Virus record (IMG/VR): IMGVR_UViG_3300025093_000015
Coordinates: 1-64,000 of that record
Direction: 5' to 3' (one strand)
Source of the DNA: a virus
Length of the DNA: 64,000 bases
This document shows, piece after piece, positions 1-64,000 of the stretch. Under the pieces are notes generated by a model. That model saw only the letters and a list, made by a program, of their open reading frames with translations. It made no database searches and was not told the origin of the DNA. Both the position numbers and the translations under genes were made by a program. Numbering within the stretch: position 1 is the first letter of the stretch; the number at the start of each line of letters is the position of its first letter.

Positions 1-2
1 TA

Positions 3-152
3 GGAGGATTCCTAAATCATTCAGATAAACCTAATTGTAAAATAGAATCAGATGAAGCTGGTACAATAAGAAAGCTCTTTACACTAGAAAAAATTGAACT
101 AGGTAAAGAGCTAACTGTAAAGTACAGTTGGTATGATCCAACTAAAAAATAA
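3..152 (+). CDS. SET-domain protein (putative lysine methyltransferase), C-terminal part; start lies upstream of window
   Basis: Not in ORF track; frame from nt 3 reads GGFLNHSDKPNCKIESDEAGTIRKLFTLEKIELGKELTVKYSWYDPTKK*, with both SET signatures (NHSxxPN and ELTxxY). Confidence 0.8.
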   Translation, partial: GGFLNHSDKPNCKIESDEAGTIRKLFTLEKIELGKELTVKYSWYDPTKK

Positions 153-2012
153 TTATTTAACCTCACAGGCACCGCCTGCACATGCTAATTCTCCTGATAG
201 ATTGGTGTTATCATCATCTTCTACAACTTTAGAAAGATCAACATCCATTAAAGATTTTACCATTTCATTAAACTTTCTTTTTGAAATGTCTTCAAATGGA
301 GCTTGAGTATATGTACCACCATCATAAGGCAAAACAGATAATCCATTATAATGATCCCTATTTTCCCACATCCACTGACCTGCCATCTCCCAATCTTCCT
401 CTTTAAGACTTACAGTAGCAGAGACATTGTGAGTATTAGAACCCGTTCTATGACCTGGCTTTACCCATTCAGTTGCAACCTTTTTAATTCTTTCAAGAAG
501 TGCAAAAGGAGACTCTGTTCTAAGTATAGATCCTTCAGGAGCTGACTGTGGAATACTAATTACAGCAGTGTCATGACTACGGAATACACAATCTTCAACT
601 AACTCTGGGTGGTTATTTACTAAGTAAGTATAGATAGATTCATTCTTACCTACACGTATTCTTCTTACATAATAGTCATTATGCCATGCATGAATACCAG
701 ATGAAGTTCCTAATGTTAATGATGTTGTGCCAGCAGGTTTTACAGTAGTTGTTCTAGCTGATTTTTTAATACCAATTGCTTTAGCAACACGTGCATTTTC
801 TTTCTTAACAATTTCAGCAGCTTCTTCCATGTTATAACCTAATATTCTACCGGAACCAATACCAGTCATAGAGACACCAATAAGTGCATCTTTTTCTGTA
901 GTCTCTTTCCATACCGGTCTAAGGTAATGAAAGTCTGTATATCCAGCTTGAAGTGTTCCAATAAATGAAGCAGCCTTAACTCTTTCATTTAGATCTTCTT
1001 GTGAATCTATAGTAGATACATTAACCTCACAAAGATTACAAAACTGAAATGGTCTTAGTGCTATTTCACAACATGGATTAGTACCCCAATCTTTATCATT
1101 ATTAAAGTATATACCCGGTTCACCTGCTCCAGATAATTCAACACGTTTCCATAAGTCCATAAAGAAAGACTTAGTTATTTTATGTCTCATTAATACAGCA
1201 GAGTTATTAGCTCTACCACGTTGTGGGTTTAGTTCCCACCATGCACCTGATTTACATGCAATCATTTCACTATCATCAGCACTAAATAAACTAATAAGAG
1301 CAGCACGTCTAATACCACCCGCAAGAACTGCATCTGCAATATAACATACTATATCATGTACTTCAAGTGTGCTTAATTGATCACCATCTTCTTTTGCATT
1401 TAGTATACCTTCTACCTTTAGTAAGCATTCTTTAAGTGGTTGAGGACCAGGAGCTTTACCACCTGATGTAACAAGTCTAGCACCTTTAGGTCTAATATCA
1501 GAGAAATCAAATACAATTTTAGATGATCTACCATTTAGGTAAGACTTAACTAGAACTTTGACTGCGTCAGCCCAACCTTCTATACTATCACCTATCAAGT
1601 ATCTTTTGGTTCTTTTTTTATAAGGTTTATTAATAGGAGGTAGTTTTGCTACATGATGTCTTTGAACAGAATAACCAACACCAGTTCCACCAAGAAGTAG
1701 GAACATACACTCACTAAAAGACTCTAGACTATCTATAGGAAGGTAAGCACAATTATATATTCTATTAGGACTAATTTCAATAGGCTTGCCACCAAATTGC
1801 ATAGACCTCATAGAAGGTAATATTTTTTTATCATATACAAATTTGTATACATCCTCTATTTCTTCTTTAAGAGCAGGATAAGTTTTAATATGCATAGCTT
1901 TGTTTCTTGTAACAAGCTCTTCCCAAGTCTCCCTTCTTTTTAATTCAGGAATGTACTTAGCGTATTTCATATGGACAGTAATGTCACTCAGAATTTGGTT
2001 ATTTAAATTCAT
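153..2012 (-). CDS. nrdJ: Class II (adenosylcobalamin-dependent) ribonucleotide reductase, monomeric RTPR type
   Basis: 619 aa; YNC motif, TNPCCEI catalytic motif, TTVKPAGT, C-terminal CAGGACEV redox pair; no small-subunit gene nearby. Confidence 0.93.
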   Translation of the reverse strand: MNLNNQILSDITVHMKYAKYIPELKRRETWEELVTRNKAMHIKTYPALKEEIEDVYKFVYDKKILPSMRSMQFGGKPIEISPNRIYNCAYLPIDSLESFSECMFLLLGGTGVGYSVQRHHVAKLPPINKPYKKRTKRYLIGDSIEGWADAVKVLVKSYLNGRSSKIVFDFSDIRPKGARLVTSGGKAPGPQPLKECLLKVEGILNAKEDGDQLSTLEVHDIVCYIADAVLAGGIRRAALISLFSADDSEMIACKSGAWWELNPQRGRANNSAVLMRHKITKSFFMDLWKRVELSGAGEPGIYFNNDKDWGTNPCCEIALRPFQFCNLCEVNVSTIDSQEDLNERVKAASFIGTLQAGYTDFHYLRPVWKETTEKDALIGVSMTGIGSGRILGYNMEEAAEIVKKENARVAKAIGIKKSARTTTVKPAGTTSLTLGTSSGIHAWHNDYYVRRIRVGKNESIYTYLVNNHPELVEDCVFRSHDTAVISIPQSAPEGSILRTESPFALLERIKKVATEWVKPGHRTGSNTHNVSATVSLKEEDWEMAGQWMWENRDHYNGLSVLPYDGGTYTQAPFEDISKRKFNEMVKSLMDVDLSKVVEDDDNTNLSGELACAGGACEVK

Positions 2013-2050
2013 GTCATTTTTTTTAAGATGTTAAACAATTTAGATAAAAA

Positions 2051-2070
2051 ACCCCCTGTGATTAAGGGGT
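2051..2070 (-). terminator. Hairpin plus U-tract in the nrdJ leader
   Basis: Minus strand ACCCCTTAATCACAGGGGGT followed by TTTTT. Confidence 0.5.
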
Positions 2071-2074
2071 AGTA

Positions 2075-2083
2075 ATAATATAC
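2075..2083 (-). promoter_or_regulatory. GTATATTAT phage promoter motif upstream of nrdJ
   Basis: Reverse complement ATAATATAC; same 9-mer as seven plus-strand intergenic copies. Confidence 0.55.
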
Positions 2084-2092
2084 CAATTTATA

Positions 2093-2272
2093 TTATGATA
2101 TAGAAATATTTACATAAGAAACTTTGAAAAAAATGAGACCTAGTTCAATGTTAAAAGCAGGAACCCATTCTTCTGATTCATCTACCTTTGTTTCATATTG
2201 TGATATAGACATACCAAACAGGCATGTTTTGGGTAAAAATTGAAAAAGTATTTGATGTCTTTTAATCTTCAT
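2093..2272 (-). CDS. Small hypothetical protein (59 aa)
   Basis: Manually translated MKIKRHQILFQFLPKTCLFG...VSYVNISIS*; fills the intergenic gap. Confidence 0.55.
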   Translation of the reverse strand: MKIKRHQILFQFLPKTCLFGMSISQYETKVDESEEWVPAFNIELGLIFFKVSYVNISIS

Positions 2273-2299
2273 ATTATTTTAGTTTTATTATTATTTTTT

Positions 2300-2308
2300 G
2301 TATATTAT
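2300..2308 (+). promoter_or_regulatory. GTATATTAT phage (probably late) promoter motif
   Basis: T-tract + GTATATTAT ~48 nt before the 2356 ATG. Confidence 0.65.
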
Positions 2309-2355
2309 AAGTGTACCATAGTAAAATGGTAGATATTAATATTTATACATAAATC

Positions 2356-2655
2356 ATGGATTGGAATCTATTAGGCACTATTATTATTACAGCATTGACT
2401 GTGCTAGGTAGTAGTGAAGCGTTTAAATTTTACAAATCCAGACTAGCATTAAAAAGCAAAAGTATGGATTTAAAAGAAGAATACAAAGAAGATCTAAAGA
2501 AAAGAGTAAATAGGTTAGAAGTTCTTTTAACTGAGTCATCTAAAGAAAAAGATGATCTAAGATTATGTGTAATTAAATTAACAGAAGAGGTAGCAACTCT
2601 ACGTGAGAAAGTTAAATTTCTTGAAGCAGAAAATGAACGTCTTAAAAAAATATAA
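2356..2655 (+). CDS. Membrane-anchored coiled-coil protein
   Basis: N-terminal hydrophobic helix then heptad-rich charged region. Confidence 0.65.
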   Translation: MDWNLLGTIIITALTVLGSSEAFKFYKSRLALKSKSMDLKEEYKEDLKKRVNRLEVLLTESSKEKDDLRLCVIKLTEEVATLREKVKFLEAENERLKKI

Positions 2656-2657
2656 TT

Positions 2658-3284
2658 ATGGCAGATAAAAAACGAATGGCAGAACACTCAGCAAGGACTG
2701 GAGAAGCATTAGCATCATTGTATGGATCTTCAACTCCAATAACTAGCATTTTACCAGTACAAGAAAGAATAGATGTTTCAAAAACATCTGGAGAGTACAG
2801 AACAAGGGGTACAAAATCTCCAAATAGAACAACAATGCCAGAGAAGTTATTGTTACAAATTACAGATCCTGGTGACGCACCTACAGCACCAACTGTAGTT
2901 AGCAATCCTGGTACATTAGATAGTCCAAGTGAAGCACATATTTCTAGATATAGACCAGCATCATATGATAGTAGATCTGGCCGTTGGGATACTAGACATC
3001 CAAGTTATAGAACTGATGTAGCTACTTTAACAAATGCAATATCTAGGTATAATACATATCAATCAGATTTACAATCATATAATAGAAATTTAACTGATTA
3101 TAATACAGCTGTTGCACAAAGAAATACAGATACAGCTACAAATACTACAAGAACTAATCAATATCAAAGAGATCTTCAAAAGTTCTTTACTTCATTAGGT
3201 AAAAAGAAAGCAAGTAAAAAAGTAGCAACAAGAACAAGAGGTTCTAGAAATCCTGGAACATCATCAAGTAGAGGTACAAGATAA
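2658..3284 (+). CDS. Hypothetical protein, Thr/Arg-rich with basic C-terminus
   Basis: 208 aa ORF abutting the upstream gene. Confidence 0.65.
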   Translation: MADKKRMAEHSARTGEALASLYGSSTPITSILPVQERIDVSKTSGEYRTRGTKSPNRTTMPEKLLLQITDPGDAPTAPTVVSNPGTLDSPSEAHISRYRPASYDSRSGRWDTRHPSYRTDVATLTNAISRYNTYQSDLQSYNRNLTDYNTAVAQRNTDTATNTTRTNQYQRDLQKFFTSLGKKKASKKVATRTRGSRNPGTSSSRGTR

Positions 3285-3296
3285 AAAATTAAAATT

Positions 3297-3800
3297 ATGG
3301 CTAGATATAAAAGATATAGATACGGTGGTAAAAGAGTACCAGGAATGTATGCTCAGGATGGTAAAGAAACACCAATGAATCCAGTACCACCTCAGATGCA
3401 ATCAATGAATGAAAAACCTACTATTCAATCTTCTGGAGAAGCTCAGGCTTTACGTACACAAAATCAAATAGTTGAACAAACAATGTTAGAAAATGCCATG
3501 AGACAACAACAAATGGCAGCAATGATGCAACAGATGCAGATGCAAAATATGTTGTTACAACAGCAAAATCAATTACAACAGGTTCAAATTGAAAAAATGG
3601 ATTTGATTAATAGTGCTAGAACAACAAAGAAACCTGTAGGACCTGTAAATTCTCCTAAAAGAAAAGGTGGCTCAAATAGTAGAAAACCTAGAGTAAATGT
3701 AGTAATGTCACAAGGTCAAGGAACAACCTTTAGACATGGAGGAGGAATGGGAAAAAAAGGTAAGTGTTTGCCAGGAGGTAGATTCAGTAAAAGAAGGTAG
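3297..3800 (+). CDS. Gln/Met-rich basic protein, possible virion internal protein
   Basis: 167 aa; RYGG, AQDG and RHGG motifs; poly-Q tract. Confidence 0.6.
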   Translation: MARYKRYRYGGKRVPGMYAQDGKETPMNPVPPQMQSMNEKPTIQSSGEAQALRTQNQIVEQTMLENAMRQQQMAAMMQQMQMQNMLLQQQNQLQQVQIEKMDLINSARTTKKPVGPVNSPKRKGGSNSRKPRVNVVMSQGQGTTFRHGGGMGKKGKCLPGGRFSKRR

Positions 3801-3802
3801 TT

Positions 3803-4087
3803 ATGGCAAAAGAGTTAAATGAAGATACATCATTTAAGGTTAGTGTAAAAACTTTAATAGCTATTGCTATTGCTCTGTCAACAGTAATAGGCATGTGGTT
3901 TGCATTACAGGCAGATATAGAAGAAGCAAAAGAACTTCCTGTACCACCACCGCCAGATGTTACACGTATGGAGTTTGATATGAAAGATAAAAATATTAGA
4001 CTAACAATACAAAATACTGCAGATGATGTTGAAGAAATTAAAGATGACATCAAACGTATAGAAGAAAAAATAGATAAACTAAGATAA
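3803..4087 (+). CDS. Single-TM protein with Pro linker and coiled coil
   Basis: TM LIAIAIALSTVIGMWFAL, PVPPPP linker, C-terminal heptads. Confidence 0.7.
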   Translation: MAKELNEDTSFKVSVKTLIAIAIALSTVIGMWFALQADIEEAKELPVPPPPDVTRMEFDMKDKNIRLTIQNTADDVEEIKDDIKRIEEKIDKLR

Positions 4088-4112
4088 TAATTAACTTTAA
4101 ATTAAATAAAAA

Positions 4113-4511
4113 ATGGCAAGTGCAAATTTTAAATTAACGTTAGGTTCAACAGACTTAACTACTGACGCTCTGAATCTTTCAACAAGTAAAGATCTAGCTA
4201 GTTGTACATCAGGTGGTGTATTACGTATTGTACTTGATACAACTGCACATTCAAGTGCAACAGAACTTGTATCAGCTACAAAATATACAGAAGGAGCTTA
4301 TGTATGGATTCATAATCCAGCTACTCCTGTTTCATCTGGTAATGATAGAATTTATGTATCAGTTGATGAAACATCAGCAACACCAATCATACTAAAAGGT
4401 GGTGATTGGGCTTTAATACCTTGGGCAGGAACAACTAGAACCACTGATAAAAATATTTTAGCATGGGGTGCTTCTGCAGGTCTTATTGTAGAGTTTGGAA
4501 TATATCAATAA
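4113..4511 (+). CDS. Small beta-rich protein (possible virion decoration), paralog of 4536..4928
   Basis: Shares LTTxAxxL, GGxxR, YVxxxN, AxxPW and EF/YG features with the next ORF. Confidence 0.65.
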   Translation: MASANFKLTLGSTDLTTDALNLSTSKDLASCTSGGVLRIVLDTTAHSSATELVSATKYTEGAYVWIHNPATPVSSGNDRIYVSVDETSATPIILKGGDWALIPWAGTTRTTDKNILAWGASAGLIVEFGIYQ

Positions 4512-4535
4512 TAATTAAAAAAATATTTAGAAATT

Positions 4536-4928
4536 ATGGCAACATTAAATATAACAGCAGATATTGCAAGTACCGGTTTAACAACTAATGCAATTTCTTT
4601 AAATCTTTTGAAAGCTGCTAGTGTTACTACAGGAGGTATTGTAAGAACTACTACAACTGCAGAAAAATCTAGTAAAGCAGTTTTATTAGCTCATGCAGAT
4701 TATACTGCAGCATCTGCAACAGGAAGTACATATGTATATCTTAAAAATGTAACAGGTCAACCACTTAGAATATCTTTGATAGGTAACACTAGTAATGATG
4801 ATGAGTTTGAAGTAGCATTGCCAGTAGGTACATTTGCTCTATTTCCATGGAAAGCTGATACTGCTAATATTACAGTATATCAAACTTCATCTGGTACTAC
4901 TACTATAGAGTACGGAGTATTCAATTAA
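4536..4928 (+). CDS. Small beta-rich protein, paralog of 4113..4511
   Basis: Same motif order; ends IEYGVFN versus VEFGIYQ. Confidence 0.65.
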   Translation: MATLNITADIASTGLTTNAISLNLLKAASVTTGGIVRTTTTAEKSSKAVLLAHADYTAASATGSTYVYLKNVTGQPLRISLIGNTSNDDEFEVALPVGTFALFPWKADTANITVYQTSSGTTTIEYGVFN

Positions 4929-4929
4929 T

Positions 4930-5286
4930 ATGAAAAATTCTGTTTGGAAGATATTTGGGATCTACCTTTTATTGCTAGTTTGTATTTTATTTTCACAGCA
5001 ATCATTTGGTCAAGTAACTGTTGTACAGTACAATGCAAATTGGAATGATGCAAACAAAGTAACTTGGCTAAAAAAATTATCTGATGTTGATAAAGTAAAA
5101 GATGTATGTATAGCTGAAGATCCTAAAGCCCAACAAAAACATGAAATAGTTGTAGTACCTACTATAATTATTTTTAAAGATGGTGAAGAGGTAAAAAGAT
5201 ACCAAGCAGATATATCATTTACAATGAAGGCTACTAGAGAAGAGATACAAGAATTTATTGACGAACTTATAATGAGTGATTTTTAA
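4930..5286 (+). CDS. Secreted thioredoxin-fold protein lacking CxxC
   Basis: Signal peptide ending SFG-Q; VVQYNANWN in place of WCxxC; VVPTIIIFKDGEEVKR cis-Pro segment. Confidence 0.7.
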   Translation: MKNSVWKIFGIYLLLLVCILFSQQSFGQVTVVQYNANWNDANKVTWLKKLSDVDKVKDVCIAEDPKAQQKHEIVVVPTIIIFKDGEEVKRYQADISFTMKATREEIQEFIDELIMSDF

Positions 5287-5287
5287 T

Positions 5288-7750
5288 ATGAAAAAACTTT
5301 TATTTCCACTATTAATATTATTATCTAGCTTTGCATTATCACAAAATTCTTATATTGTCATAGAAGCACAATATGATTCATGGGGACCTGCAGAATCTCA
5401 ATTTTATATTACAGATGCCCAAGGTGATACTGTGTATCATCATCAACCTACAGTGCAAAGTGAATATTTATTAGATACTTTATTTATAAACGCACAACCA
5501 CTTACGGCTATTTTATTAGATCAATATGGAGACGGATGGCAAGATACTGGTCAACAAGGTTATTTTAGAACATGGAATAATTGTCAAGATACAATAGTAG
5601 AATTTATATCTTCACCTACAAATTACTTTGCCACAGAAATAATAAACTTTAATCTGGGTCCATGTCTACCAAACGGACCTCCACCTCCACCATGCTTACC
5701 TGCAGTAGTTATAATTAATTTAGATCAGTATCAATCAGAAACGTCCTGGGAGATTACTGATACTTTAGGTTTTGTAGTAGCATCAGGTAGTGGTTATGGT
5801 TCACAACCAGATTATGGAACTGTTGTTGTTCCTGTATGTTTACCACAAACTGTATTAAATTTTACAATATTTGATTCTTATGGAGATGGTTTAAATGGTT
5901 CACTTTGGCAAGGTCAAGATGGATCTTATTTTGTTAAACAATGTGGTGATACGTTAGTATATGGTACAGATCCGGCTTTTGGTACAGACACAACACATGT
6001 CTTTACTATAAGTGAATGCCCTCCTATATATGGGTGTACAGATGATGATTATGTAGAATGGAATCCGTTTGCAGATACTGATGATGGTAGCTGTCAAACA
6101 TTAAAAGTATTTGGGTGCATTGATCCAGATGCATTTAATTATGATTCTACAGCTAACACAATGGACCTAGTTCCACAATGTGAGTTTACACTAATACTGC
6201 ATGATCTAATGGGTAATGGTTGGGTTGGTTCAAATTTAGAATTAGAGTTGCCTGATACGTCTTTTAATTTTACTCACACAGGTGGTTTCAATGATGAATA
6301 CCAATTTACAATAGATGCTCCGGATCCTGCTACGTTTAGGTTTCAAATATCTCCACAGGCTGCACTAACTACTATAGAGTGTGGGTTTACTTTACTTAAT
6401 CCAGAGGGTGATACATTAATTAGTGTTCAACCTCCATTTATACAACCTTTGTTTCCATATTCTTTTATTACTAATTGTGGTAATACGTGTATAGAAAAGA
6501 TATTTGGGTGTACAGATAGCCTAGCTTTAAACTATTATGATGAGGCTAATACAGATGATAGCTCTTGTTACTATGTGGCAGGATGTATGAACCCACTATA
6601 TTTAGAATATGATACAGCTGCTGATTATGATGATGGATCATGTGTAACTTTAATTGTTGCAGGATGCATGGACTCAACAGCTCTTAACTATGATCCGCTA
6701 GCAAACGTAGAGATACCAGGATCATGTGTAGCAATAGTAGAAGGATGTATGAATCCTTTAGCATTTAACTATAATCCTAATGCTAATGTTGATGACTCAA
6801 CATGTATACCAGTTGTTGATGGTTGTACAAATCCTATTGCACTTAATTATGATTCAACTGCTAATACAGATGATGGTTCTTGTGTATTACCAGTGCCAGG
6901 GTGTACAGACCCTAATGCATTTAATTACAATCCCCTAGCAAATGTAGATGACTCAAGTTGTATTGATATAGTATATGGTTGTACAGATGCTTCTGCTTTT
7001 AACTATAATCCTTTAGCCAATGTAGATAATGGTTCTTGTGAACCTTTTGTGTTTGGTTGTATGGATTCTACTATGTTTAATTTTAATCCTTTAGCAAATA
7101 CAGATGACAATAATTGCATTCCTTTTATTTATGGTTGTACTGATCCAAGCATGCTCAACTACAATCCACAAGCTAATACAGAAGACTTTAGTTGTATTGC
7201 TTACATTTATGGTTGTACTGATAGTACTGCCCTTAATTATGATCCGTTGGCTAATACTGACAACGGCACGTGTATTGAAGTGGTTACAGGGTGTATGGAT
7301 CAAGGTGCGTGGAACTATGAACCTTTAGCAAATGTTAATGACTCAGCTTCTTGTTTATATAGTGCTGGTTGTATTGATGGTCCAGGTAATCCTTATTGGT
7401 TAAATGATGGATGTTATGCATGGGTAATTGATGTAGATGTTTATTGCTGTGAAAATGCATGGGATGCATCATGTCAAACAATGTATGATTATTGTCAACT
7501 TGGATGGCCTACAAATATAGATGATTTATCAGTAATAGGTGTTGTAATATACCCTAACCCAACAACTGGAATTGTAAGAATATCTACAAGATTAGAAATA
7601 CAATTAAAGGTTTTAGATATGAGTGGAAAAACTATAATTGATGAGCTTAATCCACAAGTAATAGATTTATCAGACTATGCAGATGGTCTATATAATATTA
7701 TAGTAAATGTTAATGATAAACAATACTTCAATAAAATTATAAAACAATGA
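5288..7750 (+). CDS. Secreted Cys-repeat protein with type IX secretion (type A) C-terminal sorting domain
   Basis: Signal peptide MKKLLFPLLILLSSFALSQ (ATG 5288); three related domains with (D)xxGDG/GNGW; ~13 Cys repeats; C-terminal IYPNPTTG...IDLSDYADGLY...KIIKQ. Confidence 0.85.
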   Translation: MKKLLFPLLILLSSFALSQNSYIVIEAQYDSWGPAESQFYITDAQGDTVYHHQPTVQSEYLLDTLFINAQPLTAILLDQYGDGWQDTGQQGYFRTWNNCQDTIVEFISSPTNYFATEIINFNLGPCLPNGPPPPPCLPAVVIINLDQYQSETSWEITDTLGFVVASGSGYGSQPDYGTVVVPVCLPQTVLNFTIFDSYGDGLNGSLWQGQDGSYFVKQCGDTLVYGTDPAFGTDTTHVFTISECPPIYGCTDDDYVEWNPFADTDDGSCQTLKVFGCIDPDAFNYDSTANTMDLVPQCEFTLILHDLMGNGWVGSNLELELPDTSFNFTHTGGFNDEYQFTIDAPDPATFRFQISPQAALTTIECGFTLLNPEGDTLISVQPPFIQPLFPYSFITNCGNTCIEKIFGCTDSLALNYYDEANTDDSSCYYVAGCMNPLYLEYDTAADYDDGSCVTLIVAGCMDSTALNYDPLANVEIPGSCVAIVEGCMNPLAFNYNPNANVDDSTCIPVVDGCTNPIALNYDSTANTDDGSCVLPVPGCTDPNAFNYNPLANVDDSSCIDIVYGCTDASAFNYNPLANVDNGSCEPFVFGCMDSTMFNFNPLANTDDNNCIPFIYGCTDPSMLNYNPQANTEDFSCIAYIYGCTDSTALNYDPLANTDNGTCIEVVTGCMDQGAWNYEPLANVNDSASCLYSAGCIDGPGNPYWLNDGCYAWVIDVDVYCCENAWDASCQTMYDYCQLGWPTNIDDLSVIGVVIYPNPTTGIVRISTRLEIQLKVLDMSGKTIIDELNPQVIDLSDYADGLYNIIVNVNDKQYFNKIIKQ
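6500..7360 (+). repeat. 11 tandem ~26-aa repeats GC(T/M)(D/N)xxAxNYxPxANxDDxSC
   Basis: Counted in the translation; two more copies near 6030-6160; DNA-level copies are diverged. Confidence 0.85.
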
Positions 7751-8841
7751 GGAAGACAATAGATATAACACCAGTTATATATGTTTTAGTAATGATTGTA
7801 ATGTTCTTAATAGGAACAACTTCTGCTTTTAGTCAGGAAAGTAATTTTAAAAGCAGCCTTAAAAAAACATTTAAGTTTGCTACTTTTTACGGTGCTATCA
7901 ATGGTAACAACTCTATTTCAGATGTTGATGTATTTTCAGTTACGAATGGATTAGAAAAAGAAACAATAGAGACTCCATTTGACTATTCAATGTCAGTTGG
8001 TATTAGAAAGATTGCTAGATTTGGATACGAGAATAGAGCTAATACATTTTATGATGGTAGTGAAAAATCATACAGTGATGCAGCAACGTTAGGTAAAGTA
8101 AGAGGTTTTGAGTTTCTTTTTGAATTAGATTACGCTAGACAACAAGGTACCGACTTTCTCAATCAACAGCACTTCTTAAGATATGTAGCTAACAGATGGA
8201 TAGCAAAGGTAGAATATGTCCAGGATGGTTTTGCGGATATTAAGTATTACGAGTCATCACAAAGGTATAGACAAAAGTTCAACAATAAGTTTTCATTGAA
8301 TATAGGTGCAGTACAAAGACTGTCTGAACCATATGGATACGATCCACTAGAAGAGTGGGTGCTATCTACAGGAGACATACACTACACAAACCTTGCTTTA
8401 GAAGAAGGGTATAATGTAGAATTTGATGGCTCAGGCGGAGTAACCTATCTTAATCCTAATGGGAACGTTGTAGCAGAAAACACCCAGGTATGGGAAGCTG
8501 TGGTGATCCCTGAAGTACTATCCAACTATGTAGAAAAGAAAAGAAATGAGTTACCAACACAGTGGAACCATTCTCTAGTAATAGGGTTGGACTATTACCA
8601 TTTTACAAAAGACTTTTGGGTACATACCTGGGGAAACATAATGCCTTATCACTATGATGCGGGAGGAGAGTATTCTTATCATACATTCCACGGAGGACAA
8701 TGGACAGACTACTCTGGTGGTTTAATTTTTGGATGGAGAGCTAGTAAGCATCTTGGTTTTTTCTTAGAAGGTAAGTACAATAAGTATTGGAATAGACAAT
8801 GGCATGACTTTAAATTGGGTGTCAATTACGTGATATTCTGA
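7747..8841 (+). CDS. Putative outer-membrane beta-barrel protein
   Basis: Signal peptide ending AFS-Q, aromatic amphipathic strands, C-terminal FKLGVNYVIF; start overlaps the T9SS gene stop (ATGA). Confidence 0.7.
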   Translation: MRKTIDITPVIYVLVMIVMFLIGTTSAFSQESNFKSSLKKTFKFATFYGAINGNNSISDVDVFSVTNGLEKETIETPFDYSMSVGIRKIARFGYENRANTFYDGSEKSYSDAATLGKVRGFEFLFELDYARQQGTDFLNQQHFLRYVANRWIAKVEYVQDGFADIKYYESSQRYRQKFNNKFSLNIGAVQRLSEPYGYDPLEEWVLSTGDIHYTNLALEEGYNVEFDGSGGVTYLNPNGNVVAENTQVWEAVVIPEVLSNYVEKKRNELPTQWNHSLVIGLDYYHFTKDFWVHTWGNIMPYHYDAGGEYSYHTFHGGQWTDYSGGLIFGWRASKHLGFFLEGKYNKYWNRQWHDFKLGVNYVIF

Positions 8842-8851
8842 TATTTTTTTT

Positions 8852-8860
8852 GTATATTAT
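8852..8860 (+). promoter_or_regulatory. GTATATTAT phage promoter motif
   Basis: T-tract + GTATATTAT 24 nt before the 8885 ATG. Confidence 0.65.
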
Positions 8861-8884
8861 AATATAACCATAAAATAATTTAAT

Positions 8885-9067
8885 ATGATTAATTGGATTA
8901 ATTCCTGGAAATCAGGAAATAAAAAAGAGAAGTATGAGATCAATGTAAGAATTGGTAAACTAACTGTATTAGAAGTTATGTTTTGTCCATGTGAAGTATG
9001 TGAGAACAAAAAAGCTTATTGTGCAAAGTTTAGATTTATGATCTTTAACTTAGGATTTGAACTGTAA
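8885..9067 (+). CDS. Small hypothetical protein with Cys cluster
   Basis: 60 aa; CPCEVC...C. Confidence 0.6.
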   Translation: MINWINSWKSGNKKEKYEINVRIGKLTVLEVMFCPCEVCENKKAYCAKFRFMIFNLGFEL

Positions 9068-9087
9068 CAATTTAAAAGAATAAACCA

Positions 9088-9390
9088 ATGAGTTTAAAAG
9101 AATTTAACGGCCTAAAAAATGTAGAAGTTTCTGAAGGAAGAGCTCAGATGACTTTTTGTGCTAACTGCAAATCATGCCCTGCTATTGATATTTCTGCTGA
9201 GTCAGATACAGTTGTAGTAGGTGGTGATGAAGAAGGATATACATCTTTCACTAAAGAACAATTTAAATTATTTGCTGATGTAGTTAAGTCAGGAGCATTT
9301 GACAAATACATGGCTAAGAAATGTGCATGTGGTAAAACACAAGATCCTGATGGAAACTGTGATGGTTCACATGCTGATAAATGTGAGTAA
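9088..9390 (+). CDS. CDGSH iron-sulfur domain protein with extra CxxCxxC motif
   Basis: C-terminal CACGKTQDPDGNCDGSH; N-terminal CANCKSCP. Confidence 0.75.
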   Translation: MSLKEFNGLKNVEVSEGRAQMTFCANCKSCPAIDISAESDTVVVGGDEEGYTSFTKEQFKLFADVVKSGAFDKYMAKKCACGKTQDPDGNCDGSHADKCE

Positions 9391-9623
9391 TGTCTAAAAA
9401 CTGGATTAAAGGAGCAATAAAAAAACCGGGATCTCTTACCGCTGCTGCTAAAGCAAAAGGTATGAGTATATCTCAGTATTGTCAAAATCCACCATCTACA
9501 TTAGCAAAGCAAAGATGTAACTTAGCAAAGACATTAAAAAGTTTTAAGAAGGCTGAAGGAGGACAAGTACAAGGATGTGGTTGTCCATATGGAATGGAAA
9601 TGGGCCCAAATAGAGTATTATAA
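9390..9623 (+). CDS. Small basic protein
   Basis: KNWIKGAIKKPGSL..LAKTLK; AEGG motif; coupled to upstream gene by TAATG. Confidence 0.65.
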   Translation: MSKNWIKGAIKKPGSLTAAAKAKGMSISQYCQNPPSTLAKQRCNLAKTLKSFKKAEGGQVQGCGCPYGMEMGPNRVL

Positions 9624-9624
9624 T

Positions 9625-10020
9625 ATGAGTATACTAGGAAAAATATTTAGCGGAGGTGCAGGAGAACTGGTTGAATCAGTTGGTGGGGTTCTAGATAACC
9701 TAACTACATCCAAAGAAGAAAAGCTAGAAGCTAAAAGAAAACTAAAAGAATTAATCCTGAAGCATGAAGCTGAGATGGATAAACAAATAACTGAACGTTG
9801 GAATGCTGATATGGCATCTGACTCTTGGTTATCTAAGAATGTAAGACCAATGGTTCTTATATTTTTAATTGTTTGCACTATGCTACTTATTTTTATTGAC
9901 GCAGGTGCAATAAGCTTTGTTGTAGAAGAGAAGTGGACTGATCTACTGCAACTAGTATTAATAACAGTAATAGGTGCTTATTTTGGTGGCCGTTCTGTGG
10001 AGAAAGTAAAGAAAAAATAA
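9625..10020 (+). CDS. Holin, 3TM/GTA-holin-like family
   Basis: Likely start MSILGKIF at 9625; SDSWLSKNVRP motif, two clear TM helices, AYFGGRS. Confidence 0.75.
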   Translation: MSILGKIFSGGAGELVESVGGVLDNLTTSKEEKLEAKRKLKELILKHEAEMDKQITERWNADMASDSWLSKNVRPMVLIFLIVCTMLLIFIDAGAISFVVEEKWTDLLQLVLITVIGAYFGGRSVEKVKKK

Positions 10021-10039
10021 CTATTAAAAATTAGAAATT

Positions 10040-10288
10040 ATGCCAATGCACATTAAAGGAGGCTTTAAAAGTAAAAATGGCCTTGTAACTTACGGAGCTG
10101 GAGGAGCTTATGGAGCTGCACCATCAGCAAGAAGAGCAAAAGATAAAGCTCAAAAAGGAAAAGAACTTAAAGAAGTACCTCCTGGTAAAGAAGGTGCTGG
10201 TTTAAGACAATTATCTAGATCAGTACGTAACAATATGGGTTACGCAAGATATGGAACATCAATGGATCCTAAAAAAACTAGAAAATAA
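10040..10288 (+). CDS. Small basic Gly-rich protein
   Basis: 82 aa, Lys/Arg/Gly-rich. Confidence 0.6.
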   Translation: MPMHIKGGFKSKNGLVTYGAGGAYGAAPSARRAKDKAQKGKELKEVPPGKEGAGLRQLSRSVRNNMGYARYGTSMDPKKTRK

Positions 10289-10291
10289 ATT

Positions 10292-10429
10292 ATGGCTAGG
10301 AAAGTAAACGTATATGTATTTACAGGTAATAAGAAAAAGAAAAGACCTGGAGTACATGCTAAGACCAAAACTAGTAAAAGTAAAGGAGCTCAGAACTATA
10401 AAAAACAATATGTAGGTCAGGGCAGATAA
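10292..10429 (+). CDS. Small Lys-rich protein (45 aa)
   Basis: Manually translated MARKVNVYVFTGNKKKKRPGVHAKTKTSKSKGAQNYKKQYVGQGR*. Confidence 0.65.
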   Translation: MARKVNVYVFTGNKKKKRPGVHAKTKTSKSKGAQNYKKQYVGQGR

Positions 10430-10439
10430 TTTTATAAGT

Positions 10440-11534
10440 ATGCCTATATATAATCCAGGACCACAAATAGCAATGCCTCCTATTAGGGGTGGTTATGTTT
10501 TATCATTTTATGATGGTACAGCAAGTGAAACACAACTGTATAGTCAAAATGATATTTTAGGTTTTGGTAAAGGTACCAATCAGTTAATTATTTATATGAA
10601 AGGTGCCAGAGATGTCAATGCTAAAGATACAATAACAATAACTCTTAATCCTACAACAATTACTGCTGATAGAGCACAAGTAATATTAATGGAAGGTATA
10701 CGTGAGCTTAATACTCATCCTTCTAATGAAGTAATTAAAAAAGTTGTAGCTCCTTTACAAGGTGATAATGATTTTGTACATGAGTTTGCTTCTTGTACAA
10801 TAGCTTATGGAACATGTTGTTCTGGAGGTGGCGGAGATACTTATACTTTAGAAGCAAGTGCAAAAGCAGGTTCCAATGTTCCTTTACTTTTAGATGCTGC
10901 TTCTGGATCTGACTCTACAGTTAATTTAACTGAAGGTACAAACATTACTTTAACAAGAAACAGTGCAACACAAGTTACTATAGATGCATCTGTTCCTAAT
11001 GTATATCATCAAATAAATAATCATAATTTATTTCTAGCATCATGGGACATGAGAGATCCATACTTGTTTCCTATATTAGAAGACCGTGGTTCAGGATTTT
11101 ATACAGGTAAGAATATAGGATCTTCAGTTAGTCCAGGATCATATCCATCAGATGAAGCTTTTAAATGGCAAACTAACCTTGAGAGAGCAACAACTGCATG
11201 GGATAGAGTAAGTTGGTATACTTTATCAATGGCTAATATGACAGATGCAGACATTGCTGCTTTAGGTACTGGAGGTCAAGTAAAAGCTATATTATATAGA
11301 TATAGTCCATCTGCTGGAGACAGTACTTTTAATTATACAACACAAATATTAGGTGATGTAGATTTTAATACAACAGCAAATAGAGTGCAAACAAATGCAC
11401 AAACTACTAATATAACACTTTCAGTAGGTGATTTATTTTTTATAGGTTATCAATATACTGTAACAGCAGGATCTGCATCAGGTGCTATTACTAACCTAAG
11501 ATTACAAACTACAGGTAGGTTCTGGAAATCATAA
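10440..11534 (+). CDS. Putative virion fiber/spike-like protein
   Basis: 364 aa; GGGGDTY linker, VNLTEGTNITLT fiber-like segment, beta-rich C-terminus. Confidence 0.55.
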   Translation: MPIYNPGPQIAMPPIRGGYVLSFYDGTASETQLYSQNDILGFGKGTNQLIIYMKGARDVNAKDTITITLNPTTITADRAQVILMEGIRELNTHPSNEVIKKVVAPLQGDNDFVHEFASCTIAYGTCCSGGGGDTYTLEASAKAGSNVPLLLDAASGSDSTVNLTEGTNITLTRNSATQVTIDASVPNVYHQINNHNLFLASWDMRDPYLFPILEDRGSGFYTGKNIGSSVSPGSYPSDEAFKWQTNLERATTAWDRVSWYTLSMANMTDADIAALGTGGQVKAILYRYSPSAGDSTFNYTTQILGDVDFNTTANRVQTNAQTTNITLSVGDLFFIGYQYTVTAGSASGAITNLRLQTTGRFWKS

Positions 11535-11571
11535 AAAAAAAGACTAGCAGGAAATGGAATAAACCTGCTAG
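11533..11571 (-). terminator. Intrinsic terminator at the convergence of plus and minus blocks
   Basis: CTAGCAGG/CCTGCTAG inverted repeat (11544-11571) with adjacent A-run (U-tract on minus strand). Confidence 0.65.
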
Positions 11572-11606
11572 CCCCTTTACAGTAAATATAAACGTTGGTT
11601 TTATAT

Positions 11607-11924
11607 CTACTTTCTTTCTTTTAAAAGCCCTTCTATAATAATTAAATAGTTTATGGCATCTCCTATTTTTTCATTAATCAGTTCCTCAGAAGGTTCTTCT
11701 TCTGGTAACTTTTCTAACATTGATATAATTGATTCAAGATGCTTTGCAGCATAGTTCCATGCTACTTGCTCAGGTTCTGTAGTAAATACAGACACTCCAA
11801 CACCATTTTTTATATTCTCAAATACATCAATATCATTAGCATACTCTTTCTGTTTGACAGTAAAAGTATCCTCAATCTTTTTAAATCTAGCTTTTAAAAG
11901 TTTTTTAAAATTAGTTTGATTCAT
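11607..11924 (-). CDS. DUF1599/Nmad1-like (nucleotide-modification-associated) helical protein
   Basis: KQKEYA...FEN...AKH...EKIGDAINY pattern. Confidence 0.55.
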   Translation of the reverse strand: MNQTNFKKLLKARFKKIEDTFTVKQKEYANDIDVFENIKNGVGVSVFTTEPEQVAWNYAAKHLESIISMLEKLPEEEPSEELINEKIGDAINYLIIIEGLLKERK

Positions 11925-12075
11925 TATTCTTGTCAGCGTTGACTATTGTCTCTGCATGTTTTCTAATAATACTATCCTCATCAAGATTAACATTTTCAAT
12001 GTTTGGTTCTTGATCTAATTTTACATTTGAAAGATTAGGCTCTTCCATTTCCATTGGTTTTAAATTGTCATTCAT
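11911..12075 (-). CDS. Small acidic protein with internal duplication (54 aa)
   Basis: EPNLSNVKLD/EPNIENVNLD repeat; TAAATTTG box at 12081-12088 just upstream. Confidence 0.5.
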   Translation of the reverse strand: MNDNLKPMEMEEPNLSNVKLDQEPNIENVNLDEDSIIRKHAETIVNADKNNESN

Positions 12076-12099
12076 GTTTACAAATTTAAAGATTAATAA

Positions 12100-12939
12100 T
12101 TAAAAAATATATCTTATGGTAGATAAATTAAAATATTTACCATAGATGCTCTTAAAGTCACTAAGTAACTTTGTCTTTTGTCTAAGTGGGTATCTCATGA
12201 CTCCACTATAATTTTTTACTTCATTTGAATACTTCATGTATTCCCGTGCCTCTTCACTTGCTTTATTCATTTGATTAACATGATTAGTAAGTGCAATAAC
12301 TTCACATTTATTTTCACCTGCGTATTTCTTTACAAGTTTAAATAGTGTATCATACTCATCACGCCAACCTGGATAAAATACAAGTGGAGAATAATTAAGA
12401 TGAACTTCCCATCCAAGATCTTTTAGTCTATTGACATCATGAATCCTAGATAGTATCTTCTGCATCTTTGGCTCAAGAACATCTGAATACTTTTGTGGCA
12501 TAAGACTAACACGCACACGTGGCCTTTTATTAAAGTGATTTACATCAAGCTTTAATAAACCTGGATACTTAGTAGCCATAGTGCTATTAAGTTGTGGGTG
12601 ATCATCATACATCTTAAGATAATTATGAAGTGTCCCTGGTACATGCTTCTGCATCAAAACTAAGTCTGAATTGCATGCAATGTCTACCATTGTATATACA
12701 GGATCTTGTTGATTAGGAACTTTATTATAAGTTTTTTCCCATTCAACTACAGAGTTAAATATCTGGTCAACATTCTCATTGACAAATACTCTGTGTCCAT
12801 TATACCTTGACATATAACAATAGGTGTCTACACAACCACCAAAACATCCATAGATTATATTTGGTGCAATGCAATCAGAGCTATTGTTATTTGTCTTAGT
12901 AACTAAAGTTTTTGTTTTTTGATATTTTAACTTGGCCAT
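12100..12939 (-). CDS. Spore photoproduct lyase-like radical SAM protein
   Basis: GCFGGCVDTYCY cluster motif, DIACNSD, ATK, RVRVSLMP, GWEVHLNYSP, MRYP. Confidence 0.8.
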   Translation of the reverse strand: MAKLKYQKTKTLVTKTNNNSSDCIAPNIIYGCFGGCVDTYCYMSRYNGHRVFVNENVDQIFNSVVEWEKTYNKVPNQQDPVYTMVDIACNSDLVLMQKHVPGTLHNYLKMYDDHPQLNSTMATKYPGLLKLDVNHFNKRPRVRVSLMPQKYSDVLEPKMQKILSRIHDVNRLKDLGWEVHLNYSPLVFYPGWRDEYDTLFKLVKKYAGENKCEVIALTNHVNQMNKASEEAREYMKYSNEVKNYSGVMRYPLRQKTKLLSDFKSIYGKYFNLSTIRYIF

Positions 12940-13036
12940 ATAACTACAATATTACTGCCAATAGATGAAGATGAGGTCACACTCTTTACCTTTATCTTTT
13001 TCTTTTTCTTTAGATTTAGGTTTTGTAACTTTTTTC

Positions 13037-13732
13037 TTACCATTGGATTTCTTCTTCTCCTCTTTCTTTGAGATTTTCATTTATCTTCTTAAATAAGTTA
13101 TCACTATCCCACTTACCACCACGGTATGCAGCAGCTGCAGGATGAATTACAAAATGTTTTTTATGGTCATTAGAAATCATATTTGCAAATGGTTTTGCCT
13201 TAGCACCCATAAATACAAAATCAATAACTTTAGAATAATCATTTAAAACATTACTAAATATAAACTCTGTCCAACCTTTCCATGTCTTAACATGTGCGCC
13301 AATATTATCTACTTCACATGTCAGTGCAGTATTTAACATAAGCACGCCTTGCTTAGACCATCTACTTAGATCACAATCTCTAGTTGCATCTGGATACTGT
13401 GTCTGAAGTTCATCAAAAATATATCTTAATGATGGCTGTTCTTTATTAGTCTTAGAACAACTAAATGCTATTCCGTCAGCAACATCTGCCTGTGGATATG
13501 GATCTTGTCCAACAATTACAACCTTAAGATCATTATAATTGCATAGCTCATATGCTTTTAATAGATCTTTAAATTTAGGTGTAAACTTTTTACCATCACT
13601 TACTTCTGACATAAGTGTTTCTATAGGCCTTCTAAACTGTGGGGAATGGATTAAGTTCCATATATCTGTCTCATACCAGCCTGAAGGTTTTAATTTATTA
13701 ATAAATTTTTCTTGTATTTCTTCTATTTCCAT
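13037..13732 (-). CDS. ung: Uracil-DNA glycosylase, family 1
   Basis: VVIVGQDPY, GIAFS, PSLRYI, QGVLMLN, HP motif. Confidence 0.92.
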   Translation of the reverse strand: MEIEEIQEKFINKLKPSGWYETDIWNLIHSPQFRRPIETLMSEVSDGKKFTPKFKDLLKAYELCNYNDLKVVIVGQDPYPQADVADGIAFSCSKTNKEQPSLRYIFDELQTQYPDATRDCDLSRWSKQGVLMLNTALTCEVDNIGAHVKTWKGWTEFIFSNVLNDYSKVIDFVFMGAKAKPFANMISNDHKKHFVIHPAAAAYRGGKWDSDNLFKKINENLKERGEEEIQW

Positions 13733-14118
13733 TATATTGCATATTGTTTTTTTACTTTATCTGATATTGGTATAGGATCATTGTTTTCATCTATTCTAAC
13801 AAATCTTATATTAGTTGATAGTATAACAGATTGATCACCTGAATATACATTGTGTACTCTTGCTTCTAAATAAAATGTAATAGAAGTATTACCAATATGT
13901 ACAACTTTACCATATATTTTTATAAGTTGTCCTTCTTTTGCAGGTTTTTTAAATATACATTTATCTATCATTACTGTAACCATACGCGGTGTATCACATA
14001 CTTGCATAGCATATGCTGCACCTGCTGCGTCTAACCAAGCTAAAAGTTTTCCTCCAAATAGATTAGCATGAAAACCTAAATCAGATTTTTTAATTGGATG
14101 TGTTGTTATTAATTTCAT
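13732..14118 (-). CDS. Acyl-CoA thioesterase, hotdog fold (YciA-like)
   Basis: NLFGGKLLAWLDAAG, VTV, FKKP, GNTSI. Confidence 0.85.
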   Translation of the reverse strand: MKLITTHPIKKSDLGFHANLFGGKLLAWLDAAGAAYAMQVCDTPRMVTVMIDKCIFKKPAKEGQLIKIYGKVVHIGNTSITFYLEARVHNVYSGDQSVILSTNIRFVRIDENNDPIPISDKVKKQYAI

Positions 14119-14207
14119 ATAATATAATATTAAAGTGAAGAGAGTCTGTATAGGAAAATTACAAAAAGTCTATACAGAACTCTCAACACTATCTGACATG
14201 ACTCAGA

Positions 14208-15110
14208 TTACATTTCAAAATCAAAGGTTTCTTCATCAACCTCAATAAAACCGGCCTCTTCTGGCTCAACTGGTAGTTCAGAAGTATATTCTCCAGCATC
14301 TACTTCAGCTATCTGCTGATCAATTGTAAGTTGATTAGGATCTATTGGATCTGACTCAACATTATTTGTATCAGTAGTTTGTATTGTAGATTGACTTAAG
14401 CATTCTGCAATCATAAATTCATGAAACTTTTGTTGATCAGACATCCAAGACCTAGGATGTGACATCTTTAATGCATGTGTAACATGATTATAAAATGCCC
14501 ATGCTGTGTCTTGTCCAACACCATATTGATATGATGGTTTACTCATCTCTTTTTTGATGCAAGAAACTTGACTGCTATCTACTAACTCTTCCTCAATAAA
14601 TAAACGTCCCACTAGTTCTGCCTGCTCTTTATTAGACATAGTAACATTCTTCATTGAATCCTTATCATTGATAAGCTTTGTATAATGTTTATTAGCATTT
14701 TTTATTTGTGACATTATTTGATTGAATGCTTCAGAGTCAGCATTACCTGTATGTTTTCTTGCATAGGTTGACATGTCACCTGCTACCATTCCGTTATTAC
14801 AAACAAATACGTAGGCTCCAATACCACATTGAAATCTAATTTGTTTATTATAACTATTGGTCCAGGCAAACATCATACCTAACTCAGGATCTTTTTGTGA
14901 CTTGATATGATAAATACCTTGTGCTATATTACAATCTCCTGTAGCTTTATACTCTTCATTGACAATATCAAAACCATGTGTTTTTAATAAGCTTCTGCTA
15001 GCATCAATAAGAAATTTGTGACGTATTACTGTATATGTGCTCCCATGATTTGGGAACTTAGCTGCAGCCAGATGATCTGCACTGCAACTAGTTGGTTTTT
15101 TGTATCCCAT
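14208..15110 (-). CDS. DUF932/DUF945-like phage protein
   Basis: NSYN, FVCNNGM, RKHT, TAWAFYNHVT; acidic tail. Confidence 0.7.
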   Translation of the reverse strand: MGYKKPTSCSADHLAAAKFPNHGSTYTVIRHKFLIDASRSLLKTHGFDIVNEEYKATGDCNIAQGIYHIKSQKDPELGMMFAWTNSYNKQIRFQCGIGAYVFVCNNGMVAGDMSTYARKHTGNADSEAFNQIMSQIKNANKHYTKLINDKDSMKNVTMSNKEQAELVGRLFIEEELVDSSQVSCIKKEMSKPSYQYGVGQDTAWAFYNHVTHALKMSHPRSWMSDQQKFHEFMIAECLSQSTIQTTDTNNVESDPIDPNQLTIDQQIAEVDAGEYTSELPVEPEEAGFIEVDEETFDFEM

Positions 15111-15128
15111 TTTTTAAAATTTTAAGTT

Positions 15129-15136
15129 CAAATATA
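15129..15136 (-). promoter_or_regulatory. Bacteroidetes-type -7 promoter element TATATTTG
   Basis: Intergenic, 18 nt before the 15110 ATG. Confidence 0.6.
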
Positions 15137-15147
15137 CTGATTTTGTA

Positions 15148-17049
15148 TTAGAATAACAAGAGTTGATTGCTCTGTATTCCAATGATATTATTGATTTCTT
15201 TTTCAATAGCATCTAGATAATACTTTTCATTAATATCATATAAAGCCCATTCTTTGTGCTCTATATCATTCATAATAGTTTGCATCCATCTACCTGCTTC
15301 TAGTTGTATTTCTCTTCTGTCATTTTTATTGACTTTGATTATTTTACAACCACTGTTAGAGATATAATATCTATTTATTTTCTGTAGTTTATATTCTACA
15401 GGTTGGTTATGTTCTATAGATCTAGCAACTTGCTGCCAATTACCTTTTGATTTACCGCCAATACAATAATCAAGTATATTATTATTATTCTTAAGTGTCT
15501 CTTCTGGTAAAGTTCCATTAACAAAATATGCATACAATGCTTTTGGAATGATTAGTTTAGATTTGTTTTTATGAAGAGCTAACCCTTCAAATTCAAAACG
15601 TCCCTTACATTTAGCTTTACCATCTTCATCCACTGCAATATAATTATTAACATCAGCAAGAACAAGTTTAGAATATGTACCGTGCTCAAGAGCTAAACTA
15701 GTTATCTCTTCCCACTTCTTACATACATCTAAGTATATTTGCTTTTTAGATCTAGGTATTACTGTCTCAACACCATCTGTATTTTGCATCAATGGAATGG
15801 CTTCTGGAATAGCTTCACAGATCATTTCATATAACATCATCAGCGTAAGTTGACCATTAATAGTAATAAACATAGTAAACTGCGGATCATACAGGAAAGA
15901 GTTCTTGTCATTACTAAGACCATATGTACTGTTAAGTATAATTTTATATACATAGTTCATAGGATTACTCTTAGGAATCTTTTTTCTCTCTGTAAAGAAC
16001 CACTCATACAGATCACAAAATGCTTTCTTATCTAAGTGTGCAGGTGCAATCTTATTTTTAATTGCAAGGTTAGGATAGAAACTGGCAACATCTGAAGACA
16101 TAATAATATTATCTTCATCTGATTCATAAACACCCGGTTTGTTACAACCATGTGCACCACCCAAGCCAAAGTCTGTTTTAACATCCTTGTATATAACTGA
16201 ATATTTAAATCCACCTTTAGTAAAGTTTGGATTTATCTCTACAGTTTTAAATTTGTCAAGAAGATTATTAAACTCTGGTGTTGCAAACTCAATATAGTCT
16301 AGTATAATATCTTTTACCTTAATAACATTTCTATATGTTCTAAGTTTTTTTAATTCATACTTAGGTATACCAAGTTCTTTTCCAAGATAATATGCAAATA
16401 ACTCTTTACTAATCCTTGGCTCTGATGCACTGTATAAATTAATACCATACTGATCAGTCAGATTTTTACGCAAAGCAATCAAAGGTTTACATTGATTAAA
16501 TATTTCTTTGGTTGAGTCAACATCATTAATACAATAACCAACAATCATATCAAGCTGTTGTTTAGTTGTTATATTTGTATCATGAGGCAATGGCATATCA
16601 ACCATATTATCCCAATCCATACTATATTGAATCCATTTAAGACTAGACCTTTTAGCCATATTGTCCCAATGATTAAGTTTGTATACATCTATTTGTTTAA
16701 TAGACATATGCCATTCTGGAAACTCTTGAAACTCATTTTTATTAGATCTATCAATACAGGATTGAGCATATGTATAAATCTCTTCTGCTATGCTTTCTCC
16801 ATCCATGAGCTTCAGGTTTTCATGGTTTTTAATTATATTGTGAGTTATTTGGGCATCAAACGCTAGTCCATTATAGGATATATGCCACTCTCTATTTTCT
16901 ATGTTTTGTTTTAGGAAGTCTATGAACTTATCATAATCATTCTGTAATGAACATACAGAGAATATATGTGTCTCATCAGTTTTATAGTGTTTAAATACAC
17001 CAACAAAACAATTTGACAAAGTCTCATAGTCCATTATCCAATGGTTCAT
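15148..17049 (-). CDS. polB: Family B DNA polymerase
   Basis: Exonuclease DYET and YNGLAFD; motif A DVASFYPN, motif B KIILNSTYG, motif C NTDG. Confidence 0.92.
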   Translation of the reverse strand: MNHWIMDYETLSNCFVGVFKHYKTDETHIFSVCSLQNDYDKFIDFLKQNIENREWHISYNGLAFDAQITHNIIKNHENLKLMDGESIAEEIYTYAQSCIDRSNKNEFQEFPEWHMSIKQIDVYKLNHWDNMAKRSSLKWIQYSMDWDNMVDMPLPHDTNITTKQQLDMIVGYCINDVDSTKEIFNQCKPLIALRKNLTDQYGINLYSASEPRISKELFAYYLGKELGIPKYELKKLRTYRNVIKVKDIILDYIEFATPEFNNLLDKFKTVEINPNFTKGGFKYSVIYKDVKTDFGLGGAHGCNKPGVYESDEDNIIMSSDVASFYPNLAIKNKIAPAHLDKKAFCDLYEWFFTERKKIPKSNPMNYVYKIILNSTYGLSNDKNSFLYDPQFTMFITINGQLTLMMLYEMICEAIPEAIPLMQNTDGVETVIPRSKKQIYLDVCKKWEEITSLALEHGTYSKLVLADVNNYIAVDEDGKAKCKGRFEFEGLALHKNKSKLIIPKALYAYFVNGTLPEETLKNNNNILDYCIGGKSKGNWQQVARSIEHNQPVEYKLQKINRYYISNSGCKIIKVNKNDRREIQLEAGRWMQTIMNDIEHKEWALYDINEKYYLDAIEKEINNIIGIQSNQLLLF

Positions 17050-17195
17050 GATTTATCTTTTTTATTTTTTTCTTCCCATTTAGTCATATTTTCAATTAAC
17101 TTTTTTTGTTCTTCTATTCTTCTACCTTGATGAAGAGCATGTTTTGCTAATCTAAATATTATATAAATACCTATTAATATTGCTAATCCAGTCAT
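17046..17195 (-). CDS. Small membrane protein (49 aa)
   Basis: MTGLAILIGIYIIFRLAK...; stop overlaps the polB start. Confidence 0.5.
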   Translation of the reverse strand: MTGLAILIGIYIIFRLAKHALHQGRRIEEQKKLIENMTKWEEKNKKDKS

Positions 17196-17212
17196 GTTTT
17201 AAAATTTAGTGC

Positions 17213-17236
17213 AAAAAAAAGGGAGCCGTAGCTCCC
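17213..17236 (-). terminator. Intrinsic terminator
   Basis: GGGAGC-CGTA-GCTCCC hairpin with 8-A run on the plus strand. Confidence 0.75.
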
Positions 17237-17256
17237 TCAAATTTGGGGTTAATAAA

Positions 17257-17706
17257 TTATACAGCAGCAATTATTGGTTTCTCAGCTGAACCACCAACTA
17301 TATTACTTTCTTCTAAGAAAAACTCATCTAAGTCAAATGCATCTGGATTTACAGCAAACATTTGAATTAACTCTCTGATCTCTTCTTCAGTAACTACATA
17401 GTGCTCTGAACAAGTATCCATTGCTCTTCTTTCTTCTCTAAAATCTTTACCATTTGCTCTTGGTCTTCCTTTAACAGGAACTTGATCTCCATTATCATCT
17501 AGTCTAGGAACCATATGATAACTTTGCTTCATAAATTTAGAGATTACTACCATAATTTTTTCACTTGGTGAGAATAAACATTCTACATAAGGACAATCAT
17601 TATGGATAGGAATCAATTTAAAACTTTTCATAGAGCCAAATGCACTCTTGATTAACATCATAGTCTTTGGGTTTTCCTCTACATGCTTTTTAGTTTTCTT
17701 TGCCAT
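17257..17706 (-). CDS. Hypothetical protein
   Basis: 149 aa; TAAATTTG box at 17728-17735 upstream. Confidence 0.7.
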   Translation of the reverse strand: MAKKTKKHVEENPKTMMLIKSAFGSMKSFKLIPIHNDCPYVECLFSPSEKIMVVISKFMKQSYHMVPRLDDNGDQVPVKGRPRANGKDFREERRAMDTCSEHYVVTEEEIRELIQMFAVNPDAFDLDEFFLEESNIVGGSAEKPIIAAV

Positions 17707-17724
17707 ATCAGTTTTATTTTTTTT

Positions 17725-18288
17725 TTACAAATTTAATTCTTTTTTTATAATTTCCAAGTCTTCAGTTAGGTTTTCTTTATCAAAGTCTGGTTTACTACAT
17801 AACTCACCAACTTTTTTTAAATCTTCCTCACTGACATTTAATAACATAGCATAGTCTTCCCAGTAGTAACCAGGATATAGATAACTTTCTATGTATTCAC
17901 CAGTATTTCCATACTCACCAAAAAAACCTATTATGGTTTCTTTAGTTTTTTTTCTCATTTTTGAATATTTACCATTTAAAAATCTTTTGTAATCAACTCT
18001 ATAAGGTTTTAAATCAAAAATAAAAATAAAATTATACATGCTAAATCTATCTTTAGCAACATAATATTCTGAAGATTCTAAATAGATTTCACTGAATATT
18101 TCAAATTCATCAATATTATCTTTGTCTAATGTATAAAGACAGATTAGTTTGTTCCTATACTCAGCGTAGCTATCACCCCAGCTGACATATGTTTGTACAG
18201 GAACAAACCTAACCCCTTTCTTAATACCTAACAAAGGATAAAGAAAGACTTTACTTTTTTGAAAATATTCTTTATACAGTCCTTTCAC
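17725..18288 (-). CDS. Hypothetical phage protein
   Basis: 187 aa; FLYPLLG and GKYSK motifs; coupled to the nuclease gene. Confidence 0.7.
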   Translation of the reverse strand: MKGLYKEYFQKSKVFLYPLLGIKKGVRFVPVQTYVSWGDSYAEYRNKLICLYTLDKDNIDEFEIFSEIYLESSEYYVAKDRFSMYNFIFIFDLKPYRVDYKRFLNGKYSKMRKKTKETIIGFFGEYGNTGEYIESYLYPGYYWEDYAMLLNVSEEDLKKVGELCSKPDFDKENLTEDLEIIKKELNL

Positions 18289-19277
18289 TATAACACTACA
18301 TTACCTTTAGCAAATTCATATGGTAAACTATAATCTCTTTTTTCATAATGGTAATTAGCTTCTTTTAATGTTGCTTCAAAACCATCATACCACTCTCTTA
18401 GTGTATTATCACTAACATCAAATATATATACTTGATCATAGTTATCTATGACAACAAAATTAAAAGTAATTTTATAATTACTTACATCTTCAATAGAATT
18501 TTTTATCACCAATGTAATGTAAATAACTGCTTGCATCCAATAGTTATAATAATCAACTGTCTCTGCAAACTTATCTAAACTTTTAGATGTTGTTTTAAAA
18601 TCTATAATAGTTATTTCTTTTGATTCATGATCAATAACATATCTATCAACATAACCCTTAAGACCAAATTTATAATCTTTTAAATCACATTCTAAATATT
18701 TCTCATTCCATGCTTCAATAGGATCTATTTCAAAGTCAGTAACAGATACTTCAAGTAAAGATGATACATCTTTATTATCTTTAATAATATCTACTCTTTC
18801 TTTTGCTTTTGCAAGCATGTCATTATCTATAATATCTTTACCACTAGTATCACACATAAATGCATAGTAATCTTCACATTCAGGAGTACGAACCTTAGCT
18901 AAACGTTTAGATTCATCTTTAAGTGATTGATATAAGTTCATAGATTTTAAAGAGTCTAGTATAACAAAATCTTCACAAGCTGCAAGTGTATCTGCATCTG
19001 TATGAAGTGTTATATCTTTTAACACCTTCCTCAACGATTCAGATGGTACTTTATTAGGAACAATAGAAAATTCTTCATGTAGTTTTTCAGGTTGTAATAA
19101 CAACAGATGTAATAGCTTGCCTTCAATAAGGTGCTTATCTGTCTTTTCTTCCCTTTCTTTAAGGATATAATCTTTATAAAAAAGTGATGGACTAAACAAT
19201 AGTTTATTCAATGATGAATAACTAAACTTATAATCCTTGTTGTAAAATTCTTCTTCTTTTATTGGATCTTTTTTCAT
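18288..19277 (-). CDS. PD-(D/E)XK exonuclease (RecE/DUF3799-like)
   Basis: Start MKKDP at 19277; SYSSL, GKLLH, KGYVDR, IIDFKT, YWMQAVIY. Confidence 0.8.
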   Translation of the reverse strand: MKKDPIKEEEFYNKDYKFSYSSLNKLLFSPSLFYKDYILKEREEKTDKHLIEGKLLHLLLLQPEKLHEEFSIVPNKVPSESLRKVLKDITLHTDADTLAACEDFVILDSLKSMNLYQSLKDESKRLAKVRTPECEDYYAFMCDTSGKDIIDNDMLAKAKERVDIIKDNKDVSSLLEVSVTDFEIDPIEAWNEKYLECDLKDYKFGLKGYVDRYVIDHESKEITIIDFKTTSKSLDKFAETVDYYNYWMQAVIYITLVIKNSIEDVSNYKITFNFVVIDNYDQVYIFDVSDNTLREWYDGFEATLKEANYHYEKRDYSLPYEFAKGNVVL

Positions 19278-19369
19278 AATTAAAATTTTAATGGTAAGAG
19301 AAGCACGGGCTTCCACAAGATATTATAACCTAACCCGTACTTTCCTACCGCTGGTAAATTCACACTAAA

Positions 19370-20548
19370 CTAAAAAGGTAAATCATTATGGCTACCAGCA
19401 TTAATAACATTTGTCAAATTAGTATCTACATCACTAACAAGTTGATCTGCAAACTCCGGTTTAAGTTTTAGATCAGATGCATTTAATGTAAAGACACTCT
19501 CTCTTGTGCCTGCACCAGAATAACCAGATAATACACGTTTAAACATAGTATTAGCAATTACTCTTGACGCAAACATAGTAAGACATTTATCTTTACACAT
19601 ATTTTTAATTAAGACATCATATGCATGTCCCCATTGACTCAATGATAAGTTAATATATTTATCATATACTTTTCTTAAAGATTTAAAGTTAACGGTATTC
19701 CATACATTAGATACTTTCATATTCTCAGAATCAAATGCAAATAATAATGCAAGATATGTTTTTGATGCTTCTTCATTACAATTAGCCATCATACTTAATC
19801 CAACACTAATATTTTCTTTATCTGGAGATGTAACAAGTTTATGTATATTTTTAAATGATTCTTTATCTATGATAATAGAATCTTCTGTACATAACTTATT
19901 CATGTGTTCATCACTAACATATGTATAATTAGAATTAACTATGTTATTGTAATGTTCATACATTTCTATAGGTACAAATTCTACATAATTACGTGACTGT
20001 GAACGCACACTTCCGGTAAATTTTTCTATCAAATCTGTGTAAACATTTTGCGTAGAATGATAGTAATAACCATTTGATACCATAATATGTGAATTACTTT
20101 CAATATGTAATAATTTTTTTGCTACTGAATCTATATGCTCTTGAGATATTTTAGAACTACGTACAATTTCTAATAATTCAGTTCTTTTGTCATTAGTCAT
20201 TTGATCTGAACCACCCCAATAAATTTTTATACATTTATCTATAGTCTTATCACCTACAATAACTAATTGTGCATCATCTATATTACGTGTAGTTTTAAAA
20301 TTACATTTTTCTTGTAGTATAGATAATTTATCTCTAGATAATTGTAGATGTGGTAATCTATAAACTTTATCAACATTAGCAGTTAACCATGCAGAATCAG
20401 GTTCTTCACAATCAACTAAGTTTTGAACTAATTTACTACTAGAACGATTAGAATCTCTAACTCCAGCATAATAACCCATGTGTTTTACAATAAATCTAAA
20501 ATCACTTTGCGTACCTCCAGCTATTTCTATTTCATATAACTTTTTCAT
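19370..20548 (-). CDS. Hypothetical protein with BRCT-like segment, paralog of 20545..21588
   Basis: KVYRLPHLQLSRDKL...TTRNIDDAQLVIV; LVTSPDKENISVGLSMM. Confidence 0.65.
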   Translation of the reverse strand: MKKLYEIEIAGGTQSDFRFIVKHMGYYAGVRDSNRSSSKLVQNLVDCEEPDSAWLTANVDKVYRLPHLQLSRDKLSILQEKCNFKTTRNIDDAQLVIVGDKTIDKCIKIYWGGSDQMTNDKRTELLEIVRSSKISQEHIDSVAKKLLHIESNSHIMVSNGYYYHSTQNVYTDLIEKFTGSVRSQSRNYVEFVPIEMYEHYNNIVNSNYTYVSDEHMNKLCTEDSIIIDKESFKNIHKLVTSPDKENISVGLSMMANCNEEASKTYLALLFAFDSENMKVSNVWNTVNFKSLRKVYDKYINLSLSQWGHAYDVLIKNMCKDKCLTMFASRVIANTMFKRVLSGYSGAGTRESVFTLNASDLKLKPEFADQLVSDVDTNLTNVINAGSHNDLPF

Positions 20549-21588
20549 TTTAAATACTTTTTATATTCTGGTTTAACACTTACTTTAAATACATACAAGT
20601 CTCTATTATCTATTCTTATTTCTTTTCTAACAATAGATTCTAAATACTTAAAAGATTCTTTGTTAAGAGTATCTTCTTCTTTCATCCACTGGATTTGATC
20701 TAGTGCAGACCTATGATAATACTCATCTATTTTAGACGCCCTCTTCCAATACTGAACATCTTTATTCCTATTATACATGTACATGTTACTATACAGTTCA
20801 TAAGATAATGTCCATAGTAAATGGTGATTATATCTATAATCAATGGTAGGTAGTATAGCTCCTATCATATTCCAGTCATCACCAGAACCACTATTCTTCA
20901 TAGATATTAGATCTTGTAAAAGTCTTTCATCTAATTTAATTTTAGTAGCTGACTGATGCATAACTTTCTCTACATCAAATATTGGTTTACCCATCTCAAC
21001 TGCATATGCAGCATTAACTGCAAGACCAGAGATCATATATGCATCATAAGGAAACTCTAATCTATTTGCTTTGTAATTACCAACAAATCCTTCTTCAACT
21101 TTATTACAGTATATAACTCTAGCTAATTCACCACCTCTTGCGTTTGCTGCACAATAATCATCTACTTCTGTACAACCAGCATCAATAGAATCATGGTTAT
21201 ATATAGTATTTAATAAATAATTATGATTAATATTATCAGATGTTTCTGTCGTTGTACCAAGGTATCCGTGAGATATTATAACATCAGCAGCATCAAGATC
21301 CTTAGTAATACTTATACTATGTTCTTTTAATGCAGCTTTAATTCTATCAGTAGAAACAGGACAATTAGGAAGTACAAATGCTTTTTTATATAGTGTCATG
21401 TCCGGTTGAACATCACAATCATTTTTGTCAAGAATACCATCTATTTTTTTAGAAGTATAATCTGACTCATCAATATAAACGGTTTCTATTGTACCATTTC
21501 TATCAACCATGACCCCATAAGGGTCACAGTCAATAGAGAAATGTTCAATAGCATCAGGATTAAACTCCTGGTGTATTGCTCTTGCCAT
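20545..21588 (-). CDS. Hypothetical protein with BRCT-like segment
   Basis: KAFVLPNCPVSTDRIK...ITKDLDAADVIIS. Confidence 0.65.
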   Translation of the reverse strand: MARAIHQEFNPDAIEHFSIDCDPYGVMVDRNGTIETVYIDESDYTSKKIDGILDKNDCDVQPDMTLYKKAFVLPNCPVSTDRIKAALKEHSISITKDLDAADVIISHGYLGTTTETSDNINHNYLLNTIYNHDSIDAGCTEVDDYCAANARGGELARVIYCNKVEEGFVGNYKANRLEFPYDAYMISGLAVNAAYAVEMGKPIFDVEKVMHQSATKIKLDERLLQDLISMKNSGSGDDWNMIGAILPTIDYRYNHHLLWTLSYELYSNMYMYNRNKDVQYWKRASKIDEYYHRSALDQIQWMKEEDTLNKESFKYLESIVRKEIRIDNRDLYVFKVSVKPEYKKYLK

Positions 21589-21589
21589 A

Positions 21590-22852
21590 TTATTTTACGG
21601 TCATTTTAATGATTTCAGGATTCATCATCATTTTATTAAACTTAGATTTATTACCGTTAAAGATTGTACGCACAACAAGATACTTAAGATCATCAGTAAA
21701 GTAATCTTTAGTACATAATGCAATTAATCTATCAGTAATTTTTTGTGAGACAGTGTTTTCTTTAGAATATACAACAGAATAGTTTGCCAATCTGGTAGCC
21801 AGAGTTGATGCAATGTCTGCTCTATATGTATCATCTTTACCAACACAACCTCTTAGTTCACCAAGAATATATTGCTCATTATCATGAGTCAATAAATCTT
21901 TAGGTGTTACAAGCTTGTCAAGCTTATTATTAATAAATGTAGTAAACATAGATGCAAATGCATCACCTACACTACCTTCACCAATCATTTGGATCATAGA
22001 CAAGTTGTCTTCAAAAGATTCAAAGCTAGATATAGCATTAAAGAATGCTGTAATAGATCTTGCATTAGTCTCTTGTGTTACAAGCTCCGGGTGTAACAAT
22101 AAGAAGTTAATACATCTAGTATCAATACCTTCTTCTTCTGCCCAACGAGCCCATACTTCCACATCAAACTTAAGATTAGCAGTAATATATCTAGTCTTTT
22201 GTGCTGAGTCAATACTATTAACCATGTAGTCTCCATTATCTGGATTACTAGTTAATATAATATGCCAGTCTTTTGGTAAAGACCATGAGATATATTGTTG
22301 TCTATCTACAAGTTCCATAACAGCTTGTATGAATCTAACATCTGCACGGTTCCAGTCATCAAGAAGAAGTATACCTCCATCTTTCTTGTCTGCAATCCAC
22401 TCAGGTGCACAGTAAGACATTCTATTCTTACCAGTCATCTTCCAACCTTGTCTAAGATACTCCTCAACTGCAAGCTCATCAACCCACTGTCCAACTTTCT
22501 TTGTAACAGCAGCATTACTAACTTGTGCAGCAGCCGCAGCTTTCTGTGCTGCAGTATAATTAAGATCATCAATCTTTTTTGCTACTTGCTTCTCTTTGTA
22601 CATTTGAAACTGACGAACTGGAAAACCTACAAGGTCACCCAACTCCTCAATCTGTGCAAGATTAAGCTTAACAAAGTTAAGATTGTTCTCTTTTGCTAGC
22701 TGTAATACAGCTGTAGTTTTACCAATACCTGATTCACCTACTACTTCAACAGCTACAGGATTTTTACCTCCTTCTTGTAAGAACCTATTGTTCTTTACTA
22801 TGTGGTTAACAAAACCTTTTAATTCATCAATGTTTAAATTTACTTGTGCCAT
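21590..22852 (-). CDS. MoxR-like AAA+ ATPase
   Basis: Walker A GESGIGKT, DLVGFP, APEW, Walker B ILLLDDWNRA, TSNP, DSAQKTR. Confidence 0.85.
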   Translation of the reverse strand: MAQVNLNIDELKGFVNHIVKNNRFLQEGGKNPVAVEVVGESGIGKTTAVLQLAKENNLNFVKLNLAQIEELGDLVGFPVRQFQMYKEKQVAKKIDDLNYTAAQKAAAAAQVSNAAVTKKVGQWVDELAVEEYLRQGWKMTGKNRMSYCAPEWIADKKDGGILLLDDWNRADVRFIQAVMELVDRQQYISWSLPKDWHIILTSNPDNGDYMVNSIDSAQKTRYITANLKFDVEVWARWAEEEGIDTRCINFLLLHPELVTQETNARSITAFFNAISSFESFEDNLSMIQMIGEGSVGDAFASMFTTFINNKLDKLVTPKDLLTHDNEQYILGELRGCVGKDDTYRADIASTLATRLANYSVVYSKENTVSQKITDRLIALCTKDYFTDDLKYLVVRTIFNGNKSKFNKMMMNPEIIKMTVK

Positions 22853-22856
22853 AATT

Positions 22857-24020
22857 TTAATTTAATTGTATTTTAAGACCTGGTAAGTCCTGATTAATAT
22901 TGCAACGAGAACTATGTACCCATAAGGTATTGTGTGGACAGTTCTCCGGAGTATATGCTTCTCCATCTGTTAAATATATAAGGGCTGTGTATTTCCCCTT
23001 CTTTTCATTAAAGTGATCTATAACAGGTTGAAAGCTTGTACCACCTCTACCTTTGATCTCCCAATCCTTTCTTGGATTGAACTCTTCTACTGAATTTAAT
23101 TGTGTATCACATTGAGCAACTGTAATCTTGTGACCAGTCTTATGCATATGCACCAACTCATTCATAAATTCTTTTAGTTCAGAATTAGATACTGATCCTG
23201 ATGTGTCAACACCAACTAGTATATTATTCTTAAACTTAATCTTAAGACCCGGATTTTCTACATACCTTTTGTTATACTTACGTCTTAACTTCTTAGTATA
23301 TGATACGCTAGAATTACCAACAAATCTTCTTAAGTATCCTTTCCAATCAAACTTTGGAGGCTCAATATGTCTAAGTCTTCTAATAAGATCTGCAAGTTCT
23401 CCTGGTATATTACCACGTCTCTTTTCAGTTTGCTCTGCAGTTTCTTTCATCTGATGCTGTACTTGCTTTTCTACAAGCTTCTGTTCAGCTTCTGTAAGAT
23501 CTTCAAACTCTTTCCATGTACCATGACAATACTGACTATCACCATCCATTTGATCTAATAAAGAATCTAAAGATGGACAACTACCAGATTTTTGTTCTTG
23601 CTCAAGTAACTCATAGTACTTAATAGTACCAGCTTTCTTTGGAAGATTTAATTCTGGAAATGTATCAAGAGTTAAACCACCTTCAGGTAACTGATCAGCG
23701 GCTATATATTGATTAATCTCAAGATCTGCAGCAATATTAAATAGTTTATGATTACTAAACCTATCTCTCATTGTTATATGTCCAAAAGACACATGCAACA
23801 ATTCATGTTTTAATAATCCTATTCTTTGTTTCTCATTAAGATCAGCAAAGAAACCTGGGTTAATAGATAGTTGAACACCTATACCATTTTTACTCACACC
23901 TGCAGTAGGTATGTCTTTACGCATTTGTTTGTTTAATCCAATCAAAAAGAGCCCGTAATAGGGCTCATCTAAGATTAAGGATTTACTTGCTCTAGCAAGA
24001 ATATCTGATATATTTACCAT
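22857..24020 (-). CDS. HExxH metallopeptidase-like + VWA domain protein (DUF2201-like)
   Basis: PTAGV, HELLH, NIAADLEIN, MIDAS DTSGS, GRGGT, YLTDG. Confidence 0.85.
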   Translation of the reverse strand: MVNISDILARASKSLILDEPYYGLFLIGLNKQMRKDIPTAGVSKNGIGVQLSINPGFFADLNEKQRIGLLKHELLHVSFGHITMRDRFSNHKLFNIAADLEINQYIAADQLPEGGLTLDTFPELNLPKKAGTIKYYELLEQEQKSGSCPSLDSLLDQMDGDSQYCHGTWKEFEDLTEAEQKLVEKQVQHQMKETAEQTEKRRGNIPGELADLIRRLRHIEPPKFDWKGYLRRFVGNSSVSYTKKLRRKYNKRYVENPGLKIKFKNNILVGVDTSGSVSNSELKEFMNELVHMHKTGHKITVAQCDTQLNSVEEFNPRKDWEIKGRGGTSFQPVIDHFNEKKGKYTALIYLTDGEAYTPENCPHNTLWVHSSRCNINQDLPGLKIQLN

Positions 24021-24412
24021 GCTAATTCCAAATTAATTTTTTTTACAAAATTCTTACTACTCATGCTACCTAGGTATAACATAGTTATTTCATATTCTAC
24101 TATTCTTTTCTCTATATTGCTAATAGATTCTTTTCTAAGAATTTGAAATAAATCACTCCAAGGTTTACACTTGTCTCTAAGATCAGTTGTTCTTTCCATG
24201 ATTTCTTCTTCTGTATTCCAATTTTCTGCATTGACAAAAGATCTTATAAAATTAAATCTATCACTACTATCTAATGATTTAGCTATTGCTATTATTACAG
24301 CATCAGATACTTTTAAGCTTATAAGATTAGATATACCAATTTGCATATCTTCATCAGAACCTTTTATTAATCTTTTATTTTGTAAATATAATTCTAAAGT
24401 TAATTCAATCAT
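24014..24412 (-). CDS. Hypothetical protein of the MoxR cassette
   Basis: 132 aa; LIKGSDEDMQIGISNL resembles a motif in 19370..20548. Confidence 0.6.
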   Translation of the reverse strand: MIELTLELYLQNKRLIKGSDEDMQIGISNLISLKVSDAVIIAIAKSLDSSDRFNFIRSFVNAENWNTEEEIMERTTDLRDKCKPWSDLFQILRKESISNIEKRIVEYEITMLYLGSMSSKNFVKKINLELAW

Positions 24413-24752
24413 TTATTTTCATTGTTTTTAAGGCCCATATAGGCGTTTTTTTACTATTAAGAATGTCTAACCATTCCTTTGCGGTAGGAATATAATTATT
24501 ACAGTCCTCCCTTACATGCTGCTCTGCAACATATCTAGTATATACAGTTTTACCATCTGAATTTTTAAATGATTTACCAAATCTATCTTCACAAGCAAAG
24601 ATACCTTCACTGTGATGTCTAAACATTCTGTGCATAGAAGAACCTAACCAACTTTTAGTTTCATCCATCCAATCATGGATGTGAATATAATCTTCAGGTT
24701 TACCTCCAAACTTTCTTGCAGAAGATTTAGAATGCAGTAATGGATGAGCCAT
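24405..24752 (-). CDS. His-rich DUF6915-like protein
   Basis: MAHPLLHSKSSARKFGGKPEDY, IHDWMDETK, HRMFRHHSEG, EQHVREDC. Confidence 0.7.
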   Translation of the reverse strand: MAHPLLHSKSSARKFGGKPEDYIHIHDWMDETKSWLGSSMHRMFRHHSEGIFACEDRFGKSFKNSDGKTVYTRYVAEQHVREDCNNYIPTAKEWLDILNSKKTPIWALKTMKIND

Positions 24753-25132
24753 TATGCTAAAGCTTCAGTAATAGGATTATCATCTACAGAATATTCATAG
24801 TTTTCAGTATGTCTTTGAGTGTGATGAATAGTTAATTCTCCTGTATCAACATTAATTTCTAAACTTCCATAACCACCATCATTATTAACCCAGTCCCACT
24901 CAACATTTCTACTTATAAAATGATAAAGTGCTTCTTCAAACATACCAAGAAAATCATCAGGAACAATATCTTTGTCCCATTTTTCTTTACCTTTTTCATC
25001 TAATATATATGCATCAGTGCTATCAATACAACCATCATCACCACCCCCACTATAATGTATCTGAACTCTTACTATTCCTAGATCTTTTAGTTCTCTTAAT
25101 TTTAGTTTTTGTTTTATTGTTAGATTTTCCAT
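24752..25132 (-). CDS. DUF6878-like protein
   Basis: YSGGGDDG and WVNNDGGYG motifs. Confidence 0.65.
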   Translation of the reverse strand: MENLTIKQKLKLRELKDLGIVRVQIHYSGGGDDGCIDSTDAYILDEKGKEKWDKDIVPDDFLGMFEEALYHFISRNVEWDWVNNDGGYGSLEINVDTGELTIHHTQRHTENYEYSVDDNPITEALA

Positions 25133-25496
25133 TTTTAATTATTTTAATTTCAACACCTGGATTTTCTTTATCATACACATACTCTTCAAAATGTGGTAAC
25201 ATAAATGTCATGTTATCATCTTCAATCCACCCATGTTTTACCATGTCATCTTGAACTGTTTGTGCAGGATTTATATAATCAAACTTGTGCCGTGTACCTC
25301 TATAAAATTTAAATGATATTGTAACAGGAAGATCATGCTTTGCTAACTCTTTTGCAAAAGAAGCTGCATGCTTCTGATAATGTTTAGTAGTGTCCTTTCT
25401 ATACTTCATAACAGTTTTACTTGATATAAAATATTTACCAGTCCACCTTCTACCATTCTTACTTGAGGGTACATTCCCCGGTATAAACCATTTCAT
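25050..25496 (-). CDS. RusA-like Holliday junction resolvase
   Basis: PSSKN, DYIN, QDDMV, GWIEDD. Confidence 0.7.
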   Translation of the reverse strand: MKWFIPGNVPSSKNGRRWTGKYFISSKTVMKYRKDTTKHYQKHAASFAKELAKHDLPVTISFKFYRGTRHKFDYINPAQTVQDDMVKHGWIEDDNMTFMLPHFEEYVYDKENPGVEIKIIKNGKSNNKTKTKIKRTKRSRNSKSSDTL

Positions 25497-26470
25497 TGTC
25501 TTAAGTTTTTAATTAATAAAGGTTTGAGCATGCTATGCACTGCATCAAAACCATGTTCTTTAACAGCATCTGATAAATCTTTACAACTATCTAATGCAAA
25601 GCCGTTGATCTGATATAGTTCTTTATATCTATCTATGGCCTTACTACCTGCTGTATCATTATCAAACAAAGTTATAACTTTTTTATACTTATCCTTAAGA
25701 TTTTGAATTATATAGGGTTTAATTACTGTATTCTCTGAGTCAGGAGCAATAACCTCAAGGTTATAACCAAACTGACTAAGACACATTGCGTCTTTCAAAG
25801 AAGAACATATAACCAAATAAGGTTGATTATATTCTAACTGATCAAAGCCTTGCAGATGTGCATTGATCTTTATGAATTTATATTTTTTTTGTGACGGTTG
25901 GTATATTTTATAAACTTTACCATCCTTGTCAAAGTAACCATATAATTTTGGATACTCCATCCTAATAGTTTTTACACCATCAGGATCATCTTTTGACATA
26001 GTATAATATTCAAGAGGTTTTACATTATATTTCTCTAATGTTGACTTGCCAATATTAAATTGTAACCAGTACTGCTGATCCAATCTATTCCATGGCCGTT
26101 CACTGCAATAATCAACCTTATATCTAGGATGATCCTTAACCTCTATGTTATACTTACCTTTTTCTAATGCAAACTTATTGTAATCATTAATCATTTTGAA
26201 TACAGCCTTTGAGTAGTCTATACTAAAAAGCTCTTTAATCAGATCAATTTTGTTACCATAGTTTCCTGTTGAGAAATCCTTAAATTTATACTGCCTTGTA
26301 TTCTTATCAACAAAGACCCACATGCTTGGTGTTCTTTCACCCGGATTAAATATAGAATGTATTCTAACATTTTGTCCAGTTAAACTTTCTGGTAAATCCA
26401 AATAGTATTGAAACACCCAAGCACTTGGAACTTTGCTTTCATCAGATACAAGATTCTTTGTACTTATCAT
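25493..26470 (-). CDS. dnaG: DNA primase (DnaG-like, TOPRIM)
   Basis: Start MISTKN at 26470; ERTPS, FKDFS, SLKD, LFDNDTAG, KDLSD. Confidence 0.8.
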   Translation of the reverse strand: MISTKNLVSDESKVPSAWVFQYYLDLPESLTGQNVRIHSIFNPGERTPSMWVFVDKNTRQYKFKDFSTGNYGNKIDLIKELFSIDYSKAVFKMINDYNKFALEKGKYNIEVKDHPRYKVDYCSERPWNRLDQQYWLQFNIGKSTLEKYNVKPLEYYTMSKDDPDGVKTIRMEYPKLYGYFDKDGKVYKIYQPSQKKYKFIKINAHLQGFDQLEYNQPYLVICSSLKDAMCLSQFGYNLEVIAPDSENTVIKPYIIQNLKDKYKKVITLFDNDTAGSKAIDRYKELYQINGFALDSCKDLSDAVKEHGFDAVHSMLKPLLIKNLRQ

Positions 26471-26572
26471 AATAATATTGGGGCTGAGGGTTGGATAACG
26501 CAAGTGTTTTCTCCTCAATTAAGCTGGTATTACCACGTCTGGATTTACACCATTCAACACCCCTTTTATTAT

Positions 26573-27274
26573 TTACAGTTCAAAGTCAGATCCACTACCT
26601 GATGTTCCTTCAAATGAAGAATCAGCAGCTGGTGTCTCTTTCCTTACAATCTCTCTAAGATGTGTAGACTTATCATATGTCATAAGTCTAGACTTAGTAG
26701 TATCAATATCTATAGCTTCTACAGGAACTCCATCTTTAGATGGTCTAGGTAAATAAAGATCATCATTAACATAACCTTCTTTATTTTCCCATTGTCTTGA
26801 ACCTATACAAGCATTAAAGAAATCACTATTAGCAAACAACGCTGATGCTTTTGTCATAAAAGCTTCTATTGTGTCTGCCTCAATAGCATCTAGTTCATCT
26901 CTTTTACCTAATTGCTCAGATAAAAAAATCATAGACTTCAATACTTCTTGATCTCTAGATACTTCACGTCCACTTGGAAGTGTTGCATCTTTATATGGAT
27001 AAGGAGTCATTCTAACTCTACCCACTTGACCTTCATATCTACCTTTAGATTGATCATTCATATCTCTATAGAAACCTTCAAAGTCTCCCTTAACTGGTTC
27101 TGTCTCTACATGTAGAGTAATATTGTACGCTTCAGAGTCATATGGTGTTTTATCAAATGTAACAGAATTAATTCTAACAACTTGATTACCTGGACTCATT
27201 ACTGGTTTTGGTCTGCTTGATCCAGCAGACATGTCTTTTGTATTAAACATAACTTTACTTTTTACTTCATTCAT
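26573..27274 (-). CDS. Putative single-stranded DNA-binding protein
   Basis: Between AAA_24 ATPase and primase; acidic tail ending SDFEL. Confidence 0.5.
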   Translation of the reverse strand: MNEVKSKVMFNTKDMSAGSSRPKPVMSPGNQVVRINSVTFDKTPYDSEAYNITLHVETEPVKGDFEGFYRDMNDQSKGRYEGQVGRVRMTPYPYKDATLPSGREVSRDQEVLKSMIFLSEQLGKRDELDAIEADTIEAFMTKASALFANSDFFNACIGSRQWENKEGYVNDDLYLPRPSKDGVPVEAIDIDTTKSRLMTYDKSTHLREIVRKETPAADSSFEGTSGSGSDFEL

Positions 27275-27279
27275 AATAA

Positions 27280-27960
27280 TTAATTTTCATAAGTTGTAAT
27301 ACAATCCTTTACGAATTGTAAATCATTAGGTATAAAGGAATCTTCAAACATTCCCATTGGAGATTTACATGTGTTTTCTCCATTATTTTGTGTATCAAAC
27401 CCATATTCTAATGAGTCTTCATTCTTCTTAACTCTACCAAATAATACAATAGAGAAAAGACCTTCCAAAGTTAAAGTATTATCTATCATCTTACCAATAG
27501 TTTTAGCTTTAACTTTTCTGTGTCCGTTAATATCAGTTGAATCTTCTGAATGAGTTAAGAAAAAGATAGTTAAGTCTTCTCTCATGTCTTTAGGCATCTT
27601 AGCAACTTGTGCTAAATTTGCTGCAATTTGAGTAAACTTATCATAACCTTTCTCACTAGCTCTATCAAAGTATTCAAAGCTGGACATATACTGCCAATCA
27701 TCAATAACTAATGTTTTGATGTGTGGCATCTTATCATTGACATGCATCATAGCCTTAACTATACCATTAGCAGATGAAGCTGAAGTCATATTACCCTTTG
27801 GATTTTCTTTACTAATATTTACGTAATTCTTCTTCCAACCTTTAAATGGTAACGGCTTGTTAGCAATGTTGATGATAAATGTTTCTTTAGGATCTAATGT
27901 CCTAATAGATGTGGACTTACCTGTCCCTGAGTCTGCAATGACTAATACACTTTGTGCCAT
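27280..27960 (-). CDS. AAA_24/Sak4-like P-loop ATPase
   Basis: DSGTGKS, LVIDD, LTH, KTIGKM, KSPMGMF. Confidence 0.8.
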   Translation of the reverse strand: MAQSVLVIADSGTGKSTSIRTLDPKETFIINIANKPLPFKGWKKNYVNISKENPKGNMTSASSANGIVKAMMHVNDKMPHIKTLVIDDWQYMSSFEYFDRASEKGYDKFTQIAANLAQVAKMPKDMREDLTIFFLTHSEDSTDINGHRKVKAKTIGKMIDNTLTLEGLFSIVLFGRVKKNEDSLEYGFDTQNNGENTCKSPMGMFEDSFIPNDLQFVKDCITTYEN

Positions 27961-27962
27961 AC

Positions 27963-28493
27963 TTATTTATTTAATTTATTACTTATACTTAATAATGCTC
28001 TCTCAATACCTTTTAGTACATCTAGCATATCTCTACCAGTCTCTGGGTCTGGTAATTTAATTTTGTCAAAGTCTTCTTTAATGTCTTTAGTAGTAAACTT
28101 TTGTCCTCTACTAGTTACATCATTCATAGGCTTTAACTCTGAAACAGGTATTAGATGTCTTTCAAATCCTGAGTTACTTGTAATTAGTTCATACTCTTCT
28201 TTCCAATGTGGATTATGTTTAACTAAATACAATGTTCTCTTTGGATCTTCAGACTCATATTGTATACTTACAAACTCTGTGTAAATATCTTTACCTTTTT
28301 CTAATTCACTAGGAAAAAATGATACATATAGTTCATCTTTACCAGTGGGTCTATAGGCCATCTTAGGAATATATAAAGCATGCTTTTCTCCAACACTATC
28401 AAAGTATGGTTGATGCTCTTCCCTAAGCTTGGAAACTTTCTGTTTACGTTCAGCTGGAGTCATAATATTATCTTTTAATTTTGTGCTTATCAT
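27963..28493 (-). CDS. Hypothetical protein
   Basis: 176 aa ORF within the replication operon. Confidence 0.7.
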   Translation of the reverse strand: MISTKLKDNIMTPAERKQKVSKLREEHQPYFDSVGEKHALYIPKMAYRPTGKDELYVSFFPSELEKGKDIYTEFVSIQYESEDPKRTLYLVKHNPHWKEEYELITSNSGFERHLIPVSELKPMNDVTSRGQKFTTKDIKEDFDKIKLPDPETGRDMLDVLKGIERALLSISNKLNK

Positions 28494-28495
28494 AA

Positions 28496-29443
28496 TTATC
28501 TTCTTTCTTGCTGAGGTGGAGTATCCATCTCTGCTATTTGCATTCTCTCAAACTGAGCTTTGAAAAAACTCATTCTTGTGTCACCATTTCTGGCTTTTAG
28601 AAAATGTAAAACTAGTGTTTTATCATCTTGTATAATATATCTATCAGGGCCATAGAATCTAATCTTTTGTTTTGCAGGACGGTTAATACCAATCAAGGTA
28701 TCAGCATGTTGTAACATTGCATCTGAACCAAATATATCTGATTCAAGAACATAGTTACCATACTTACCATCTACTGCTCTATCCGGATTATCTATGTTTC
28801 TGTTTAACTGTGACAGTGCTATAAACATACAAGGATATTCACGTTTAACTTGTGTAAAAAACTCACCCAGCTCAAATAACATATCTAATCTGTTATTTTG
28901 ATATGGTGCTCTTTTTACTAGTATAGTGTGATCTAAAGTTATAATAGTCTTTTGACCTTGATGTTCATTCATATACATGTCTATTTGTTCACGCATTTGA
29001 TTTACAGTCATAGGTGTAGATATAATATCCACTGGACTTTTAACTCTATCTTTTGCATACGAGTGACATTTATCAAATGTATCTTTAGTTAAAGTATGAC
29101 CAGCACTACATAACTCTTTATATGTTTTACCGGTTATTGAACTAAACTCTCTTAATGCTGAGGTTCTACCTACCATCTCAAATTGAAACTCAAGAACTCT
29201 GTAGTTTTCTTCAGGATTAAGAACAAATGATTCTCTAATTATTTGATCTTTAATTAATGTCTTACCTGACCCTGGTCTACCGCCTATAACAGTAAGAGTA
29301 TTCCACTCTAATCCATCTGTTACAGCATCATTAAACTTAGGCCATGGTGTTTGTATAGACTTCTCCTTACCGGATTGTCTGTCAAGCATATATTTAAGTG
29401 CTTCATTAAATGATTGATATTGTCCATGCCATGCTTCTTTCAT
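28496..29443 (-). CDS. dnaB: Replicative DnaB-like helicase
   Basis: GGRPGSGKT, FEM, LDH, LSQLNR, KARNG. Confidence 0.88.
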   Translation of the reverse strand: MKEAWHGQYQSFNEALKYMLDRQSGKEKSIQTPWPKFNDAVTDGLEWNTLTVIGGRPGSGKTLIKDQIIRESFVLNPEENYRVLEFQFEMVGRTSALREFSSITGKTYKELCSAGHTLTKDTFDKCHSYAKDRVKSPVDIISTPMTVNQMREQIDMYMNEHQGQKTIITLDHTILVKRAPYQNNRLDMLFELGEFFTQVKREYPCMFIALSQLNRNIDNPDRAVDGKYGNYVLESDIFGSDAMLQHADTLIGINRPAKQKIRFYGPDRYIIQDDKTLVLHFLKARNGDTRMSFFKAQFERMQIAEMDTPPQQERR

Positions 29444-30024
29444 ACTACTTTCTCTTTAAAGTGGTTATCTTCAGGCTCTACTCCATCTCTAATCATATCA
29501 CAATAATCTGCAAGGTCAGATGTTCTGACTTTAGATTTATCTTGTTTACTAATAAAGTACTGACTTGTTTTCATATACATATAATCATTGTCTCTGTATG
29601 CATTAACATACATGCTTGTTGCATCTATAACTTCATCCCAACTAAAATCATAGTTTTCAAAGAACCATCTAAATGAATTTTCTAATGTTTTTACATTTAC
29701 ACGTGCAGGTTTACCACTTGGTAGCTTACCTGCAGGAAATATATCTCTATATTCATTGATTCTTTTCAAGAACTCTTTACCCATAAGCTGAATACTAGTT
29801 CTTTTTTTAGCTTTAATAAAGTAATTTTCAAATCTTGCTATTACTTTATTAGCTTTTATAGATAATGAACCATCCTGTTCAATGAAACCTAATGACTTAA
29901 GTTGTTGAACATCTGATTTACTATCAGGCAAGGGTAATGACAGACTCTTCTTTATTCCGTAAAGAATCAAGAATTGATTGGGTGTCATTTTCTCCTTCAG
30001 TATTTGTTGAAATAATTCCCACAT
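29440..30024 (-). CDS. Hypothetical replication protein (possible helicase loader/initiator)
   Basis: Coupled to dnaB; N-terminal winged-helix-like segment. Confidence 0.55.
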   Translation of the reverse strand: MWELFQQILKEKMTPNQFLILYGIKKSLSLPLPDSKSDVQQLKSLGFIEQDGSLSIKANKVIARFENYFIKAKKRTSIQLMGKEFLKRINEYRDIFPAGKLPSGKPARVNVKTLENSFRWFFENYDFSWDEVIDATSMYVNAYRDNDYMYMKTSQYFISKQDKSKVRTSDLADYCDMIRDGVEPEDNHFKEKVV

Positions 30025-30505
30025 AATCTTTAATGTTTTTTAATACAGCTTTATGTACTACCATATAATCCGTTTCATTAGTATCTATCATGTTTTGTAC
30101 TGACTTTACTGAGTGTAACACAGTAGCATGATCTCTATTTATAAACTGTCCTATTCTAGTAGTAGTAAATCCAAGATTCCTTGCTATATATGTGTAACAT
30201 TGTACCCATATTAAAACATTTCTTCTTCTAGATTTAATGATCATGGAGTCTACATAACTGAGTGAAGGATCTATTTCATGCATTGTATGTATTACAATTT
30301 CTTCAAGTTCCTTAAGTTTATTAGTTATGTTTATATTGGCTAATGCATCTATTTCATTTTTCCACATAGTGGTGTAATTCTTTACACTAGATGAGCCTAA
30401 TTTTTCACTGACAATTACTTGCAGTTTTTTTTTATATTTTAATTCAAAGTTATTTACAAACAACTGAATTTCTCTAGTCATTTGCTTATGTTCTTCTTCA
30501 AACAT
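29924..30505 (-). CDS. Protein with DnaA C-terminal-like HTH
   Basis: TTTRIGQFINRDHATVLHSV matches the DnaA domain IV pattern. Confidence 0.75.
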   Translation of the reverse strand: MFEEEHKQMTREIQLFVNNFELKYKKKLQVIVSEKLGSSSVKNYTTMWKNEIDALANINITNKLKELEEIVIHTMHEIDPSLSYVDSMIIKSRRRNVLIWVQCYTYIARNLGFTTTRIGQFINRDHATVLHSVKSVQNMIDTNETDYMVVHKAVLKNIKDYVGIISTNTEGENDTQSILDSLRNKEESVITLA

Positions 30506-30526
30506 ATTTATTGGTTTTAAAGTTTA

Positions 30527-30554
30527 CAAAGATAAGAAATTTTTGTTATATTTG
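30527..30554. promoter_or_regulatory. Back-to-back Bacteroidetes -7 promoter elements
   Basis: TATCTTTG on minus (30527-30534) and TATATTTG on plus (30547-30554) at a local strand divergence. Confidence 0.7.
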
Positions 30555-30664
30555 CCACATGAACAACACGTTTCTCATACAAAATTTAATGGTTGCAATT
30601 AAAGAACCAAGTATAAAAAAACTAAGGATTAAAACTAATCCTGATTTATTAAAATTTTTAAATA

Positions 30665-31201
30665 ATGGCAAAGAAATTAACAAAAAAACAAATAGCTGAA
30701 AGATCTAATAAAGCTAAAGAAGCTATTAGAAATAACAAAGTTGTACAATTAGTACCTGATGCTATTACTCAGATACCTTTTACAACAGAATTTAGAACAT
30801 ATATAGAAGAAACTATAAATTATCTTTTTAGTTTGCATAGTGAAGATCATACAATAAAAGCATTACATCATATTAAAACAAACTTTGAACATATCAAAGA
30901 AGATGATCCTGTTGATCCATATATGAATTCATTATGGACATTAATGACAATTCAAACAGAAATGAATAGACAAGCTGTTGAACAAGGAAATGTCATTGTT
31001 ACAGATGAAGATGTAGATGAAGCTACTAAAAAGATGATTAAATCTTTAGAAACTTTTAATGAAGATGAATTAAAAGATATGTTTAAAGAGGTTAATGGTA
31101 ATTATGAAAATATGAGAAAAGAAGATGAAGCTAGAAGAGCTACAACAACTGATAATAATAGTGCATCAGCATATGACTCTCCACAATCTAACGAAGATTA
31201 G
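30665..31201 (+). CDS. Hypothetical helical protein on the plus strand inside the minus block
   Basis: 178 aa; has its own upstream promoter element. Confidence 0.75.
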   Translation: MAKKLTKKQIAERSNKAKEAIRNNKVVQLVPDAITQIPFTTEFRTYIEETINYLFSLHSEDHTIKALHHIKTNFEHIKEDDPVDPYMNSLWTLMTIQTEMNRQAVEQGNVIVTDEDVDEATKKMIKSLETFNEDELKDMFKEVNGNYENMRKEDEARRATTTDNNSASAYDSPQSNED

Positions 31202-31571
31202 ATCCAACTTCATCACCTAATTCTATAATTTCTTGTATTACAGAGTTTAATTCCTCTTTACTACAATCTCCAAAAGATTTGCAGTACTCAGTTCCATTCT
31301 TATTGAAACAGAGTCCTGCTTTTCTTTTTACAAGTAATTTCATTTCACTAAAAGAATAACCAAGATCATTTGCAAGTTGTCTTATACTTACATGTATCTT
31401 AGCTATCTGTGCATTAGTGCCATTATCACCTGAGATGCTAATAAATATTTCTACTTTAGCTCCTTCAGGTAAATCTTCTACAAACTTATTGTATATTGTT
31501 TCTTGTGCTTTAACATTATATTCCAACTTACCATCACGTTTGGTTAGGTTGGCAAATAAATTTGCTTTCAT
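31188..31571 (-). CDS. NinB-like recombination protein
   Basis: Start MKANLF; TNAQ..H...LA..LGY...EMK...KS....KEEL. Confidence 0.55.
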   Translation of the reverse strand: MKANLFANLTKRDGKLEYNVKAQETIYNKFVEDLPEGAKVEIFISISGDNGTNAQIAKIHVSIRQLANDLGYSFSEMKLLVKRKAGLCFNKNGTEYCKSFGDCSKEELNSVIQEIIELGDEVGSNLR

Positions 31572-31942
31572 GATACATCCATACAATTATCCCAATCAAA
31601 CACACAATCTGGATAATGAATCTCATTAAACTGTCCCATTATATTATTAAGGATTGTTATAGAGTTATCTTGTGATATTGATTCAGGTAGTTTTTCTCCT
31701 ATTCCTAATGATCTTAAGACAGCATTAGCTTCTTCAACTCTACTAAGCTTACAATATCTTGTTGAATCATTATGTATATACATGCCATAAAACATGCCGC
31801 GGCCTTGTTCTACATAAGATACATTAATCTTTGTAGGAGCAAGCCTTGTTTTTCTATTTAATTTTCTTTCTATTTGAGTTGCTATGTAAAATCCAATAAG
31901 CATACCAGCAAGTATAGAAAAAAACCATATTGTTATTTCCAT
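31568..31942 (-). CDS. Hypothetical protein with N-terminal TM helix
   Basis: 124 aa; hydrophobic N-terminus. Confidence 0.6.
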   Translation of the reverse strand: MEITIWFFSILAGMLIGFYIATQIERKLNRKTRLAPTKINVSYVEQGRGMFYGMYIHNDSTRYCKLSRVEEANAVLRSLGIGEKLPESISQDNSITILNNIMGQFNEIHYPDCVFDWDNCMDVS

Positions 31943-31943
31943 A

Positions 31944-32180
31944 TTATTTAAATCTTAATGTATTAATATCAACAAGAACAAATTCTTGTCCACATTTAGT
32001 ACAGTTAATATCATCTGTTGCCATGTAGTTTAATGTTTTACTAGAACAGTTAGGACATAGTTGATCCATCTGCGCTGGAGTATTTTTTGTTTGGTTATAA
32101 TACCATTCAAGATACTCCATAGCAGATTTATCAGTCCCAGACTGCATATATTCCATATGCACTTCTTTCATTCTACCCAT
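31944..32180 (-). CDS. Small Zn-ribbon protein
   Basis: CPNC...CTKCG. Confidence 0.7.
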   Translation of the reverse strand: MGRMKEVHMEYMQSGTDKSAMEYLEWYYNQTKNTPAQMDQLCPNCSSKTLNYMATDDINCTKCGQEFVLVDINTLRFK

Positions 32181-32183
32181 AAC

Positions 32184-32345
32184 TTAAGGCTTTTTATAGT
32201 ATTCTATATACAAAGAGTCTAAACTATAATAATAGTTTGCTTGCAGTATATCAATTTCTTTTTGAATTAGCAATTGACGTTGTGTTATATCTTGTGATAC
32301 ACCACACGATGCTAAAAATAATACTAACATTATTAAATATTTCAT
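32184..32345 (-). CDS. Small lipoprotein (53 aa)
   Basis: Manually translated MKYLIMLVLFLASCGVSQ...; lipobox LASC. Confidence 0.6.
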   Translation of the reverse strand: MKYLIMLVLFLASCGVSQDITQRQLLIQKEIDILQANYYYSLDSLYIEYYKKP

Positions 32346-32347
32346 AA

Positions 32348-33445
32348 TTAATTATCTAAAGGGTTATAAAAATGTATTTTGTCTTGGTCAAATGTAGATA
32401 ACGCTGAGTTAACCCATTTAACATCTACTGTATTTGCATAACATAGTATATGACAGATAGACTGCTCATTAGGTAATAACCTAAGTAATCTACCTATACG
32501 TTGTGAAGTTTTTCTTTCATTACCATATGCATGCATTATAATACCTTGTTTTAAATTAGGTATAGATATACCTTCACTAAGTTGTAATACACAAGACATT
32601 TGATTTATTCTACCATCACTAAATAATTCTAAATTTTCTTCAGATTTTTTATTACCTGAGTGATAACTATGTAAACACATTCTGTCAGCCTGTTTCTTTG
32701 TATTAGCAAATACAAGACACTTTTGATCTATATTTTTAAGTAAACCTTTTGCATATGCTTCTTTTGTTGGATAATCCATCATAGCTTTCATACGCATTAT
32801 AGATGCAAATTGCTTTTGTTTCTGTGTTTGTGCATCACCTACACGTGATGTAAAATAATCATAGTCTGCCTTTTCTGATGTATACCAGAAACCACCATTC
32901 TTAGCTTTCTTCTTATGTGTTTTAAGCTTAGATAGTTGTAACTCATGTACAATAATTTTGTAATCATTAAGTATATTACTATCTGTAGCCTCATCAACAC
33001 TATAATTATATACAATAGGACAATACTTATTGACCATTTTGTATTTTTCTGTGCCTTTTCTTGGTGGTGTACCAGTTAGACCAAGAATCTTACCTTTATA
33101 TTCAGATAAAAATTCATTATGACTATCCAATAAACTGTGACATTCATCAAGATATACTATGTCATAATCATTTGGATTCTTTTTATTTAATGATAAGTAT
33201 GTTACAAATTCTATATGTGACAATAACCTATCAGTTAAATTCATTTTTCTTAATTCATCTAACCAAGCATCCATAACAGATAGCTTAGGTATAACAACTA
33301 GTGTTTTTATAAAAGGATTATAGTTTTTCTGTAGGTGCTGTATAGCAATTCTTGTTTTACCAACACCCATAGAAATACCTAATCCACATCTCTTATTATT
33401 TACAGCAAGATCTAACGCTTGCTTTTGTACACTATCTCTTCCCAT
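32348..33445 (-). CDS. Superfamily 2 (DExH) helicase
   Basis: MGVGKT, DECH, GLTGT, QRIGRLLR. Confidence 0.88.
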   Translation of the reverse strand: MGRDSVQKQALDLAVNNKRCGLGISMGVGKTRIAIQHLQKNYNPFIKTLVVIPKLSVMDAWLDELRKMNLTDRLLSHIEFVTYLSLNKKNPNDYDIVYLDECHSLLDSHNEFLSEYKGKILGLTGTPPRKGTEKYKMVNKYCPIVYNYSVDEATDSNILNDYKIIVHELQLSKLKTHKKKAKNGGFWYTSEKADYDYFTSRVGDAQTQKQKQFASIMRMKAMMDYPTKEAYAKGLLKNIDQKCLVFANTKKQADRMCLHSYHSGNKKSEENLELFSDGRINQMSCVLQLSEGISIPNLKQGIIMHAYGNERKTSQRIGRLLRLLPNEQSICHILCYANTVDVKWVNSALSTFDQDKIHFYNPLDN

Positions 33446-33683
33446 CTCTCAAATATCTTATAGTTCCCATAGCATGTTCTAATACTTCAATAATATGTTG
33501 TTTATCAGTTTTCATTAACTGATGTACATTTATACTACCATATTTATCTATATTAGTATAGTTTCTAGCTTCAGCTATTTCTTTATTTAATACTTCTTTA
33601 TAGTGTATCTGCTTCATGAATTCATGAGCTTCTTTATATTGTTTACCTTCAAGGGCTTGTTTTGCGTTATCTAATTTAGCCAT
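33432..33683 (-). CDS. Hypothetical protein
   Basis: 83 aa ORF in the gene run. Confidence 0.55.
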   Translation of the reverse strand: MAKLDNAKQALEGKQYKEAHEFMKQIHYKEVLNKEIAEARNYTNIDKYGSINVHQLMKTDKQHIIEVLEHAMGTIRYLRDGKR

Positions 33684-33685
33684 AA

Positions 33686-34087
33686 CTAGTCTCTTTTAAT
33701 TGATAAATTTAATTCTATTGCTTCTATTGGATGTTCTTCTATCCATGTATGACAAGATCTACACACAGAAAGCCAGGTTGTTGCATCATTATGATACTTA
33801 CCCCTACCTTTCATGTGATGTACATCAGTTGATTGTTTAGTACAATTAGGTAAAGCAGCTTGACACATTGGATGTTTAGTAAGAAATACCCCTCTTAACT
33901 TACCATACAATCCATCAAGTTTCTGCATCTTTGTAGATTTAACCTTAATTGGTTTAACCTTTTTTGATTTAAAAGGCTTACCTGCAAGTTTACCCCAGCA
34001 GTTTCTACAATATTTATTACCTTCATGATTCTTCCATATATACTGGTCTGTTTCACAACCAGCACAATATTTCTTCTTTGGTTTCAT
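33686..34087 (-). CDS. HNH-like nuclease/Zn-finger protein
   Basis: CAGC, CRNC, DVHH, VCRSCH. Confidence 0.7.
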   Translation of the reverse strand: MKPKKKYCAGCETDQYIWKNHEGNKYCRNCWGKLAGKPFKSKKVKPIKVKSTKMQKLDGLYGKLRGVFLTKHPMCQAALPNCTKQSTDVHHMKGRGKYHNDATTWLSVCRSCHTWIEEHPIEAIELNLSIKRD

Positions 34088-34563
34088 TATTTAATGTCAA
34101 AAAAGTTAGATGGTAATAATCCTTCTGATATAAACTTAACAATCAAATGTTCATATTGAATGCCCATTTCTTTTAAAGTTAGTTTATTCTGATAATCAGA
34201 TATATAATCAAAAGGTTGCTCATAAAAAGCTTTACCTAATTTACTACCTGCAAATATAGCAAATATCTTCTGTGAATCATTATAACAAAGTCTTTGCTTC
34301 CATCTATTTATAACATCTTGAGATCTTTTCCAGACTTTTATAATCCTTCTCTTCTTATCCCAATGCATTTTAGATATTTCTTCTTTGTTATATAACTTAA
34401 GACCATGCAATACCCTTTTGAATAAAAAGTGTTGCTTTGGATTAAGTTTTTGATACTCTATTTTTCTATCATGAGACATATATTCATCATAGATTTCAAG
34501 TTTTCTTAAACGTGCTAGATGTTTAGCTACTTTAAGTTGTTGGATTTGTTGTGCGTTTAGCAT
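34087..34563 (-). CDS. Hypothetical basic protein
   Basis: 158 aa ORF. Confidence 0.7.
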   Translation of the reverse strand: MLNAQQIQQLKVAKHLARLRKLEIYDEYMSHDRKIEYQKLNPKQHFLFKRVLHGLKLYNKEEISKMHWDKKRRIIKVWKRSQDVINRWKQRLCYNDSQKIFAIFAGSKLGKAFYEQPFDYISDYQNKLTLKEMGIQYEHLIVKFISEGLLPSNFFDIK

Positions 34564-34601
34564 GTCAGTATAGTTTTAAGTTTATATTAAGTTTGAGTAA
34601 T

Positions 34602-34625
34602 AAAAAAAGAGGGGCACATGGCCCC
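34602..34625 (-). terminator. Intrinsic terminator
   Basis: GGGGC-ACATG-GCCCC hairpin with adjacent A-run. Confidence 0.65.
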
Positions 34626-34654
34626 CCTTAGAAACAAAATAATAGTAATTAGGA

Positions 34655-35287
34655 TTAATCTAACTCAAAAGTTACATCATCATCCTCATCAACTACCACT
34701 TCTTCTTTTGATTCTATTTCTTCAATAGAATCTTCTAAATCTACTTGCTTGTTACGTCTAGTAGACTTAGGCTTTTCTTCTTCATCATTAGCAGTCATTT
34801 CTTCCATTTGTTCTTTGGTTATCTTAACTGCTTTTGACTCAACACCATTAGCTTCTCTAATAGCTGCACCATTAGTATGAGCAATAAGTGTATCATGATC
34901 ATTCATATCCATAGAATAAAATGATTTTCTGTATATAGGACAGTCTACTTCACCTGTCTCTGGGTTAACACCTACACATACTATGCCTGTGTCCCCTGCT
35001 ACTTTAAGATCTCTATCAGGATTATCTGAACTAAATGGTTCAAATGATTCTCTAACAACAATCTTACCAGGCAATGTTTTTGCCTCAGCTAAACCTGTAG
35101 CTTGTAAGTCTTCTACAGTACCATGTATCAAGGTACTTCTACTCTGCTTCTTGACCCAGTTTCCGTTGCCAATAGCAGTTGTTTCCTGTACTAATCTAAC
35201 GTGTCCAAATTCAGGATTATTTTTGGATACTCTAATTACACTACCGTTGTCATCTGCAACAATAGTAACTTTACCATTTTCAGTCAT
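34655..35287 (-). CDS. Hypothetical protein with acidic tail (possible SSB-like)
   Basis: beta-rich N-terminus; acidic C-terminus EDDDVTFELD; followed by a terminator. Confidence 0.65.
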   Translation of the reverse strand: MTENGKVTIVADDNGSVIRVSKNNPEFGHVRLVQETTAIGNGNWVKKQSRSTLIHGTVEDLQATGLAEAKTLPGKIVVRESFEPFSSDNPDRDLKVAGDTGIVCVGVNPETGEVDCPIYRKSFYSMDMNDHDTLIAHTNGAAIREANGVESKAVKITKEQMEEMTANDEEEKPKSTRRNKQVDLEDSIEEIESKEEVVVDEDDDVTFELD

Positions 35288-35329
35288 GTCAAAATTGGTT
35301 TTAAAAATTAATAAAAAGTGTGAATAAAT

Positions 35330-35605
35330 TTAAATGTCATCAGGACGAAAGTAATCATCCTGGAACTTCTCTATATCAGGTATCTCATCAAGACGTTGTT
35401 CTCTGTCTTCTGGTAACATACCATCATCTGTTTTTTGTTTTTTAGTTTTTGAACTATGTAATGCAGATTTAAAGAAAGGATCTACTGGATCAGATGTATA
35501 CTGGTCACCAAGACAGGCAAGCTCATGAAGCTCATCATCAGTCATATCTAAGTATTGTTCAATACTTAAATGTATAACTCTGCCATTTGGTAACTGGTAT
35601 ATCAT
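35330..35605 (-). CDS. Hypothetical protein
   Basis: MIYQLPNG...; TATTTTTG box at 35610-35617 immediately upstream, suggesting a leaderless transcript. Confidence 0.65.
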   Translation of the reverse strand: MIYQLPNGRVIHLSIEQYLDMTDDELHELACLGDQYTSDPVDPFFKSALHSSKTKKQKTDDGMLPEDREQRLDEIPDIEKFQDDYFRPDDI

Positions 35606-35695
35606 TTAACAAAAATATCAAAAATTATCAGTGATAATACATACTTTTGTTGATACAGCAATATTTATTAATAGAAGTATAGCTATCTATTAATA

Positions 35696-36274
35696 TTAAT
35701 CATAAAGATTTATTATATCCTTACTAAAAATTGCCTTTTTTCTTGCATAAAGATCACTCTTCTTTAGCATTTCATTAGTCCAAGTGTTACAAGTATACAA
35801 TAATGAATACTTACCTTTAGCTTTGTAATACCAACCATTATTTATTGTATCTATGACTCTAATTTTATTTCCATTAGAATCAAGCACATATGATTTTTTT
35901 ACATTTAAATGTAACATTTCTAATTGATACTTATCTACAAGAACAGGTATCCAGTGATCTTGTTTATTATAATGACGGATTTCTCTTATTACAACATCTT
36001 CCCTATTATTAGAAACATGTAAGTAATCTTTATAACTTGCATCATTCCATGTTGGAATGTTCATAAAGAAATGTGCTGCACCCCATCCATATGAAGTATA
36101 CTCTCCATCTGTTGGTAATACTAAATCTACATGCACACCATTATCATTTAAATAAACAGTATCTACTATTTTTCTTGTGTCACCAAAAAATAAACATTTT
36201 TGATGATTTACAGTAGGATTATAGTCACATCCTATAAAAACTGATGCTACTAATATTATTATTATTTTTTTCAT
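35696..36274 (-). CDS. DUF2459-like lipoprotein
   Basis: Signal with FIGC; HVDLVLP, YGWG, YTCNTW. Confidence 0.7.
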   Translation of the reverse strand: MKKIIIILVASVFIGCDYNPTVNHQKCLFFGDTRKIVDTVYLNDNGVHVDLVLPTDGEYTSYGWGAAHFFMNIPTWNDASYKDYLHVSNNREDVVIREIRHYNKQDHWIPVLVDKYQLEMLHLNVKKSYVLDSNGNKIRVIDTINNGWYYKAKGKYSLLYTCNTWTNEMLKKSDLYARKKAIFSKDIINLYD

Positions 36275-36513
36275 TTTAGTAATTTTATTATTTTACCTTC
36301 TCTTTTAATATATTTTGCATCTTTTAACTCTTTTATACCCCTGCTAACGGTACTATAACCAACATTCAACATATCAGCTATAGTTCCATTGCTAGGGAAA
36401 CAAGTACGGCTTTTATTAGCATGTATACAGTATACACTATATACACATTTTGCTATCAATGATAGTTCTGGATCAGATATAACTTCATGCGAAACTATTC
36501 CAAACCTTTCCAT
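36271..36513 (-). CDS. Helix-turn-helix protein (HTH_36-like)
   Basis: LSLIAK...CFPSNGTIA...STVSRGIKEL. Confidence 0.75.
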   Translation of the reverse strand: MERFGIVSHEVISDPELSLIAKCVYSVYCIHANKSRTCFPSNGTIADMLNVGYSTVSRGIKELKDAKYIKREGKIIKLLK

Positions 36514-36938
36514 TTATCTAAAGGTATTGCTACAATATCTTTAGTATATACTTCTACACTTGTAGATATAGGTTTATTATCACGTAAAGTAACACACTCC
36601 ACATGCATCTTATAATAAGTAGGATTAAAATCACTACCATAAGATGTGTCACCAGTTATCATGCCGTAATGATAACCTTCTTTATCTACAAATCCTAGAT
36701 CTTGTAGTACATCTATGTTTACACTATCAAATTCATACTTATCAGGTTTAAACTTAATCTTTTGATTCTTGTTTAAAAGTATATAGTCTGGTGTAGACAT
36801 AATGTGCATTAATAATTCTATCTGTGAATCATTCAACATATACAATACTGCATCTGCTGCTTTACCAGCTTCTTGGTTAAACAAGTCAGATAATAGTATC
36901 TTTAGTTGTGGTACAGTAAGCTTTATGCTCCGTTCCAT
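36495..36938 (-). CDS. Hypothetical protein
   Basis: 147 aa ORF. Confidence 0.65.
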   Translation of the reverse strand: MERSIKLTVPQLKILLSDLFNQEAGKAADAVLYMLNDSQIELLMHIMSTPDYILLNKNQKIKFKPDKYEFDSVNIDVLQDLGFVDKEGYHYGMITGDTSYGSDFNPTYYKMHVECVTLRDNKPISTSVEVYTKDIVAIPLDKWKGLE

Positions 36939-37066
36939 AATAATTCAGGATTAAATATTGCCAAAACCATACATATAACTACTGAAATAGTAAATGCACA
37001 TATGATTAATGTTGTAAAAAGGAATTTCCATTGCTGTTTTACAAATGTTAAAAAGTTTCTTACCAT
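36923..37066 (-). CDS. Small membrane protein (47 aa)
   Basis: Manually translated; long hydrophobic stretch. Confidence 0.45.
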   Translation of the reverse strand: MVRNFLTFVKQQWKFLFTTLIICAFTISVVICMVLAIFNPELLWNGA

Positions 37067-37091
37067 AATAATCTATTTAATTAGTTAACTG

Positions 37092-37165
37092 TACACCCAG
37101 TAGGACTTGAACCTACAACCTACAGCTTAGAAGGCTGTTGCTCTATCCAATTGAGCTATGGGTGC
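37092..37165 (-). tRNA. tRNA-Arg(TCT)
   Basis: GCACCCA/TGGGTGT acceptor, TAGCTCAATTGGATAGAGC D-arm, ACAGC-CTTCTAA-GCTGT anticodon arm, GTAGG-TTCAAGT-CCTAC T-arm; CCA not encoded. Confidence 0.95.
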
Positions 37166-37279
37166 AAACATGACAGTAAGAGTAGCTGTTACACTACCCT
37201 TACTATCTCTCACTCAAACTTAATAACCATTACTGACTATTAAATCATTAGTAACTATATACTGGTACTGTTATGTTTC

Positions 37280-37882
37280 TCATATATGAGAAATATCTAC
37301 CATTATACGGTGACTGTCATAGCACTCATGCTCAGGATCAAGGTGTCTACCTTCCTTTACAAAAGCTTTAACTCTTTTGATAAGACCTTGATTGTCTTTT
37401 ATCATTTTGAGTTGTGTGTAACTATCCATAAAAGCTATACCAGGTTTACTAGTTTTAAGTTTAAAGTCAATACTATGACAACTTGCAAATAATTCACAAG
37501 TGTAATCATCCATATCAACATCACCAAACATAGTCTTAAAAGGTTTAACTTCTATTAGATAATCACTAATAGCTTGTTTGAAATACTTTGGTGTATTCCA
37601 AGTACCAAGATGAAAACATATCTCAGTCAAGTTATCTTTGGTCATGTATGTTTGTACACATACACCACCAAAGTAACTACAGACATATTCCAAATCACCG
37701 TTAACAACATCCATTCTTCTATGGATCTTGTTTATTTTGTTACAGTCAGTTTGAAATATCTTACGACTATGGTAAGAGGTAATGCACTCTGCATCCCTCT
37801 TCCATAGATTTTTCCAAAAGTTTAACAATTTGTTAATCACTTTCCACGGTTTTTTTGTGTCCAGAATTTCCATGTCTGCCAC
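37280..37882 (-). CDS. Hypothetical early protein
   Basis: 200 aa ORF. Confidence 0.65.
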   Translation of the reverse strand: MADMEILDTKKPWKVINKLLNFWKNLWKRDAECITSYHSRKIFQTDCNKINKIHRRMDVVNGDLEYVCSYFGGVCVQTYMTKDNLTEICFHLGTWNTPKYFKQAISDYLIEVKPFKTMFGDVDMDDYTCELFASCHSIDFKLKTSKPGIAFMDSYTQLKMIKDNQGLIKRVKAFVKEGRHLDPEHECYDSHRIMVDISHI

Positions 37883-38100
37883 TGGTTATACTTCTTTTTA
37901 ACATCAAACAACCACACTAATGATACAATTAAGTATACCCAAAACAATGTCATGAATATAGTTTTTGATGTATCAGGATGAGGTTGTAACCATTCAATCA
38001 ATAAGATTGAAGATAAACCACTTATTAAAGTGGCAAATACTGCTGTAATCCATGCAACAAGAATCTTTGCTGGTGGATTAAAATTTTTAAATCTGTTCAT
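37837..38100 (-). CDS. Two-TM membrane protein
   Basis: Two hydrophobic helices. Confidence 0.6.
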   Translation of the reverse strand: MNRFKNFNPPAKILVAWITAVFATLISGLSSILLIEWLQPHPDTSKTIFMTLFWVYLIVSLVWLFDVKKKYNQWQTWKFWTQKNRGK

Positions 38101-38249
38101 AGTCTAGATTTTTTAAAGTTATACGTGAGTTCAATGTCAAGAAAAGGTAATAACAATATAAAATCTATTGACTTACTTCTCTTTTGGTAGCCAAATCCTA
38201 CACCAATGAATGGTATAACACCTAGTCTACAGTTAAATTTCTTTTTCAT
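38097..38249 (-). CDS. Small hydrophobic protein (50 aa)
   Basis: Manually translated MKKKFNCRLGVIPFIGVGFGYQKR...; stop overlaps the next ATG. Confidence 0.5.
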   Translation of the reverse strand: MKKKFNCRLGVIPFIGVGFGYQKRSKSIDFILLLPFLDIELTYNFKKSRL

Positions 38250-38291
38250 AATAGTAATTTAATGGTTAATAATAAAGTTTGAGTTAATAAA

Positions 38292-38984
38292 TGATGAGTG
38301 ACACTAGTGCAGGTCTTGTTTTTATTTGGGCATTTGTATGGATTTCTCCATCTCCCTGTCCTCAGAGATTGCTACTCTGTTATGCTTCATTACACTAGCA
38401 GACTGTCACTCATCAAGTTTAAATTGCAAACCATCTTTAATCTTGCAAGAGTACGTCTATATTTTTCAATATATAAAGATGGTTCTAACCTTCACGATAA
38501 GGACTTACTATGGTATTACAGTAATGACCAACCCAATACTGCCTATTCAAATGATGGTGTATTATATTAAAGCAGTTTATCTTCTTGCTTAGGAATACGC
38601 TGTTGCCAATGTTATGAAATTGACTAATAGTACAGCCTTTCTATTTTTTAATATTGCGGATACATATATGCTCATCCTATAGAGAGAGAACATAAATATA
38701 ATATAGGCTATAACAACAAGTCTCTATCTATTACCGAATCTAACGGCTGAGTGGTCAAGAGGCCAATAGATGACTCTCACATCTTAAACCTTGTCATTAT
38801 AGCTATATTATATATTACTGTGATTAACAGTTGTAGTTGTGGATTAAAGTGGTAATATGTGGGAAATAAGATCTCACACACACAATTTAATGCACACAAT
38901 TAATTTTTTTGTCACTCAATTGTATTAAGTGTTAGTGTAACTGTGCATAGTAGTGTGGATGTAACGTAGCTATGCAGAGTTACA
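38292..38984 (-). ncRNA. Candidate structured non-coding RNA region (four long stems)
   Basis: Inverted repeats 38292-38415, 38429-38484, 38696-38813, 38936-38984; GAAA/GCAA tetraloops and G-U wobbles on the minus strand. Confidence 0.55.
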
Positions 38985-39003
38985 GCAAGTACTAAACAGA
39001 ATC

Positions 39004-39297
39004 TTAGATAGATTCTGCCCAGTACATACCAGTTGGTTCATCTGTTTCCTGGTCAAGGACCGGATTAGATGACAACTGGAATCCCTTAATCTCTTGGTTC
39101 TTCTTAAGACCAAGAGTGGATGGGTCAAGGGAATTACCTGATTCATCCATAAGGCATAGTAGACCGTAGGTCACGGAGCCTTGTTCTCTGTCATAGACAG
39201 TTACACCGTTGATAGTGGACTTTTTAGTCCCTAGCACGGCAGTTTTTACTATGATAGTATTATTTACTATCTTGTGGAAAAAAATTGACTTTGTCAT
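39004..39297 (-). CDS. Hypothetical protein, first gene of the minus block
   Basis: Likely start MTKSIFF at 39297 after an A-rich leader. Confidence 0.65.
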   Translation of the reverse strand: MTKSIFFHKIVNNTIIVKTAVLGTKKSTINGVTVYDREQGSVTYGLLCLMDESGNSLDPSTLGLKKNQEIKGFQLSSNPVLDQETDEPTGMYWAESI

Positions 39298-39429
39298 TTT
39301 TTTTGGTTTTAATTGATCCACACTTTGACATAGGGGGTGGATATTGCCCAATGATAAGACGGGGAGCTGATCAGTAAAACCTTTTCACAACTTAACACAT
39401 ACAAAATTTCCATAGGCCAAAAATTTTTA

Positions 39430-39438
39430 GTATATTAT
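39430..39438 (+). promoter_or_regulatory. GTATATTAT phage promoter motif heading the late block
   Basis: At the strand switch, ~55 nt before the 39494 ATG. Confidence 0.65.
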
Positions 39439-39493
39439 AGTATACATAGATCCTTTATAGAAAGGTTTGTTTAACACTTAAAAAATAAAATAG

Positions 39494-39814
39494 ATGGACA
39501 ATTATGACTCATTTGATGACATGGATGGAATGGATGGTCTAACACTCTCACAAAGGATGCATGTAGAGGAATTGATAATAGATGCAGCGTTTAGAAACTC
39601 ATTTAAGATTATAACTGGTAATAAGACTTTAGAGGATTTACTTGATAAGAAGTCTGATGATCCAAACGCAATGCACGCAATATGTGCGCATGAGCCTGGT
39701 GAAGAGCCAAGCATAGATACACTAGAAAATATGATGGCGTATTTTGTAGAAACTGAGGAATATGAAAAATGCGCTAAAATAAGGGATATAATAAATGTAC
39801 GTATACAAGGCTAA
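39494..39814 (+). CDS. Protein with C-terminal UVR-like helical hairpin
   Basis: EEYEKCAKIRD motif. Confidence 0.65.
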   Translation: MDNYDSFDDMDGMDGLTLSQRMHVEELIIDAAFRNSFKIITGNKTLEDLLDKKSDDPNAMHAICAHEPGEEPSIDTLENMMAYFVETEEYEKCAKIRDIINVRIQG

Positions 39815-40160
39815 ACTTGATAGAGTAGTTGATGGTGACACAGTAGATGCTATCATTGACTTGGGGTTTGATATAACAGTTCACAAAAGAATCCGCTTGA
39901 TAGGAATTAATACTCCTGAGTCAAGAACTCGTGATCTAGAAGAAAAGAAACGTGGACTAGCAGCAAAACAGGCATTGATTGACTTGCTGACAAAAGATAA
40001 TGAGGAAGAATACTTCATTGTTGAAAGTGAAAAGGTAGGAAAATATGGACGTGTACTTGGTAAATTACATGCATTGATAGAAAACAAGGAATGTTGTTTG
40101 AATGAAAAACTAATAGAAATGGGTCATGCCGTGGAATATCATGGCGGTAAAAGAAAATAA
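39795..40160 (+). CDS. Thermonuclease (SNase-like) family protein
   Basis: RVVDGDT, RIRLIGINTPE, KYGRVLG, GHAVEY. Confidence 0.85.
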   Translation: MYVYKAKLDRVVDGDTVDAIIDLGFDITVHKRIRLIGINTPESRTRDLEEKKRGLAAKQALIDLLTKDNEEEYFIVESEKVGKYGRVLGKLHALIENKECCLNEKLIEMGHAVEYHGGKRK

Positions 40161-40161
40161 A

Positions 40162-40326
40162 ATGGCAAAGAAGAAAAAGAAAAAAGCTAAAAGAGACGCT
40201 TGTTACCATAAGGTAAGATCAAGATATAGTGTATGGCCATCAGCTTATGCATCTGGGGCACTAGTAAGATGTAGAAAGGTAGGGGCTGCTAACTGGGGCA
40301 ACAAGTCTAAAAAGAAAAAGAAATAA
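40162..40326 (+). CDS. Small highly basic protein (WPSAYAS motif)
   Basis: MAKKKKKKAKRDACYHKVRSRYSVWPSAYASGALVRCRK. Confidence 0.75.
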   Translation: MAKKKKKKAKRDACYHKVRSRYSVWPSAYASGALVRCRKVGAANWGNKSKKKKK

Positions 40327-40541
40327 TGGCTAAAGAAAGCTTACATAAATGGTTTAGTAGAAACAAAGGTAAAGGTTGGATAGACTGCAAGACTGGTAAA
40401 CCTTGTGGAAGAAAGTCAGCAAAAGGCGGATCTAAAAGACCGTATCCTGCTTGTAGACCAACTAAAGCACAATGTACATCTGCAGCTAAAAAGAAAACTA
40501 GTTCAAAAAGAATTAGTTGGAAAAAAAGAAAAAAGAAATAG
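40326..40541 (+). CDS. Small basic Cys-containing protein
   Basis: LHKWF, WIDC, CGR, YPACRP; TAATG coupling. Confidence 0.75.
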   Translation: MAKESLHKWFSRNKGKGWIDCKTGKPCGRKSAKGGSKRPYPACRPTKAQCTSAAKKKTSSKRISWKKRKKK

Positions 40542-40543
40542 TT

Positions 40544-40807
40544 ATGGCAAGCAAAAAGAAAGGAGCTATGAAAGGATGCTCCATAAAGAATGGATGTAAA
40601 AGTAAATCTGGTGGTCTTACTGCTAAGGGGCGTAGGATGATCAATAGAAAGACTGGATCTAAACTTAAAGCTCCACAACCAGGAGGGGGTCCACGTAAAA
40701 GATCTTTTTGTGCTAGAAACTTAGGCCAGATTAAAAAATTTAATATTGATTGCAGAAAGACTCCTAAGAAAAGAGCTTGTCTTGCAAGAAAAAAATGGAA
40801 GTGCTAA
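40544..40807 (+). CDS. Small basic protein (GGLTAKGR...RKRSFCAR...WKC, DUF6321-like)
   Basis: Start MASKKKG at 40544. Confidence 0.75.
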   Translation: MASKKKGAMKGCSIKNGCKSKSGGLTAKGRRMINRKTGSKLKAPQPGGGPRKRSFCARNLGQIKKFNIDCRKTPKKRACLARKKWKC

Positions 40808-40808
40808 T

Positions 40809-41024
40809 ATGTGGAAATTATTTAAAGATGAAAATGACATCAATGAAAAAGCTGTAGTAGGCTTTGCTTCATTTATACTAATGGTAATATTTGCTATATG
40901 TGATCTTATTACCGGATGGTGTGGAATGGAGCTTGTAATAAATGAAGTTATATACAACTCATTTGTTATTGTAACTCTTGGGAGCTTTGGTATAAGCTCA
41001 TTTGAGAAAATTAAAGGTAAATAA
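40809..41024 (+). CDS. Two-TM membrane protein, holin-like
   Basis: Start MWKLFKD; two TM helices, basic C-terminus. Confidence 0.6.
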   Translation: MWKLFKDENDINEKAVVGFASFILMVIFAICDLITGWCGMELVINEVIYNSFVIVTLGSFGISSFEKIKGK

Positions 41025-41031
41025 ATCATCT

Positions 41032-41691
41032 ATGACAAATAAAGAAAAGACTCCTCCAAAAGGGAGTATTAGGTTTTCATTAAGCCTTTCACCAGAACAA
41101 AAAAAGGCTAAGACAGAAATTTTAAAACATCCTTATAACTTTGTAGTAGGAAATGCTGGAAGTGGTAAGACATTACTTGCTGTCCAGATAGCACTTGATC
41201 TTTTATTCAAAAGGCAAGTAAATAAAATTATAATAACAAGACCTACAGTATCTACAGAAGATAATGGATTTCTACCAGGATCAGAGCATGAAAAGATGGA
41301 ACCTTGGTTAGTTCCTATTAGATCTAACATGCGTAAGGTATATAACAAACCTTTAATCTTGCAGAAACTTGAAAAGGAAGAAAAAATAGAATTGGTATCA
41401 CTTGCACACTTTAGAGGACGTACTTTTGATGACTCAGTAGTAATAGTAGATGAATACCAAAATTTAACAAAATCACAACTAGCAATGTGTATTGGAAGAT
41501 TAGGTAAAGAATCTAAGATGATTTTTTGTGGTGATTCATATCAAATAGATTTAAAAGACAAACAACACTCAGCTTTTCATGATATGTCTAAACTTATTCC
41601 ATCTCAATATGTTTTTAAAACAACATTAAAAGATTCTCATAGACATCAAGCAATAAATGAACTATTAGAGATGTTAAACGGGTATCATTAA
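41032..41691 (+). CDS. phoH: PhoH family ATPase
   Basis: GNAGSGKT, GFLPG, RGRTF, DEYQN, GRLG, GDxxQID. Confidence 0.92.
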   Translation: MTNKEKTPPKGSIRFSLSLSPEQKKAKTEILKHPYNFVVGNAGSGKTLLAVQIALDLLFKRQVNKIIITRPTVSTEDNGFLPGSEHEKMEPWLVPIRSNMRKVYNKPLILQKLEKEEKIELVSLAHFRGRTFDDSVVIVDEYQNLTKSQLAMCIGRLGKESKMIFCGDSYQIDLKDKQHSAFHDMSKLIPSQYVFKTTLKDSHRHQAINELLEMLNGYH

Positions 41692-41730
41692 AAAAAATGC
41701 TTTAAACTTTTTTTATTTAAACTTTTTATA

Positions 41731-41738
41731 TATATTTG
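41731..41738 (+). promoter_or_regulatory. Bacteroidetes -7 promoter element TATATTTG
   Basis: Intergenic, 28 nt before the 41767 ATG. Confidence 0.6.
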
Positions 41739-41766
41739 CCATTATTAATTAAAAATTAAAATTGCT

Positions 41767-42102
41767 ATGGCAACAAAAACAAAAGTGAAGGATATTGATC
41801 CTAAAACAGCATCTAAAAAAGAAATGGATGCAAAAAGAAAGGAAGTTACACAATTTTACAAAGATAACATTCCCCATTTAGAAACTCAATTAAAGTATGA
41901 AGAATTACTTAGAGATATTGAGAAAACACGTGCTGAAAGACTACAAGCTCAAATGTTTATTGCACAAACAATGGCTACTCCAACTGAAGAAGAAGGAGAA
42001 GATTCAAATGAAATGAGAGCAGAATTTAATGCAAATGCTGATGGTGCAGAAGCAGCAAGGCAAATTAAAAGAACTTTAAAACGTGAAGCAAATGGTGTAT
42101 AG
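41767..42102 (+). CDS. Hypothetical coiled-coil protein
   Basis: 111 aa. Confidence 0.7.
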   Translation: MATKTKVKDIDPKTASKKEMDAKRKEVTQFYKDNIPHLETQLKYEELLRDIEKTRAERLQAQMFIAQTMATPTEEEGEDSNEMRAEFNANADGAEAARQIKRTLKREANGV

Positions 42103-42712
42103 TGTTGATCATATAAGACGTGCTTTAGAACGTAAAAATTATAAGTTTTTTGAAAACGGTGACTATAATGTCAATATAGTAGGAGTAAGAAACTCCCTAA
42201 CTAAGGATAAGGTAACAAATGCTTTTGATGATCTTATGACTTTATGTTATAAGATTGATGGTGAATGGCAGTATCATGAATTTGATTGTACTACTGATCC
42301 TGGAACTCATTATATGAATAGTCCTATAGTAGAAAGTAAAGGTACAGCAATACTAAAACCAGGACAATACAGAGGTTCTCACAAGATTAGAAAGCATCAA
42401 GGTAGATATGAAGCTTTAGGTCAGTGTAGACCAGTAACAGTGTATAGAGACAATAATAGAGATGATGTATATAATTTAAATACTGAAAATACAGATACAG
42501 GTTTATTTGGTATTAATATACACAGAGCAACTAAGTATGCAGGTAAAAAATCTAGTCAAGTAGATAAATGGTCTGCAGGTTGTCAAGTTATTGCAGCTAA
42601 TGATGATTGGACTAAATTTATGAAGATCATGAGAAAAGCTAGAGATACATGGAGTAATAGTTTTACATATACACTTATTGAAAGTGAAGATATACCAACA
42701 ACATGGCTCTAG
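42092..42712 (+). CDS. Putative endolysin, L,D-transpeptidase(YkuD)-like peptidase
   Basis: TTDPG, GINIH...WSAGCQV His/Cys catalytic pattern. Confidence 0.7.
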   Translation: MVYSVDHIRRALERKNYKFFENGDYNVNIVGVRNSLTKDKVTNAFDDLMTLCYKIDGEWQYHEFDCTTDPGTHYMNSPIVESKGTAILKPGQYRGSHKIRKHQGRYEALGQCRPVTVYRDNNRDDVYNLNTENTDTGLFGINIHRATKYAGKKSSQVDKWSAGCQVIAANDDWTKFMKIMRKARDTWSNSFTYTLIESEDIPTTWL

Positions 42713-43074
42713 TAAATAAAGTAGATAAAAGGGCAAAAGTAAGTATTGATGAAGCTATAAAGTTTCAAATACTTACTTATTGCTTTTTTAATGATATACA
42801 AATTAGTTTATCAGATCTAAATTGTTTACACTTATTAGCTATGTCAGGTAATATTGAAATGACTAAATTTTGTAATATGGTTTCAGAAGGTGGTGTATTT
42901 AAAAGTGCACAGTCTTGTAGAAATGCTATAACAAAAGCAGAAAAAAAAGGTCTGATTGTTAAGAATGGTAATAATAAAAAAACAATAACTATTAATCCAG
43001 CTATGAATATACAGATTGAGGGTCCATTGTTTTTAGAATATAAGATATTAGGTGTTGAATCCGAAGAACTATAA
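42703..43074 (+). CDS. Winged-helix-like protein
   Basis: SAQSCRNAITKAEKKGLI followed by a beta hairpin. Confidence 0.55.
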   Translation: MALVNKVDKRAKVSIDEAIKFQILTYCFFNDIQISLSDLNCLHLLAMSGNIEMTKFCNMVSEGGVFKSAQSCRNAITKAEKKGLIVKNGNNKKTITINPAMNIQIEGPLFLEYKILGVESEEL

Positions 43075-43414
43075 AAAATTTTATGATGATATTGCTGAAG
43101 AAGCAGAAGTACATAAAGATTTAGTTAAAGATTTTATTTATTTCTTTTATGCTAAAGTTAGAAAAGAATTATCTGAACTTAATCATCCAAAAATACATTT
43201 GCCTAACTTAGGAACTTTTTCTATAAGAGTTGGTAAACTAAAAAAACATATAAAGAAAAACAAAGACATTTTAGGTAATCTACAAAAAATGACTTTTGAA
43301 GGATATGACAAGTCTGTACCTGTAAAAGAAAAATTACAAAAGATGGAAGACTTGTTAGAAGTAATAGAAGAAAACATAAAAAATAAAAAAAAGTTTAAAA
43401 ATGAGAATAAATAA
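43052..43414 (+). CDS. HU/IHF-like DNA-binding protein
   Basis: DIAEEA...VKD...KIHLPNLGTFSIR. Confidence 0.7.
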   Translation: MLNPKNYKKFYDDIAEEAEVHKDLVKDFIYFFYAKVRKELSELNHPKIHLPNLGTFSIRVGKLKKHIKKNKDILGNLQKMTFEGYDKSVPVKEKLQKMEDLLEVIEENIKNKKKFKNENK

Positions 43415-43823
43415 ATTATTAGGTGCCCTAGGTAATTTAGATAAAATTGCTGAAGGTATTAAAAATAAAATTTTTAAAAGAGATGATGTAGAAGCTATTG
43501 CTAAAATGAGATGGTTAGAATGTTCTGTTTGTCCGTTTTTGGATAAAGAAGGTTCTAGTTGTGCTGTTAATGGTACACAACCATGTTGTTCAGATTGCGG
43601 TTGTAGTATTGCACTTAAAATAAGAGCAATGTCAGCTGATTGTCCAAAAGGAAGATGGAAAGCTATTATGCCAGAAGAAATGGAAAATGAATTAAAAAAA
43701 CAGATTTATTTAAACATGGAAGAAACTGATAAGCATAGAGCAGATATAAAAAGAAGAGCTGAAGAACAAAATAAAAAAATAAGAGATAAACATAAAAACA
43801 ATAAAGATGCCAGTAATATTTAG
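43401..43823 (+). CDS. Cys-rich metal-binding protein (DUF6171-like)
   Basis: RxxxCxxC...CxxCGC...KIR...CPKGRW. Confidence 0.65.
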   Translation: MRINKLLGALGNLDKIAEGIKNKIFKRDDVEAIAKMRWLECSVCPFLDKEGSSCAVNGTQPCCSDCGCSIALKIRAMSADCPKGRWKAIMPEEMENELKKQIYLNMEETDKHRADIKRRAEEQNKKIRDKHKNNKDASNI

Positions 43824-44640
43824 AGAAAAAGGTCATGTGTATGAAAGCCTTGATGAGCAATTAGAAAAAGATCAAATTAAATGGACTAGTGTAACTAGTT
43901 TTATTGGCTTGTTTAAACCTAAATTTGATGCTAAATCTCAAGCTGTAAAATCAAGTAAGAATAAAAGATCTAAATGGTACGGAATGACACCAAAAGAAAT
44001 TACTGATGCTTGGAATAATGAAACTACAAGAGCAATAGAATTAGGTAATTGGTATCATAATCAAAGAGAAGAAAATTTATGTGAGTTTAATACTATTGAA
44101 AGAGATGGTGTTGAAGTACCTATTATAAGACCTATAACAGATGATAATGGTATTAAGATAGCTCCAGATCAAAAAATAAAAGATGGTGTATATCCTGAAC
44201 ATTTTGTATATCTTAAATCATTAGGTTTATGTGGACAAGCTGATTTAGTTACTATTGTAAATGGAAAAATAAATATATTAGATTATAAGACTAATAAGGA
44301 AATCAAAGAAAAAGGATTTACAAATTGGGAAGGTATAACATCAAAGTTATATAATCCTGTCTCACATTTGGATGATTGTAATTTAAACCATTACAATTTA
44401 CAACTTAGCTTATATGCATATATAATTAAAAAACATAATCCTAAATTAAAAATAGGTAAATTACAAATACAACATGTATCATTTGAAAAAGAAGGTGAGA
44501 ATGAGCATGGTTATCCTATCACTAAGTATAATGATCAGGGTGAACCAATTATTAAAGAAATTAAAATGTATGAACTACCATATTTAAAAGATGAGATTAA
44601 TAGTCTTGTAATGTGGTTAAAAGATAATCCACAATGCTAG
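43807..44640 (+). CDS. PD-(D/E)XK nuclease
   Basis: SVT, GNWYH, GQADL, DYKTN, YNLQLSLY. Confidence 0.8.
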   Translation: MPVIFREKGHVYESLDEQLEKDQIKWTSVTSFIGLFKPKFDAKSQAVKSSKNKRSKWYGMTPKEITDAWNNETTRAIELGNWYHNQREENLCEFNTIERDGVEVPIIRPITDDNGIKIAPDQKIKDGVYPEHFVYLKSLGLCGQADLVTIVNGKINILDYKTNKEIKEKGFTNWEGITSKLYNPVSHLDDCNLNHYNLQLSLYAYIIKKHNPKLKIGKLQIQHVSFEKEGENEHGYPITKYNDQGEPIIKEIKMYELPYLKDEINSLVMWLKDNPQC

Positions 44641-45152
44641 TAAAACTATTTGACGTACAAAATGGTAAAGTAATACCATCAGAACATTGCTATTCTATTA
44701 AATCACTTAAAGGTATTATGGATAAGTATCCTGATACATATATGGAAATATATTTATTTGTATTTTATATGACATGTCCAGATCCTGATATGAATCCATT
44801 TTTTAATATGCCTGAGCATGAAAAAGAAGATTTAATTATAGAAGAGGTAGGTTTAGAAGAATCACCAGAAGATGAAACAATCAGAAATGCTATAAGATTA
44901 TGTGAAGATCTTTATCATACACCTACGTATAGAGCATATAAAGGTATAAAGACAATGTTAGATAGATTAGCAAGATATATGGAAACCACATCCATAGAAC
45001 ATGGTAGAGATGGTAATTTAACATCATTAGTAAATACTGCAGCTAAGTTTGAACAAATAAGACAATCATTCAAAGGTGCATATAATGATATGAAAGATGA
45101 ACAAAAAAGTCAAGTGCGTGGTGGACAAGGCTTGGCTTATGATCAAATGTAA
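44634..45152 (+). CDS. Conserved helical protein upstream of terminase (possible small terminase subunit)
   Basis: Position; C-terminal VRGG. Confidence 0.5.
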   Translation: MLVKLFDVQNGKVIPSEHCYSIKSLKGIMDKYPDTYMEIYLFVFYMTCPDPDMNPFFNMPEHEKEDLIIEEVGLEESPEDETIRNAIRLCEDLYHTPTYRAYKGIKTMLDRLARYMETTSIEHGRDGNLTSLVNTAAKFEQIRQSFKGAYNDMKDEQKSQVRGGQGLAYDQM

Positions 45153-45169
45153 ATTAAAACTAAAATAAA

Positions 45170-45442
45170 ATGAGTAAAATTAGACCAGTAGGAGATAGAC
45201 TCCTAATTAAACAACACAAATCAGAAGAAACTTATGGTAATACAGGAATATATATTCCAGAATCTTCACAAGAAAAACAAGATAAAGGTACAGTTGTTTC
45301 TGTAGGAGAAGATGTAGAAGGTATACATGAAGGTGAAGTTGTATTATTCAATCAGTTTATTCAACCGGTAAAAGTAAACCACATGGATGAAGATCATATC
45401 TTGTTAAGACAACAAGATATATGGGCAATACAAGATGTATAA
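45170..45442 (+). CDS. groES: Co-chaperonin GroES
   Basis: IRPVGDRLLI, GIYIP, GTVVSVG, GEVVLF. Confidence 0.9.
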   Translation: MSKIRPVGDRLLIKQHKSEETYGNTGIYIPESSQEKQDKGTVVSVGEDVEGIHEGEVVLFNQFIQPVKVNHMDEDHILLRQQDIWAIQDV

Positions 45443-47627
45443 AATTGTACCTACATACAAAGATGGTAAATGGACTACAACTGATTTTAAATCAAGAGAA
45501 GACTTTACTAAATATATTTTAACTTTATTTAAAGAGCCAGGGCAGTATCAATTTGATGAGACTGCTCTGCTTTTTAATAATGAAGCTACTATATTTAACA
45601 AGAATGGTTTTTACTGTGATAAACCATTTAGATCAAAAGATTATATAAAATATTGGGAAGATCAAAAACATAAATGCAGAGAGGGTGTTCTATACCATGG
45701 TAAGAAGAATATATTTTATTTAACTAGAGATTATTACATGTGGTTAAACTTCTTACCAATCTTTGATAAAGAAGAAAAGAAGTATGGTTTTGCAAAAGTT
45801 AGAGATGCACAATATCATATGGCCTTATATGAACTACTTGCAGAATTACATTATAAGCATGCTGCTATCTTAAAGAAAAGACAGATAGCTTCATCATATT
45901 TTCATATGGCAAAACTTTTAAATCAGTTCTGGTTTGAAGAAGGGTCTATATGTAAAATGGGTGCTTCATTAAAAGATTATATTAATGATAAAGGTTCTTG
46001 GAAGTTTTTAGATGAATATAAAACATTCCTTAATGAACATACAGCTTGGTATAGACCATGTACACCTGAGAAGGTATTGCTATGGGAACAGAAGATAGAA
46101 GTAAGAATAAATAATAGAAAAACTAACAAAGGACTTATGTCTAAAATACAAGGTGCATCTTTTGAAAAAAATGCAACAACAGGTGTAGGTGGACCTTGTA
46201 CTTACTTCTTTCATGAAGAGGCTGGTATTGCTCCAAAGATGGATCAAACTTATGAGTATATCAGACCAGCCATGTCATCTGGTATGATTACTACCGGTAT
46301 GTTTATAGCTGCAGGATCTGTGGGTGATCTTGATCAGTGTAATCCTCTAAAGGAAATGATACTTAATCCACAATCAAATGATATATACGCTGTAGAAACA
46401 GATCTAATGGATGATAAAGGTGGTTTTGGTATTGCAGGTCTATTTATACCAGAACAGTGGTCTATGCCCCCTTATATTGATAAATACGGTAACTCACAAA
46501 TAAAAGAAGCTTTGCAAGCTATTAAAGATGAAAGAGGTCAATGGGAAAAAGATTTAGCACCAGAACAATATCAATTACGTATATCACAGAAACCTATTAA
46601 TATTGCAGAAGCTTTTGCTTATAGACAAGCATCTATATTTCCACAAGGTATTATTGCTAAACAATTAAAGAAGATTGAAGATAAAGAATATTCTTATGAG
46701 TTTATACAACTAGAACGTGATCAAAAAGGTATAACAGCAAAAAGAACTAAAAAATTACCTATATCTACTTTTCCTGTAAAGAAAAAGATGGAAGATAAAA
46801 CTGGATCACTTGTAGTATGGGAAAGACCAATTAAGAATCCAGACTTTGGTACATACTATGCATCTATTGACCCTGTATCAGAAGGTAAAACAACTACATC
46901 AGATTCATTGTGTAGTATATTTGTTTATAAAAATCCAGTAGAGGTTACAAGAGAAACACCAGATGGATCTGAAACATTTATAGAAAAAGATAAAATAGTA
47001 GCATCATGGTGTGGTAGATATGATGATATAAATAAAACTCATGAGCAATTAGAAATGATTATAGAGTGGTATAAAGCATGGACTATTGTTGAGAACAATA
47101 TATCTTTATTTATACAACATATGATTGCTAAAAGAAAACAAAAATATCTTGTACCTAAACAGCAAGTATTATTTTTAAAAGATCTTGGCTCAAACAGAAC
47201 TGTATATCAAGAGTATGGTTGGAAAAATACAGGAACATTATTTAAAAATCATTTAATATCTTATGCAATAGAATATATTAGAGAAGTGATAGATGAGGAT
47301 TTAGATGATAATGGAGAAGTAATATCACAAACATTTGGTATAGATAGAATACCTGATCCAATGTTGTTAACAGAAATGTCACAATATTATCCTGGATTAA
47401 ACGTGGATAGACTTGTAGCTTTTTCTGCATTAGTTGCATTTGCTAAGGTTCAACAGTCTAATAGAGGCTATTTAAAACGTAAAGAACTGGATAAGTCAGC
47501 AAATAACTTGGATAATTCAAGAAATTTGTATAAATTATCTATGAGCCCTTTTAAGAATTTAGGGAGGGGTAAAAAGAATAATGGAAGTAAAAAATTTAGA
47601 AAGTCACCTTTTAAAAATATAAAATGA
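45435..47627 (+). CDS. terL: Terminase large subunit, crAss-like
   Basis: KKRQIASSY Walker A variant, FHEEAG Walker B, SIDP nuclease motif, NVDR. Confidence 0.9.
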   Translation: MYKIVPTYKDGKWTTTDFKSREDFTKYILTLFKEPGQYQFDETALLFNNEATIFNKNGFYCDKPFRSKDYIKYWEDQKHKCREGVLYHGKKNIFYLTRDYYMWLNFLPIFDKEEKKYGFAKVRDAQYHMALYELLAELHYKHAAILKKRQIASSYFHMAKLLNQFWFEEGSICKMGASLKDYINDKGSWKFLDEYKTFLNEHTAWYRPCTPEKVLLWEQKIEVRINNRKTNKGLMSKIQGASFEKNATTGVGGPCTYFFHEEAGIAPKMDQTYEYIRPAMSSGMITTGMFIAAGSVGDLDQCNPLKEMILNPQSNDIYAVETDLMDDKGGFGIAGLFIPEQWSMPPYIDKYGNSQIKEALQAIKDERGQWEKDLAPEQYQLRISQKPINIAEAFAYRQASIFPQGIIAKQLKKIEDKEYSYEFIQLERDQKGITAKRTKKLPISTFPVKKKMEDKTGSLVVWERPIKNPDFGTYYASIDPVSEGKTTTSDSLCSIFVYKNPVEVTRETPDGSETFIEKDKIVASWCGRYDDINKTHEQLEMIIEWYKAWTIVENNISLFIQHMIAKRKQKYLVPKQQVLFLKDLGSNRTVYQEYGWKNTGTLFKNHLISYAIEYIREVIDEDLDDNGEVISQTFGIDRIPDPMLLTEMSQYYPGLNVDRLVAFSALVAFAKVQQSNRGYLKRKELDKSANNLDNSRNLYKLSMSPFKNLGRGKKNNGSKKFRKSPFKNIK

Positions 47628-47695
47628 AAAAGTACTGGACAACTTCTACAACATGTGGTGATATTAGTATCATCTATTATATAAAGAAATAAATA

Positions 47696-50461
47696 ATGAA
47701 AGTATTTAACGCTCTTCAATTAAAAAATGGTGCAAAAGCCAAAGAATCTAGATACCCGGCTACATCAAGTTTAACTCAACCTGTACAGTTTTTATCTGCA
47801 AAACGTAAAACTAATGATTGGGCTGCATGGAATTTAGATTGGCTTGAAGAACAAGGTATGGAGTTCTTAAGAAGAAATGCCAGAAAACTTTTAAAGAATT
47901 ATAAGCTAGCAAAAGGTATCATTGATAAGACAGATTATATTATTGAAGAGAATAATCAATATTCAGAACTTATTGATGTATTAACAGAAGAAGACAACTC
48001 AGCATTAGAGTTGAAGTTCTATCCTATAATCCCAAACGTAATTAACGTTCTCTCAGGAGAATTTTCTAAAAGATTTAATAAAGTTCAATTTAGAGCTGTA
48101 GATGATCTATCATATAATGAAATGATGGAACAGAAAAGATCTATGATTGAAGAAAATCTATTAGCTGATGCTGCAATACAAGTTCAACAAAAGTTAATTG
48201 AACAAGGTCTTGATCTTTCAGGAGAAGAAGCACAAAAAGCTCTTGCACCAGAACAATTAAAATCATTACCTGAAATAGAAGAATTTTTTCAAAAAGATTA
48301 TAGAAGCTTAGTAGAAGAATGGGCTAGTCATCAATTAAGAGTTGATGAAGAAAGATTTAAAATGCAGGAATTAGAAGAAAGAGGATTCCGTGACATGCTT
48401 ATATGTGATAGAGAATTTTGGCATTTTAAAATGATGGAAGATGACTATAAAGTAGAATTATGGAATCCAGTATTAACGTTCTACCAAAAGTCTCCAGACA
48501 CAAGATATATTTCAGAATCTAATTATGCAGGTAAGTGTGAGATGATGACAATATCAGATGTTATTGATAGTTATGGTTACTTGATGTCTAAAAAACAATT
48601 AGAGTCATTAGAATCAATACATCCTGCTAAATCTGCAATTTATATGAATCAACCAGTTCAAAATGATGGTTCATTCTATGATCCTACAAAATCTCATAAA
48701 TGGAACACACAATCTCCTTCATTAGGATATAGACAGTTTATGAGTAACTGGAATAAGTTTCCAGGTGGTGGAGGTGACATTGTATCACAAATCTTAGGTG
48801 AAGGTGAAGATCTTGCATCATATGGTAACACTGATCTTTTAAGAGTATCTACAATTTATTGGAAGACTCAAAGAAAGGTTGGGCATTTAACTAGAGTTAT
48901 GCCAGATGGTGAAGTAGAACAATTAATTATTGATGAAAACTGGAAACAGTCACACAAACCTATTTATAATACGCATCTATTCAAAGAGAAAACAAAAGAT
49001 AATCTTATTGAAGGAGAACATGTAGATTGGATATGGATTAATGAAGTATGGGGTGGAGTAAAAATAGGTAGAAACTTACCACATAGTTGGAGAACAGAAA
49101 TGTCATCTGATTTTGATCCAATATACTTAGGTATAAATAAAAAGAAACCAGGTAGAGTACAGTTTCAATTTAAAGGAGATAACAATCTTTATGGTTGTAA
49201 ACTACCTATTGAGGGAAGAGTATTCTCAGATAGAAATACGAGATCTACTTCTTTAGTAGACTTAATGAAACCATATCAAGTAGGATACAATATGGTTAAT
49301 AATCAAATTGCAGATATACTAGTAGATGAACTAGGAACTGTAATTATGTTTGATCAGAATGCATTACCACGTCACTCAATGGGAGAAGATTGGGGTAAGA
49401 ATAATATGGCAAAAGCATATGTAGCTATGAAGGACTTTGGTATGTTACCATTAGATACTTCTATAACAAACACAGAAAATGCTACAAACTTTAATCATTA
49501 TCAGACATTAAATCTTGAACAGTCAGGAAGATTAATGTCAAGAATACAATTAGCCAATCATTTTAAGCAACAAGCTTTTGATGCTATTGGTGTTAATCCA
49601 CAAAGATTAGGTGCACCAGTTGCTCAACAAACAGCTACAGGTGTAACACAAGCTATGAATCAATCATATGCACAAACAGAAATGTACTTTATACAACACT
49701 CAGATAATCTTATGCCAAGGGTACATCAGATGAGAACTGACTTATCACAATACTACCATAGTAAAATGCCTAGTGTTAGATTAAATTATATTTCTAGTGA
49801 AGCTGAAAAAGTAAACTTCCAAATAAATGGTACAGAATTATTAATGAGAGATTTTAATATTTTCTGTACAACAAGAACAAATCATAGATCTATATTAGAT
49901 CAACTTAAACAATTAGCAATGACTAATAACACATCAGGCGCAAGTATATTTGATCTTGGTGGTATTATTAAAGCTGACTCAATTGCAGAAGTTTCTAACA
50001 TTCTTAAAGGTGCTGAAGAAAAACAACAAGCTCAAAGACAACAAGAAATGCAACAACAACAGCAAATGCAACAGCAACAAATTGAAGCACAAGCTAAAGA
50101 AAAAGCTGCTGAACGTGAGTTCCAAGCTTCACAAAATGCTGAAGAACGTAAAAATGATCTTATGGTTGCAGAAATTAGAGCTGCTGGTTATGGTGCACAA
50201 ACTGATATTGATCAAAATGAGCAAAGTGATTTCCGTGATGCAATGCAAGATATGGAAAAAAGAGAGCAGTATAGAGAGCAAATGGACTTCAAAAGAGATG
50301 AAGCAATTAGAAGAGATTCTATGAGTCAAGCAAAAATGGATATTGATAGACAAAAATTACAAACTCAACGTGATATTGCAGCTACAAATCTAGAAATTGC
50401 TAGAGAGAATAAGAATAAATATGATGTTCAAAAATCCCCAAAAGACAAGGATAAAGAGTAA
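47696..50461 (+). CDS. Portal protein, crAss-like
   Basis: 921 aa after terL; YPII.NV..VL.GE, SLVDLMKPYQ, Gln-rich coiled-coil C-terminus. Confidence 0.85.
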   Translation: MKVFNALQLKNGAKAKESRYPATSSLTQPVQFLSAKRKTNDWAAWNLDWLEEQGMEFLRRNARKLLKNYKLAKGIIDKTDYIIEENNQYSELIDVLTEEDNSALELKFYPIIPNVINVLSGEFSKRFNKVQFRAVDDLSYNEMMEQKRSMIEENLLADAAIQVQQKLIEQGLDLSGEEAQKALAPEQLKSLPEIEEFFQKDYRSLVEEWASHQLRVDEERFKMQELEERGFRDMLICDREFWHFKMMEDDYKVELWNPVLTFYQKSPDTRYISESNYAGKCEMMTISDVIDSYGYLMSKKQLESLESIHPAKSAIYMNQPVQNDGSFYDPTKSHKWNTQSPSLGYRQFMSNWNKFPGGGGDIVSQILGEGEDLASYGNTDLLRVSTIYWKTQRKVGHLTRVMPDGEVEQLIIDENWKQSHKPIYNTHLFKEKTKDNLIEGEHVDWIWINEVWGGVKIGRNLPHSWRTEMSSDFDPIYLGINKKKPGRVQFQFKGDNNLYGCKLPIEGRVFSDRNTRSTSLVDLMKPYQVGYNMVNNQIADILVDELGTVIMFDQNALPRHSMGEDWGKNNMAKAYVAMKDFGMLPLDTSITNTENATNFNHYQTLNLEQSGRLMSRIQLANHFKQQAFDAIGVNPQRLGAPVAQQTATGVTQAMNQSYAQTEMYFIQHSDNLMPRVHQMRTDLSQYYHSKMPSVRLNYISSEAEKVNFQINGTELLMRDFNIFCTTRTNHRSILDQLKQLAMTNNTSGASIFDLGGIIKADSIAEVSNILKGAEEKQQAQRQQEMQQQQQMQQQQIEAQAKEKAAEREFQASQNAEERKNDLMVAEIRAAGYGAQTDIDQNEQSDFRDAMQDMEKREQYREQMDFKRDEAIRRDSMSQAKMDIDRQKLQTQRDIAATNLEIARENKNKYDVQKSPKDKDKE

Positions 50462-50539
50462 GAATAATATACTTAGCTATATACTACAAAAAACTTTAGT
50501 AGATTTTCAAATTTTTAAGGTTTAAATAAAAAAAACTTA

Positions 50540-50548
50540 GTATATTAT
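50540..50548 (+). promoter_or_regulatory. GTATATTAT phage promoter motif
   Basis: 35 nt before the scaffold gene ATG. Confidence 0.65.
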
Positions 50549-50583
50549 ATATGTAATCATTAACATTAAAACCAATAATAGTT

Positions 50584-51870
50584 ATGGCTGAAACAAAAAC
50601 AGTAGAAACCAAAGTAGAAAAGGTAGAGGTAAACCTTGATGAAATTTTTAACGGAGCTCCAGGTGCGGAGTCAATAACATTACCGGAAGAAGAATCAAAA
50701 AAACCTAACGTATTTAGTAGAAAAAAAGATGTTGACATGTCATTTATTGACAAACCAGTAGCTGAAGAAACTAAAGAAGAAGAAAAACCAGAAGCTACAG
50801 AAGAAACGTCTGAAGTAGTTGAGGAGAAAAAAGAAAAGAAAGAAACTGTTACTCCTGATCAGATTGATGAAATCTTAGGAGATAATCAAGAAGAAGAAGA
50901 AGTAACAGCAGAAACTGAAACAAAGAAGAGAGGTAGAAAACCAATCAGCGGAGTTTCAGATGTCTTCAAAAAGTTAATTGATGAAGAAAAACTTTTAGCT
51001 TTTGATGACGGAAAGGAGTTAGAAGACTATACTGCAAAAGATTGGCAAGAGCTTATTCAGGCTAATTTAGATGAAAGAGCAAATGCAGTAAGAAGAGAAA
51101 CTCCAAAACAGTTCTTTGACAGTTTACCACAGGAACTTCAAATTGCAGCAAGATATGTTGCAGATGGAGGTACTGATCTTAAAGGAATATTTAAAGCATT
51201 ATCAGTTGTTGAAGAAACAAGAGATCTCAATGTAAAAGAAGTGAAAGATCAGAAGCACATAATTAGAGAATATTTATCTGCAACTGGTTACGGAACACAA
51301 GAAGAAATTGATGAAGAGATTGAAGTATGGTCTGATTTAGGAAAACTAGAGCAACAAGCCATGAAGTTTAAACCTAAATTAGATAAAATGCAAGAGCAAG
51401 TTGTTGCTAGAAAACTTCAAGAACAAGACATGAAGAAAAAACAACAACAACAAGCTTCTCAAAACTATATGCAAAATGTATATAACACACTTAAAGATGG
51501 TAAAGTAGGTGATATTAAAGTAGATAAGAAAGTTCAATCCTTCTTATATAATGGTTTAGTTAATCCAGCTTATCCTTCAATTAGTGGACAAAATACAAAC
51601 TTGTTAGGTCATTTGTTAGAAAAGTATCAGTTTGTTGAACCAAACTATAGTATTGTAACTGAAGCATTATGGTTGCTTGCTGATCCAAAAGGATACAAAG
51701 CTAACATTATGAAAATAGGTGAAAATAAAGCTGTTGAAAAAACAGTTAGAAAACTTAAAACAGCACAAAGTAATAGAGCAAATGCTGCAGCTGTACAAGA
51801 AGAAACACCTCAAAAAAGACAAACAAGAAAATTACCAAGAGGTAATAAAAATATTTTTAAAAGAATTTAA
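50584..51870 (+). CDS. Putative capsid scaffolding/assembly protein
   Basis: Acidic disordered N-terminus and helical body; located between portal and MCP. Confidence 0.65.
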   Translation: MAETKTVETKVEKVEVNLDEIFNGAPGAESITLPEEESKKPNVFSRKKDVDMSFIDKPVAEETKEEEKPEATEETSEVVEEKKEKKETVTPDQIDEILGDNQEEEEVTAETETKKRGRKPISGVSDVFKKLIDEEKLLAFDDGKELEDYTAKDWQELIQANLDERANAVRRETPKQFFDSLPQELQIAARYVADGGTDLKGIFKALSVVEETRDLNVKEVKDQKHIIREYLSATGYGTQEEIDEEIEVWSDLGKLEQQAMKFKPKLDKMQEQVVARKLQEQDMKKKQQQQASQNYMQNVYNTLKDGKVGDIKVDKKVQSFLYNGLVNPAYPSISGQNTNLLGHLLEKYQFVEPNYSIVTEALWLLADPKGYKANIMKIGENKAVEKTVRKLKTAQSNRANAAAVQEETPQKRQTRKLPRGNKNIFKRI

Positions 51871-51911
51871 CAATAAACAATTAATTATTAACTAAACTAA
51901 ATTTTTAAATC

Positions 51912-52295
51912 ATGGCAAAAAATCCAAAAATTCATACGGTTACCTGTAAATATGTCTTTGCAGACGATGGTGCTGGTTCAACTTCAGCAACTACAGCATT
52001 AGCAGATACAGGTTTCATTCCAAAAGGTGCACAAATACTACGTGTTGGTGCTTTTTGTAAAACAGCATTAGCAGGATCAGGTGGTGGTCTTGAGCTTTAT
52101 GCAGAAGGTACAGATGGTACTGATTCTGTAAAAGTTGCAACATTTGCAGGTGGTACATTTGCAGCGAATGGTGATGCAGAAACATCAACAGTTACAGGTG
52201 CAATTATAACAGAAGAATCTGATTTTGCAATTAAGATGGTAACTGCGGTAGCATCAGCAGGAGATATAACTTTTGTAATAGAATACATAAACTAA
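51912..52295 (+). CDS. Putative capsid decoration protein
   Basis: Small beta-rich Ala/Gly/Thr protein (IPKGAQIL) directly before MCP. Confidence 0.5.
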   Translation: MAKNPKIHTVTCKYVFADDGAGSTSATTALADTGFIPKGAQILRVGAFCKTALAGSGGGLELYAEGTDGTDSVKVATFAGGTFAANGDAETSTVTGAIITEESDFAIKMVTAVASAGDITFVIEYIN

Positions 52296-52330
52296 TTAAA
52301 TTAATATTAACTTTAAAACAATAATCAATT

Positions 52331-53965
52331 ATGGCAACTCCAGTATTAAATAATGGGATTTTCCTAAGAGATACAAACTACAAAGCTAGTTCTCATGTTG
52401 ATTCTTACCACTTAACAGCAATGTTAGGATCTGCAGAACCTATGGATATGGGTCCTGTTGATTTGTGGGCAATGACACAAAAGGTTGAAATGCCTTTGTA
52501 TCAGTTAGCTTCATTTGGTGGACAGAATACAATTATGGTTGACAATGCACGTGGTGAGTATAAATGGCAAACTCCTATTGCACAAGACCTTCCTTACTCT
52601 CTAGGTAAAATTGACGGTGTCACTGACGCTGATGGAACAGTTAGAGGTATAGATGGTAAAACTTTTAAAATTCTTTTAAGTAAGAGAGCATTTGGTCACG
52701 GTGATATTATTACTTATGACAAGTACAATGGTAAAGAACTTTACGTTACTGCGGATGATATTCTTCCTTCAGGTGACGGATTTGTTTATACTGTACAACT
52801 TGTAAACAATGATAACACTGCTGGTCTAGCTGACAAATACCTTAAGTCAGGAACTAAATTCTTTAGAAAAGGTTCTGCAAGAGGTGAGTACGGTGAAAGA
52901 TTTTCAGATATTCAAACAGGAACTGGTTTCAGAGAATTCTACAACTTTGTAGGAGGAGCTGAAGCACACGTTCACTATTCAGTTTCTTCAAGAGCAGACT
53001 TAATGCTTAAAGGAGGAATGAATGCTGACGGTTCTATTCCTGTAACTGAGATTTGGAGAACATTTGACCAAGACGTTGATCCTTCTGTATCTTCTTTAGA
53101 GAGCATGGTAGAGATCATGGGTGCTGATTACGTGAAGAGAGCATTTGATAATGGTTCATTATCTAGAACTTTCTTAACTAACTTAGAAGCAGCACACCTT
53201 AACAAAATTGCTAGTGACATTGAAACTTACTTAATGTGGGGTCACGGTGGTAGAGTTAGACAAGACGGTCCAGATGACATCAGAATGTCAGTTGGTCTTT
53301 GGAAGCAATTAGACAACTCTTACAAGAGAATCTATAACAAGTCTTCTTTCAGCTTAGATATGTTTAAAACTGAGCTTTACAACTTCTACCAAGGTAAAGT
53401 TGAATTAGAAGGACCAGATCCACAAAGAACATTAATTGTTCAGACTGGTATTGGTGGTATGAAGCTTGTTAATGATGCAATTGCTAAAGAAGCTGCAGGT
53501 CTAGGAACTGCTTATGTAACTAATACTGATCAAATTGGTATGGTAACTGGTAGTGGAATGGACTTAGGTTTTGGATATGCATTCACTTCTTATGTAATTC
53601 CTTTCTTGGCAAACGTAAGATTTGTATTGAATCCTGCATTTGATAACCTACATACTAATGACATTGAGAATCCACTTATTGATGGAAGACCATTAAGCTC
53701 ATACAGCTTTATTATCTTTGACATCACTGAGTCTGGTAATGACAATATTCACTTATTGAAATTATCTTGGGATAATGCATTAAAATGGTTCTACCAAAAT
53801 GGTACTATGGACTATATGGGAAGAACTCAAGGTTTTGCATCATCAGGTAACTTTAATGGATACCGTGTAATGATGACACAAACTATGCCTTCAGTATGGG
53901 TAAAAGACCCAACTAAGGTTCTTAAAATTGTAATGAAGAATCCAATAACAGGAGGATCATTCTAA
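52331..53965 (+). CDS. Major capsid protein, crAss-like
   Basis: 544 aa; EYKW, GLWKQL, TGIGG, VKDPT; high-expression codon usage; followed by a strong terminator. Confidence 0.88.
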   Translation: MATPVLNNGIFLRDTNYKASSHVDSYHLTAMLGSAEPMDMGPVDLWAMTQKVEMPLYQLASFGGQNTIMVDNARGEYKWQTPIAQDLPYSLGKIDGVTDADGTVRGIDGKTFKILLSKRAFGHGDIITYDKYNGKELYVTADDILPSGDGFVYTVQLVNNDNTAGLADKYLKSGTKFFRKGSARGEYGERFSDIQTGTGFREFYNFVGGAEAHVHYSVSSRADLMLKGGMNADGSIPVTEIWRTFDQDVDPSVSSLESMVEIMGADYVKRAFDNGSLSRTFLTNLEAAHLNKIASDIETYLMWGHGGRVRQDGPDDIRMSVGLWKQLDNSYKRIYNKSSFSLDMFKTELYNFYQGKVELEGPDPQRTLIVQTGIGGMKLVNDAIAKEAAGLGTAYVTNTDQIGMVTGSGMDLGFGYAFTSYVIPFLANVRFVLNPAFDNLHTNDIENPLIDGRPLSSYSFIIFDITESGNDNIHLLKLSWDNALKWFYQNGTMDYMGRTQGFASSGNFNGYRVMMTQTMPSVWVKDPTKVLKIVMKNPITGGSF

Positions 53966-53980
53966 TATTTATTTTGATAA

Positions 53981-54019
53981 TGGGGAGGGTAATTAAACTC
54001 TCCCCAATATCTTTTTTTT
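53981..54019 (+). terminator. Intrinsic terminator after MCP
   Basis: TGGGGAG...CTCCCCA hairpin then T-run. Confidence 0.7.
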
Positions 54020-54047
54020 AAACTATAAACCAATAATTAATTTAAAG

Positions 54048-55124
54048 ATGGCTAAAAAACAAAACATTAAACCAACAGAACAAGTAATAGAGAATACTAC
54101 AACACCAGTAGAACCTATTACTGAAATAACAATGATTGAAAAATATCAAGAAGGTAAAAATCAATCAATTGCAATACGTACTTTTTTTGATGGATCCAAT
54201 GAAAATATGGGTCTTGAAAATTATGGTATGTCACTTTTTGAAGGTGTAGTTCATGAAGAAGAATTATCATGTCTTGAAATCAATGGTATTAAAAGATATG
54301 TTACAGGCTTAAATGAATTTGCTCCTGAAATAAAGAAACTACCTCCTCAAAAGAGAGTAGCAAAAATAAATGAAATTAGAAAGGCTGTTGCAGTACTTGA
54401 AAGAGATCTTGCAGCTAATATAATTGATCCAGAAGATCCAGAGTTTTGGAATAAAGTAAAATTACTTAGACATGATAATCATGAATTCTGGGGAAAAATT
54501 AGCATTAGAGTAGGTAATGATCCAATTTATTTAGATCCTTCAACAGATCCTTATGATCTAATAAAATTATATGCAATTGAAGCAGGTGGCTTTTCTATTG
54601 TTGCACCAAATTTAAAAACAGCAAAAGGAACACCAGGTTGTAAATTTTATTTAGATAAACTAGAAGATACTGTTGGTACAAGAACAGAATTATCTAAATT
54701 AAGAAATAGAGCTTTAGCAGCACTAACAACTATGTTTGATTCAGAAAATAAAAAATTATTTTATGTTGCAAAAGTTTGTGATGCTAATAGTACACAATAT
54801 AATAATTCAACTGCGCATGATGTAATCTATGAAAATATGGATGCATTTATTCATGGTGATGGTCATGATAGAAATCAAAGAAGAGCAGCACAAATGTTCT
54901 TAGATACTTCAAGACTTTCTATGGAAGATTTAAAGTTGAAAGCTATTATTAAAGATGCTAGTGCATATGGTGTTATTACAAATAAAGCAGATGGATGGAT
55001 TTATTTAGGAAGTGTTAAGCTTGGTAAATCATCTGATTCATGTGTTGAGTTTTTAAAGAACCCGTTAAATGAAGAACATTTAGCATCTATTCAAAGTCAA
55101 GTTGAATATTACTGGACAATGTAA
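54048..55124 (+). CDS. Conserved crAss-like gene downstream of MCP
   Basis: 358 aa; synteny; EFW...LDP motif. Confidence 0.7.
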   Translation: MAKKQNIKPTEQVIENTTTPVEPITEITMIEKYQEGKNQSIAIRTFFDGSNENMGLENYGMSLFEGVVHEEELSCLEINGIKRYVTGLNEFAPEIKKLPPQKRVAKINEIRKAVAVLERDLAANIIDPEDPEFWNKVKLLRHDNHEFWGKISIRVGNDPIYLDPSTDPYDLIKLYAIEAGGFSIVAPNLKTAKGTPGCKFYLDKLEDTVGTRTELSKLRNRALAALTTMFDSENKKLFYVAKVCDANSTQYNNSTAHDVIYENMDAFIHGDGHDRNQRRAAQMFLDTSRLSMEDLKLKAIIKDASAYGVITNKADGWIYLGSVKLGKSSDSCVEFLKNPLNEEHLASIQSQVEYYWTM

Positions 55125-55126
55125 TT

Positions 55127-55864
55127 ATGAATAATACTACACTACAATTAAAATTTAGACAAAGGCTTAATAAAATAGCTAGTAATGACTATGATAACAT
55201 AGAGTGCTGGCAGATTGTTGAGGCATTTAATAAAGCACAAGTTGAATGGTGTAGAAGACAATTACATGGTAATAATATGTATAAAGAAGGAGATGAGATG
55301 TCTAAAAGAAGAATTGATGATCTCCAACCTTTATTAAGAGATATTAGTTTTGCATTTGTTAATCAACCTACATATATACAGTCTACATCTTTTCCTGATG
55401 ATTATTTTGAATACAAAAGAATGACAGTTGAAGCTATCTCAGAATGCTGTCCTGCAGAGAAAATTAAAACTGCTTCTGGTTTAAGATCAAAAGGAAGAGA
55501 TATGACGGTATATCTTTCAGAAGAAGCTAATGTAGATCTTATAATGAGAGATCCTCTTAAAAGACCTGATTTTGAATGGGGAGAAACATATTGTACTATA
55601 CAAGGTAATAGGTTAAGAGTATACAAAAGAGATTTTGATATTATTAATCCTACTTTAACATATTATAGACAACCTAGAAATATTCAAATAGAAGGTTGTG
55701 TTGATCCATATACATTAGTGCAATCACCTGTAGATGTTGAATGTGAATTTAAAGATGATGTTGTTGAATTAATTATTGATGAAGCAGTATCAGTAATTGC
55801 AGGTGATATAAATGATATAAATCAATATGTTAGAGGTTCAGCAAGTGCAGAAAAAAATAATTAA
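55127..55864 (+). CDS. Head-tail ring/adaptor protein, crAss-like
   Basis: FNKAQ, RIDDLQPL, TYYRQP, IIDEAV. Confidence 0.65.
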   Translation: MNNTTLQLKFRQRLNKIASNDYDNIECWQIVEAFNKAQVEWCRRQLHGNNMYKEGDEMSKRRIDDLQPLLRDISFAFVNQPTYIQSTSFPDDYFEYKRMTVEAISECCPAEKIKTASGLRSKGRDMTVYLSEEANVDLIMRDPLKRPDFEWGETYCTIQGNRLRVYKRDFDIINPTLTYYRQPRNIQIEGCVDPYTLVQSPVDVECEFKDDVVELIIDEAVSVIAGDINDINQYVRGSASAEKNN

Positions 55865-55891
55865 TATATGAGGTAAATACATTTTTATTTT

Positions 55892-55900
55892 GTATATTAT
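55892..55900 (+). promoter_or_regulatory. GTATATTAT phage promoter motif
   Basis: Intergenic before 55961. Confidence 0.65.
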
Positions 55901-55960
55901 TAATGTATCACTATGATACAACTATATATCAATATTTATTAACTTTTAAAAAAAGAAATT

Positions 55961-57328
55961 ATGGCTTATTTTAATCATGCGTTTTGCAAAGCTTTCTTAG
56001 CAAAGACGCACAACCAAGATACTACTAAAGCATCTCAGGATTTAACTACTGGGAATGTAGCTCTTCTTGGTGCAGACTACAAAGTTCTTGACGCTGCTGG
56101 CGTTGCAGGAACAAATGGCGGTATTTATATTGCTACTGGTTCTTTTATGGCTAATGACAAGATTGGAAACAATCCTGGTCATGGTGGATATAAAGAGTCA
56201 ATTAAATCAAAAATGATTCTAAAGAAATATATCTCTGATATGTGGATTTCAGAATGTAATGATGAAACTGCAGCTACTGCTGAAATTATTATCAAACCTA
56301 CTGCAGCAAATAAATCTTGCTTCCCATGTGGTTCTGATCCAATTTTTAGAGTAGATATTAAAGGTACTGCAGCATTAAGATTATTGAATCACAATGCTTA
56401 TGCTTCTTTATCTGGATCACTTCCAATGTTACAAGATGGTCAAAAAAATGCAGGTGGTACTGCACTAACACATCCAGCTAATGGTGTAGACATGTGTTGT
56501 GTTGAGCAATCTACTAGTAAATCAGGTATTGCTCCATCTATTGTTGCTGCTAACTTAAGAGATCAATTTAATAATGATCCAATCTTAAAGAATTTTGGTA
56601 CAGCTAAATTAACACAATCTGTGGGTGGTGCTGCTTATGCTGATCCAACTCTTGCGCAAGAAAATGCAATTTATGCAGGTGGTGCAGCTGGTATTAATGG
56701 TGATGGTACTTGGTTAGTAGATACACTATACAAAGTTACTATTACACTTAAAACTAGTTGTGAATTACAAACTCAATTCTCTTCTTGTTCATTTGATACT
56801 AGAGATTTCTATTTAATGGGAGGTCTTAAAGCATCTATTGATTTACAAGATGAAGTAGGTAATCCATGTGTTGCTTGTCAAGGATATGTTATTGAGTCTG
56901 AAACTGAATTTAAGCAAAGAAGAACTTCAGCTGAAACTGCTGCAAGAGATATTCTTTTAACTGAAGGATACAGACAATCTCCTTACAACCAAGGAAACAA
57001 AGACTCTGCAAGATTTAGAGAAATTGAGCAAATGTCTGGTATTGTTGATGAGGTAGGTAGAGATGCTACTGCTACTCCATGTACAGGTAAATACAGAGTA
57101 TATCACTTAGTACACAATGTTCCAAGATTTAACAACCCATCTGGAGTATTTGATAATGATCAGTATGTATACAGATTATATGTTCCATGTACTGGTGCTT
57201 CTGCAGCAACTACATCATTAGATGCTGACTGGTTAGCATTAGCACAAGATGCAAATGTACAGAAGTTTGATGGTTCAGGACCTGTAACATCTGTAGCAGA
57301 TCTAGTTAAAAAAGGTGGTGACATTTAA
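55961..57328 (+). CDS. Abundant structural protein (auxiliary capsid-type)
   Basis: 455 aa; own promoter motif and terminator; Cys-containing. Confidence 0.65.
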   Translation: MAYFNHAFCKAFLAKTHNQDTTKASQDLTTGNVALLGADYKVLDAAGVAGTNGGIYIATGSFMANDKIGNNPGHGGYKESIKSKMILKKYISDMWISECNDETAATAEIIIKPTAANKSCFPCGSDPIFRVDIKGTAALRLLNHNAYASLSGSLPMLQDGQKNAGGTALTHPANGVDMCCVEQSTSKSGIAPSIVAANLRDQFNNDPILKNFGTAKLTQSVGGAAYADPTLAQENAIYAGGAAGINGDGTWLVDTLYKVTITLKTSCELQTQFSSCSFDTRDFYLMGGLKASIDLQDEVGNPCVACQGYVIESETEFKQRRTSAETAARDILLTEGYRQSPYNQGNKDSARFREIEQMSGIVDEVGRDATATPCTGKYRVYHLVHNVPRFNNPSGVFDNDQYVYRLYVPCTGASAATTSLDADWLALAQDANVQKFDGSGPVTSVADLVKKGGDI

Positions 57329-57359
57329 TAGTTAACACTATATATACACAATTAAAGGA

Positions 57360-57387
57360 GGGGTGGATTAAATTCTACCCCTTTTTT
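57360..57387 (+). terminator. Intrinsic terminator
   Basis: GGGGTGGA/TCTACCCC hairpin then TTTTTT. Confidence 0.75.
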
Positions 57388-57411
57388 ATTTCATTTAGTG
57401 TATAAAATTTT

Positions 57412-57420
57412 GTATATTAT
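57412..57420 (+). promoter_or_regulatory. GTATATTAT phage promoter motif
   Basis: Directly after the terminator, 33 nt before 57454. Confidence 0.65.
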
Positions 57421-57453
57421 TATTGAGTATTGTATATAATAAATTGAAAACTT

Positions 57454-58032
57454 ATGGCAGCTAAACATATTTTAAGTCTAGATATACCAGCAAGTTCTAA
57501 TTGTGAAATACTTCCTATTGTTGATACAAGTGATTATACAAGCAATTTAGGTGTAAGTTGTCCTGAGCTATCAATAACTGCTCCTGGATATAATAATCCT
57601 AAAATTATTGAGACAGTTGTATCTAAAAATAATGATGGAGAATGGGAAGGTTTTGGAAGATTGAATTTAACAGCGTGTGCATTGGGACTACAAACTTCTA
57701 GTTGTTCTTCTAGTAGAGCAACAATTCCAGATGGTATCTATATTATAAAATATAGTGTTTCTCCTAATGATAAAGTATATGTAGAATATAATCATTTAAG
57801 AGTAACAGAGCTATTATCTACTTACTATAAAAAATTATGTGAGTTAGATGTTAAACCTTGTGAACCAAGTTCAGAGTTTCAAAAAGTTATGGCAGAAATG
57901 AAATATATACGTACATTAATAGATGCAGCTGTAGCTAAAGTAGAATACTGTCAAAGTCCAAATGAAGGGTTAGAGCTTTATAATTTTGCTAAAACAAAAT
58001 TAAAGAAGATTACCTGTGAGATATGCTGTTAA
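57454..58032 (+). CDS. Tail hub/fiber-attachment-like structural protein
   Basis: IPDGIYIIKYSVSP; helical C-terminus ending CEICC. Confidence 0.55.
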   Translation: MAAKHILSLDIPASSNCEILPIVDTSDYTSNLGVSCPELSITAPGYNNPKIIETVVSKNNDGEWEGFGRLNLTACALGLQTSSCSSSRATIPDGIYIIKYSVSPNDKVYVEYNHLRVTELLSTYYKKLCELDVKPCEPSSEFQKVMAEMKYIRTLIDAAVAKVEYCQSPNEGLELYNFAKTKLKKITCEICC

Positions 58033-58050
58033 TATTTTAAAAACTCTGAT

Positions 58051-60105
58051 ATGTCTTGCAATAAAAAGAAAGATGAAGAAATCATAAAAAAGATAAATAT
58101 TGAGCAAGCTTTTGCTGACTTAAAATTTAGAAAAATGAGAGAAGATAGATTTGGTTTATCTTCTTGTTGTAATTTAGATAAGTTAGATAAGTTATCTGCT
58201 CAAAAAGAACTTTGTGATTGGGATGATAATAAAGTTCCTATATATCTAGATAAAAAATATAAAGATAAAGATGATGACTCAACTTATAAGTGGAACTTTG
58301 AAAGTACACCTATACCTGATTGGGTTTTAAAAGCTTGTACACCGTGTACAGAATATAGTAGTGTAGTTACAACTACAACTGCTTCTATGACACTTACACT
58401 TACATCAACTGTTATAAGCTCTTCATCTGATTATATACCTGGTACAACAAAAGTATATGCTTTAGCTAAATATGATGGAACAGCTGCTAGTACATATTTT
58501 ACTATAGGTTATGGAGTTTTACCTGGTTCAGGAAATTTTTCACTAACTATTTATGGTAATACAAATACTGTAGATCCTAAAAATGGAGCAGATAATTCTG
58601 AAGTTTTAAAAATCATTATTGATGTAAATGGTGATGGTTCAGTAATTAAATCTGTAGATTATTCTGCTGTTGGATGGACTAATCAACTATATACAACTAG
58701 TGCAACTATAGAACCATCAGCAGCTGGCACAATAACTACAGAATGTACATATGGTATAGCTACAGATTGTACTTTTTGTGGAGAAGCTAGAAAGAATGAT
58801 CCAGACATGTATTTCTTTTATGATACTACATCACTAGGACGTCAAGAAGTAATAGATACACATAGTGTTGTTGAAACATGGATAACTGGTTTAAGAGATT
58901 TAGGTGCGTTTAATGGTAAAGTATATCACACATCTGTATTAGGTGAAAGATGGTTAGATTGGGCTGTTGTACCTTTTACTGGACAATTTAATAATGCAGG
59001 CTATTGTGGCGGATCTTATTCTCCAGGTGTAGGACAACCAGGTGTTATAGGACCACAAAATCCTACTTGGGGTAACAACCCTCCTACAGGAGGATATGTA
59101 GATGCAGTAACTCCTCCAACATCTAATACAAATACAATAGAATGGGGTGTACTAGATTATTTTATTAATGTAAAAGAAATAGATTGGTTTAATGGTGGTA
59201 ATACAACATCAACTGTTACATATACAGGAACAGGAGCATCAGGAGATAGTGTAACAAGTCCTGGCCCACCACCTATAGCATCAAGTAAAAGAATATTAGT
59301 TGTTGTATTTGCTGATGAAGCTACATCTCCACAACCTTATCCACAACCTTATCATGTAAATGCAAATACAGTTGCACCAACTTGGACTAATGCTACAGGT
59401 GGAACAAATGGAATTCAAGCAGTACCTACACCATGTTGGAGTGCTGATTATAATGAATTTGTAACTCAACATAATAAATTTTTAAATCAAGGATCAGATT
59501 ATGAAGCAAATTATTTTATATATCCTGCATATCCAAAAAGTGTAGCAGATGCTCATAAATCATTTCCTTTACATGTTGTTGGTGCAATTGATTCTGGTAT
59601 AAATAATACAGGTATATTAGCAAGTGCTCCAGCTAACGGTATAGTTTCTTTAGCACAAACTACTAGTGGTACTAATCCATATGTTCAATATAATGTTGGT
59701 AGATTAGATCAATATAATTGGGGTTATAATGTATCTCAACCACCTACAGGATTTACACAAGTTGATTTTGAAACTAATCTTGAAGCATTTTGGGACCCAG
59801 GTGATGAAGAATGCGTAGGTGATGTAGAGTGTTTAGTAATATATGTAAAAGATACTGAGGGTAATCCAATTGAGTGTTATCCAATTTATATAGATAATAA
59901 AGAAGTAGGTGTAACAGATGAGGATGGTTATTTTACACATAGCATACCTAATGCTAGTGTTGATAAAAAACATTCAATAGATCTATGTCATTGTTTTGAT
60001 ACAACAGGTGGTTGTAGTCAGCAAAGAATAGATATTACTGTAACACCACAAGAAACAAAAATAAAGTGTACAAAGCAGACAATTGATTGTACACCTGAAG
60101 AATAA
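58051..60105 (+). CDS. Cys-rich structural/tail protein with VWA-like domain
   Basis: 684 aa; DMYFFYDTTS, ILVVVFADE; C-terminal GVTDEDG beta-sandwich. Confidence 0.6.
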   Translation: MSCNKKKDEEIIKKINIEQAFADLKFRKMREDRFGLSSCCNLDKLDKLSAQKELCDWDDNKVPIYLDKKYKDKDDDSTYKWNFESTPIPDWVLKACTPCTEYSSVVTTTTASMTLTLTSTVISSSSDYIPGTTKVYALAKYDGTAASTYFTIGYGVLPGSGNFSLTIYGNTNTVDPKNGADNSEVLKIIIDVNGDGSVIKSVDYSAVGWTNQLYTTSATIEPSAAGTITTECTYGIATDCTFCGEARKNDPDMYFFYDTTSLGRQEVIDTHSVVETWITGLRDLGAFNGKVYHTSVLGERWLDWAVVPFTGQFNNAGYCGGSYSPGVGQPGVIGPQNPTWGNNPPTGGYVDAVTPPTSNTNTIEWGVLDYFINVKEIDWFNGGNTTSTVTYTGTGASGDSVTSPGPPPIASSKRILVVVFADEATSPQPYPQPYHVNANTVAPTWTNATGGTNGIQAVPTPCWSADYNEFVTQHNKFLNQGSDYEANYFIYPAYPKSVADAHKSFPLHVVGAIDSGINNTGILASAPANGIVSLAQTTSGTNPYVQYNVGRLDQYNWGYNVSQPPTGFTQVDFETNLEAFWDPGDEECVGDVECLVIYVKDTEGNPIECYPIYIDNKEVGVTDEDGYFTHSIPNASVDKKHSIDLCHCFDTTGGCSQQRIDITVTPQETKIKCTKQTIDCTPEE

Positions 60106-60142
60106 TAATAATAAGACAACTTGGTTGTTTATTAAAATTTGT

Positions 60143-60151
60143 GTATATTAT
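60143..60151 (+). promoter_or_regulatory. GTATATTAT phage promoter motif
   Basis: Intergenic before 60196. Confidence 0.65.
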
Positions 60152-60195
60152 AATGTATACATGTAATAATTTACAGCTACAAAAACAATATATTT

Positions 60196-63100
60196 ATGAT
60201 ACCTAATCAATCTAGTAATAACAACGGATGTACAGATAACATGTCATCAAACTGTGTTGTATGGCAAGGACCAGATTTAACATGTATTGAAGTATGTAAT
60301 GGAGATACAGTTAGTAATGTAGTTGCTAACATGGCAGAAAAGCTTTGTGAAGTAATTGAAAACTCAGGAGGAGCTATAGATATTACTACTGTAAATCAAA
60401 AATGTTTAATAGCTGATTATGGTACCGCAGCAACAATACAAGAACTTTTTAATAATATTATTGATAAACTGTGTAACTGTTGTGCAACTAGCCAAACGCC
60501 AACAGATCCTTGTTCATGTGTTATAGAAATTCCTGATTGTTTAAGAAAAGCTGCACGTGATTATGCTAATAACGGAACTTCACCAATATCATTTGCATTA
60601 AACAATGATCCTTCAGTAGGACCTGGTAGAGGTTATGCACATTTTTTAGCATTACAGATTTGTGAAAATATTAGTGCAATTTCATTAATGCAATTGCAAG
60701 TTAATAACTTAGAACAAAGAGTAACATTTATAGAAGATAATTGTTGTAGTCCTTCATCAGCACCATCATCAACTACAGATAAAGTAGTTGCATCTAATTC
60801 TACAGGAAATAATAGTCCTGTAACATTTGCTACAGCAATAGGTGCATTAGATGATAAAGTTGGATCTATAGATAATACAGTTGGTACAGCTCAACAAATA
60901 AATACAGCAGTAGCATATACACCTGCTCTATCACAAAAAGATAGACTTAGTGGTTCAGGTACAATGGCAGCTACAAGAGGTTGGATAACTACACCAAAGA
61001 ATATGGCGCAGTCATTCCAAAACTTGTGGATTACAATGAATGACACAAGAAATGCTGTAGAAAATTTAAATGAAACTGTAGCAAAACCTACATGTGCAGA
61101 TATTACATTTGATGTTGTTGGTTCAACAAAGAAAACTACTACAGGAGCTGTATCTGCTCTTGTATTTGATTTTCAAGGTACATCTATTCCAAAAGCATTT
61201 AGTGAGTGTAATTCAAGAGGAACAAAATTAACTATTACAGATTCTTCTTTAAATACTGTAGTTAAATATGTTGATGTTGGATATTATCAAAATAATCCAC
61301 CTTATTATCTTGCTACTTCAGAAATGGGTAATCTTGATTTAGGTAGTAATTATTCTGTTAGAATAGATTTTTGTGCAAGTGATGGTAATACAACATGTCA
61401 AGAAATACAAAATATAACTATAGAAAATGAATTAGGATGTCCTACTTTAACAATAGGAACAGTAACAGCAGATTCTATTCCTTTTACAGTTTCTAATATA
61501 ACCCTTCCGGTAAATAAAGGACATATTGTAAATGTTGAGTTGCTTAACAAAGCAGGTTCTTTACAGGATTCAAGATCATTTACGTATCAAGGAAGAGATA
61601 TTACAGGTACATTTACTAACTTAGTACCTAATACACAATACCAAGTTAAAAATACTTTAACACAAGATGGTAAAGTTGGTACAACAGATTGTCCAGTACA
61701 ATTAGTTTCAACTTCAACTCCTGTATGTTCTACAGTTTTATATACACCAACTAGTTCAGAATGGAGAACTAGTAGAAGTGATTTAGTCACAGGTGGAAAT
61801 GTTGTAGAATTAGCAAGTTATAATAGTGGTGTCTCACAAACAAAATGGGAAGTAGGTTTTGATTCAAGCTATAATCCTATTGTTGTTATGGCATCAGCAA
61901 CAGGTATAACAGGATGGAATCATTCTGGTAAATTTATTAATGATGAGTTAACTACAGAACCATTACAAATTACTGGATTAACAGGTTCTCCAGTATCTCC
62001 TGCAGGTATTACAAGATCTAATTTAGAAAGTGGGTGGAAGTATATGGGAACAATTACTGATCCAAACAGTCAACTTTATTATGTATATGCTGCAGTAGAC
62101 ACTAATAATAAATCAATTAAACAAGTTGTTTTTGCTTGTAATTGTAGTGGTATATATTTAGATACTACTCAACCTGTATACTATTCAAGAACAAGTGCAA
62201 CAACAGATATTACACTTAATGTAGTTGGATATACTGCAGGTTCAGAAGAGCACACTTGGGCTATTACTACACAACCTGCACATGGTACATTAGCTTATAA
62301 AGCTGGTTCACCTACAAACAGTAGTGCAACTTATGTGTACACACAAAATGGTGATTTTATGACATCTGATAGTTTTGTTATTACATTATCAAATGCATGT
62401 GGTACAACAATAGGTACTAAGTATGTACAAATATTACCTTCACAAAGAATTAAATATACCTCAACTGATGTAATTGTATTTTTTGATACTAATGCTATGA
62501 CTACTGCAAATGCAGCAGATATTAAAAAATCATTTAATGCAATTAGAAGTGGATTTAGTGGTGCTACAAAACCTAATTTCTATTATGTAGCAGTTAATGG
62601 AACAGAATCTGGTGATTATTTAAAACATGTTAAAGGTTGTGTAGAACATGTAGGTGCTTTTAATAGTGCAGGATCATATGGAGCAGCTTTAAGTTATCCA
62701 ACATCTGGAACATGGTACACTGATATAATGTCTAATGGTGCAACGTTACCAAGTTATTGGACAACGACAGGTGCAGAATTTCCACCAGATGTACATATAA
62801 TATCTTTTGTTGGTCAAGTAAATGCAAATGGAACTTATGGTAAAGCAAGTTTACCTGGAACTCCAGCATGGGCAACACCGTTGGAACCTACTACAAATAG
62901 TGGATCTGGTACAGCACAATATCAAGAAGATTATGATGCTATAGTAGATATAACATCATCAGCAGCACCAACAAGTGCATGGGGTATTGCATGTCAAGCA
63001 CAAACAAGTTTCCCTTGGGTTTCAGGATCTATACCATTTACTGTAAGTCAAGTTGTTGTTACATTATTAAATGATATAGCTGGTGCAACAGCGTCTGTAG

Positions 63101-63780
63101 CTTTACAAGCATTTGCAGCACTTCAAGGAGAAAATCTTCTTTCTACACAAGAATATTATGGTGCAGCATTAGGTTTAGAAAGATATAGAAATCATGGAGC
63201 AATAGGAACAGGTTTAGATTTAACAGCATATTTACTTTCAGGTGTAGCATCTGTAAATATTCCATATAGTGTAACAACTAATGGTGCTGCTAATACAATG
63301 GTAGGTTTAAAAGATGTTTCACCTTCAAATTATTTTAATGCTGTTCATGCTTATATTGAAAATGGAACTGATTTAGATCTTTCAACTAATCCTATGATAA
63401 CAACATATTTTAGAGGTATGTTTGGATTACTAACATCAGGATCAACAGGAGAGCCAAGTTCTGCAGGTGGTCAACGTATGGGAAGCACAGCTACTTATGC
63501 AGTACAAATTAGTGGTAGTACTGATGCAGATAAAATATTAAGTGCTTGTACACAAGCTAAGACTGCTAGTAATTGTATAAATATATATAACTCAACAGGT
63601 ACACAATTTGATACAACTGTAAGAGCATATACAACTTTATCAGGATTAGTAAATGAGCAATCAGAATATGAATTAGAAAATGGAAAATTTTATGCATTGT
63701 GCCCAGGTGGAACAGGTGTAAATGTTGCTAGATATAGCACAACTTCACCACATTGGAATACGGTAAGCACGTGCCCTTAA
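60196..63780 (+). CDS. Large Cys-rich tail fiber/spike protein
   Basis: 1194 aa; N-terminal CVVWQGPDLTC, coiled coil, FN3-like FTNLVPNTQYQV, Ig-like QPAHGTL, VWA-like segment. Confidence 0.7.
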   Translation: MIPNQSSNNNGCTDNMSSNCVVWQGPDLTCIEVCNGDTVSNVVANMAEKLCEVIENSGGAIDITTVNQKCLIADYGTAATIQELFNNIIDKLCNCCATSQTPTDPCSCVIEIPDCLRKAARDYANNGTSPISFALNNDPSVGPGRGYAHFLALQICENISAISLMQLQVNNLEQRVTFIEDNCCSPSSAPSSTTDKVVASNSTGNNSPVTFATAIGALDDKVGSIDNTVGTAQQINTAVAYTPALSQKDRLSGSGTMAATRGWITTPKNMAQSFQNLWITMNDTRNAVENLNETVAKPTCADITFDVVGSTKKTTTGAVSALVFDFQGTSIPKAFSECNSRGTKLTITDSSLNTVVKYVDVGYYQNNPPYYLATSEMGNLDLGSNYSVRIDFCASDGNTTCQEIQNITIENELGCPTLTIGTVTADSIPFTVSNITLPVNKGHIVNVELLNKAGSLQDSRSFTYQGRDITGTFTNLVPNTQYQVKNTLTQDGKVGTTDCPVQLVSTSTPVCSTVLYTPTSSEWRTSRSDLVTGGNVVELASYNSGVSQTKWEVGFDSSYNPIVVMASATGITGWNHSGKFINDELTTEPLQITGLTGSPVSPAGITRSNLESGWKYMGTITDPNSQLYYVYAAVDTNNKSIKQVVFACNCSGIYLDTTQPVYYSRTSATTDITLNVVGYTAGSEEHTWAITTQPAHGTLAYKAGSPTNSSATYVYTQNGDFMTSDSFVITLSNACGTTIGTKYVQILPSQRIKYTSTDVIVFFDTNAMTTANAADIKKSFNAIRSGFSGATKPNFYYVAVNGTESGDYLKHVKGCVEHVGAFNSAGSYGAALSYPTSGTWYTDIMSNGATLPSYWTTTGAEFPPDVHIISFVGQVNANGTYGKASLPGTPAWATPLEPTTNSGSGTAQYQEDYDAIVDITSSAAPTSAWGIACQAQTSFPWVSGSIPFTVSQVVVTLLNDIAGATASVALQAFAALQGENLLSTQEYYGAALGLERYRNHGAIGTGLDLTAYLLSGVASVNIPYSVTTNGAANTMVGLKDVSPSNYFNAVHAYIENGTDLDLSTNPMITTYFRGMFGLLTSGSTGEPSSAGGQRMGSTATYAVQISGSTDADKILSACTQAKTASNCINIYNSTGTQFDTTVRAYTTLSGLVNEQSEYELENGKFYALCPGGTGVNVARYSTTSPHWNTVSTCP

Positions 63781-63798
63781 TAATTAAAAAAATAAATT

Positions 63799-64000
63799 AT
63801 GAGTTGTAGTAGTTGTAAAAGTGGATCAACAAAGTCATCACCATGTGCATGTAAAGATCATGGACTAGTAACTCCTTGTAGTTATACAAATTGTCAAAGA
63901 AAAAATGATACTGAAACATGTGAAGATATACAATGTTCAGCATGTGTAGGATGGTGTCAAAATAGTTTTTGTGTAACTAATGCTGCTAACCAAACTTTTT
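63799..64000 (+). CDS. Cys-rich structural protein, N-terminal part, runs off window
   Basis: MSCSSCKSGSTKSSPCACKDHGLVTPCSYTNCQRKNDTETCEDIQCSACVGWCQNSFC... Confidence 0.7.
   Translation, partial: MSCSSCKSGSTKSSPCACKDHGLVTPCSYTNCQRKNDTETCEDIQCSACVGWCQNSFCVTNAANQTF

Follow-up and report, generated by a model that had tools for sequence, protein, structure and literature searches.

The locus examined here raises the question of why a marine phage should encode, close together, four proteins that carry signals for leaving the cytoplasm. The genes lie near one end of the window (the whole stretch of 64,000 nucleotides that was analysed), whose source is an uncultured marine phage, and all four reading frames are confirmed at the coordinates of the initial annotation (Table 1). 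They encode a membrane protein with a coiled coil (TMcc), a thioredoxin-like protein (Trx), a Cys-rich cargo and a beta-barrel. Tentatively, we favour the reading that this module is a late, lysis-linked device that spans the periplasm and acts on the outer membrane.

Table 1. Module genes, cargo regions and lysis-related genes in the window.
Feature	Coordinates	Strand	Details
TMcc, fourth module member	3803..4087	+	94 aa; ORF list
Trx-fold protein, secreted	4930..5286	+	118 aa; profile match to solved thioredoxins
Cargo gene	5288..7750	+	820 aa counted from ATG
Cargo signal peptide, predicted	5288..5344	+	residues 1-19, end ...L-S-Q; heuristic only
Cargo N-terminal region	5345..6502	+	residues 20-405; three beta-sandwich domains; AlphaFold pLDDT 86.4
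Main array of 26-aa Cys/Asp-rich repeats	6506..7366	+	residues 407-693; 13 including two earlier copies
Conserved Cys-knot region before tail	7367..7546	+	alignment A5
T9SS type A CTD and stop codon	7547..7750	+	residues 754-820; PF18962, TIGR04183
Outer-membrane beta-barrel, predicted	7747..8841	+	364 aa; AlphaFold model and structural neighbours
Four-Cys ORF	8885..9067	+	60 aa; recurs in relatives' lysis cassettes; module membership uncertain
Holin	9577..10020, probable ATG 9625	+	phrog_3427 E 4.9e-32; PF11351 28.5 bits, above cut-off
Candidate endolysin	42083..42712	+	32 kb from holin; 61% identical to relatives' holin-/barrel-adjacent protein

Three of the genes are as tightly coupled as was first described. 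The Trx stop codon is separated from the cargo ATG by a 1-base gap (a GTG at 5276 is also open as a start), and the cargo stop and barrel start codons share 4 nucleotides (ATGA), an overlap that is kept in 71 of 76 related loci. Each of the four proteins has an N-terminal signal peptide or transmembrane segment that is conserved in relatives, with signal peptides called solely by a heuristic of hydrophobicity and cleavage site; this heuristic bears out the export signals originally assigned to Trx, cargo and barrel. It is very unlikely that the module proteins are virion components, such as fibres of Cys repeats, rather than exported envelope proteins. The 26-amino-acid cargo repeat does occur in a cyanophage S-CAM3 protein annotated as 'virion structural protein' (15% of the query is covered), and the small neighbouring paralogues at 4113..4928, which lack signal peptides, could be structural. 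However, the conserved signals would take all four proteins out of the cytoplasm, the compartment in which tailed phages are assembled, the barrel combines an outer-membrane fold with an aromatic signal at its C-terminus, and the module stands apart from the block of head and tail genes at 45.4-87.7 kb.

TMcc appears from its sequence to be bitopic in the inner membrane, with a coiled coil that reaches a short way into the periplasm. Heuristic analysis places an N-terminal transmembrane helix at approximately residues 17-35, followed by a Pro-rich linker and a 42-residue helix that is free of Pro and Gly and shows a heptad pattern. This is the layout of an i-spanin, in which an N-terminal transmembrane segment precedes a heptad-bearing periplasmic helix, and it supports a role in lysis. 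Against a spanin-like reading, the periplasmic part is short (59 residues), and neither TMcc nor the barrel contains any Cys, whereas most spanins depend on disulfides (Kongari et al. 2018, PMC6139136). Conservation of both proteins exceeds that of the holin, with median identities to relatives of 62% (TMcc) and 61% (barrel) versus 47%.

The Trx protein was initially described as a thioredoxin fold without a CxxC motif, and this description holds. The single sequence falls below curated cut-offs (PF00085, 19.8 bits versus 23.5; TIGR01068, E 5e-5), and a profile of the family matches solved structures (2vim, E 4.8e-7), nearly all of the 57 matches being thioredoxins or thioredoxin-like proteins. 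CxxC occurs in none of 65 unique relatives. At the active site, W-N-x-x-N replaces W-C-x-x-C, the cis-Pro-Thr loop is retained, and 32 sequences drawn from both barrel clades all keep N39, N42, P77, T78 and F118. Because both catalytic Cys are invariably Asn, the protein is probably a binder and not an oxidoreductase, and N39, N42, P77 and T78 are predicted to form a conserved surface of the binding type. Redox-inactive thioredoxin-fold binding domains are known; protein disulfide isomerase, for instance, has non-catalytic domains of this kind. By analogy, these may resemble Trx in keeping the cis-Pro loop, losing the catalytic Cys and binding partners. Trx differs from them in the invariable Asn at both positions across those two clades, and in being a stand-alone, secreted, phage-encoded protein of approximately 90 residues.

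The barrel protein matches no family in Pfam, NCBIfam or PHROG. The structural neighbours of its AlphaFold model (pLDDT 76.8, pTM 0.70) are outer-membrane barrels only, as expected from the fold first proposed for it, and include Tsx (Z 14.7, rmsd 3.8, 188 aligned), KdgM (Z 13.6), EstA (Z 13.6) and NanC (Z 12.8; Foldseek E 3e-6). The model thus suggests an outer-membrane barrel of 12-14 strands. Its layout comprises a signal peptide, a short N-terminal helix, approximately 14 strands (DSSP), an insert at residues 200-268 and an aromatic residue at the C-terminus; the last residues read Y-V-I-F, and G358, N360 and Y361 are invariant in 32 relatives. The stretch R91..G116 is the most conserved, with invariant residues, yet it is a low-confidence loop in the model; it is predicted to be another surface of the binding type. 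The barrel family comprises 3716 clusters. In BFVD, an unnamed viral protein is the sole clear structural relative (A0A516LKJ4; E 2e-25, TM 0.61-0.64, 22% identity), and the matches also include phage porins, OmpA-like proteins and autotransporter-like proteins.

The cargo contains 41 Cys and 79 Asp residues. A basic, hydrophobic N-terminus is present in 54 of 59 unique relatives and is followed in 53 of those by a small-residue/Q site. The N-terminal region has only generic structural neighbours (best Z 6.5) and varies more than any other part of the module (median identity to relatives 34%). The 26-amino-acid, two-Cys repeats number 13, as initially counted, with 11 found by a strict pattern and 2 degenerate copies recognised by eye; two of the repeats sit between beta-sandwich domains 2 and 3. 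In the Cys-knot region, C19, C25, C39, C50, C51, C59 and C66 (numbered as in the alignment) are invariant, and the region is common to relatives with and without the sorting domain. The C-terminus scores above the curated cut-offs of both Por_Secre_tail PF18962 (40.8 bits; cut-off 27) and TIGR04183 (34.4 bits; cut-off 23), so the tail is, by these profiles, a genuine type A sorting domain (CTD) for type IX secretion (T9SS), in agreement with the initial annotation.

Marine viral contigs with the module number in the hundreds, and metagenome proteins that belong to it in the thousands. A first sample of 81 loci has the barrel in all 81 and TMcc, Trx and cargo in 78 each. A second barrel clade (80 loci) has TMcc in 74 and Trx in 71; here a small secreted protein with 9 Cys and no CTD adjoins the barrel in place of the cargo, directly 3' of it in 72 loci. 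In a third, sister sample of 45 loci, TMcc is present in 39, and the gene order is shuffled while the set stays together. The co-location predicted for other phage contigs is therefore conserved across three samples, and TMcc, which had been suggested as a possible fourth part, belongs to the set. The module is restricted to phages, and a search of 185,579 species genomes gave only 7 matches, all on MAG contigs of mutually inconsistent taxonomy. The taxonomies of these contigs include a thaumarchaeon and alphaproteobacteria. Five records of approximately 29 kb that carry the module are 100% complete (CheckV), one of them with terminal repeats. Two of these five, examined whole, have a contiguous cassette of barrel, 9-Cys protein, TMcc, Trx and endolysin, in which the four module genes occupy approximately 2.1 kb, or roughly 7% of the genome. 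Together with the conservation of barrel and TMcc relative to the holin, this is core-like behaviour and speaks for a lysis-linked role.

The initial annotation centred on T9SS and proposed that the phage uses this host system to display a surface complex. The CTD, the barrel and the export signals on which it drew are all present, and the findings that it named as counting against it (no CTD match, no barrel fold, homologues not co-located, virion proteins that are not exported) are not what was observed. However, the module is not organised around T9SS, because the CTD is found in 14 of the 45 sister loci, in 41 of the best 120 cargo homologues by precomputed annotation, and in none of the 80 second-clade loci. 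Judged from these sequences, the T9SS tag is interchangeable with other tails.

A strong alternative, if a somewhat less likely one, is that the Cys-rich protein is displayed on the infected cell, T9SS-exported in this phage and kept in place by the phage barrel or close to it, with Trx as a periplasmic holdase for it. The purpose might be receptor masking, phage exclusion, keeping progeny from sticking to debris, or cell adhesion, and roles in superinfection or competition have already been proposed for phage T9SS cargo (Bellas et al. 2020, PMC7468147). The genuine CTD, which all 31 of the closest cargo orthologues possess, is consistent with display, as are the conserved overlap of cargo and barrel genes and the second Cys-rich secreted protein that directly follows the barrel in the other clade. 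The beta-sandwiches resemble adhesin or carbohydrate-binding domains (weak matches: CBM, Z 6.5, and the SiiE adhesin), the cargo N-terminus evolves fastest, as a host-facing surface should, the 70-residue barrel insert would lie outside by strand parity, and phage-encoded outer-membrane proteins exist. On the other hand, the CTD is dispensable, with short non-CTD tails in 27 of the sister loci, and display accounts neither for the inner-membrane coiled coil nor for how strictly barrel and TMcc are conserved. Moreover, the set neighbours late lysis genes and not early genes, whereas exclusion is most useful early in infection; it is retained by a 29-kb phage; and it has no match in PADLOC.

Alternatively, the barrel might be a dedicated translocon or anchor for its Cys-rich partner, in the manner of autotransporter or FapF-type 12-strand barrels; the dead thioredoxin would keep the partner export-competent, TMcc would tether or energise the system, and the product would be a fibre or matrix released at lysis. 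We regard this as improbable. The barrel's neighbours include, besides EstA, other autotransporter beta-domains (NalP, Z 12.4; AIDA-I; Hbp; BrkA) and the amyloid exporter FapF (Z 10.4, Foldseek E 4e-5), but the likeness to exporter barrels is one of general fold only. The barrel gene always adjoins a gene for a Cys-rich, acidic, repeat-rich secreted protein, and the short-tailed and 9-Cys partners lack a recognised secretion tag and, if they are exposed at the surface, would have to be carried there by some route. However, a 12-14-strand pore is narrow for a folded disulfide-rich protein, and CTD-bearing forms already have the T9SS route and still keep the barrel. Fused passenger-barrel forms were sought and none were found, which is weak evidence, and POTRA domains are absent.

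The lysis-cassette setting, with holin and endolysin, was overlooked in the initial annotation; in view of it, a role in lysis is no less likely than surface display. The distance from the barrel to a holin is within approximately 8 kb in 66 of the 81 loci and in 46 of the 80 second-clade loci, and in most cases the module forms one unbroken run with holin and endolysin, as it also does in the complete 29-kb genomes. A Peptidase_M15_3 gene is located between Trx and holin in all five loci tested, its profile has matches in 54 of 80 clade-1 loci, and in one locus (L104) a PHROG-type endolysin is immediately upstream of the barrel. The window's own endolysin candidate has no Pfam match; the relatives' holin- or barrel-adjacent proteins that it resembles match phrog_33083 'endolysin' (E 2.5e-13 and 8.5e-15). 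Because this candidate is so distant, and because Peptidase_M15_3 is missing from four 94-100% complete relatives in the window's subclade, a position inside the lysis cassette holds here for the holin only. The frequent lack of the module near close holin relatives argues against an essential lysis role. Among the best 80 loci of at least 598 relatives (71-88% identical to the window's holin), barrel, TMcc and Trx are all present in only 5, and none of the three is in the fetched flanks of 72, although many flanks are short; 8 of these 72 loci had at least 6 kb on each side.

For the lysis-linked device that we prefer, the coiled coil of TMcc at the inner membrane would be linked across the periplasm, with the dead thioredoxin as adaptor, to the barrel and its Cys-rich partner. 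The assembly would destabilise or open the outer membrane once holin and endolysin have acted, which is the job done by spanins in other phages. We infer that the parts bind one another, that they are produced late and that disruption of the outer membrane is the outcome. The module may thus be spanin-like in role without being a member of the spanin family; it has no sequence match to spanin PHROGs. In the survey of Kongari et al. (2018, PMC6139136), 91 of 677 phages are spanin-less, Bacteroides and Croceibacter phages among them, and its text allows that 'an OMP could act as an o-spanin'. In the two 29-kb genomes examined whole, a heuristic found no ORF with a lipobox, and hence no candidate for a canonical o- or u-spanin. 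Two-component spanins (lambda Rz/Rz1, T4 PseT.3/PseT.2) share with the module a type II inner-membrane coiled coil with an outer-membrane partner, genes beside holin and endolysin, and restriction to phages. In contrast, their outer-membrane part is a small lipoprotein and not a 364-residue beta-barrel with an ordinary signal peptide, and the module adds two more conserved components to such a pair, namely the Cys-rich secreted protein and the dead thioredoxin. A spanin-like job leaves that thioredoxin and a large, hypervariable, T9SS-tagged component unexplained, which argues against a lysis function, and we know of no precedent for a beta-barrel that disrupts a membrane.

Other known systems resemble parts of the module. 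T9SS cargo is encoded next to a cognate barrel in SprB/SprF and in type B CTD proteins with PorP/SprF-like partners, and in such pairs, as here, a gene for a large, repeat-rich substrate directly precedes a translationally coupled barrel gene of approximately 350 codons. However, the CTD of the module is type A, which is not known to need a private barrel, the module barrel does not match PorP/SprF or PorV models, its fold neighbours are 12-stranded and not FadL-like, and it persists where the partner lacks a CTD. Lambda Lom and Bor and phage porins are phage-encoded outer-membrane accessory proteins, and they share with the module the supply of a phage beta-barrel to the host outer membrane. 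Each of those is an accessory gene on its own, mostly in temperate phages, whereas the module barrel is inherited together with three other parts and occurs in phages that are apparently lytic. Phage genes for T9SS-tagged proteins have in themselves been published before: 'Cryophage' encodes T9SS type A cargo (Bellas et al. 2020), and crAss-BACON contigs carry T9SS sorting-domain proteins (de Jonge et al. 2019, PMC6949934). As in the module, a phage gene bears a host sorting domain and varies between phage variants; unlike the module cargo, these are enzymes, PA14 or BACON proteins, and the passages on them describe no barrel, inner-membrane coiled coil, thioredoxin partner or link to lysis genes.

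No paper describing the four-gene set was found in the literature, and the initial judgement that no phage system of this kind has been characterised stands for the set as a whole. Because its four exported parts travel with lysis genes and match no described system, the module may give phages a novel means of breaching or remodelling the outer membrane of the host.

The record that contains the window is a linear viral sequence of 87.7 kb, 76% complete by CheckV, and it carries the usual phage genes for ribonucleotide reductase, DNA polymerase, primase, helicases, terminase, portal, and major head protein. Its portal shows a distant relationship (23-34% identity) to those of crAss-like phages, Cellulophaga phages phi17:2 and phi4:1, and a Leptolyngbya phage. 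The similarity to crAss-like and Cellulophaga phages, together with the presence of a type A C-terminal sorting domain (CTD) for a type IX secretion system (T9SS), suggests that the host probably belongs to the Bacteroidota.

The module comprises an inner-membrane transmembrane/coiled-coil protein (TMcc), a secreted protein with a probable thioredoxin fold (Trx), a secreted Cys/Asp-repeat protein (cargo), and an outer-membrane beta-barrel (barrel). All reading frames named in the initial annotation are exactly as described there, and they lie in a 9-kb block of plus-strand genes (2356..11534) that has minus-strand genes on either side. A single base lies between the Trx stop codon and the ATG of the cargo gene, whose own stop overlaps the start of the barrel gene as ATGA, an overlap that is kept in 71 of 76 related loci. 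A holin gene (phrog_3427, E 4.9e-32) is found 0.7 kb 3' of the barrel. A scan for sigma-70 promoters was uninformative (37 sites versus 51 expected). In a search of sequencing runs for near-identical DNA, the stretch was found in 20 DNA runs from 10 marine or estuarine studies, and no RNA run among those listed contains it.

Positions of the module, its neighbors, and other features (window coordinates unless a related locus is named)
Feature	Position	Strand	Remark
Small, very basic Gly-rich/Gln-rich protein	2658..3284	+	no family
Small, very basic Gly-rich/Gln-rich protein	3297..3800	+	no family
TMcc	3803..4087	+	module
First member of paralog pair	4113..4511	+	~130 aa
Second member of paralog pair	4536..4928	+	~130 aa
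Trx	4930..5286	+	module
Cargo	5288..7750	+	module
Cys/Asp repeat region	6506..7366	+	within cargo
Barrel	7747..8841	+	module
Four-Cys ORF	8885..9067	+	60 aa
Protein with C-terminal C-x-C...C-D-G-S-H pattern	9088..9390	+	100 aa
Holin	9577..10020	+
Small, very basic Gly-rich/Gln-rich protein	10040..10288	+	directly after holin; no family
Spore-photoproduct-lyase-like radical SAM	12100..12939		auxiliary gene
4HBT thioesterase	13732..14118		auxiliary gene
tRNA-Arg(TCT)	37091..37165		auxiliary gene
PhoH	41002..41691		auxiliary gene
Probable endolysin	42083..42712	+
Cpn10/GroES-like co-chaperonin	45170..45442		auxiliary gene
ORF with same C-x-C...C-D-G-S-H pattern	G004 19205..19342		45 aa
Two-TM protein	L264 7780..7992		70-78 aa

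The barrel fold proposed at the outset is borne out: as expected of a BAM substrate, the protein has a signal peptide, a closed all-beta barrel, and a C-terminal aromatic residue. The structural neighbors of the model (pLDDT 76.8) are exclusively outer-membrane barrels, with 12-strand barrels ranking first (Tsx, Z 14.7; KdgM, 13.6; EstA, 13.6; NanC, 12.8; NalP, 12.4). Homologues of FadL score Z 6.8-7.7, versus 12-14.7 for the 12-strand barrels. The model itself has roughly 14 strands by DSSP. PorV has a FadL-like 14-strand fold. Among the 50 best structural neighbors there is no T9SS barrel (PorV, PorP, and others), a purely negative observation. At the sequence level, the window barrel has no match in Pfam or NCBIfam (E up to 0.1) or in PHROGs, and it matches neither of the T9SS barrel families (PorP/SprF and PorV). 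Pfam, searched at E up to 0.01, has no match to any of 36 relatives, and the one clear structural relative in BFVD is unnamed.

Because its structural neighbors include autotransporter and FapF-like barrels, the barrel could belong to a pathway dedicated to exporting the Cys-rich protein, a reading that we consider unlikely. In autotransporter and two-partner secretion systems the barrel is fused to a passenger or comes with POTRA domains, whereas the window barrel has neither. Only about 15 residues separate its signal peptide from the barrel, and no fused or longer forms of the barrel were found, which is a weak indication.

Trx is a relative of thioredoxins by profile search: its family profile matches 57 PDB entries, nearly all of them thioredoxins or thioredoxin-like proteins (best E 4.8e-7, a solved thioredoxin), and the single sequence scores under curated cut-offs. 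As first noted from the window protein, Trx lacks CxxC, and the motif is found in none of 65 unique relatives. In 32 Trx sequences drawn from two clades, Asn occupies both catalytic positions without exception and a cis-Pro-Thr is invariant, a pattern that points to a conserved binding site rather than to decay. TMcc has a predicted TM core at residues 18-35 with an N-in, C-out layout (a heuristic result) and contains no Cys. Its periplasmic part comprises 59 residues, and its C-terminal segment of 42 residues is free of Pro and Gly, with 75% hydrophobic a/d positions (also heuristic).

Two scans, one of which gave 118 confirmed relatives, place the barrel on at least 214 viral contigs. In metagenomes its family forms 3716 clusters of proteins at 90% identity, all of them unnamed. 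We compared 81 loci of the window's type (clade-1), consisting of 80 fetched loci, one near-identical to the window, and the window's own locus. TMcc, Trx, and cargo are each found in 78 of these, usually in the order cargo, barrel, TMcc, Trx. TMcc, which was initially suggested as a possible fourth part, is thus a real one. Median identity to the window proteins is 61% for the barrel, 62% for TMcc, 46% for Trx, 47% for the holin, and 34% for the cargo N-terminus. By these values, conservation of the machine-like parts (barrel and TMcc) exceeds that of the holin, and the fast-evolving part is the cargo head.

A second barrel clade (clade-2), approximately 32% identical to the window barrel, occurs on at least 96 contigs. 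TMcc (74 of 80 loci) and Trx (71 of 80) always adjoin each other in this clade, and the holin is present in 46 of 80. Directly 3' of the barrel, 72 of the 80 loci encode a secreted protein of 148-266 amino acids with a Cys-rich head and an acidic repeat region, which has exactly nine Cys residues in 68 loci and ten in 4. The module is co-inherited across at least two deep clades, and across genome sizes of 29 kb, 40-90 kb, and 110-120 kb. We also considered whether the 9-Cys protein is a relative of the cargo C-terminal part, but we set this aside as unproven (hhalign probability 4.7%, or 3.8% for tail versus tail).

Among 185,579 species genomes, the barrel is found on only seven contigs, all in MAGs. 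These contigs are most likely mis-binned phage sequences, because their labels (Parvibaculum, Maricaulis, Rickettsiales, a Nitrosopelagicus archaeon, Winogradskyella, and Sphingobacteriales) are mutually inconsistent. An earlier genome scan with single-sequence patterns yielded no match, and PADLOC matched none of five proteins. Barrel, Trx, and TMcc are absent from the 50,697 deposited phage records searched, so the module cannot already have been tested in a cultured phage.

Between TMcc and Trx, the window encodes a pair of paralogs without signal peptides. Their family (110-150 amino acids, one to four copies per locus) is found at 22 of 80, 24 of 80, and 31 of 45 loci that have the module and at 8 of 80 that have only the holin, and it is unmatched in Pfam, PHROG, and NCBIfam.

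The cargo protein (820 amino acids) contains 41 Cys residues, and an Asp-rich repeat of 26 residues with two Cys occurs in it 13 times. Its N-terminus resembles a signal peptide by heuristics only, with a basic n-region, a hydrophobic core, and an ...S-Q site at residue 19. The T9SS signal that had been recognized by eye is recovered by profile searches, in which residues 754-820 match PF18962 with 40.8 bits (cut-off 27) and TIGR04183 with 34.4 (cut-off 23). Residues 20-405 are modeled as three beta-sandwich domains (pLDDT 86.4). Their best match is a calcium-dependent carbohydrate-binding module (Z 6.5), with generic PLAT/C2-like matches at Z of about 6, and the best Foldseek matches are multi-C2 ferlins, with E 1.8e-6 but a TM of 0.14. 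We rejected a functional assignment from this fold because these matches are too generic. In ESM Atlas, the matches to the cargo N-terminus are all viral clusters without a name.

The 26-amino acid Cys/Asp repeat is also found in Synechococcus phage S-CAM3, where the repeat protein is annotated as 'virion structural protein' (NC_031906), and in Marine virus AG-345-P14. Such a repeat unit thus seems to travel among phages whose hosts are unrelated.

The CTD is present in all 31 closest cargo orthologs, 29 of which exceed the cut-off. However, a precomputed CTD is found in only 41 of the 120 best homologs of the cargo N-terminal region. Of 17 untagged homologs, 16 have no CTD match even when E values up to 0.1 are admitted; 13 of these 16 contain the same Cys knot followed by a tail of about 45 residues without the first and middle CTD motifs, and the remaining 3 are truncated in appearance. 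Tagged and untagged forms alternate among proteins that are 70-90% identical in the N-terminal region. Among 45 loci fetched by using an untagged cargo form as the query, in which the four module genes remain together, the cargo has the short tail in 27, a CTD in 14, and another end in 2; one is cut by the contig end, and one locus has no cargo. The short tail looks like a shortened CTD, but the alignment of the two (E 9e-21) draws its score from the shared Cys knot, and the tail on its own is without significance. In clade-2 no CTD was found (0 of 80 loci by our own profile and 0 of 12 by Pfam). The T9SS tag appears to be optional in the module family. Because the CTD varies among relatives and was not found in clade-2, the constant feature is a barrel adjoining a Cys-rich secreted protein, and not a 'T9SS cargo'.

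The initial annotation proposed that the module serves surface display or exclusion. This would account better for a variable, T9SS-tagged head, but it leaves the inner-membrane part and the linkage to lysis genes unexplained, and we regard it as the main alternative, possible but doubtful.

The linkage to lysis genes is evident in both clades. The holin is close to the barrel in 66 of 81 clade-1 loci, and a Peptidase_M15_3 profile matches 54 of 80 clade-1 loci, between Trx and holin. The compact clade-2 order is barrel, small secreted protein, small TM protein, TMcc, Trx, Peptidase_M15_3, holin, with the peptidase confirmed in five of five tested. Five records of approximately 29 kb with this compact cassette are 100% complete by CheckV, one of them with terminal repeats. 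In two of these genomes examined whole, the four module genes make up about 7% of the genome, and there are no lipobox ORFs. The window's subclade is looser: Peptidase_M15_3 is missing from four relatives that are 94-100% complete, and in the window itself the holin alone is near the module, with the candidate endolysin far off. This probable endolysin has no match in a Pfam search and is 61% identical to a protein matching phrog_33083 'endolysin' and phrog_3000. Its relative is located beside the holin in one related locus (L253) and directly upstream of the barrel in another (L104).

As a control, we examined the best 80 of at least 598 holin relatives (71-88% identity). Barrel, TMcc, and Trx are nearby in 5 of these 80 and none is nearby in 72, although many flanks are short. 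Eight holin loci with long flanks have neither the module nor a recognizable spanin pair beside the holin. Thus, the module is not an obligatory partner of the holin.

Several small genes accompany the module and the holin. The four-Cys ORF, which starts M-I-N-W-I-N-S-W, lies beside holin or endolysin genes in relatives (for example, L121, L096, and L253). By strict pattern it occurs in 4 of 80, 17 of 80, and 2 of 45 module loci, without a PHROG match, and it may be a lysis regulator. The 100-amino acid protein matches no family. Its C-terminal pattern resembles that of CDGSH iron-sulfur domains and recurs in an ORF inside the cassette of a complete 29-kb phage genome (G004). In 31 of 80 clade-2 loci, a two-TM protein starting M-N/E-I-F-K-D-N-N is encoded in the interval from the 9-Cys gene to TMcc. 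In a phage that lacks the barrel it overlaps the start of the holin, and it is likely a holin partner and not a module member. Small, very basic proteins are also found around the module. According to the available part of the 'disruptin' preprint on phage phiKT, cationic peptides can disrupt the outer membrane, and by analogy the protein encoded directly after the holin is an alternative candidate for this function in the window's phage.

All four proteins of the module are exported, and each has an assigned fold and site: the inner membrane, the periplasm, the outer membrane, and a secreted or surface location. A virion role for these proteins is highly improbable, given the export signal on every part. 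From the export and locations, the co-inheritance, the linkage to holin and endolysin, and the restriction to phages, we infer, with somewhat less than even confidence, that the module forms an assembly spanning the periplasm, which targets the outer membrane at lysis and is spanin-like in role. The dead thioredoxin would be an adaptor between the inner-membrane coiled coil and the barrel, and the Cys-rich protein would be the outer partner of the assembly.

Comparison of this putative lysis assembly with two-component spanins reveals both similarities and differences. Loss of a two-component spanin arrests lysis at its final step. An i-spanin begins with a TM segment (N-in, C-out) and continues as a coiled coil in the periplasm, and TMcc has this layout by heuristic prediction. 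In contrast, an o-spanin is a small outer-membrane lipoprotein with a lipobox Cys, whereas the barrel has 364 amino acids and no Cys. Spanin genes adjoin holin and endolysin genes, as the module does in relatives, although in the window only the holin is adjacent. The short periplasmic part of TMcc and the lack of Cys in both TMcc and barrel argue against a lysis machine, and a spanin would have no need of a fourth component so large and hypervariable. The available part of Kongari et al. 2018 (PMC6139136) lists Bacteroides and Croceibacter phages as spanin-less, and notes that an outer-membrane protein could serve as o-spanin. Because the defining o-spanin feature is missing and no T9SS barrel family is matched, we class the module as a new variant among phage envelope or lysis accessory systems and place it in neither family.

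Phage-encoded T9SS cargo is already in print, as seen in the accessible portions of Bellas 2020 (PMC7468147) and de Jonge 2019 (PMC6949934), and a Crassvirales review, in its accessible text, mentions only 'spanins and lysins'. A full-text literature search, in which most papers were represented by a listing or the opening of the abstract, returned no description of the barrel/coiled-coil/thioredoxin set. The observations added here are the barrel-adjacent 9-Cys partner, the alternation of CTD and short tail, the invariant Asn-x-x-Asn, and the control with holins that lack the module.

There is no settled account of how phages of Bacteroidota, a host group that is dominant in the ocean and gut, cross the outer membrane when infection ends, and the module is very common in viral and metagenome data. 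For structural work, the thioredoxin with its invariant Asn-x-x-Asn offers a clean target. Whether the role is outer-membrane opening, surface masking, or fibre export, the module is a compact four-protein system that bridges the envelope, inner membrane to cell surface, and could link up with the host T9SS. Perhaps, although we hold this with some doubt, it represents a new class of outer-membrane disruption machinery in Bacteroidota phages, with a barrel in place of the o-spanin, a dead-thioredoxin adaptor, a minimal coiled coil, and an exchangeable Cys-rich partner that is delivered by the T9SS in some lineages. If true, such a class would explain how many 'spanin-less' marine phages complete lysis.

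Follow-up and report, generated by a model that had tools for sequence, protein, structure and literature searches.

In the crAss-like Cellulophaga phage phi14:2, two long intergenic regions in the early part of the genome are transcribed above most genes, starting from the earliest time point (bioRxiv 10.1101/2020.03.07.982082). The passages of that report that deal with these stretches term them long non-coding RNAs and leave their function unexplained (bioRxiv 10.1101/2020.03.07.982082). The phi14:2 early long non-coding RNAs are the nearest documented case for the locus described here: both are gene-free stretches in the early region of crAss-like phages of marine Bacteroidota, which are the probable host in our case. 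However, the two loci share neither sequence similarity nor synteny. In addition, one of the two phi14:2 stretches, whose gap coordinates we took from the RefSeq table, is a tmRNA gene according to both ARAGORN and Rfam, whereas the DNA analyzed here contains no tmRNA.

Stem-loop-bounded units that shuffle in an early region, as they do here, have a counterpart in T4-type phages: the promoter/stem-loop (PeSL) cassettes that Arbiol et al. reportedly described in 2010, which are said to shuffle in the hyperplastic early region. In PeSL cassettes one repeated motif flanks ORFs, whereas here the leader and core motifs are single-copy and the units are non-coding. Integron cassettes carry attC hairpins with R-box-like ends. 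Like the units here, integron arrays run in one orientation, with variable content and order behind a conserved site, and attC sites are imperfect palindromes (~60 to 140 nt) whose stem is bulged and whose tip varies. In contrast to integrons, the locus has no integrase in any of five records, no R-box-like ends were seen at its junctions, and its units carry no genes. GOLLD and ROOL are large, ornate phage ncRNA candidates found near tRNA genes, and here too a tRNA-Arg gene lies 1.1 kb downstream; the locus differs in yielding no Rfam match up to an E value of 10 and in being a mosaic rather than one conserved fold. A full-text literature search returned no description of such module shuffling in crAss-like phages.

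The window, by which we mean the entire 64,000-nt stretch of DNA analyzed, is part of an 87.7-kb IMG/VR virus record. Because the ORF at 52331-53965 carries a Crassvirus major capsid domain, an 824-aa protein bears a C-terminal type-IX-secretion sorting domain, and the relatives come from TARA and other marine metagenomes, we conclude that the source is an uncultivated marine crAss-like phage whose host probably belongs to the Bacteroidota. Its genes include ones for a DnaB-like helicase and a Toprim/zinc-ribbon primase. Within a minus-strand gene block, 1.1 kb upstream of the tRNA gene, lies a 754-nt gene-free island (38250-39003) that contains the element studied here, designated E. Relatives were retrieved with the 115-aa ORF upstream of the island (39004-39351), which yielded 11 viral-contig and 24 metagenome-contig loci, some of them duplicates. 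BLAST comparison with these relatives (individual loci bear L numbers) revealed a frame of fixed order: block I, domain 1, block II, a variable stretch, an AU-rich leader, and a 50-aa ORF. In the window, the parts of this frame and the neighbor of E are as follows:

38794-38922, minus strand: conserved block I, with CCACA-type repeats, an AT-rich run, the motif TAATATATAATATAGCTAT and a sigma-70-like site (72-81% nucleotide identity in distant relatives).
38707-38803, minus strand: variable domain 1, with a long covarying closing stem (GCUAUA.../...UAUAGY), from fold comparison.
38644-38701, minus strand: conserved non-coding block II (TCTCTCTCTATAGGATRAG ... CCGCAAYATTAAAAA), from 27 relative loci including duplicates (20 aligned rows including the window).
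38421-38643, minus strand: module X, the upstream neighbor of E, with a three-way junction at 38429-38484 (96% identity to L004 over 226 nt, part of it common to L007).
38250-38286, minus strand: conserved AU-rich leader (AACTCAAAC...) of the first downstream ORF (~95-97% identity to L004, L005 and L022).
38097-38249, minus strand: 50-aa ORF, the first gene past the variable stretch, without a Pfam or PHROG family.

A promoter-like match in block I runs from 38824 to 38796, and the locus adjoins iteron-like repeats. The long closing stem of domain 1, with differing inner sequence, was present in ~12 of 19 folded nonredundant sequences. Block II is not an ORF, since its ATG is not conserved. 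Its resemblance to a T7-type promoter was considered and set aside; the block II motif, like those of block I and the leader, occurs once in the window. The leader is unpaired in every fold. PHROG and Pfam searches of the neighboring ORFs gave nothing useful, and a 121-aa nuclease close by is homologous to staphylococcal nuclease rather than to homing enzymes.

Element E itself consists of the following parts, which were read from the sequence and from RNAfold except for the outer limits, which were set by comparison with a second copy in the relative L022:

38287-38420, minus strand: module E, the whole block common to L022, made up of the closed fold at 38292-38415 plus ~5 nt on each side (97.8% identity over 134 nt to L022:1964-2097).
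38404-38415, minus strand: 5' arm of the perfect 12-bp closing stem, paired with 38292-38303.
38399-38403, minus strand: 5-nt bulge, GUCUG, separating the two stacked stems.
38391-38398, minus strand: 5' arm of the 8-bp second stem, with one G.U pair, paired with 38304-38311.
38363-38379, minus strand: hairpin CAGAG/CTCTG, a 5-bp stem with the 7-nt loop UAGCAAU.
38338-38351, minus strand: hairpin ATGGA/TCCAT, a 5-bp stem with a GAAA tetraloop.
38292-38303, minus strand: 3' arm of the 12-bp closing stem.

The 12-bp stem, the 5-nt bulge, the 8-bp stem and both hairpins had been proposed in an initial annotation made from the sequence alone; direct reading placed each of them where it had been claimed, and RNAfold returned the same architecture. 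The assignment of the wobble pair to the gene strand also held: the only non-Watson-Crick pair of the second stem reads as a G.U wobble on the minus strand but as C.A on the plus. Of the two GNRA tetraloops that had been proposed, the GAAA loop on AUGGA/UCCAU stood. When a GNRA loop is taken as a 4-nt loop directly closed by a Watson-Crick stem, the other is a 7-nt loop, UAGCAAU, that merely contains GCAA. The minus strand folded at -40.0 kcal/mol (z = -4.52), and none of 200 shuffled sequences was equally stable, so the fold survived the shuffling control against which the annotation had wished to see it measured. The plus strand reached -37.7 kcal/mol (z = -3.25; 1 of 200 shuffles equally stable), and both strands of E therefore fold significantly. 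Inverted repeats of 12 nt occur frequently in this AT-rich window, which has 31 such pairs, each at least 12 nt long and with its arms within 200 nt, so it is the combined fold, not the 12-bp repeat, that is unusual. The fold was the same within the whole 358-nt variable stretch and in the foreign context of L022. The GUCU and AGAC bases, for which a pseudoknot had been proposed, are identical in the copy of this window (WIN) and in that of L022. On the minus strand, the closing stem of E is followed by UUUAUU.

We assessed the distribution of E across the 14 nonredundant relatives for which the positions of both block II and the leader could be established. E was found in one of them, L022 (positions 1964-2097). 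L004 is the closest relative (98% protein identity); its flanks align with those of the window, but 348 nt of other sequence stand in the place of E; the whole records of five relatives lack E as well. In L022, 443 nt upstream and ~150 nt downstream of E are unrelated to its flanks in the window, and homology between the two copies ends ~5 nt beyond the closing stem on both sides. The boundaries are thus discrete, and sequencing run X1, which like the other runs consisted of contigs, has a contig joint at 38286/38287 that matches the E boundary. E is the last module before the leader in the window and is internal in L022. Because its neighbors differ, E is not tied to a single gene as a dedicated cis-regulator, for example a riboswitch, would be.

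Broader searches widened this picture little. A covariance model of E, run over 206,817 bases of window and relative loci from 27 sources, recovered only WIN and L022; a further match at 2732-2857 of the window (16.8 bits, E value 0.35) was noise. Exact and gapped E patterns found nothing in the viral-contig collection, the first two of these patterns being blind to the L022 stem variant, and the leader pattern found only two already-known relatives there. A phage collection searched with 38 kb-region sequence (37800-39000) gave no match. In a scan of genome contigs, the two 11-nt arms of E occurred in 25 stretches, against ~1 expected by rough arithmetic, in Acidobacteriota, Chloroflexota and similar MAGs. 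We rejected these stretches as relatives of E: they are inverted arrays of GTGAY-type heptamers, in which the arm occurs by coincidence, and share nothing with its interior. The homologs in related phages to which the annotation had pointed thus came down to near-identical copies, with E absent from 13 of the 14 relatives spanning the site. On this sampling, E is not a conserved motif of the lineage. The proposal of an undescribed ncRNA or cis-regulatory motif stands as far as E is an unusually stable, non-coding, multi-branched fold on the gene strand; conservation in the lineage and a fixed neighbor to regulate are not supported.

The variable stretch as a whole ranges from 7 nt in L041, which has no modules at all, to ~730 nt in L022. 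All-against-all comparison resolved it into discrete blocks of ~70 to 130 nt that recur in varied combinations and order. L004 and L013, with flanks of ~70% identity, have module A in common at 94% identity, and L022 and L036 have module F in common at 95%. L019 and L006 carry a 72-nt block of 100% identity that lies on opposite sides of module C in the two, so that the order is swapped. Modules are thus 94-100% identical between phages with ~70% identical flanks. Every module match between loci is in the same orientation, as are both E copies with known flanks, and in four whole records module copies occur at this locus only. Phage_integrase and Y1_Tnp were each found in none of five records. 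Block boundaries coincide with stem feet, and the 3' end of E has a 7-nt microhomology, CATTTAT, with the beginning of the leader in its ancestral form, represented by L013; these two features suggest, by inference, that shuffling proceeds by copy-choice switching at hairpins. Taken together, these comparisons indicate that the stretch is a set of self-folding modules, shuffled in content and order and polymorphic for presence and absence, between a conserved core and a conserved leader. The shuffling at the level of the locus is of more interest than E, which is an orphan of narrow distribution.

The few substitutions known in E preserve or strengthen its pairing, and sibling modules behave alike. 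The L022 copy of E departs from that of the window at two positions, both terminal in the second stem: one substitution converts G.U to G-C, and the second creates an additional A-U pair. Sequencing run X2 contains a second variant of E over 38275-38389, with five differences, four of which are listed. At 38338 and 38351, which pair to close the GAAA hairpin, a joint compensatory change replaces A-T with G-C; 38330 and 38359 are opposed unpaired bases of one internal loop. None of the six known changes in E breaks a predicted pair, a small sample drawn from three near-identical variants; with only three sequence variants, covariation support for E is anecdotal. Double-sided compensatory changes affect 2 of 20 pairs in module C and 3 of 24 pairs in module F, the latter with a sense-strand G.U intermediate in addition, and module X shows one compensatory change relative to L004 (U-A to C-G).

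We compared E with known classes of structured RNA and mobile DNA. Against Rfam 15, only a tRNA in the window passed the gathering threshold. This result agrees with the initial failure to match E to a riboswitch or ribozyme. With E values up to 10, positions 37900-39000 returned only noise, the best hit over E being sR4 at 19.4 bits against a cut-off of 50. ARAGORN made a single call in the window, tRNA-Arg(UCU) at 37091-37165, and found no tRNA or tmRNA in E; in the relative loci, the downstream tRNA-Arg gene was likewise the only tRNA call. E is not a conserved riboswitch or ribozyme. The UGAUGAG of its 5' arm recalls the hammerhead core and the C box. In a hammerhead, CUGAUGA and GAAA are unpaired at a three-way junction, whereas UGAUGAG in E is fully paired inside the 12-bp Watson-Crick stem, and no hammerhead match appeared in Rfam up to an E value of 10. 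A Y RNA or YrlA was rejected on the lack of a TROVE protein in the window's own record (76% complete) and of an Rfam match. The perfect 12-bp terminal inverted repeat is a trait of MITEs; against a MITE, E occurs once in its own record and nowhere else in the records of five relatives, and Y1_Tnp is found in none of five records. The array of one orientation behind a conserved site recalls an integron, yet Phage_integrase was found in none of the five records, four of them 94-100% complete, although the host may supply such an enzyme. For a retron msr/msd, RVT_1 was lacking in the window's own record, and the downstream ORFs have no RT domain. On the gene strand, no ORF crosses E under table 11, nor does recoding of TAG, TGA or TAA open one, and a 90-aa ORF on the plus strand has no PHROG family. 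That E is a known class (riboswitch, ribozyme, tRNA-, tmRNA- or Y-RNA-like molecule, MITE, retron RNA or attC) or a coding sequence is, on these grounds, very improbable. Complementarity of E to targets in the phage genome was at chance level (best 12-mer, E value ~0.5).

Evidence on the strand and on the molecule, RNA or DNA, came from several sources. Coverage by two RNA runs, as contigs at a depth of ~2-5, comprises 38796-38969 (block I), some of the coding sequence close by, and the tRNA; E is uncovered, so they speak neither for its transcription nor for its silence. In 9 of 11 variable regions the better fold is that of the sense strand, and internal G.U versus A.C counts in these regions (51:4 for sense, 41:10 for antisense) likewise lean toward RNA, although the counts are not independent because loci share modules. 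For the whole variable region of the window, the antisense strand folds slightly better (-83.8 versus -82.8 for the sense strand). The folding strand bias is therefore weak. Nor can the G.U/G.T bias separate RNA from single-stranded DNA, because, judging from the skew, a fork that departs from block I would have the minus strand as its lagging-strand template as well. Over the record, cumulative GC skew reaches its minimum at ~38 kb, at the locus, and two relatives have local turning points there; this turn is confounded, as it coincides with a switch in gene orientation. A terminator scan found four distinct sense and seven distinct antisense sites in the variable regions, a count that does not tell the strands apart. 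The only canonical one is a sense-strand intrinsic terminator in L022, ~115 nt past E and just before the leader. At E itself, another terminator scan found no minus-strand site and only UUUAUU follows the closing stem, so that we rejected E as an intrinsic terminator.

We tentatively favor the reading that E is a portable accessory RNA module that folds on its own, one cassette among many interchangeable ones in an early leader; the early RNAs of phi14:2 serve as a precedent. The cassettes would occupy the hypervariable, untranslated stretch that separates the core (block I, domain 1 and block II) from the leader that precedes the first gene in the leftward early/replication block. Read-through from the core would transcribe E on the minus strand, and the interrupted closing helix of E, ~21 bp (12 bp, bulge, 8-9 bp), would allow it to fold independently of its neighbors. 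This helix, as predicted, has a geometry that fits an RNase III substrate; it would probably be cut by a double-strand-specific RNase, which may release a stable RNA of ~125 nt whose junction and loops could bind a host or phage factor in trans. E would be dispensable and horizontally exchanged, like the accessory ("moron") genes of early regions. A further proposal is that the locus is a recombinase-free, integron-like site, behind a conserved core near the origin, that swaps RNA "morons," made at the very start of infection and acting in trans as decoys or sponges for host defense or RNA-binding factors, with E as one cassette present in two genomes; we regard this as quite doubtful.

The same observations can be read in other ways. 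E might be a passive RNA hairpin that acts in cis to insulate, stabilize, process or weakly terminate the early leader, and be tolerated as long as the leader, AU-rich and lacking a Shine-Dalgarno sequence, stays single-stranded. The position of E in the window, last before the leader with UUUAUU after its closing stem, is consistent with this, as are the last modules of other relatives, which are a long stem with a U-rich run or, in L022, the canonical terminator. The leader is indeed unpaired throughout, and the modules are dispensable, L041 having none. However, E is internal in L022, so termination is not its conserved role; the terminator scans detected no minus-strand site at E and only one convincing sense-strand terminator in the 14 loci; and a passive role leaves unexplained why modules are 94-100% identical across flanks of ~70% identity. 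We consider a passive cis role unlikely. It is likewise unlikely that E has no function, being a selfish or neutral by-product of a recombination hot spot, where copy-choice at hairpin feet between coinfecting phages would let only self-folding inserts survive. The block boundaries at stem feet, the CATTTAT microhomology, the presence of E in one of 14 relatives, and the absence of Phage_integrase and Y1_Tnp from five records and of RVT_1 from the one examined all point in this direction. Against it, compensatory changes in E, in modules C, F and X, and in domain 1 imply that structure is maintained after acquisition, and high module identity across diverged phages suggests spread, not decay.

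Alternatively, E might act as DNA, as a hairpin on the lagging-strand template beside an origin, for example as a primase or primosome entry signal or a stall or DNA-entry structure; primosome entry signals of the G4 or ssi type and DNA-entry structures are the comparisons for such a role. The GC-skew minimum at the locus, with turning points in two relatives, the CCACA-type repeats and AT-rich run of block I, retained at 72-81% identity in distant relatives, and the phage's own DnaB-like helicase and Toprim/zinc-ribbon primase are in line with a nearby origin, and both strands of E fold significantly. However, a number of modules that varies from zero in L041 to several fits a replication signal poorly, the L022 array contains a canonical terminator, which is a strand-specific RNA signal, and the skew turn is confounded by the switch in gene orientation. 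We therefore judge a role as DNA to be rather improbable.

For the discovery of RNA motifs, E holds a caution: a strikingly stable fold can be an optional cassette and not a conserved regulator. If the favored reading of E as an accessory RNA module is true, the locus would provide a concrete set of ~100-nt modules for testing. Accessory regions behind early promoters hold fast-evolving counter-defense and host-takeover genes. If the same logic covers non-coding RNA cassettes in abundant marine phages, there would be an RNA layer in the arms race between phage and host.

The variable stretch holding the cassettes, interchangeable self-folding non-coding modules, is preceded on the minus strand by a non-coding core whose nucleotide sequence is better conserved than the neighbouring protein.

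38644-38922, minus strand: conserved non-coding core upstream of the variable stretch

In order, this core comprises the motif TAATATATAATATAGCTAT, a covarying stem-closed domain, and then TCTCTCTCTATAGGATRAG...CCGCAAYATTAAAAA. Its CTCTATAGG part is reminiscent of T7-type promoters but occurs only once. Single 151-nt contigs, at a depth of about 2, cover block I, the first block in minus-strand order, at 38796-38969 in runs X23 and X24, which belong to two different metatranscriptome studies. These contigs, which end near the start of domain 1, the next element, could be DNA carry-over. At about 38794-38990, where gene orientation switches, there are CCACA-type repeats together with an AT-rich run; they coincide with the cumulative GC-skew minimum of the whole record, at about 38 kb. 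We consider this site a candidate replication origin, with the skew signal being confounded by gene orientation.

Downstream of the core, the whole cassette array is dispensable, since in one relative (L041, about 3731-3745) block II, the last conserved block of the core, abuts the leader that precedes the 50-aa open reading frame, about 7 nt being all that separates the two. The variable stretch of another relative (L010, about 5180-5225) carries a tRNA T-arm-like GAGGTTCGAGTCCTC with an acceptor-like stem closing it. Neither ARAGORN nor Rfam detected a tRNA there, and the element, lying among the cassettes, may be what remains of a tRNA or a mimic of one.

In Cellulophaga phage phi14:2 (NC_021806), ARAGORN called a tmRNA at 4031-4500 with the tag GSSVQKLAMVA; the Rfam tmRNA score there was 46 bits, slightly below the cut-off of 47. 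The site falls within the gene-free g005-g006 gap, for which the RefSeq feature table lists no RNA feature. A preprint describes this gap as a long non-coding RNA that is strongly transcribed and has no known function (bioRxiv 10.1101/2020.03.07.982082).

Metagenome-assembled genome (MAG) contigs from Acidobacteriota, Chloroflexota and others (L062-L086) carry, at several sites per genome, a GTGAY-type heptamer repeat in inverted arrays with spacers of about 60-100 nt between them. These contigs were rejected as relatives of the folded module in the variable stretch, having matched only because two repeat units equal its stem arm.

One phage protein bears on the host.

5276-7750, plus strand: 824-aa phage protein with a C-terminal Por_Secre_tail (type IX secretion sorting) domain

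Its presence suggests that the host belongs to the Bacteroidota, and the phage may use the host secretion route.
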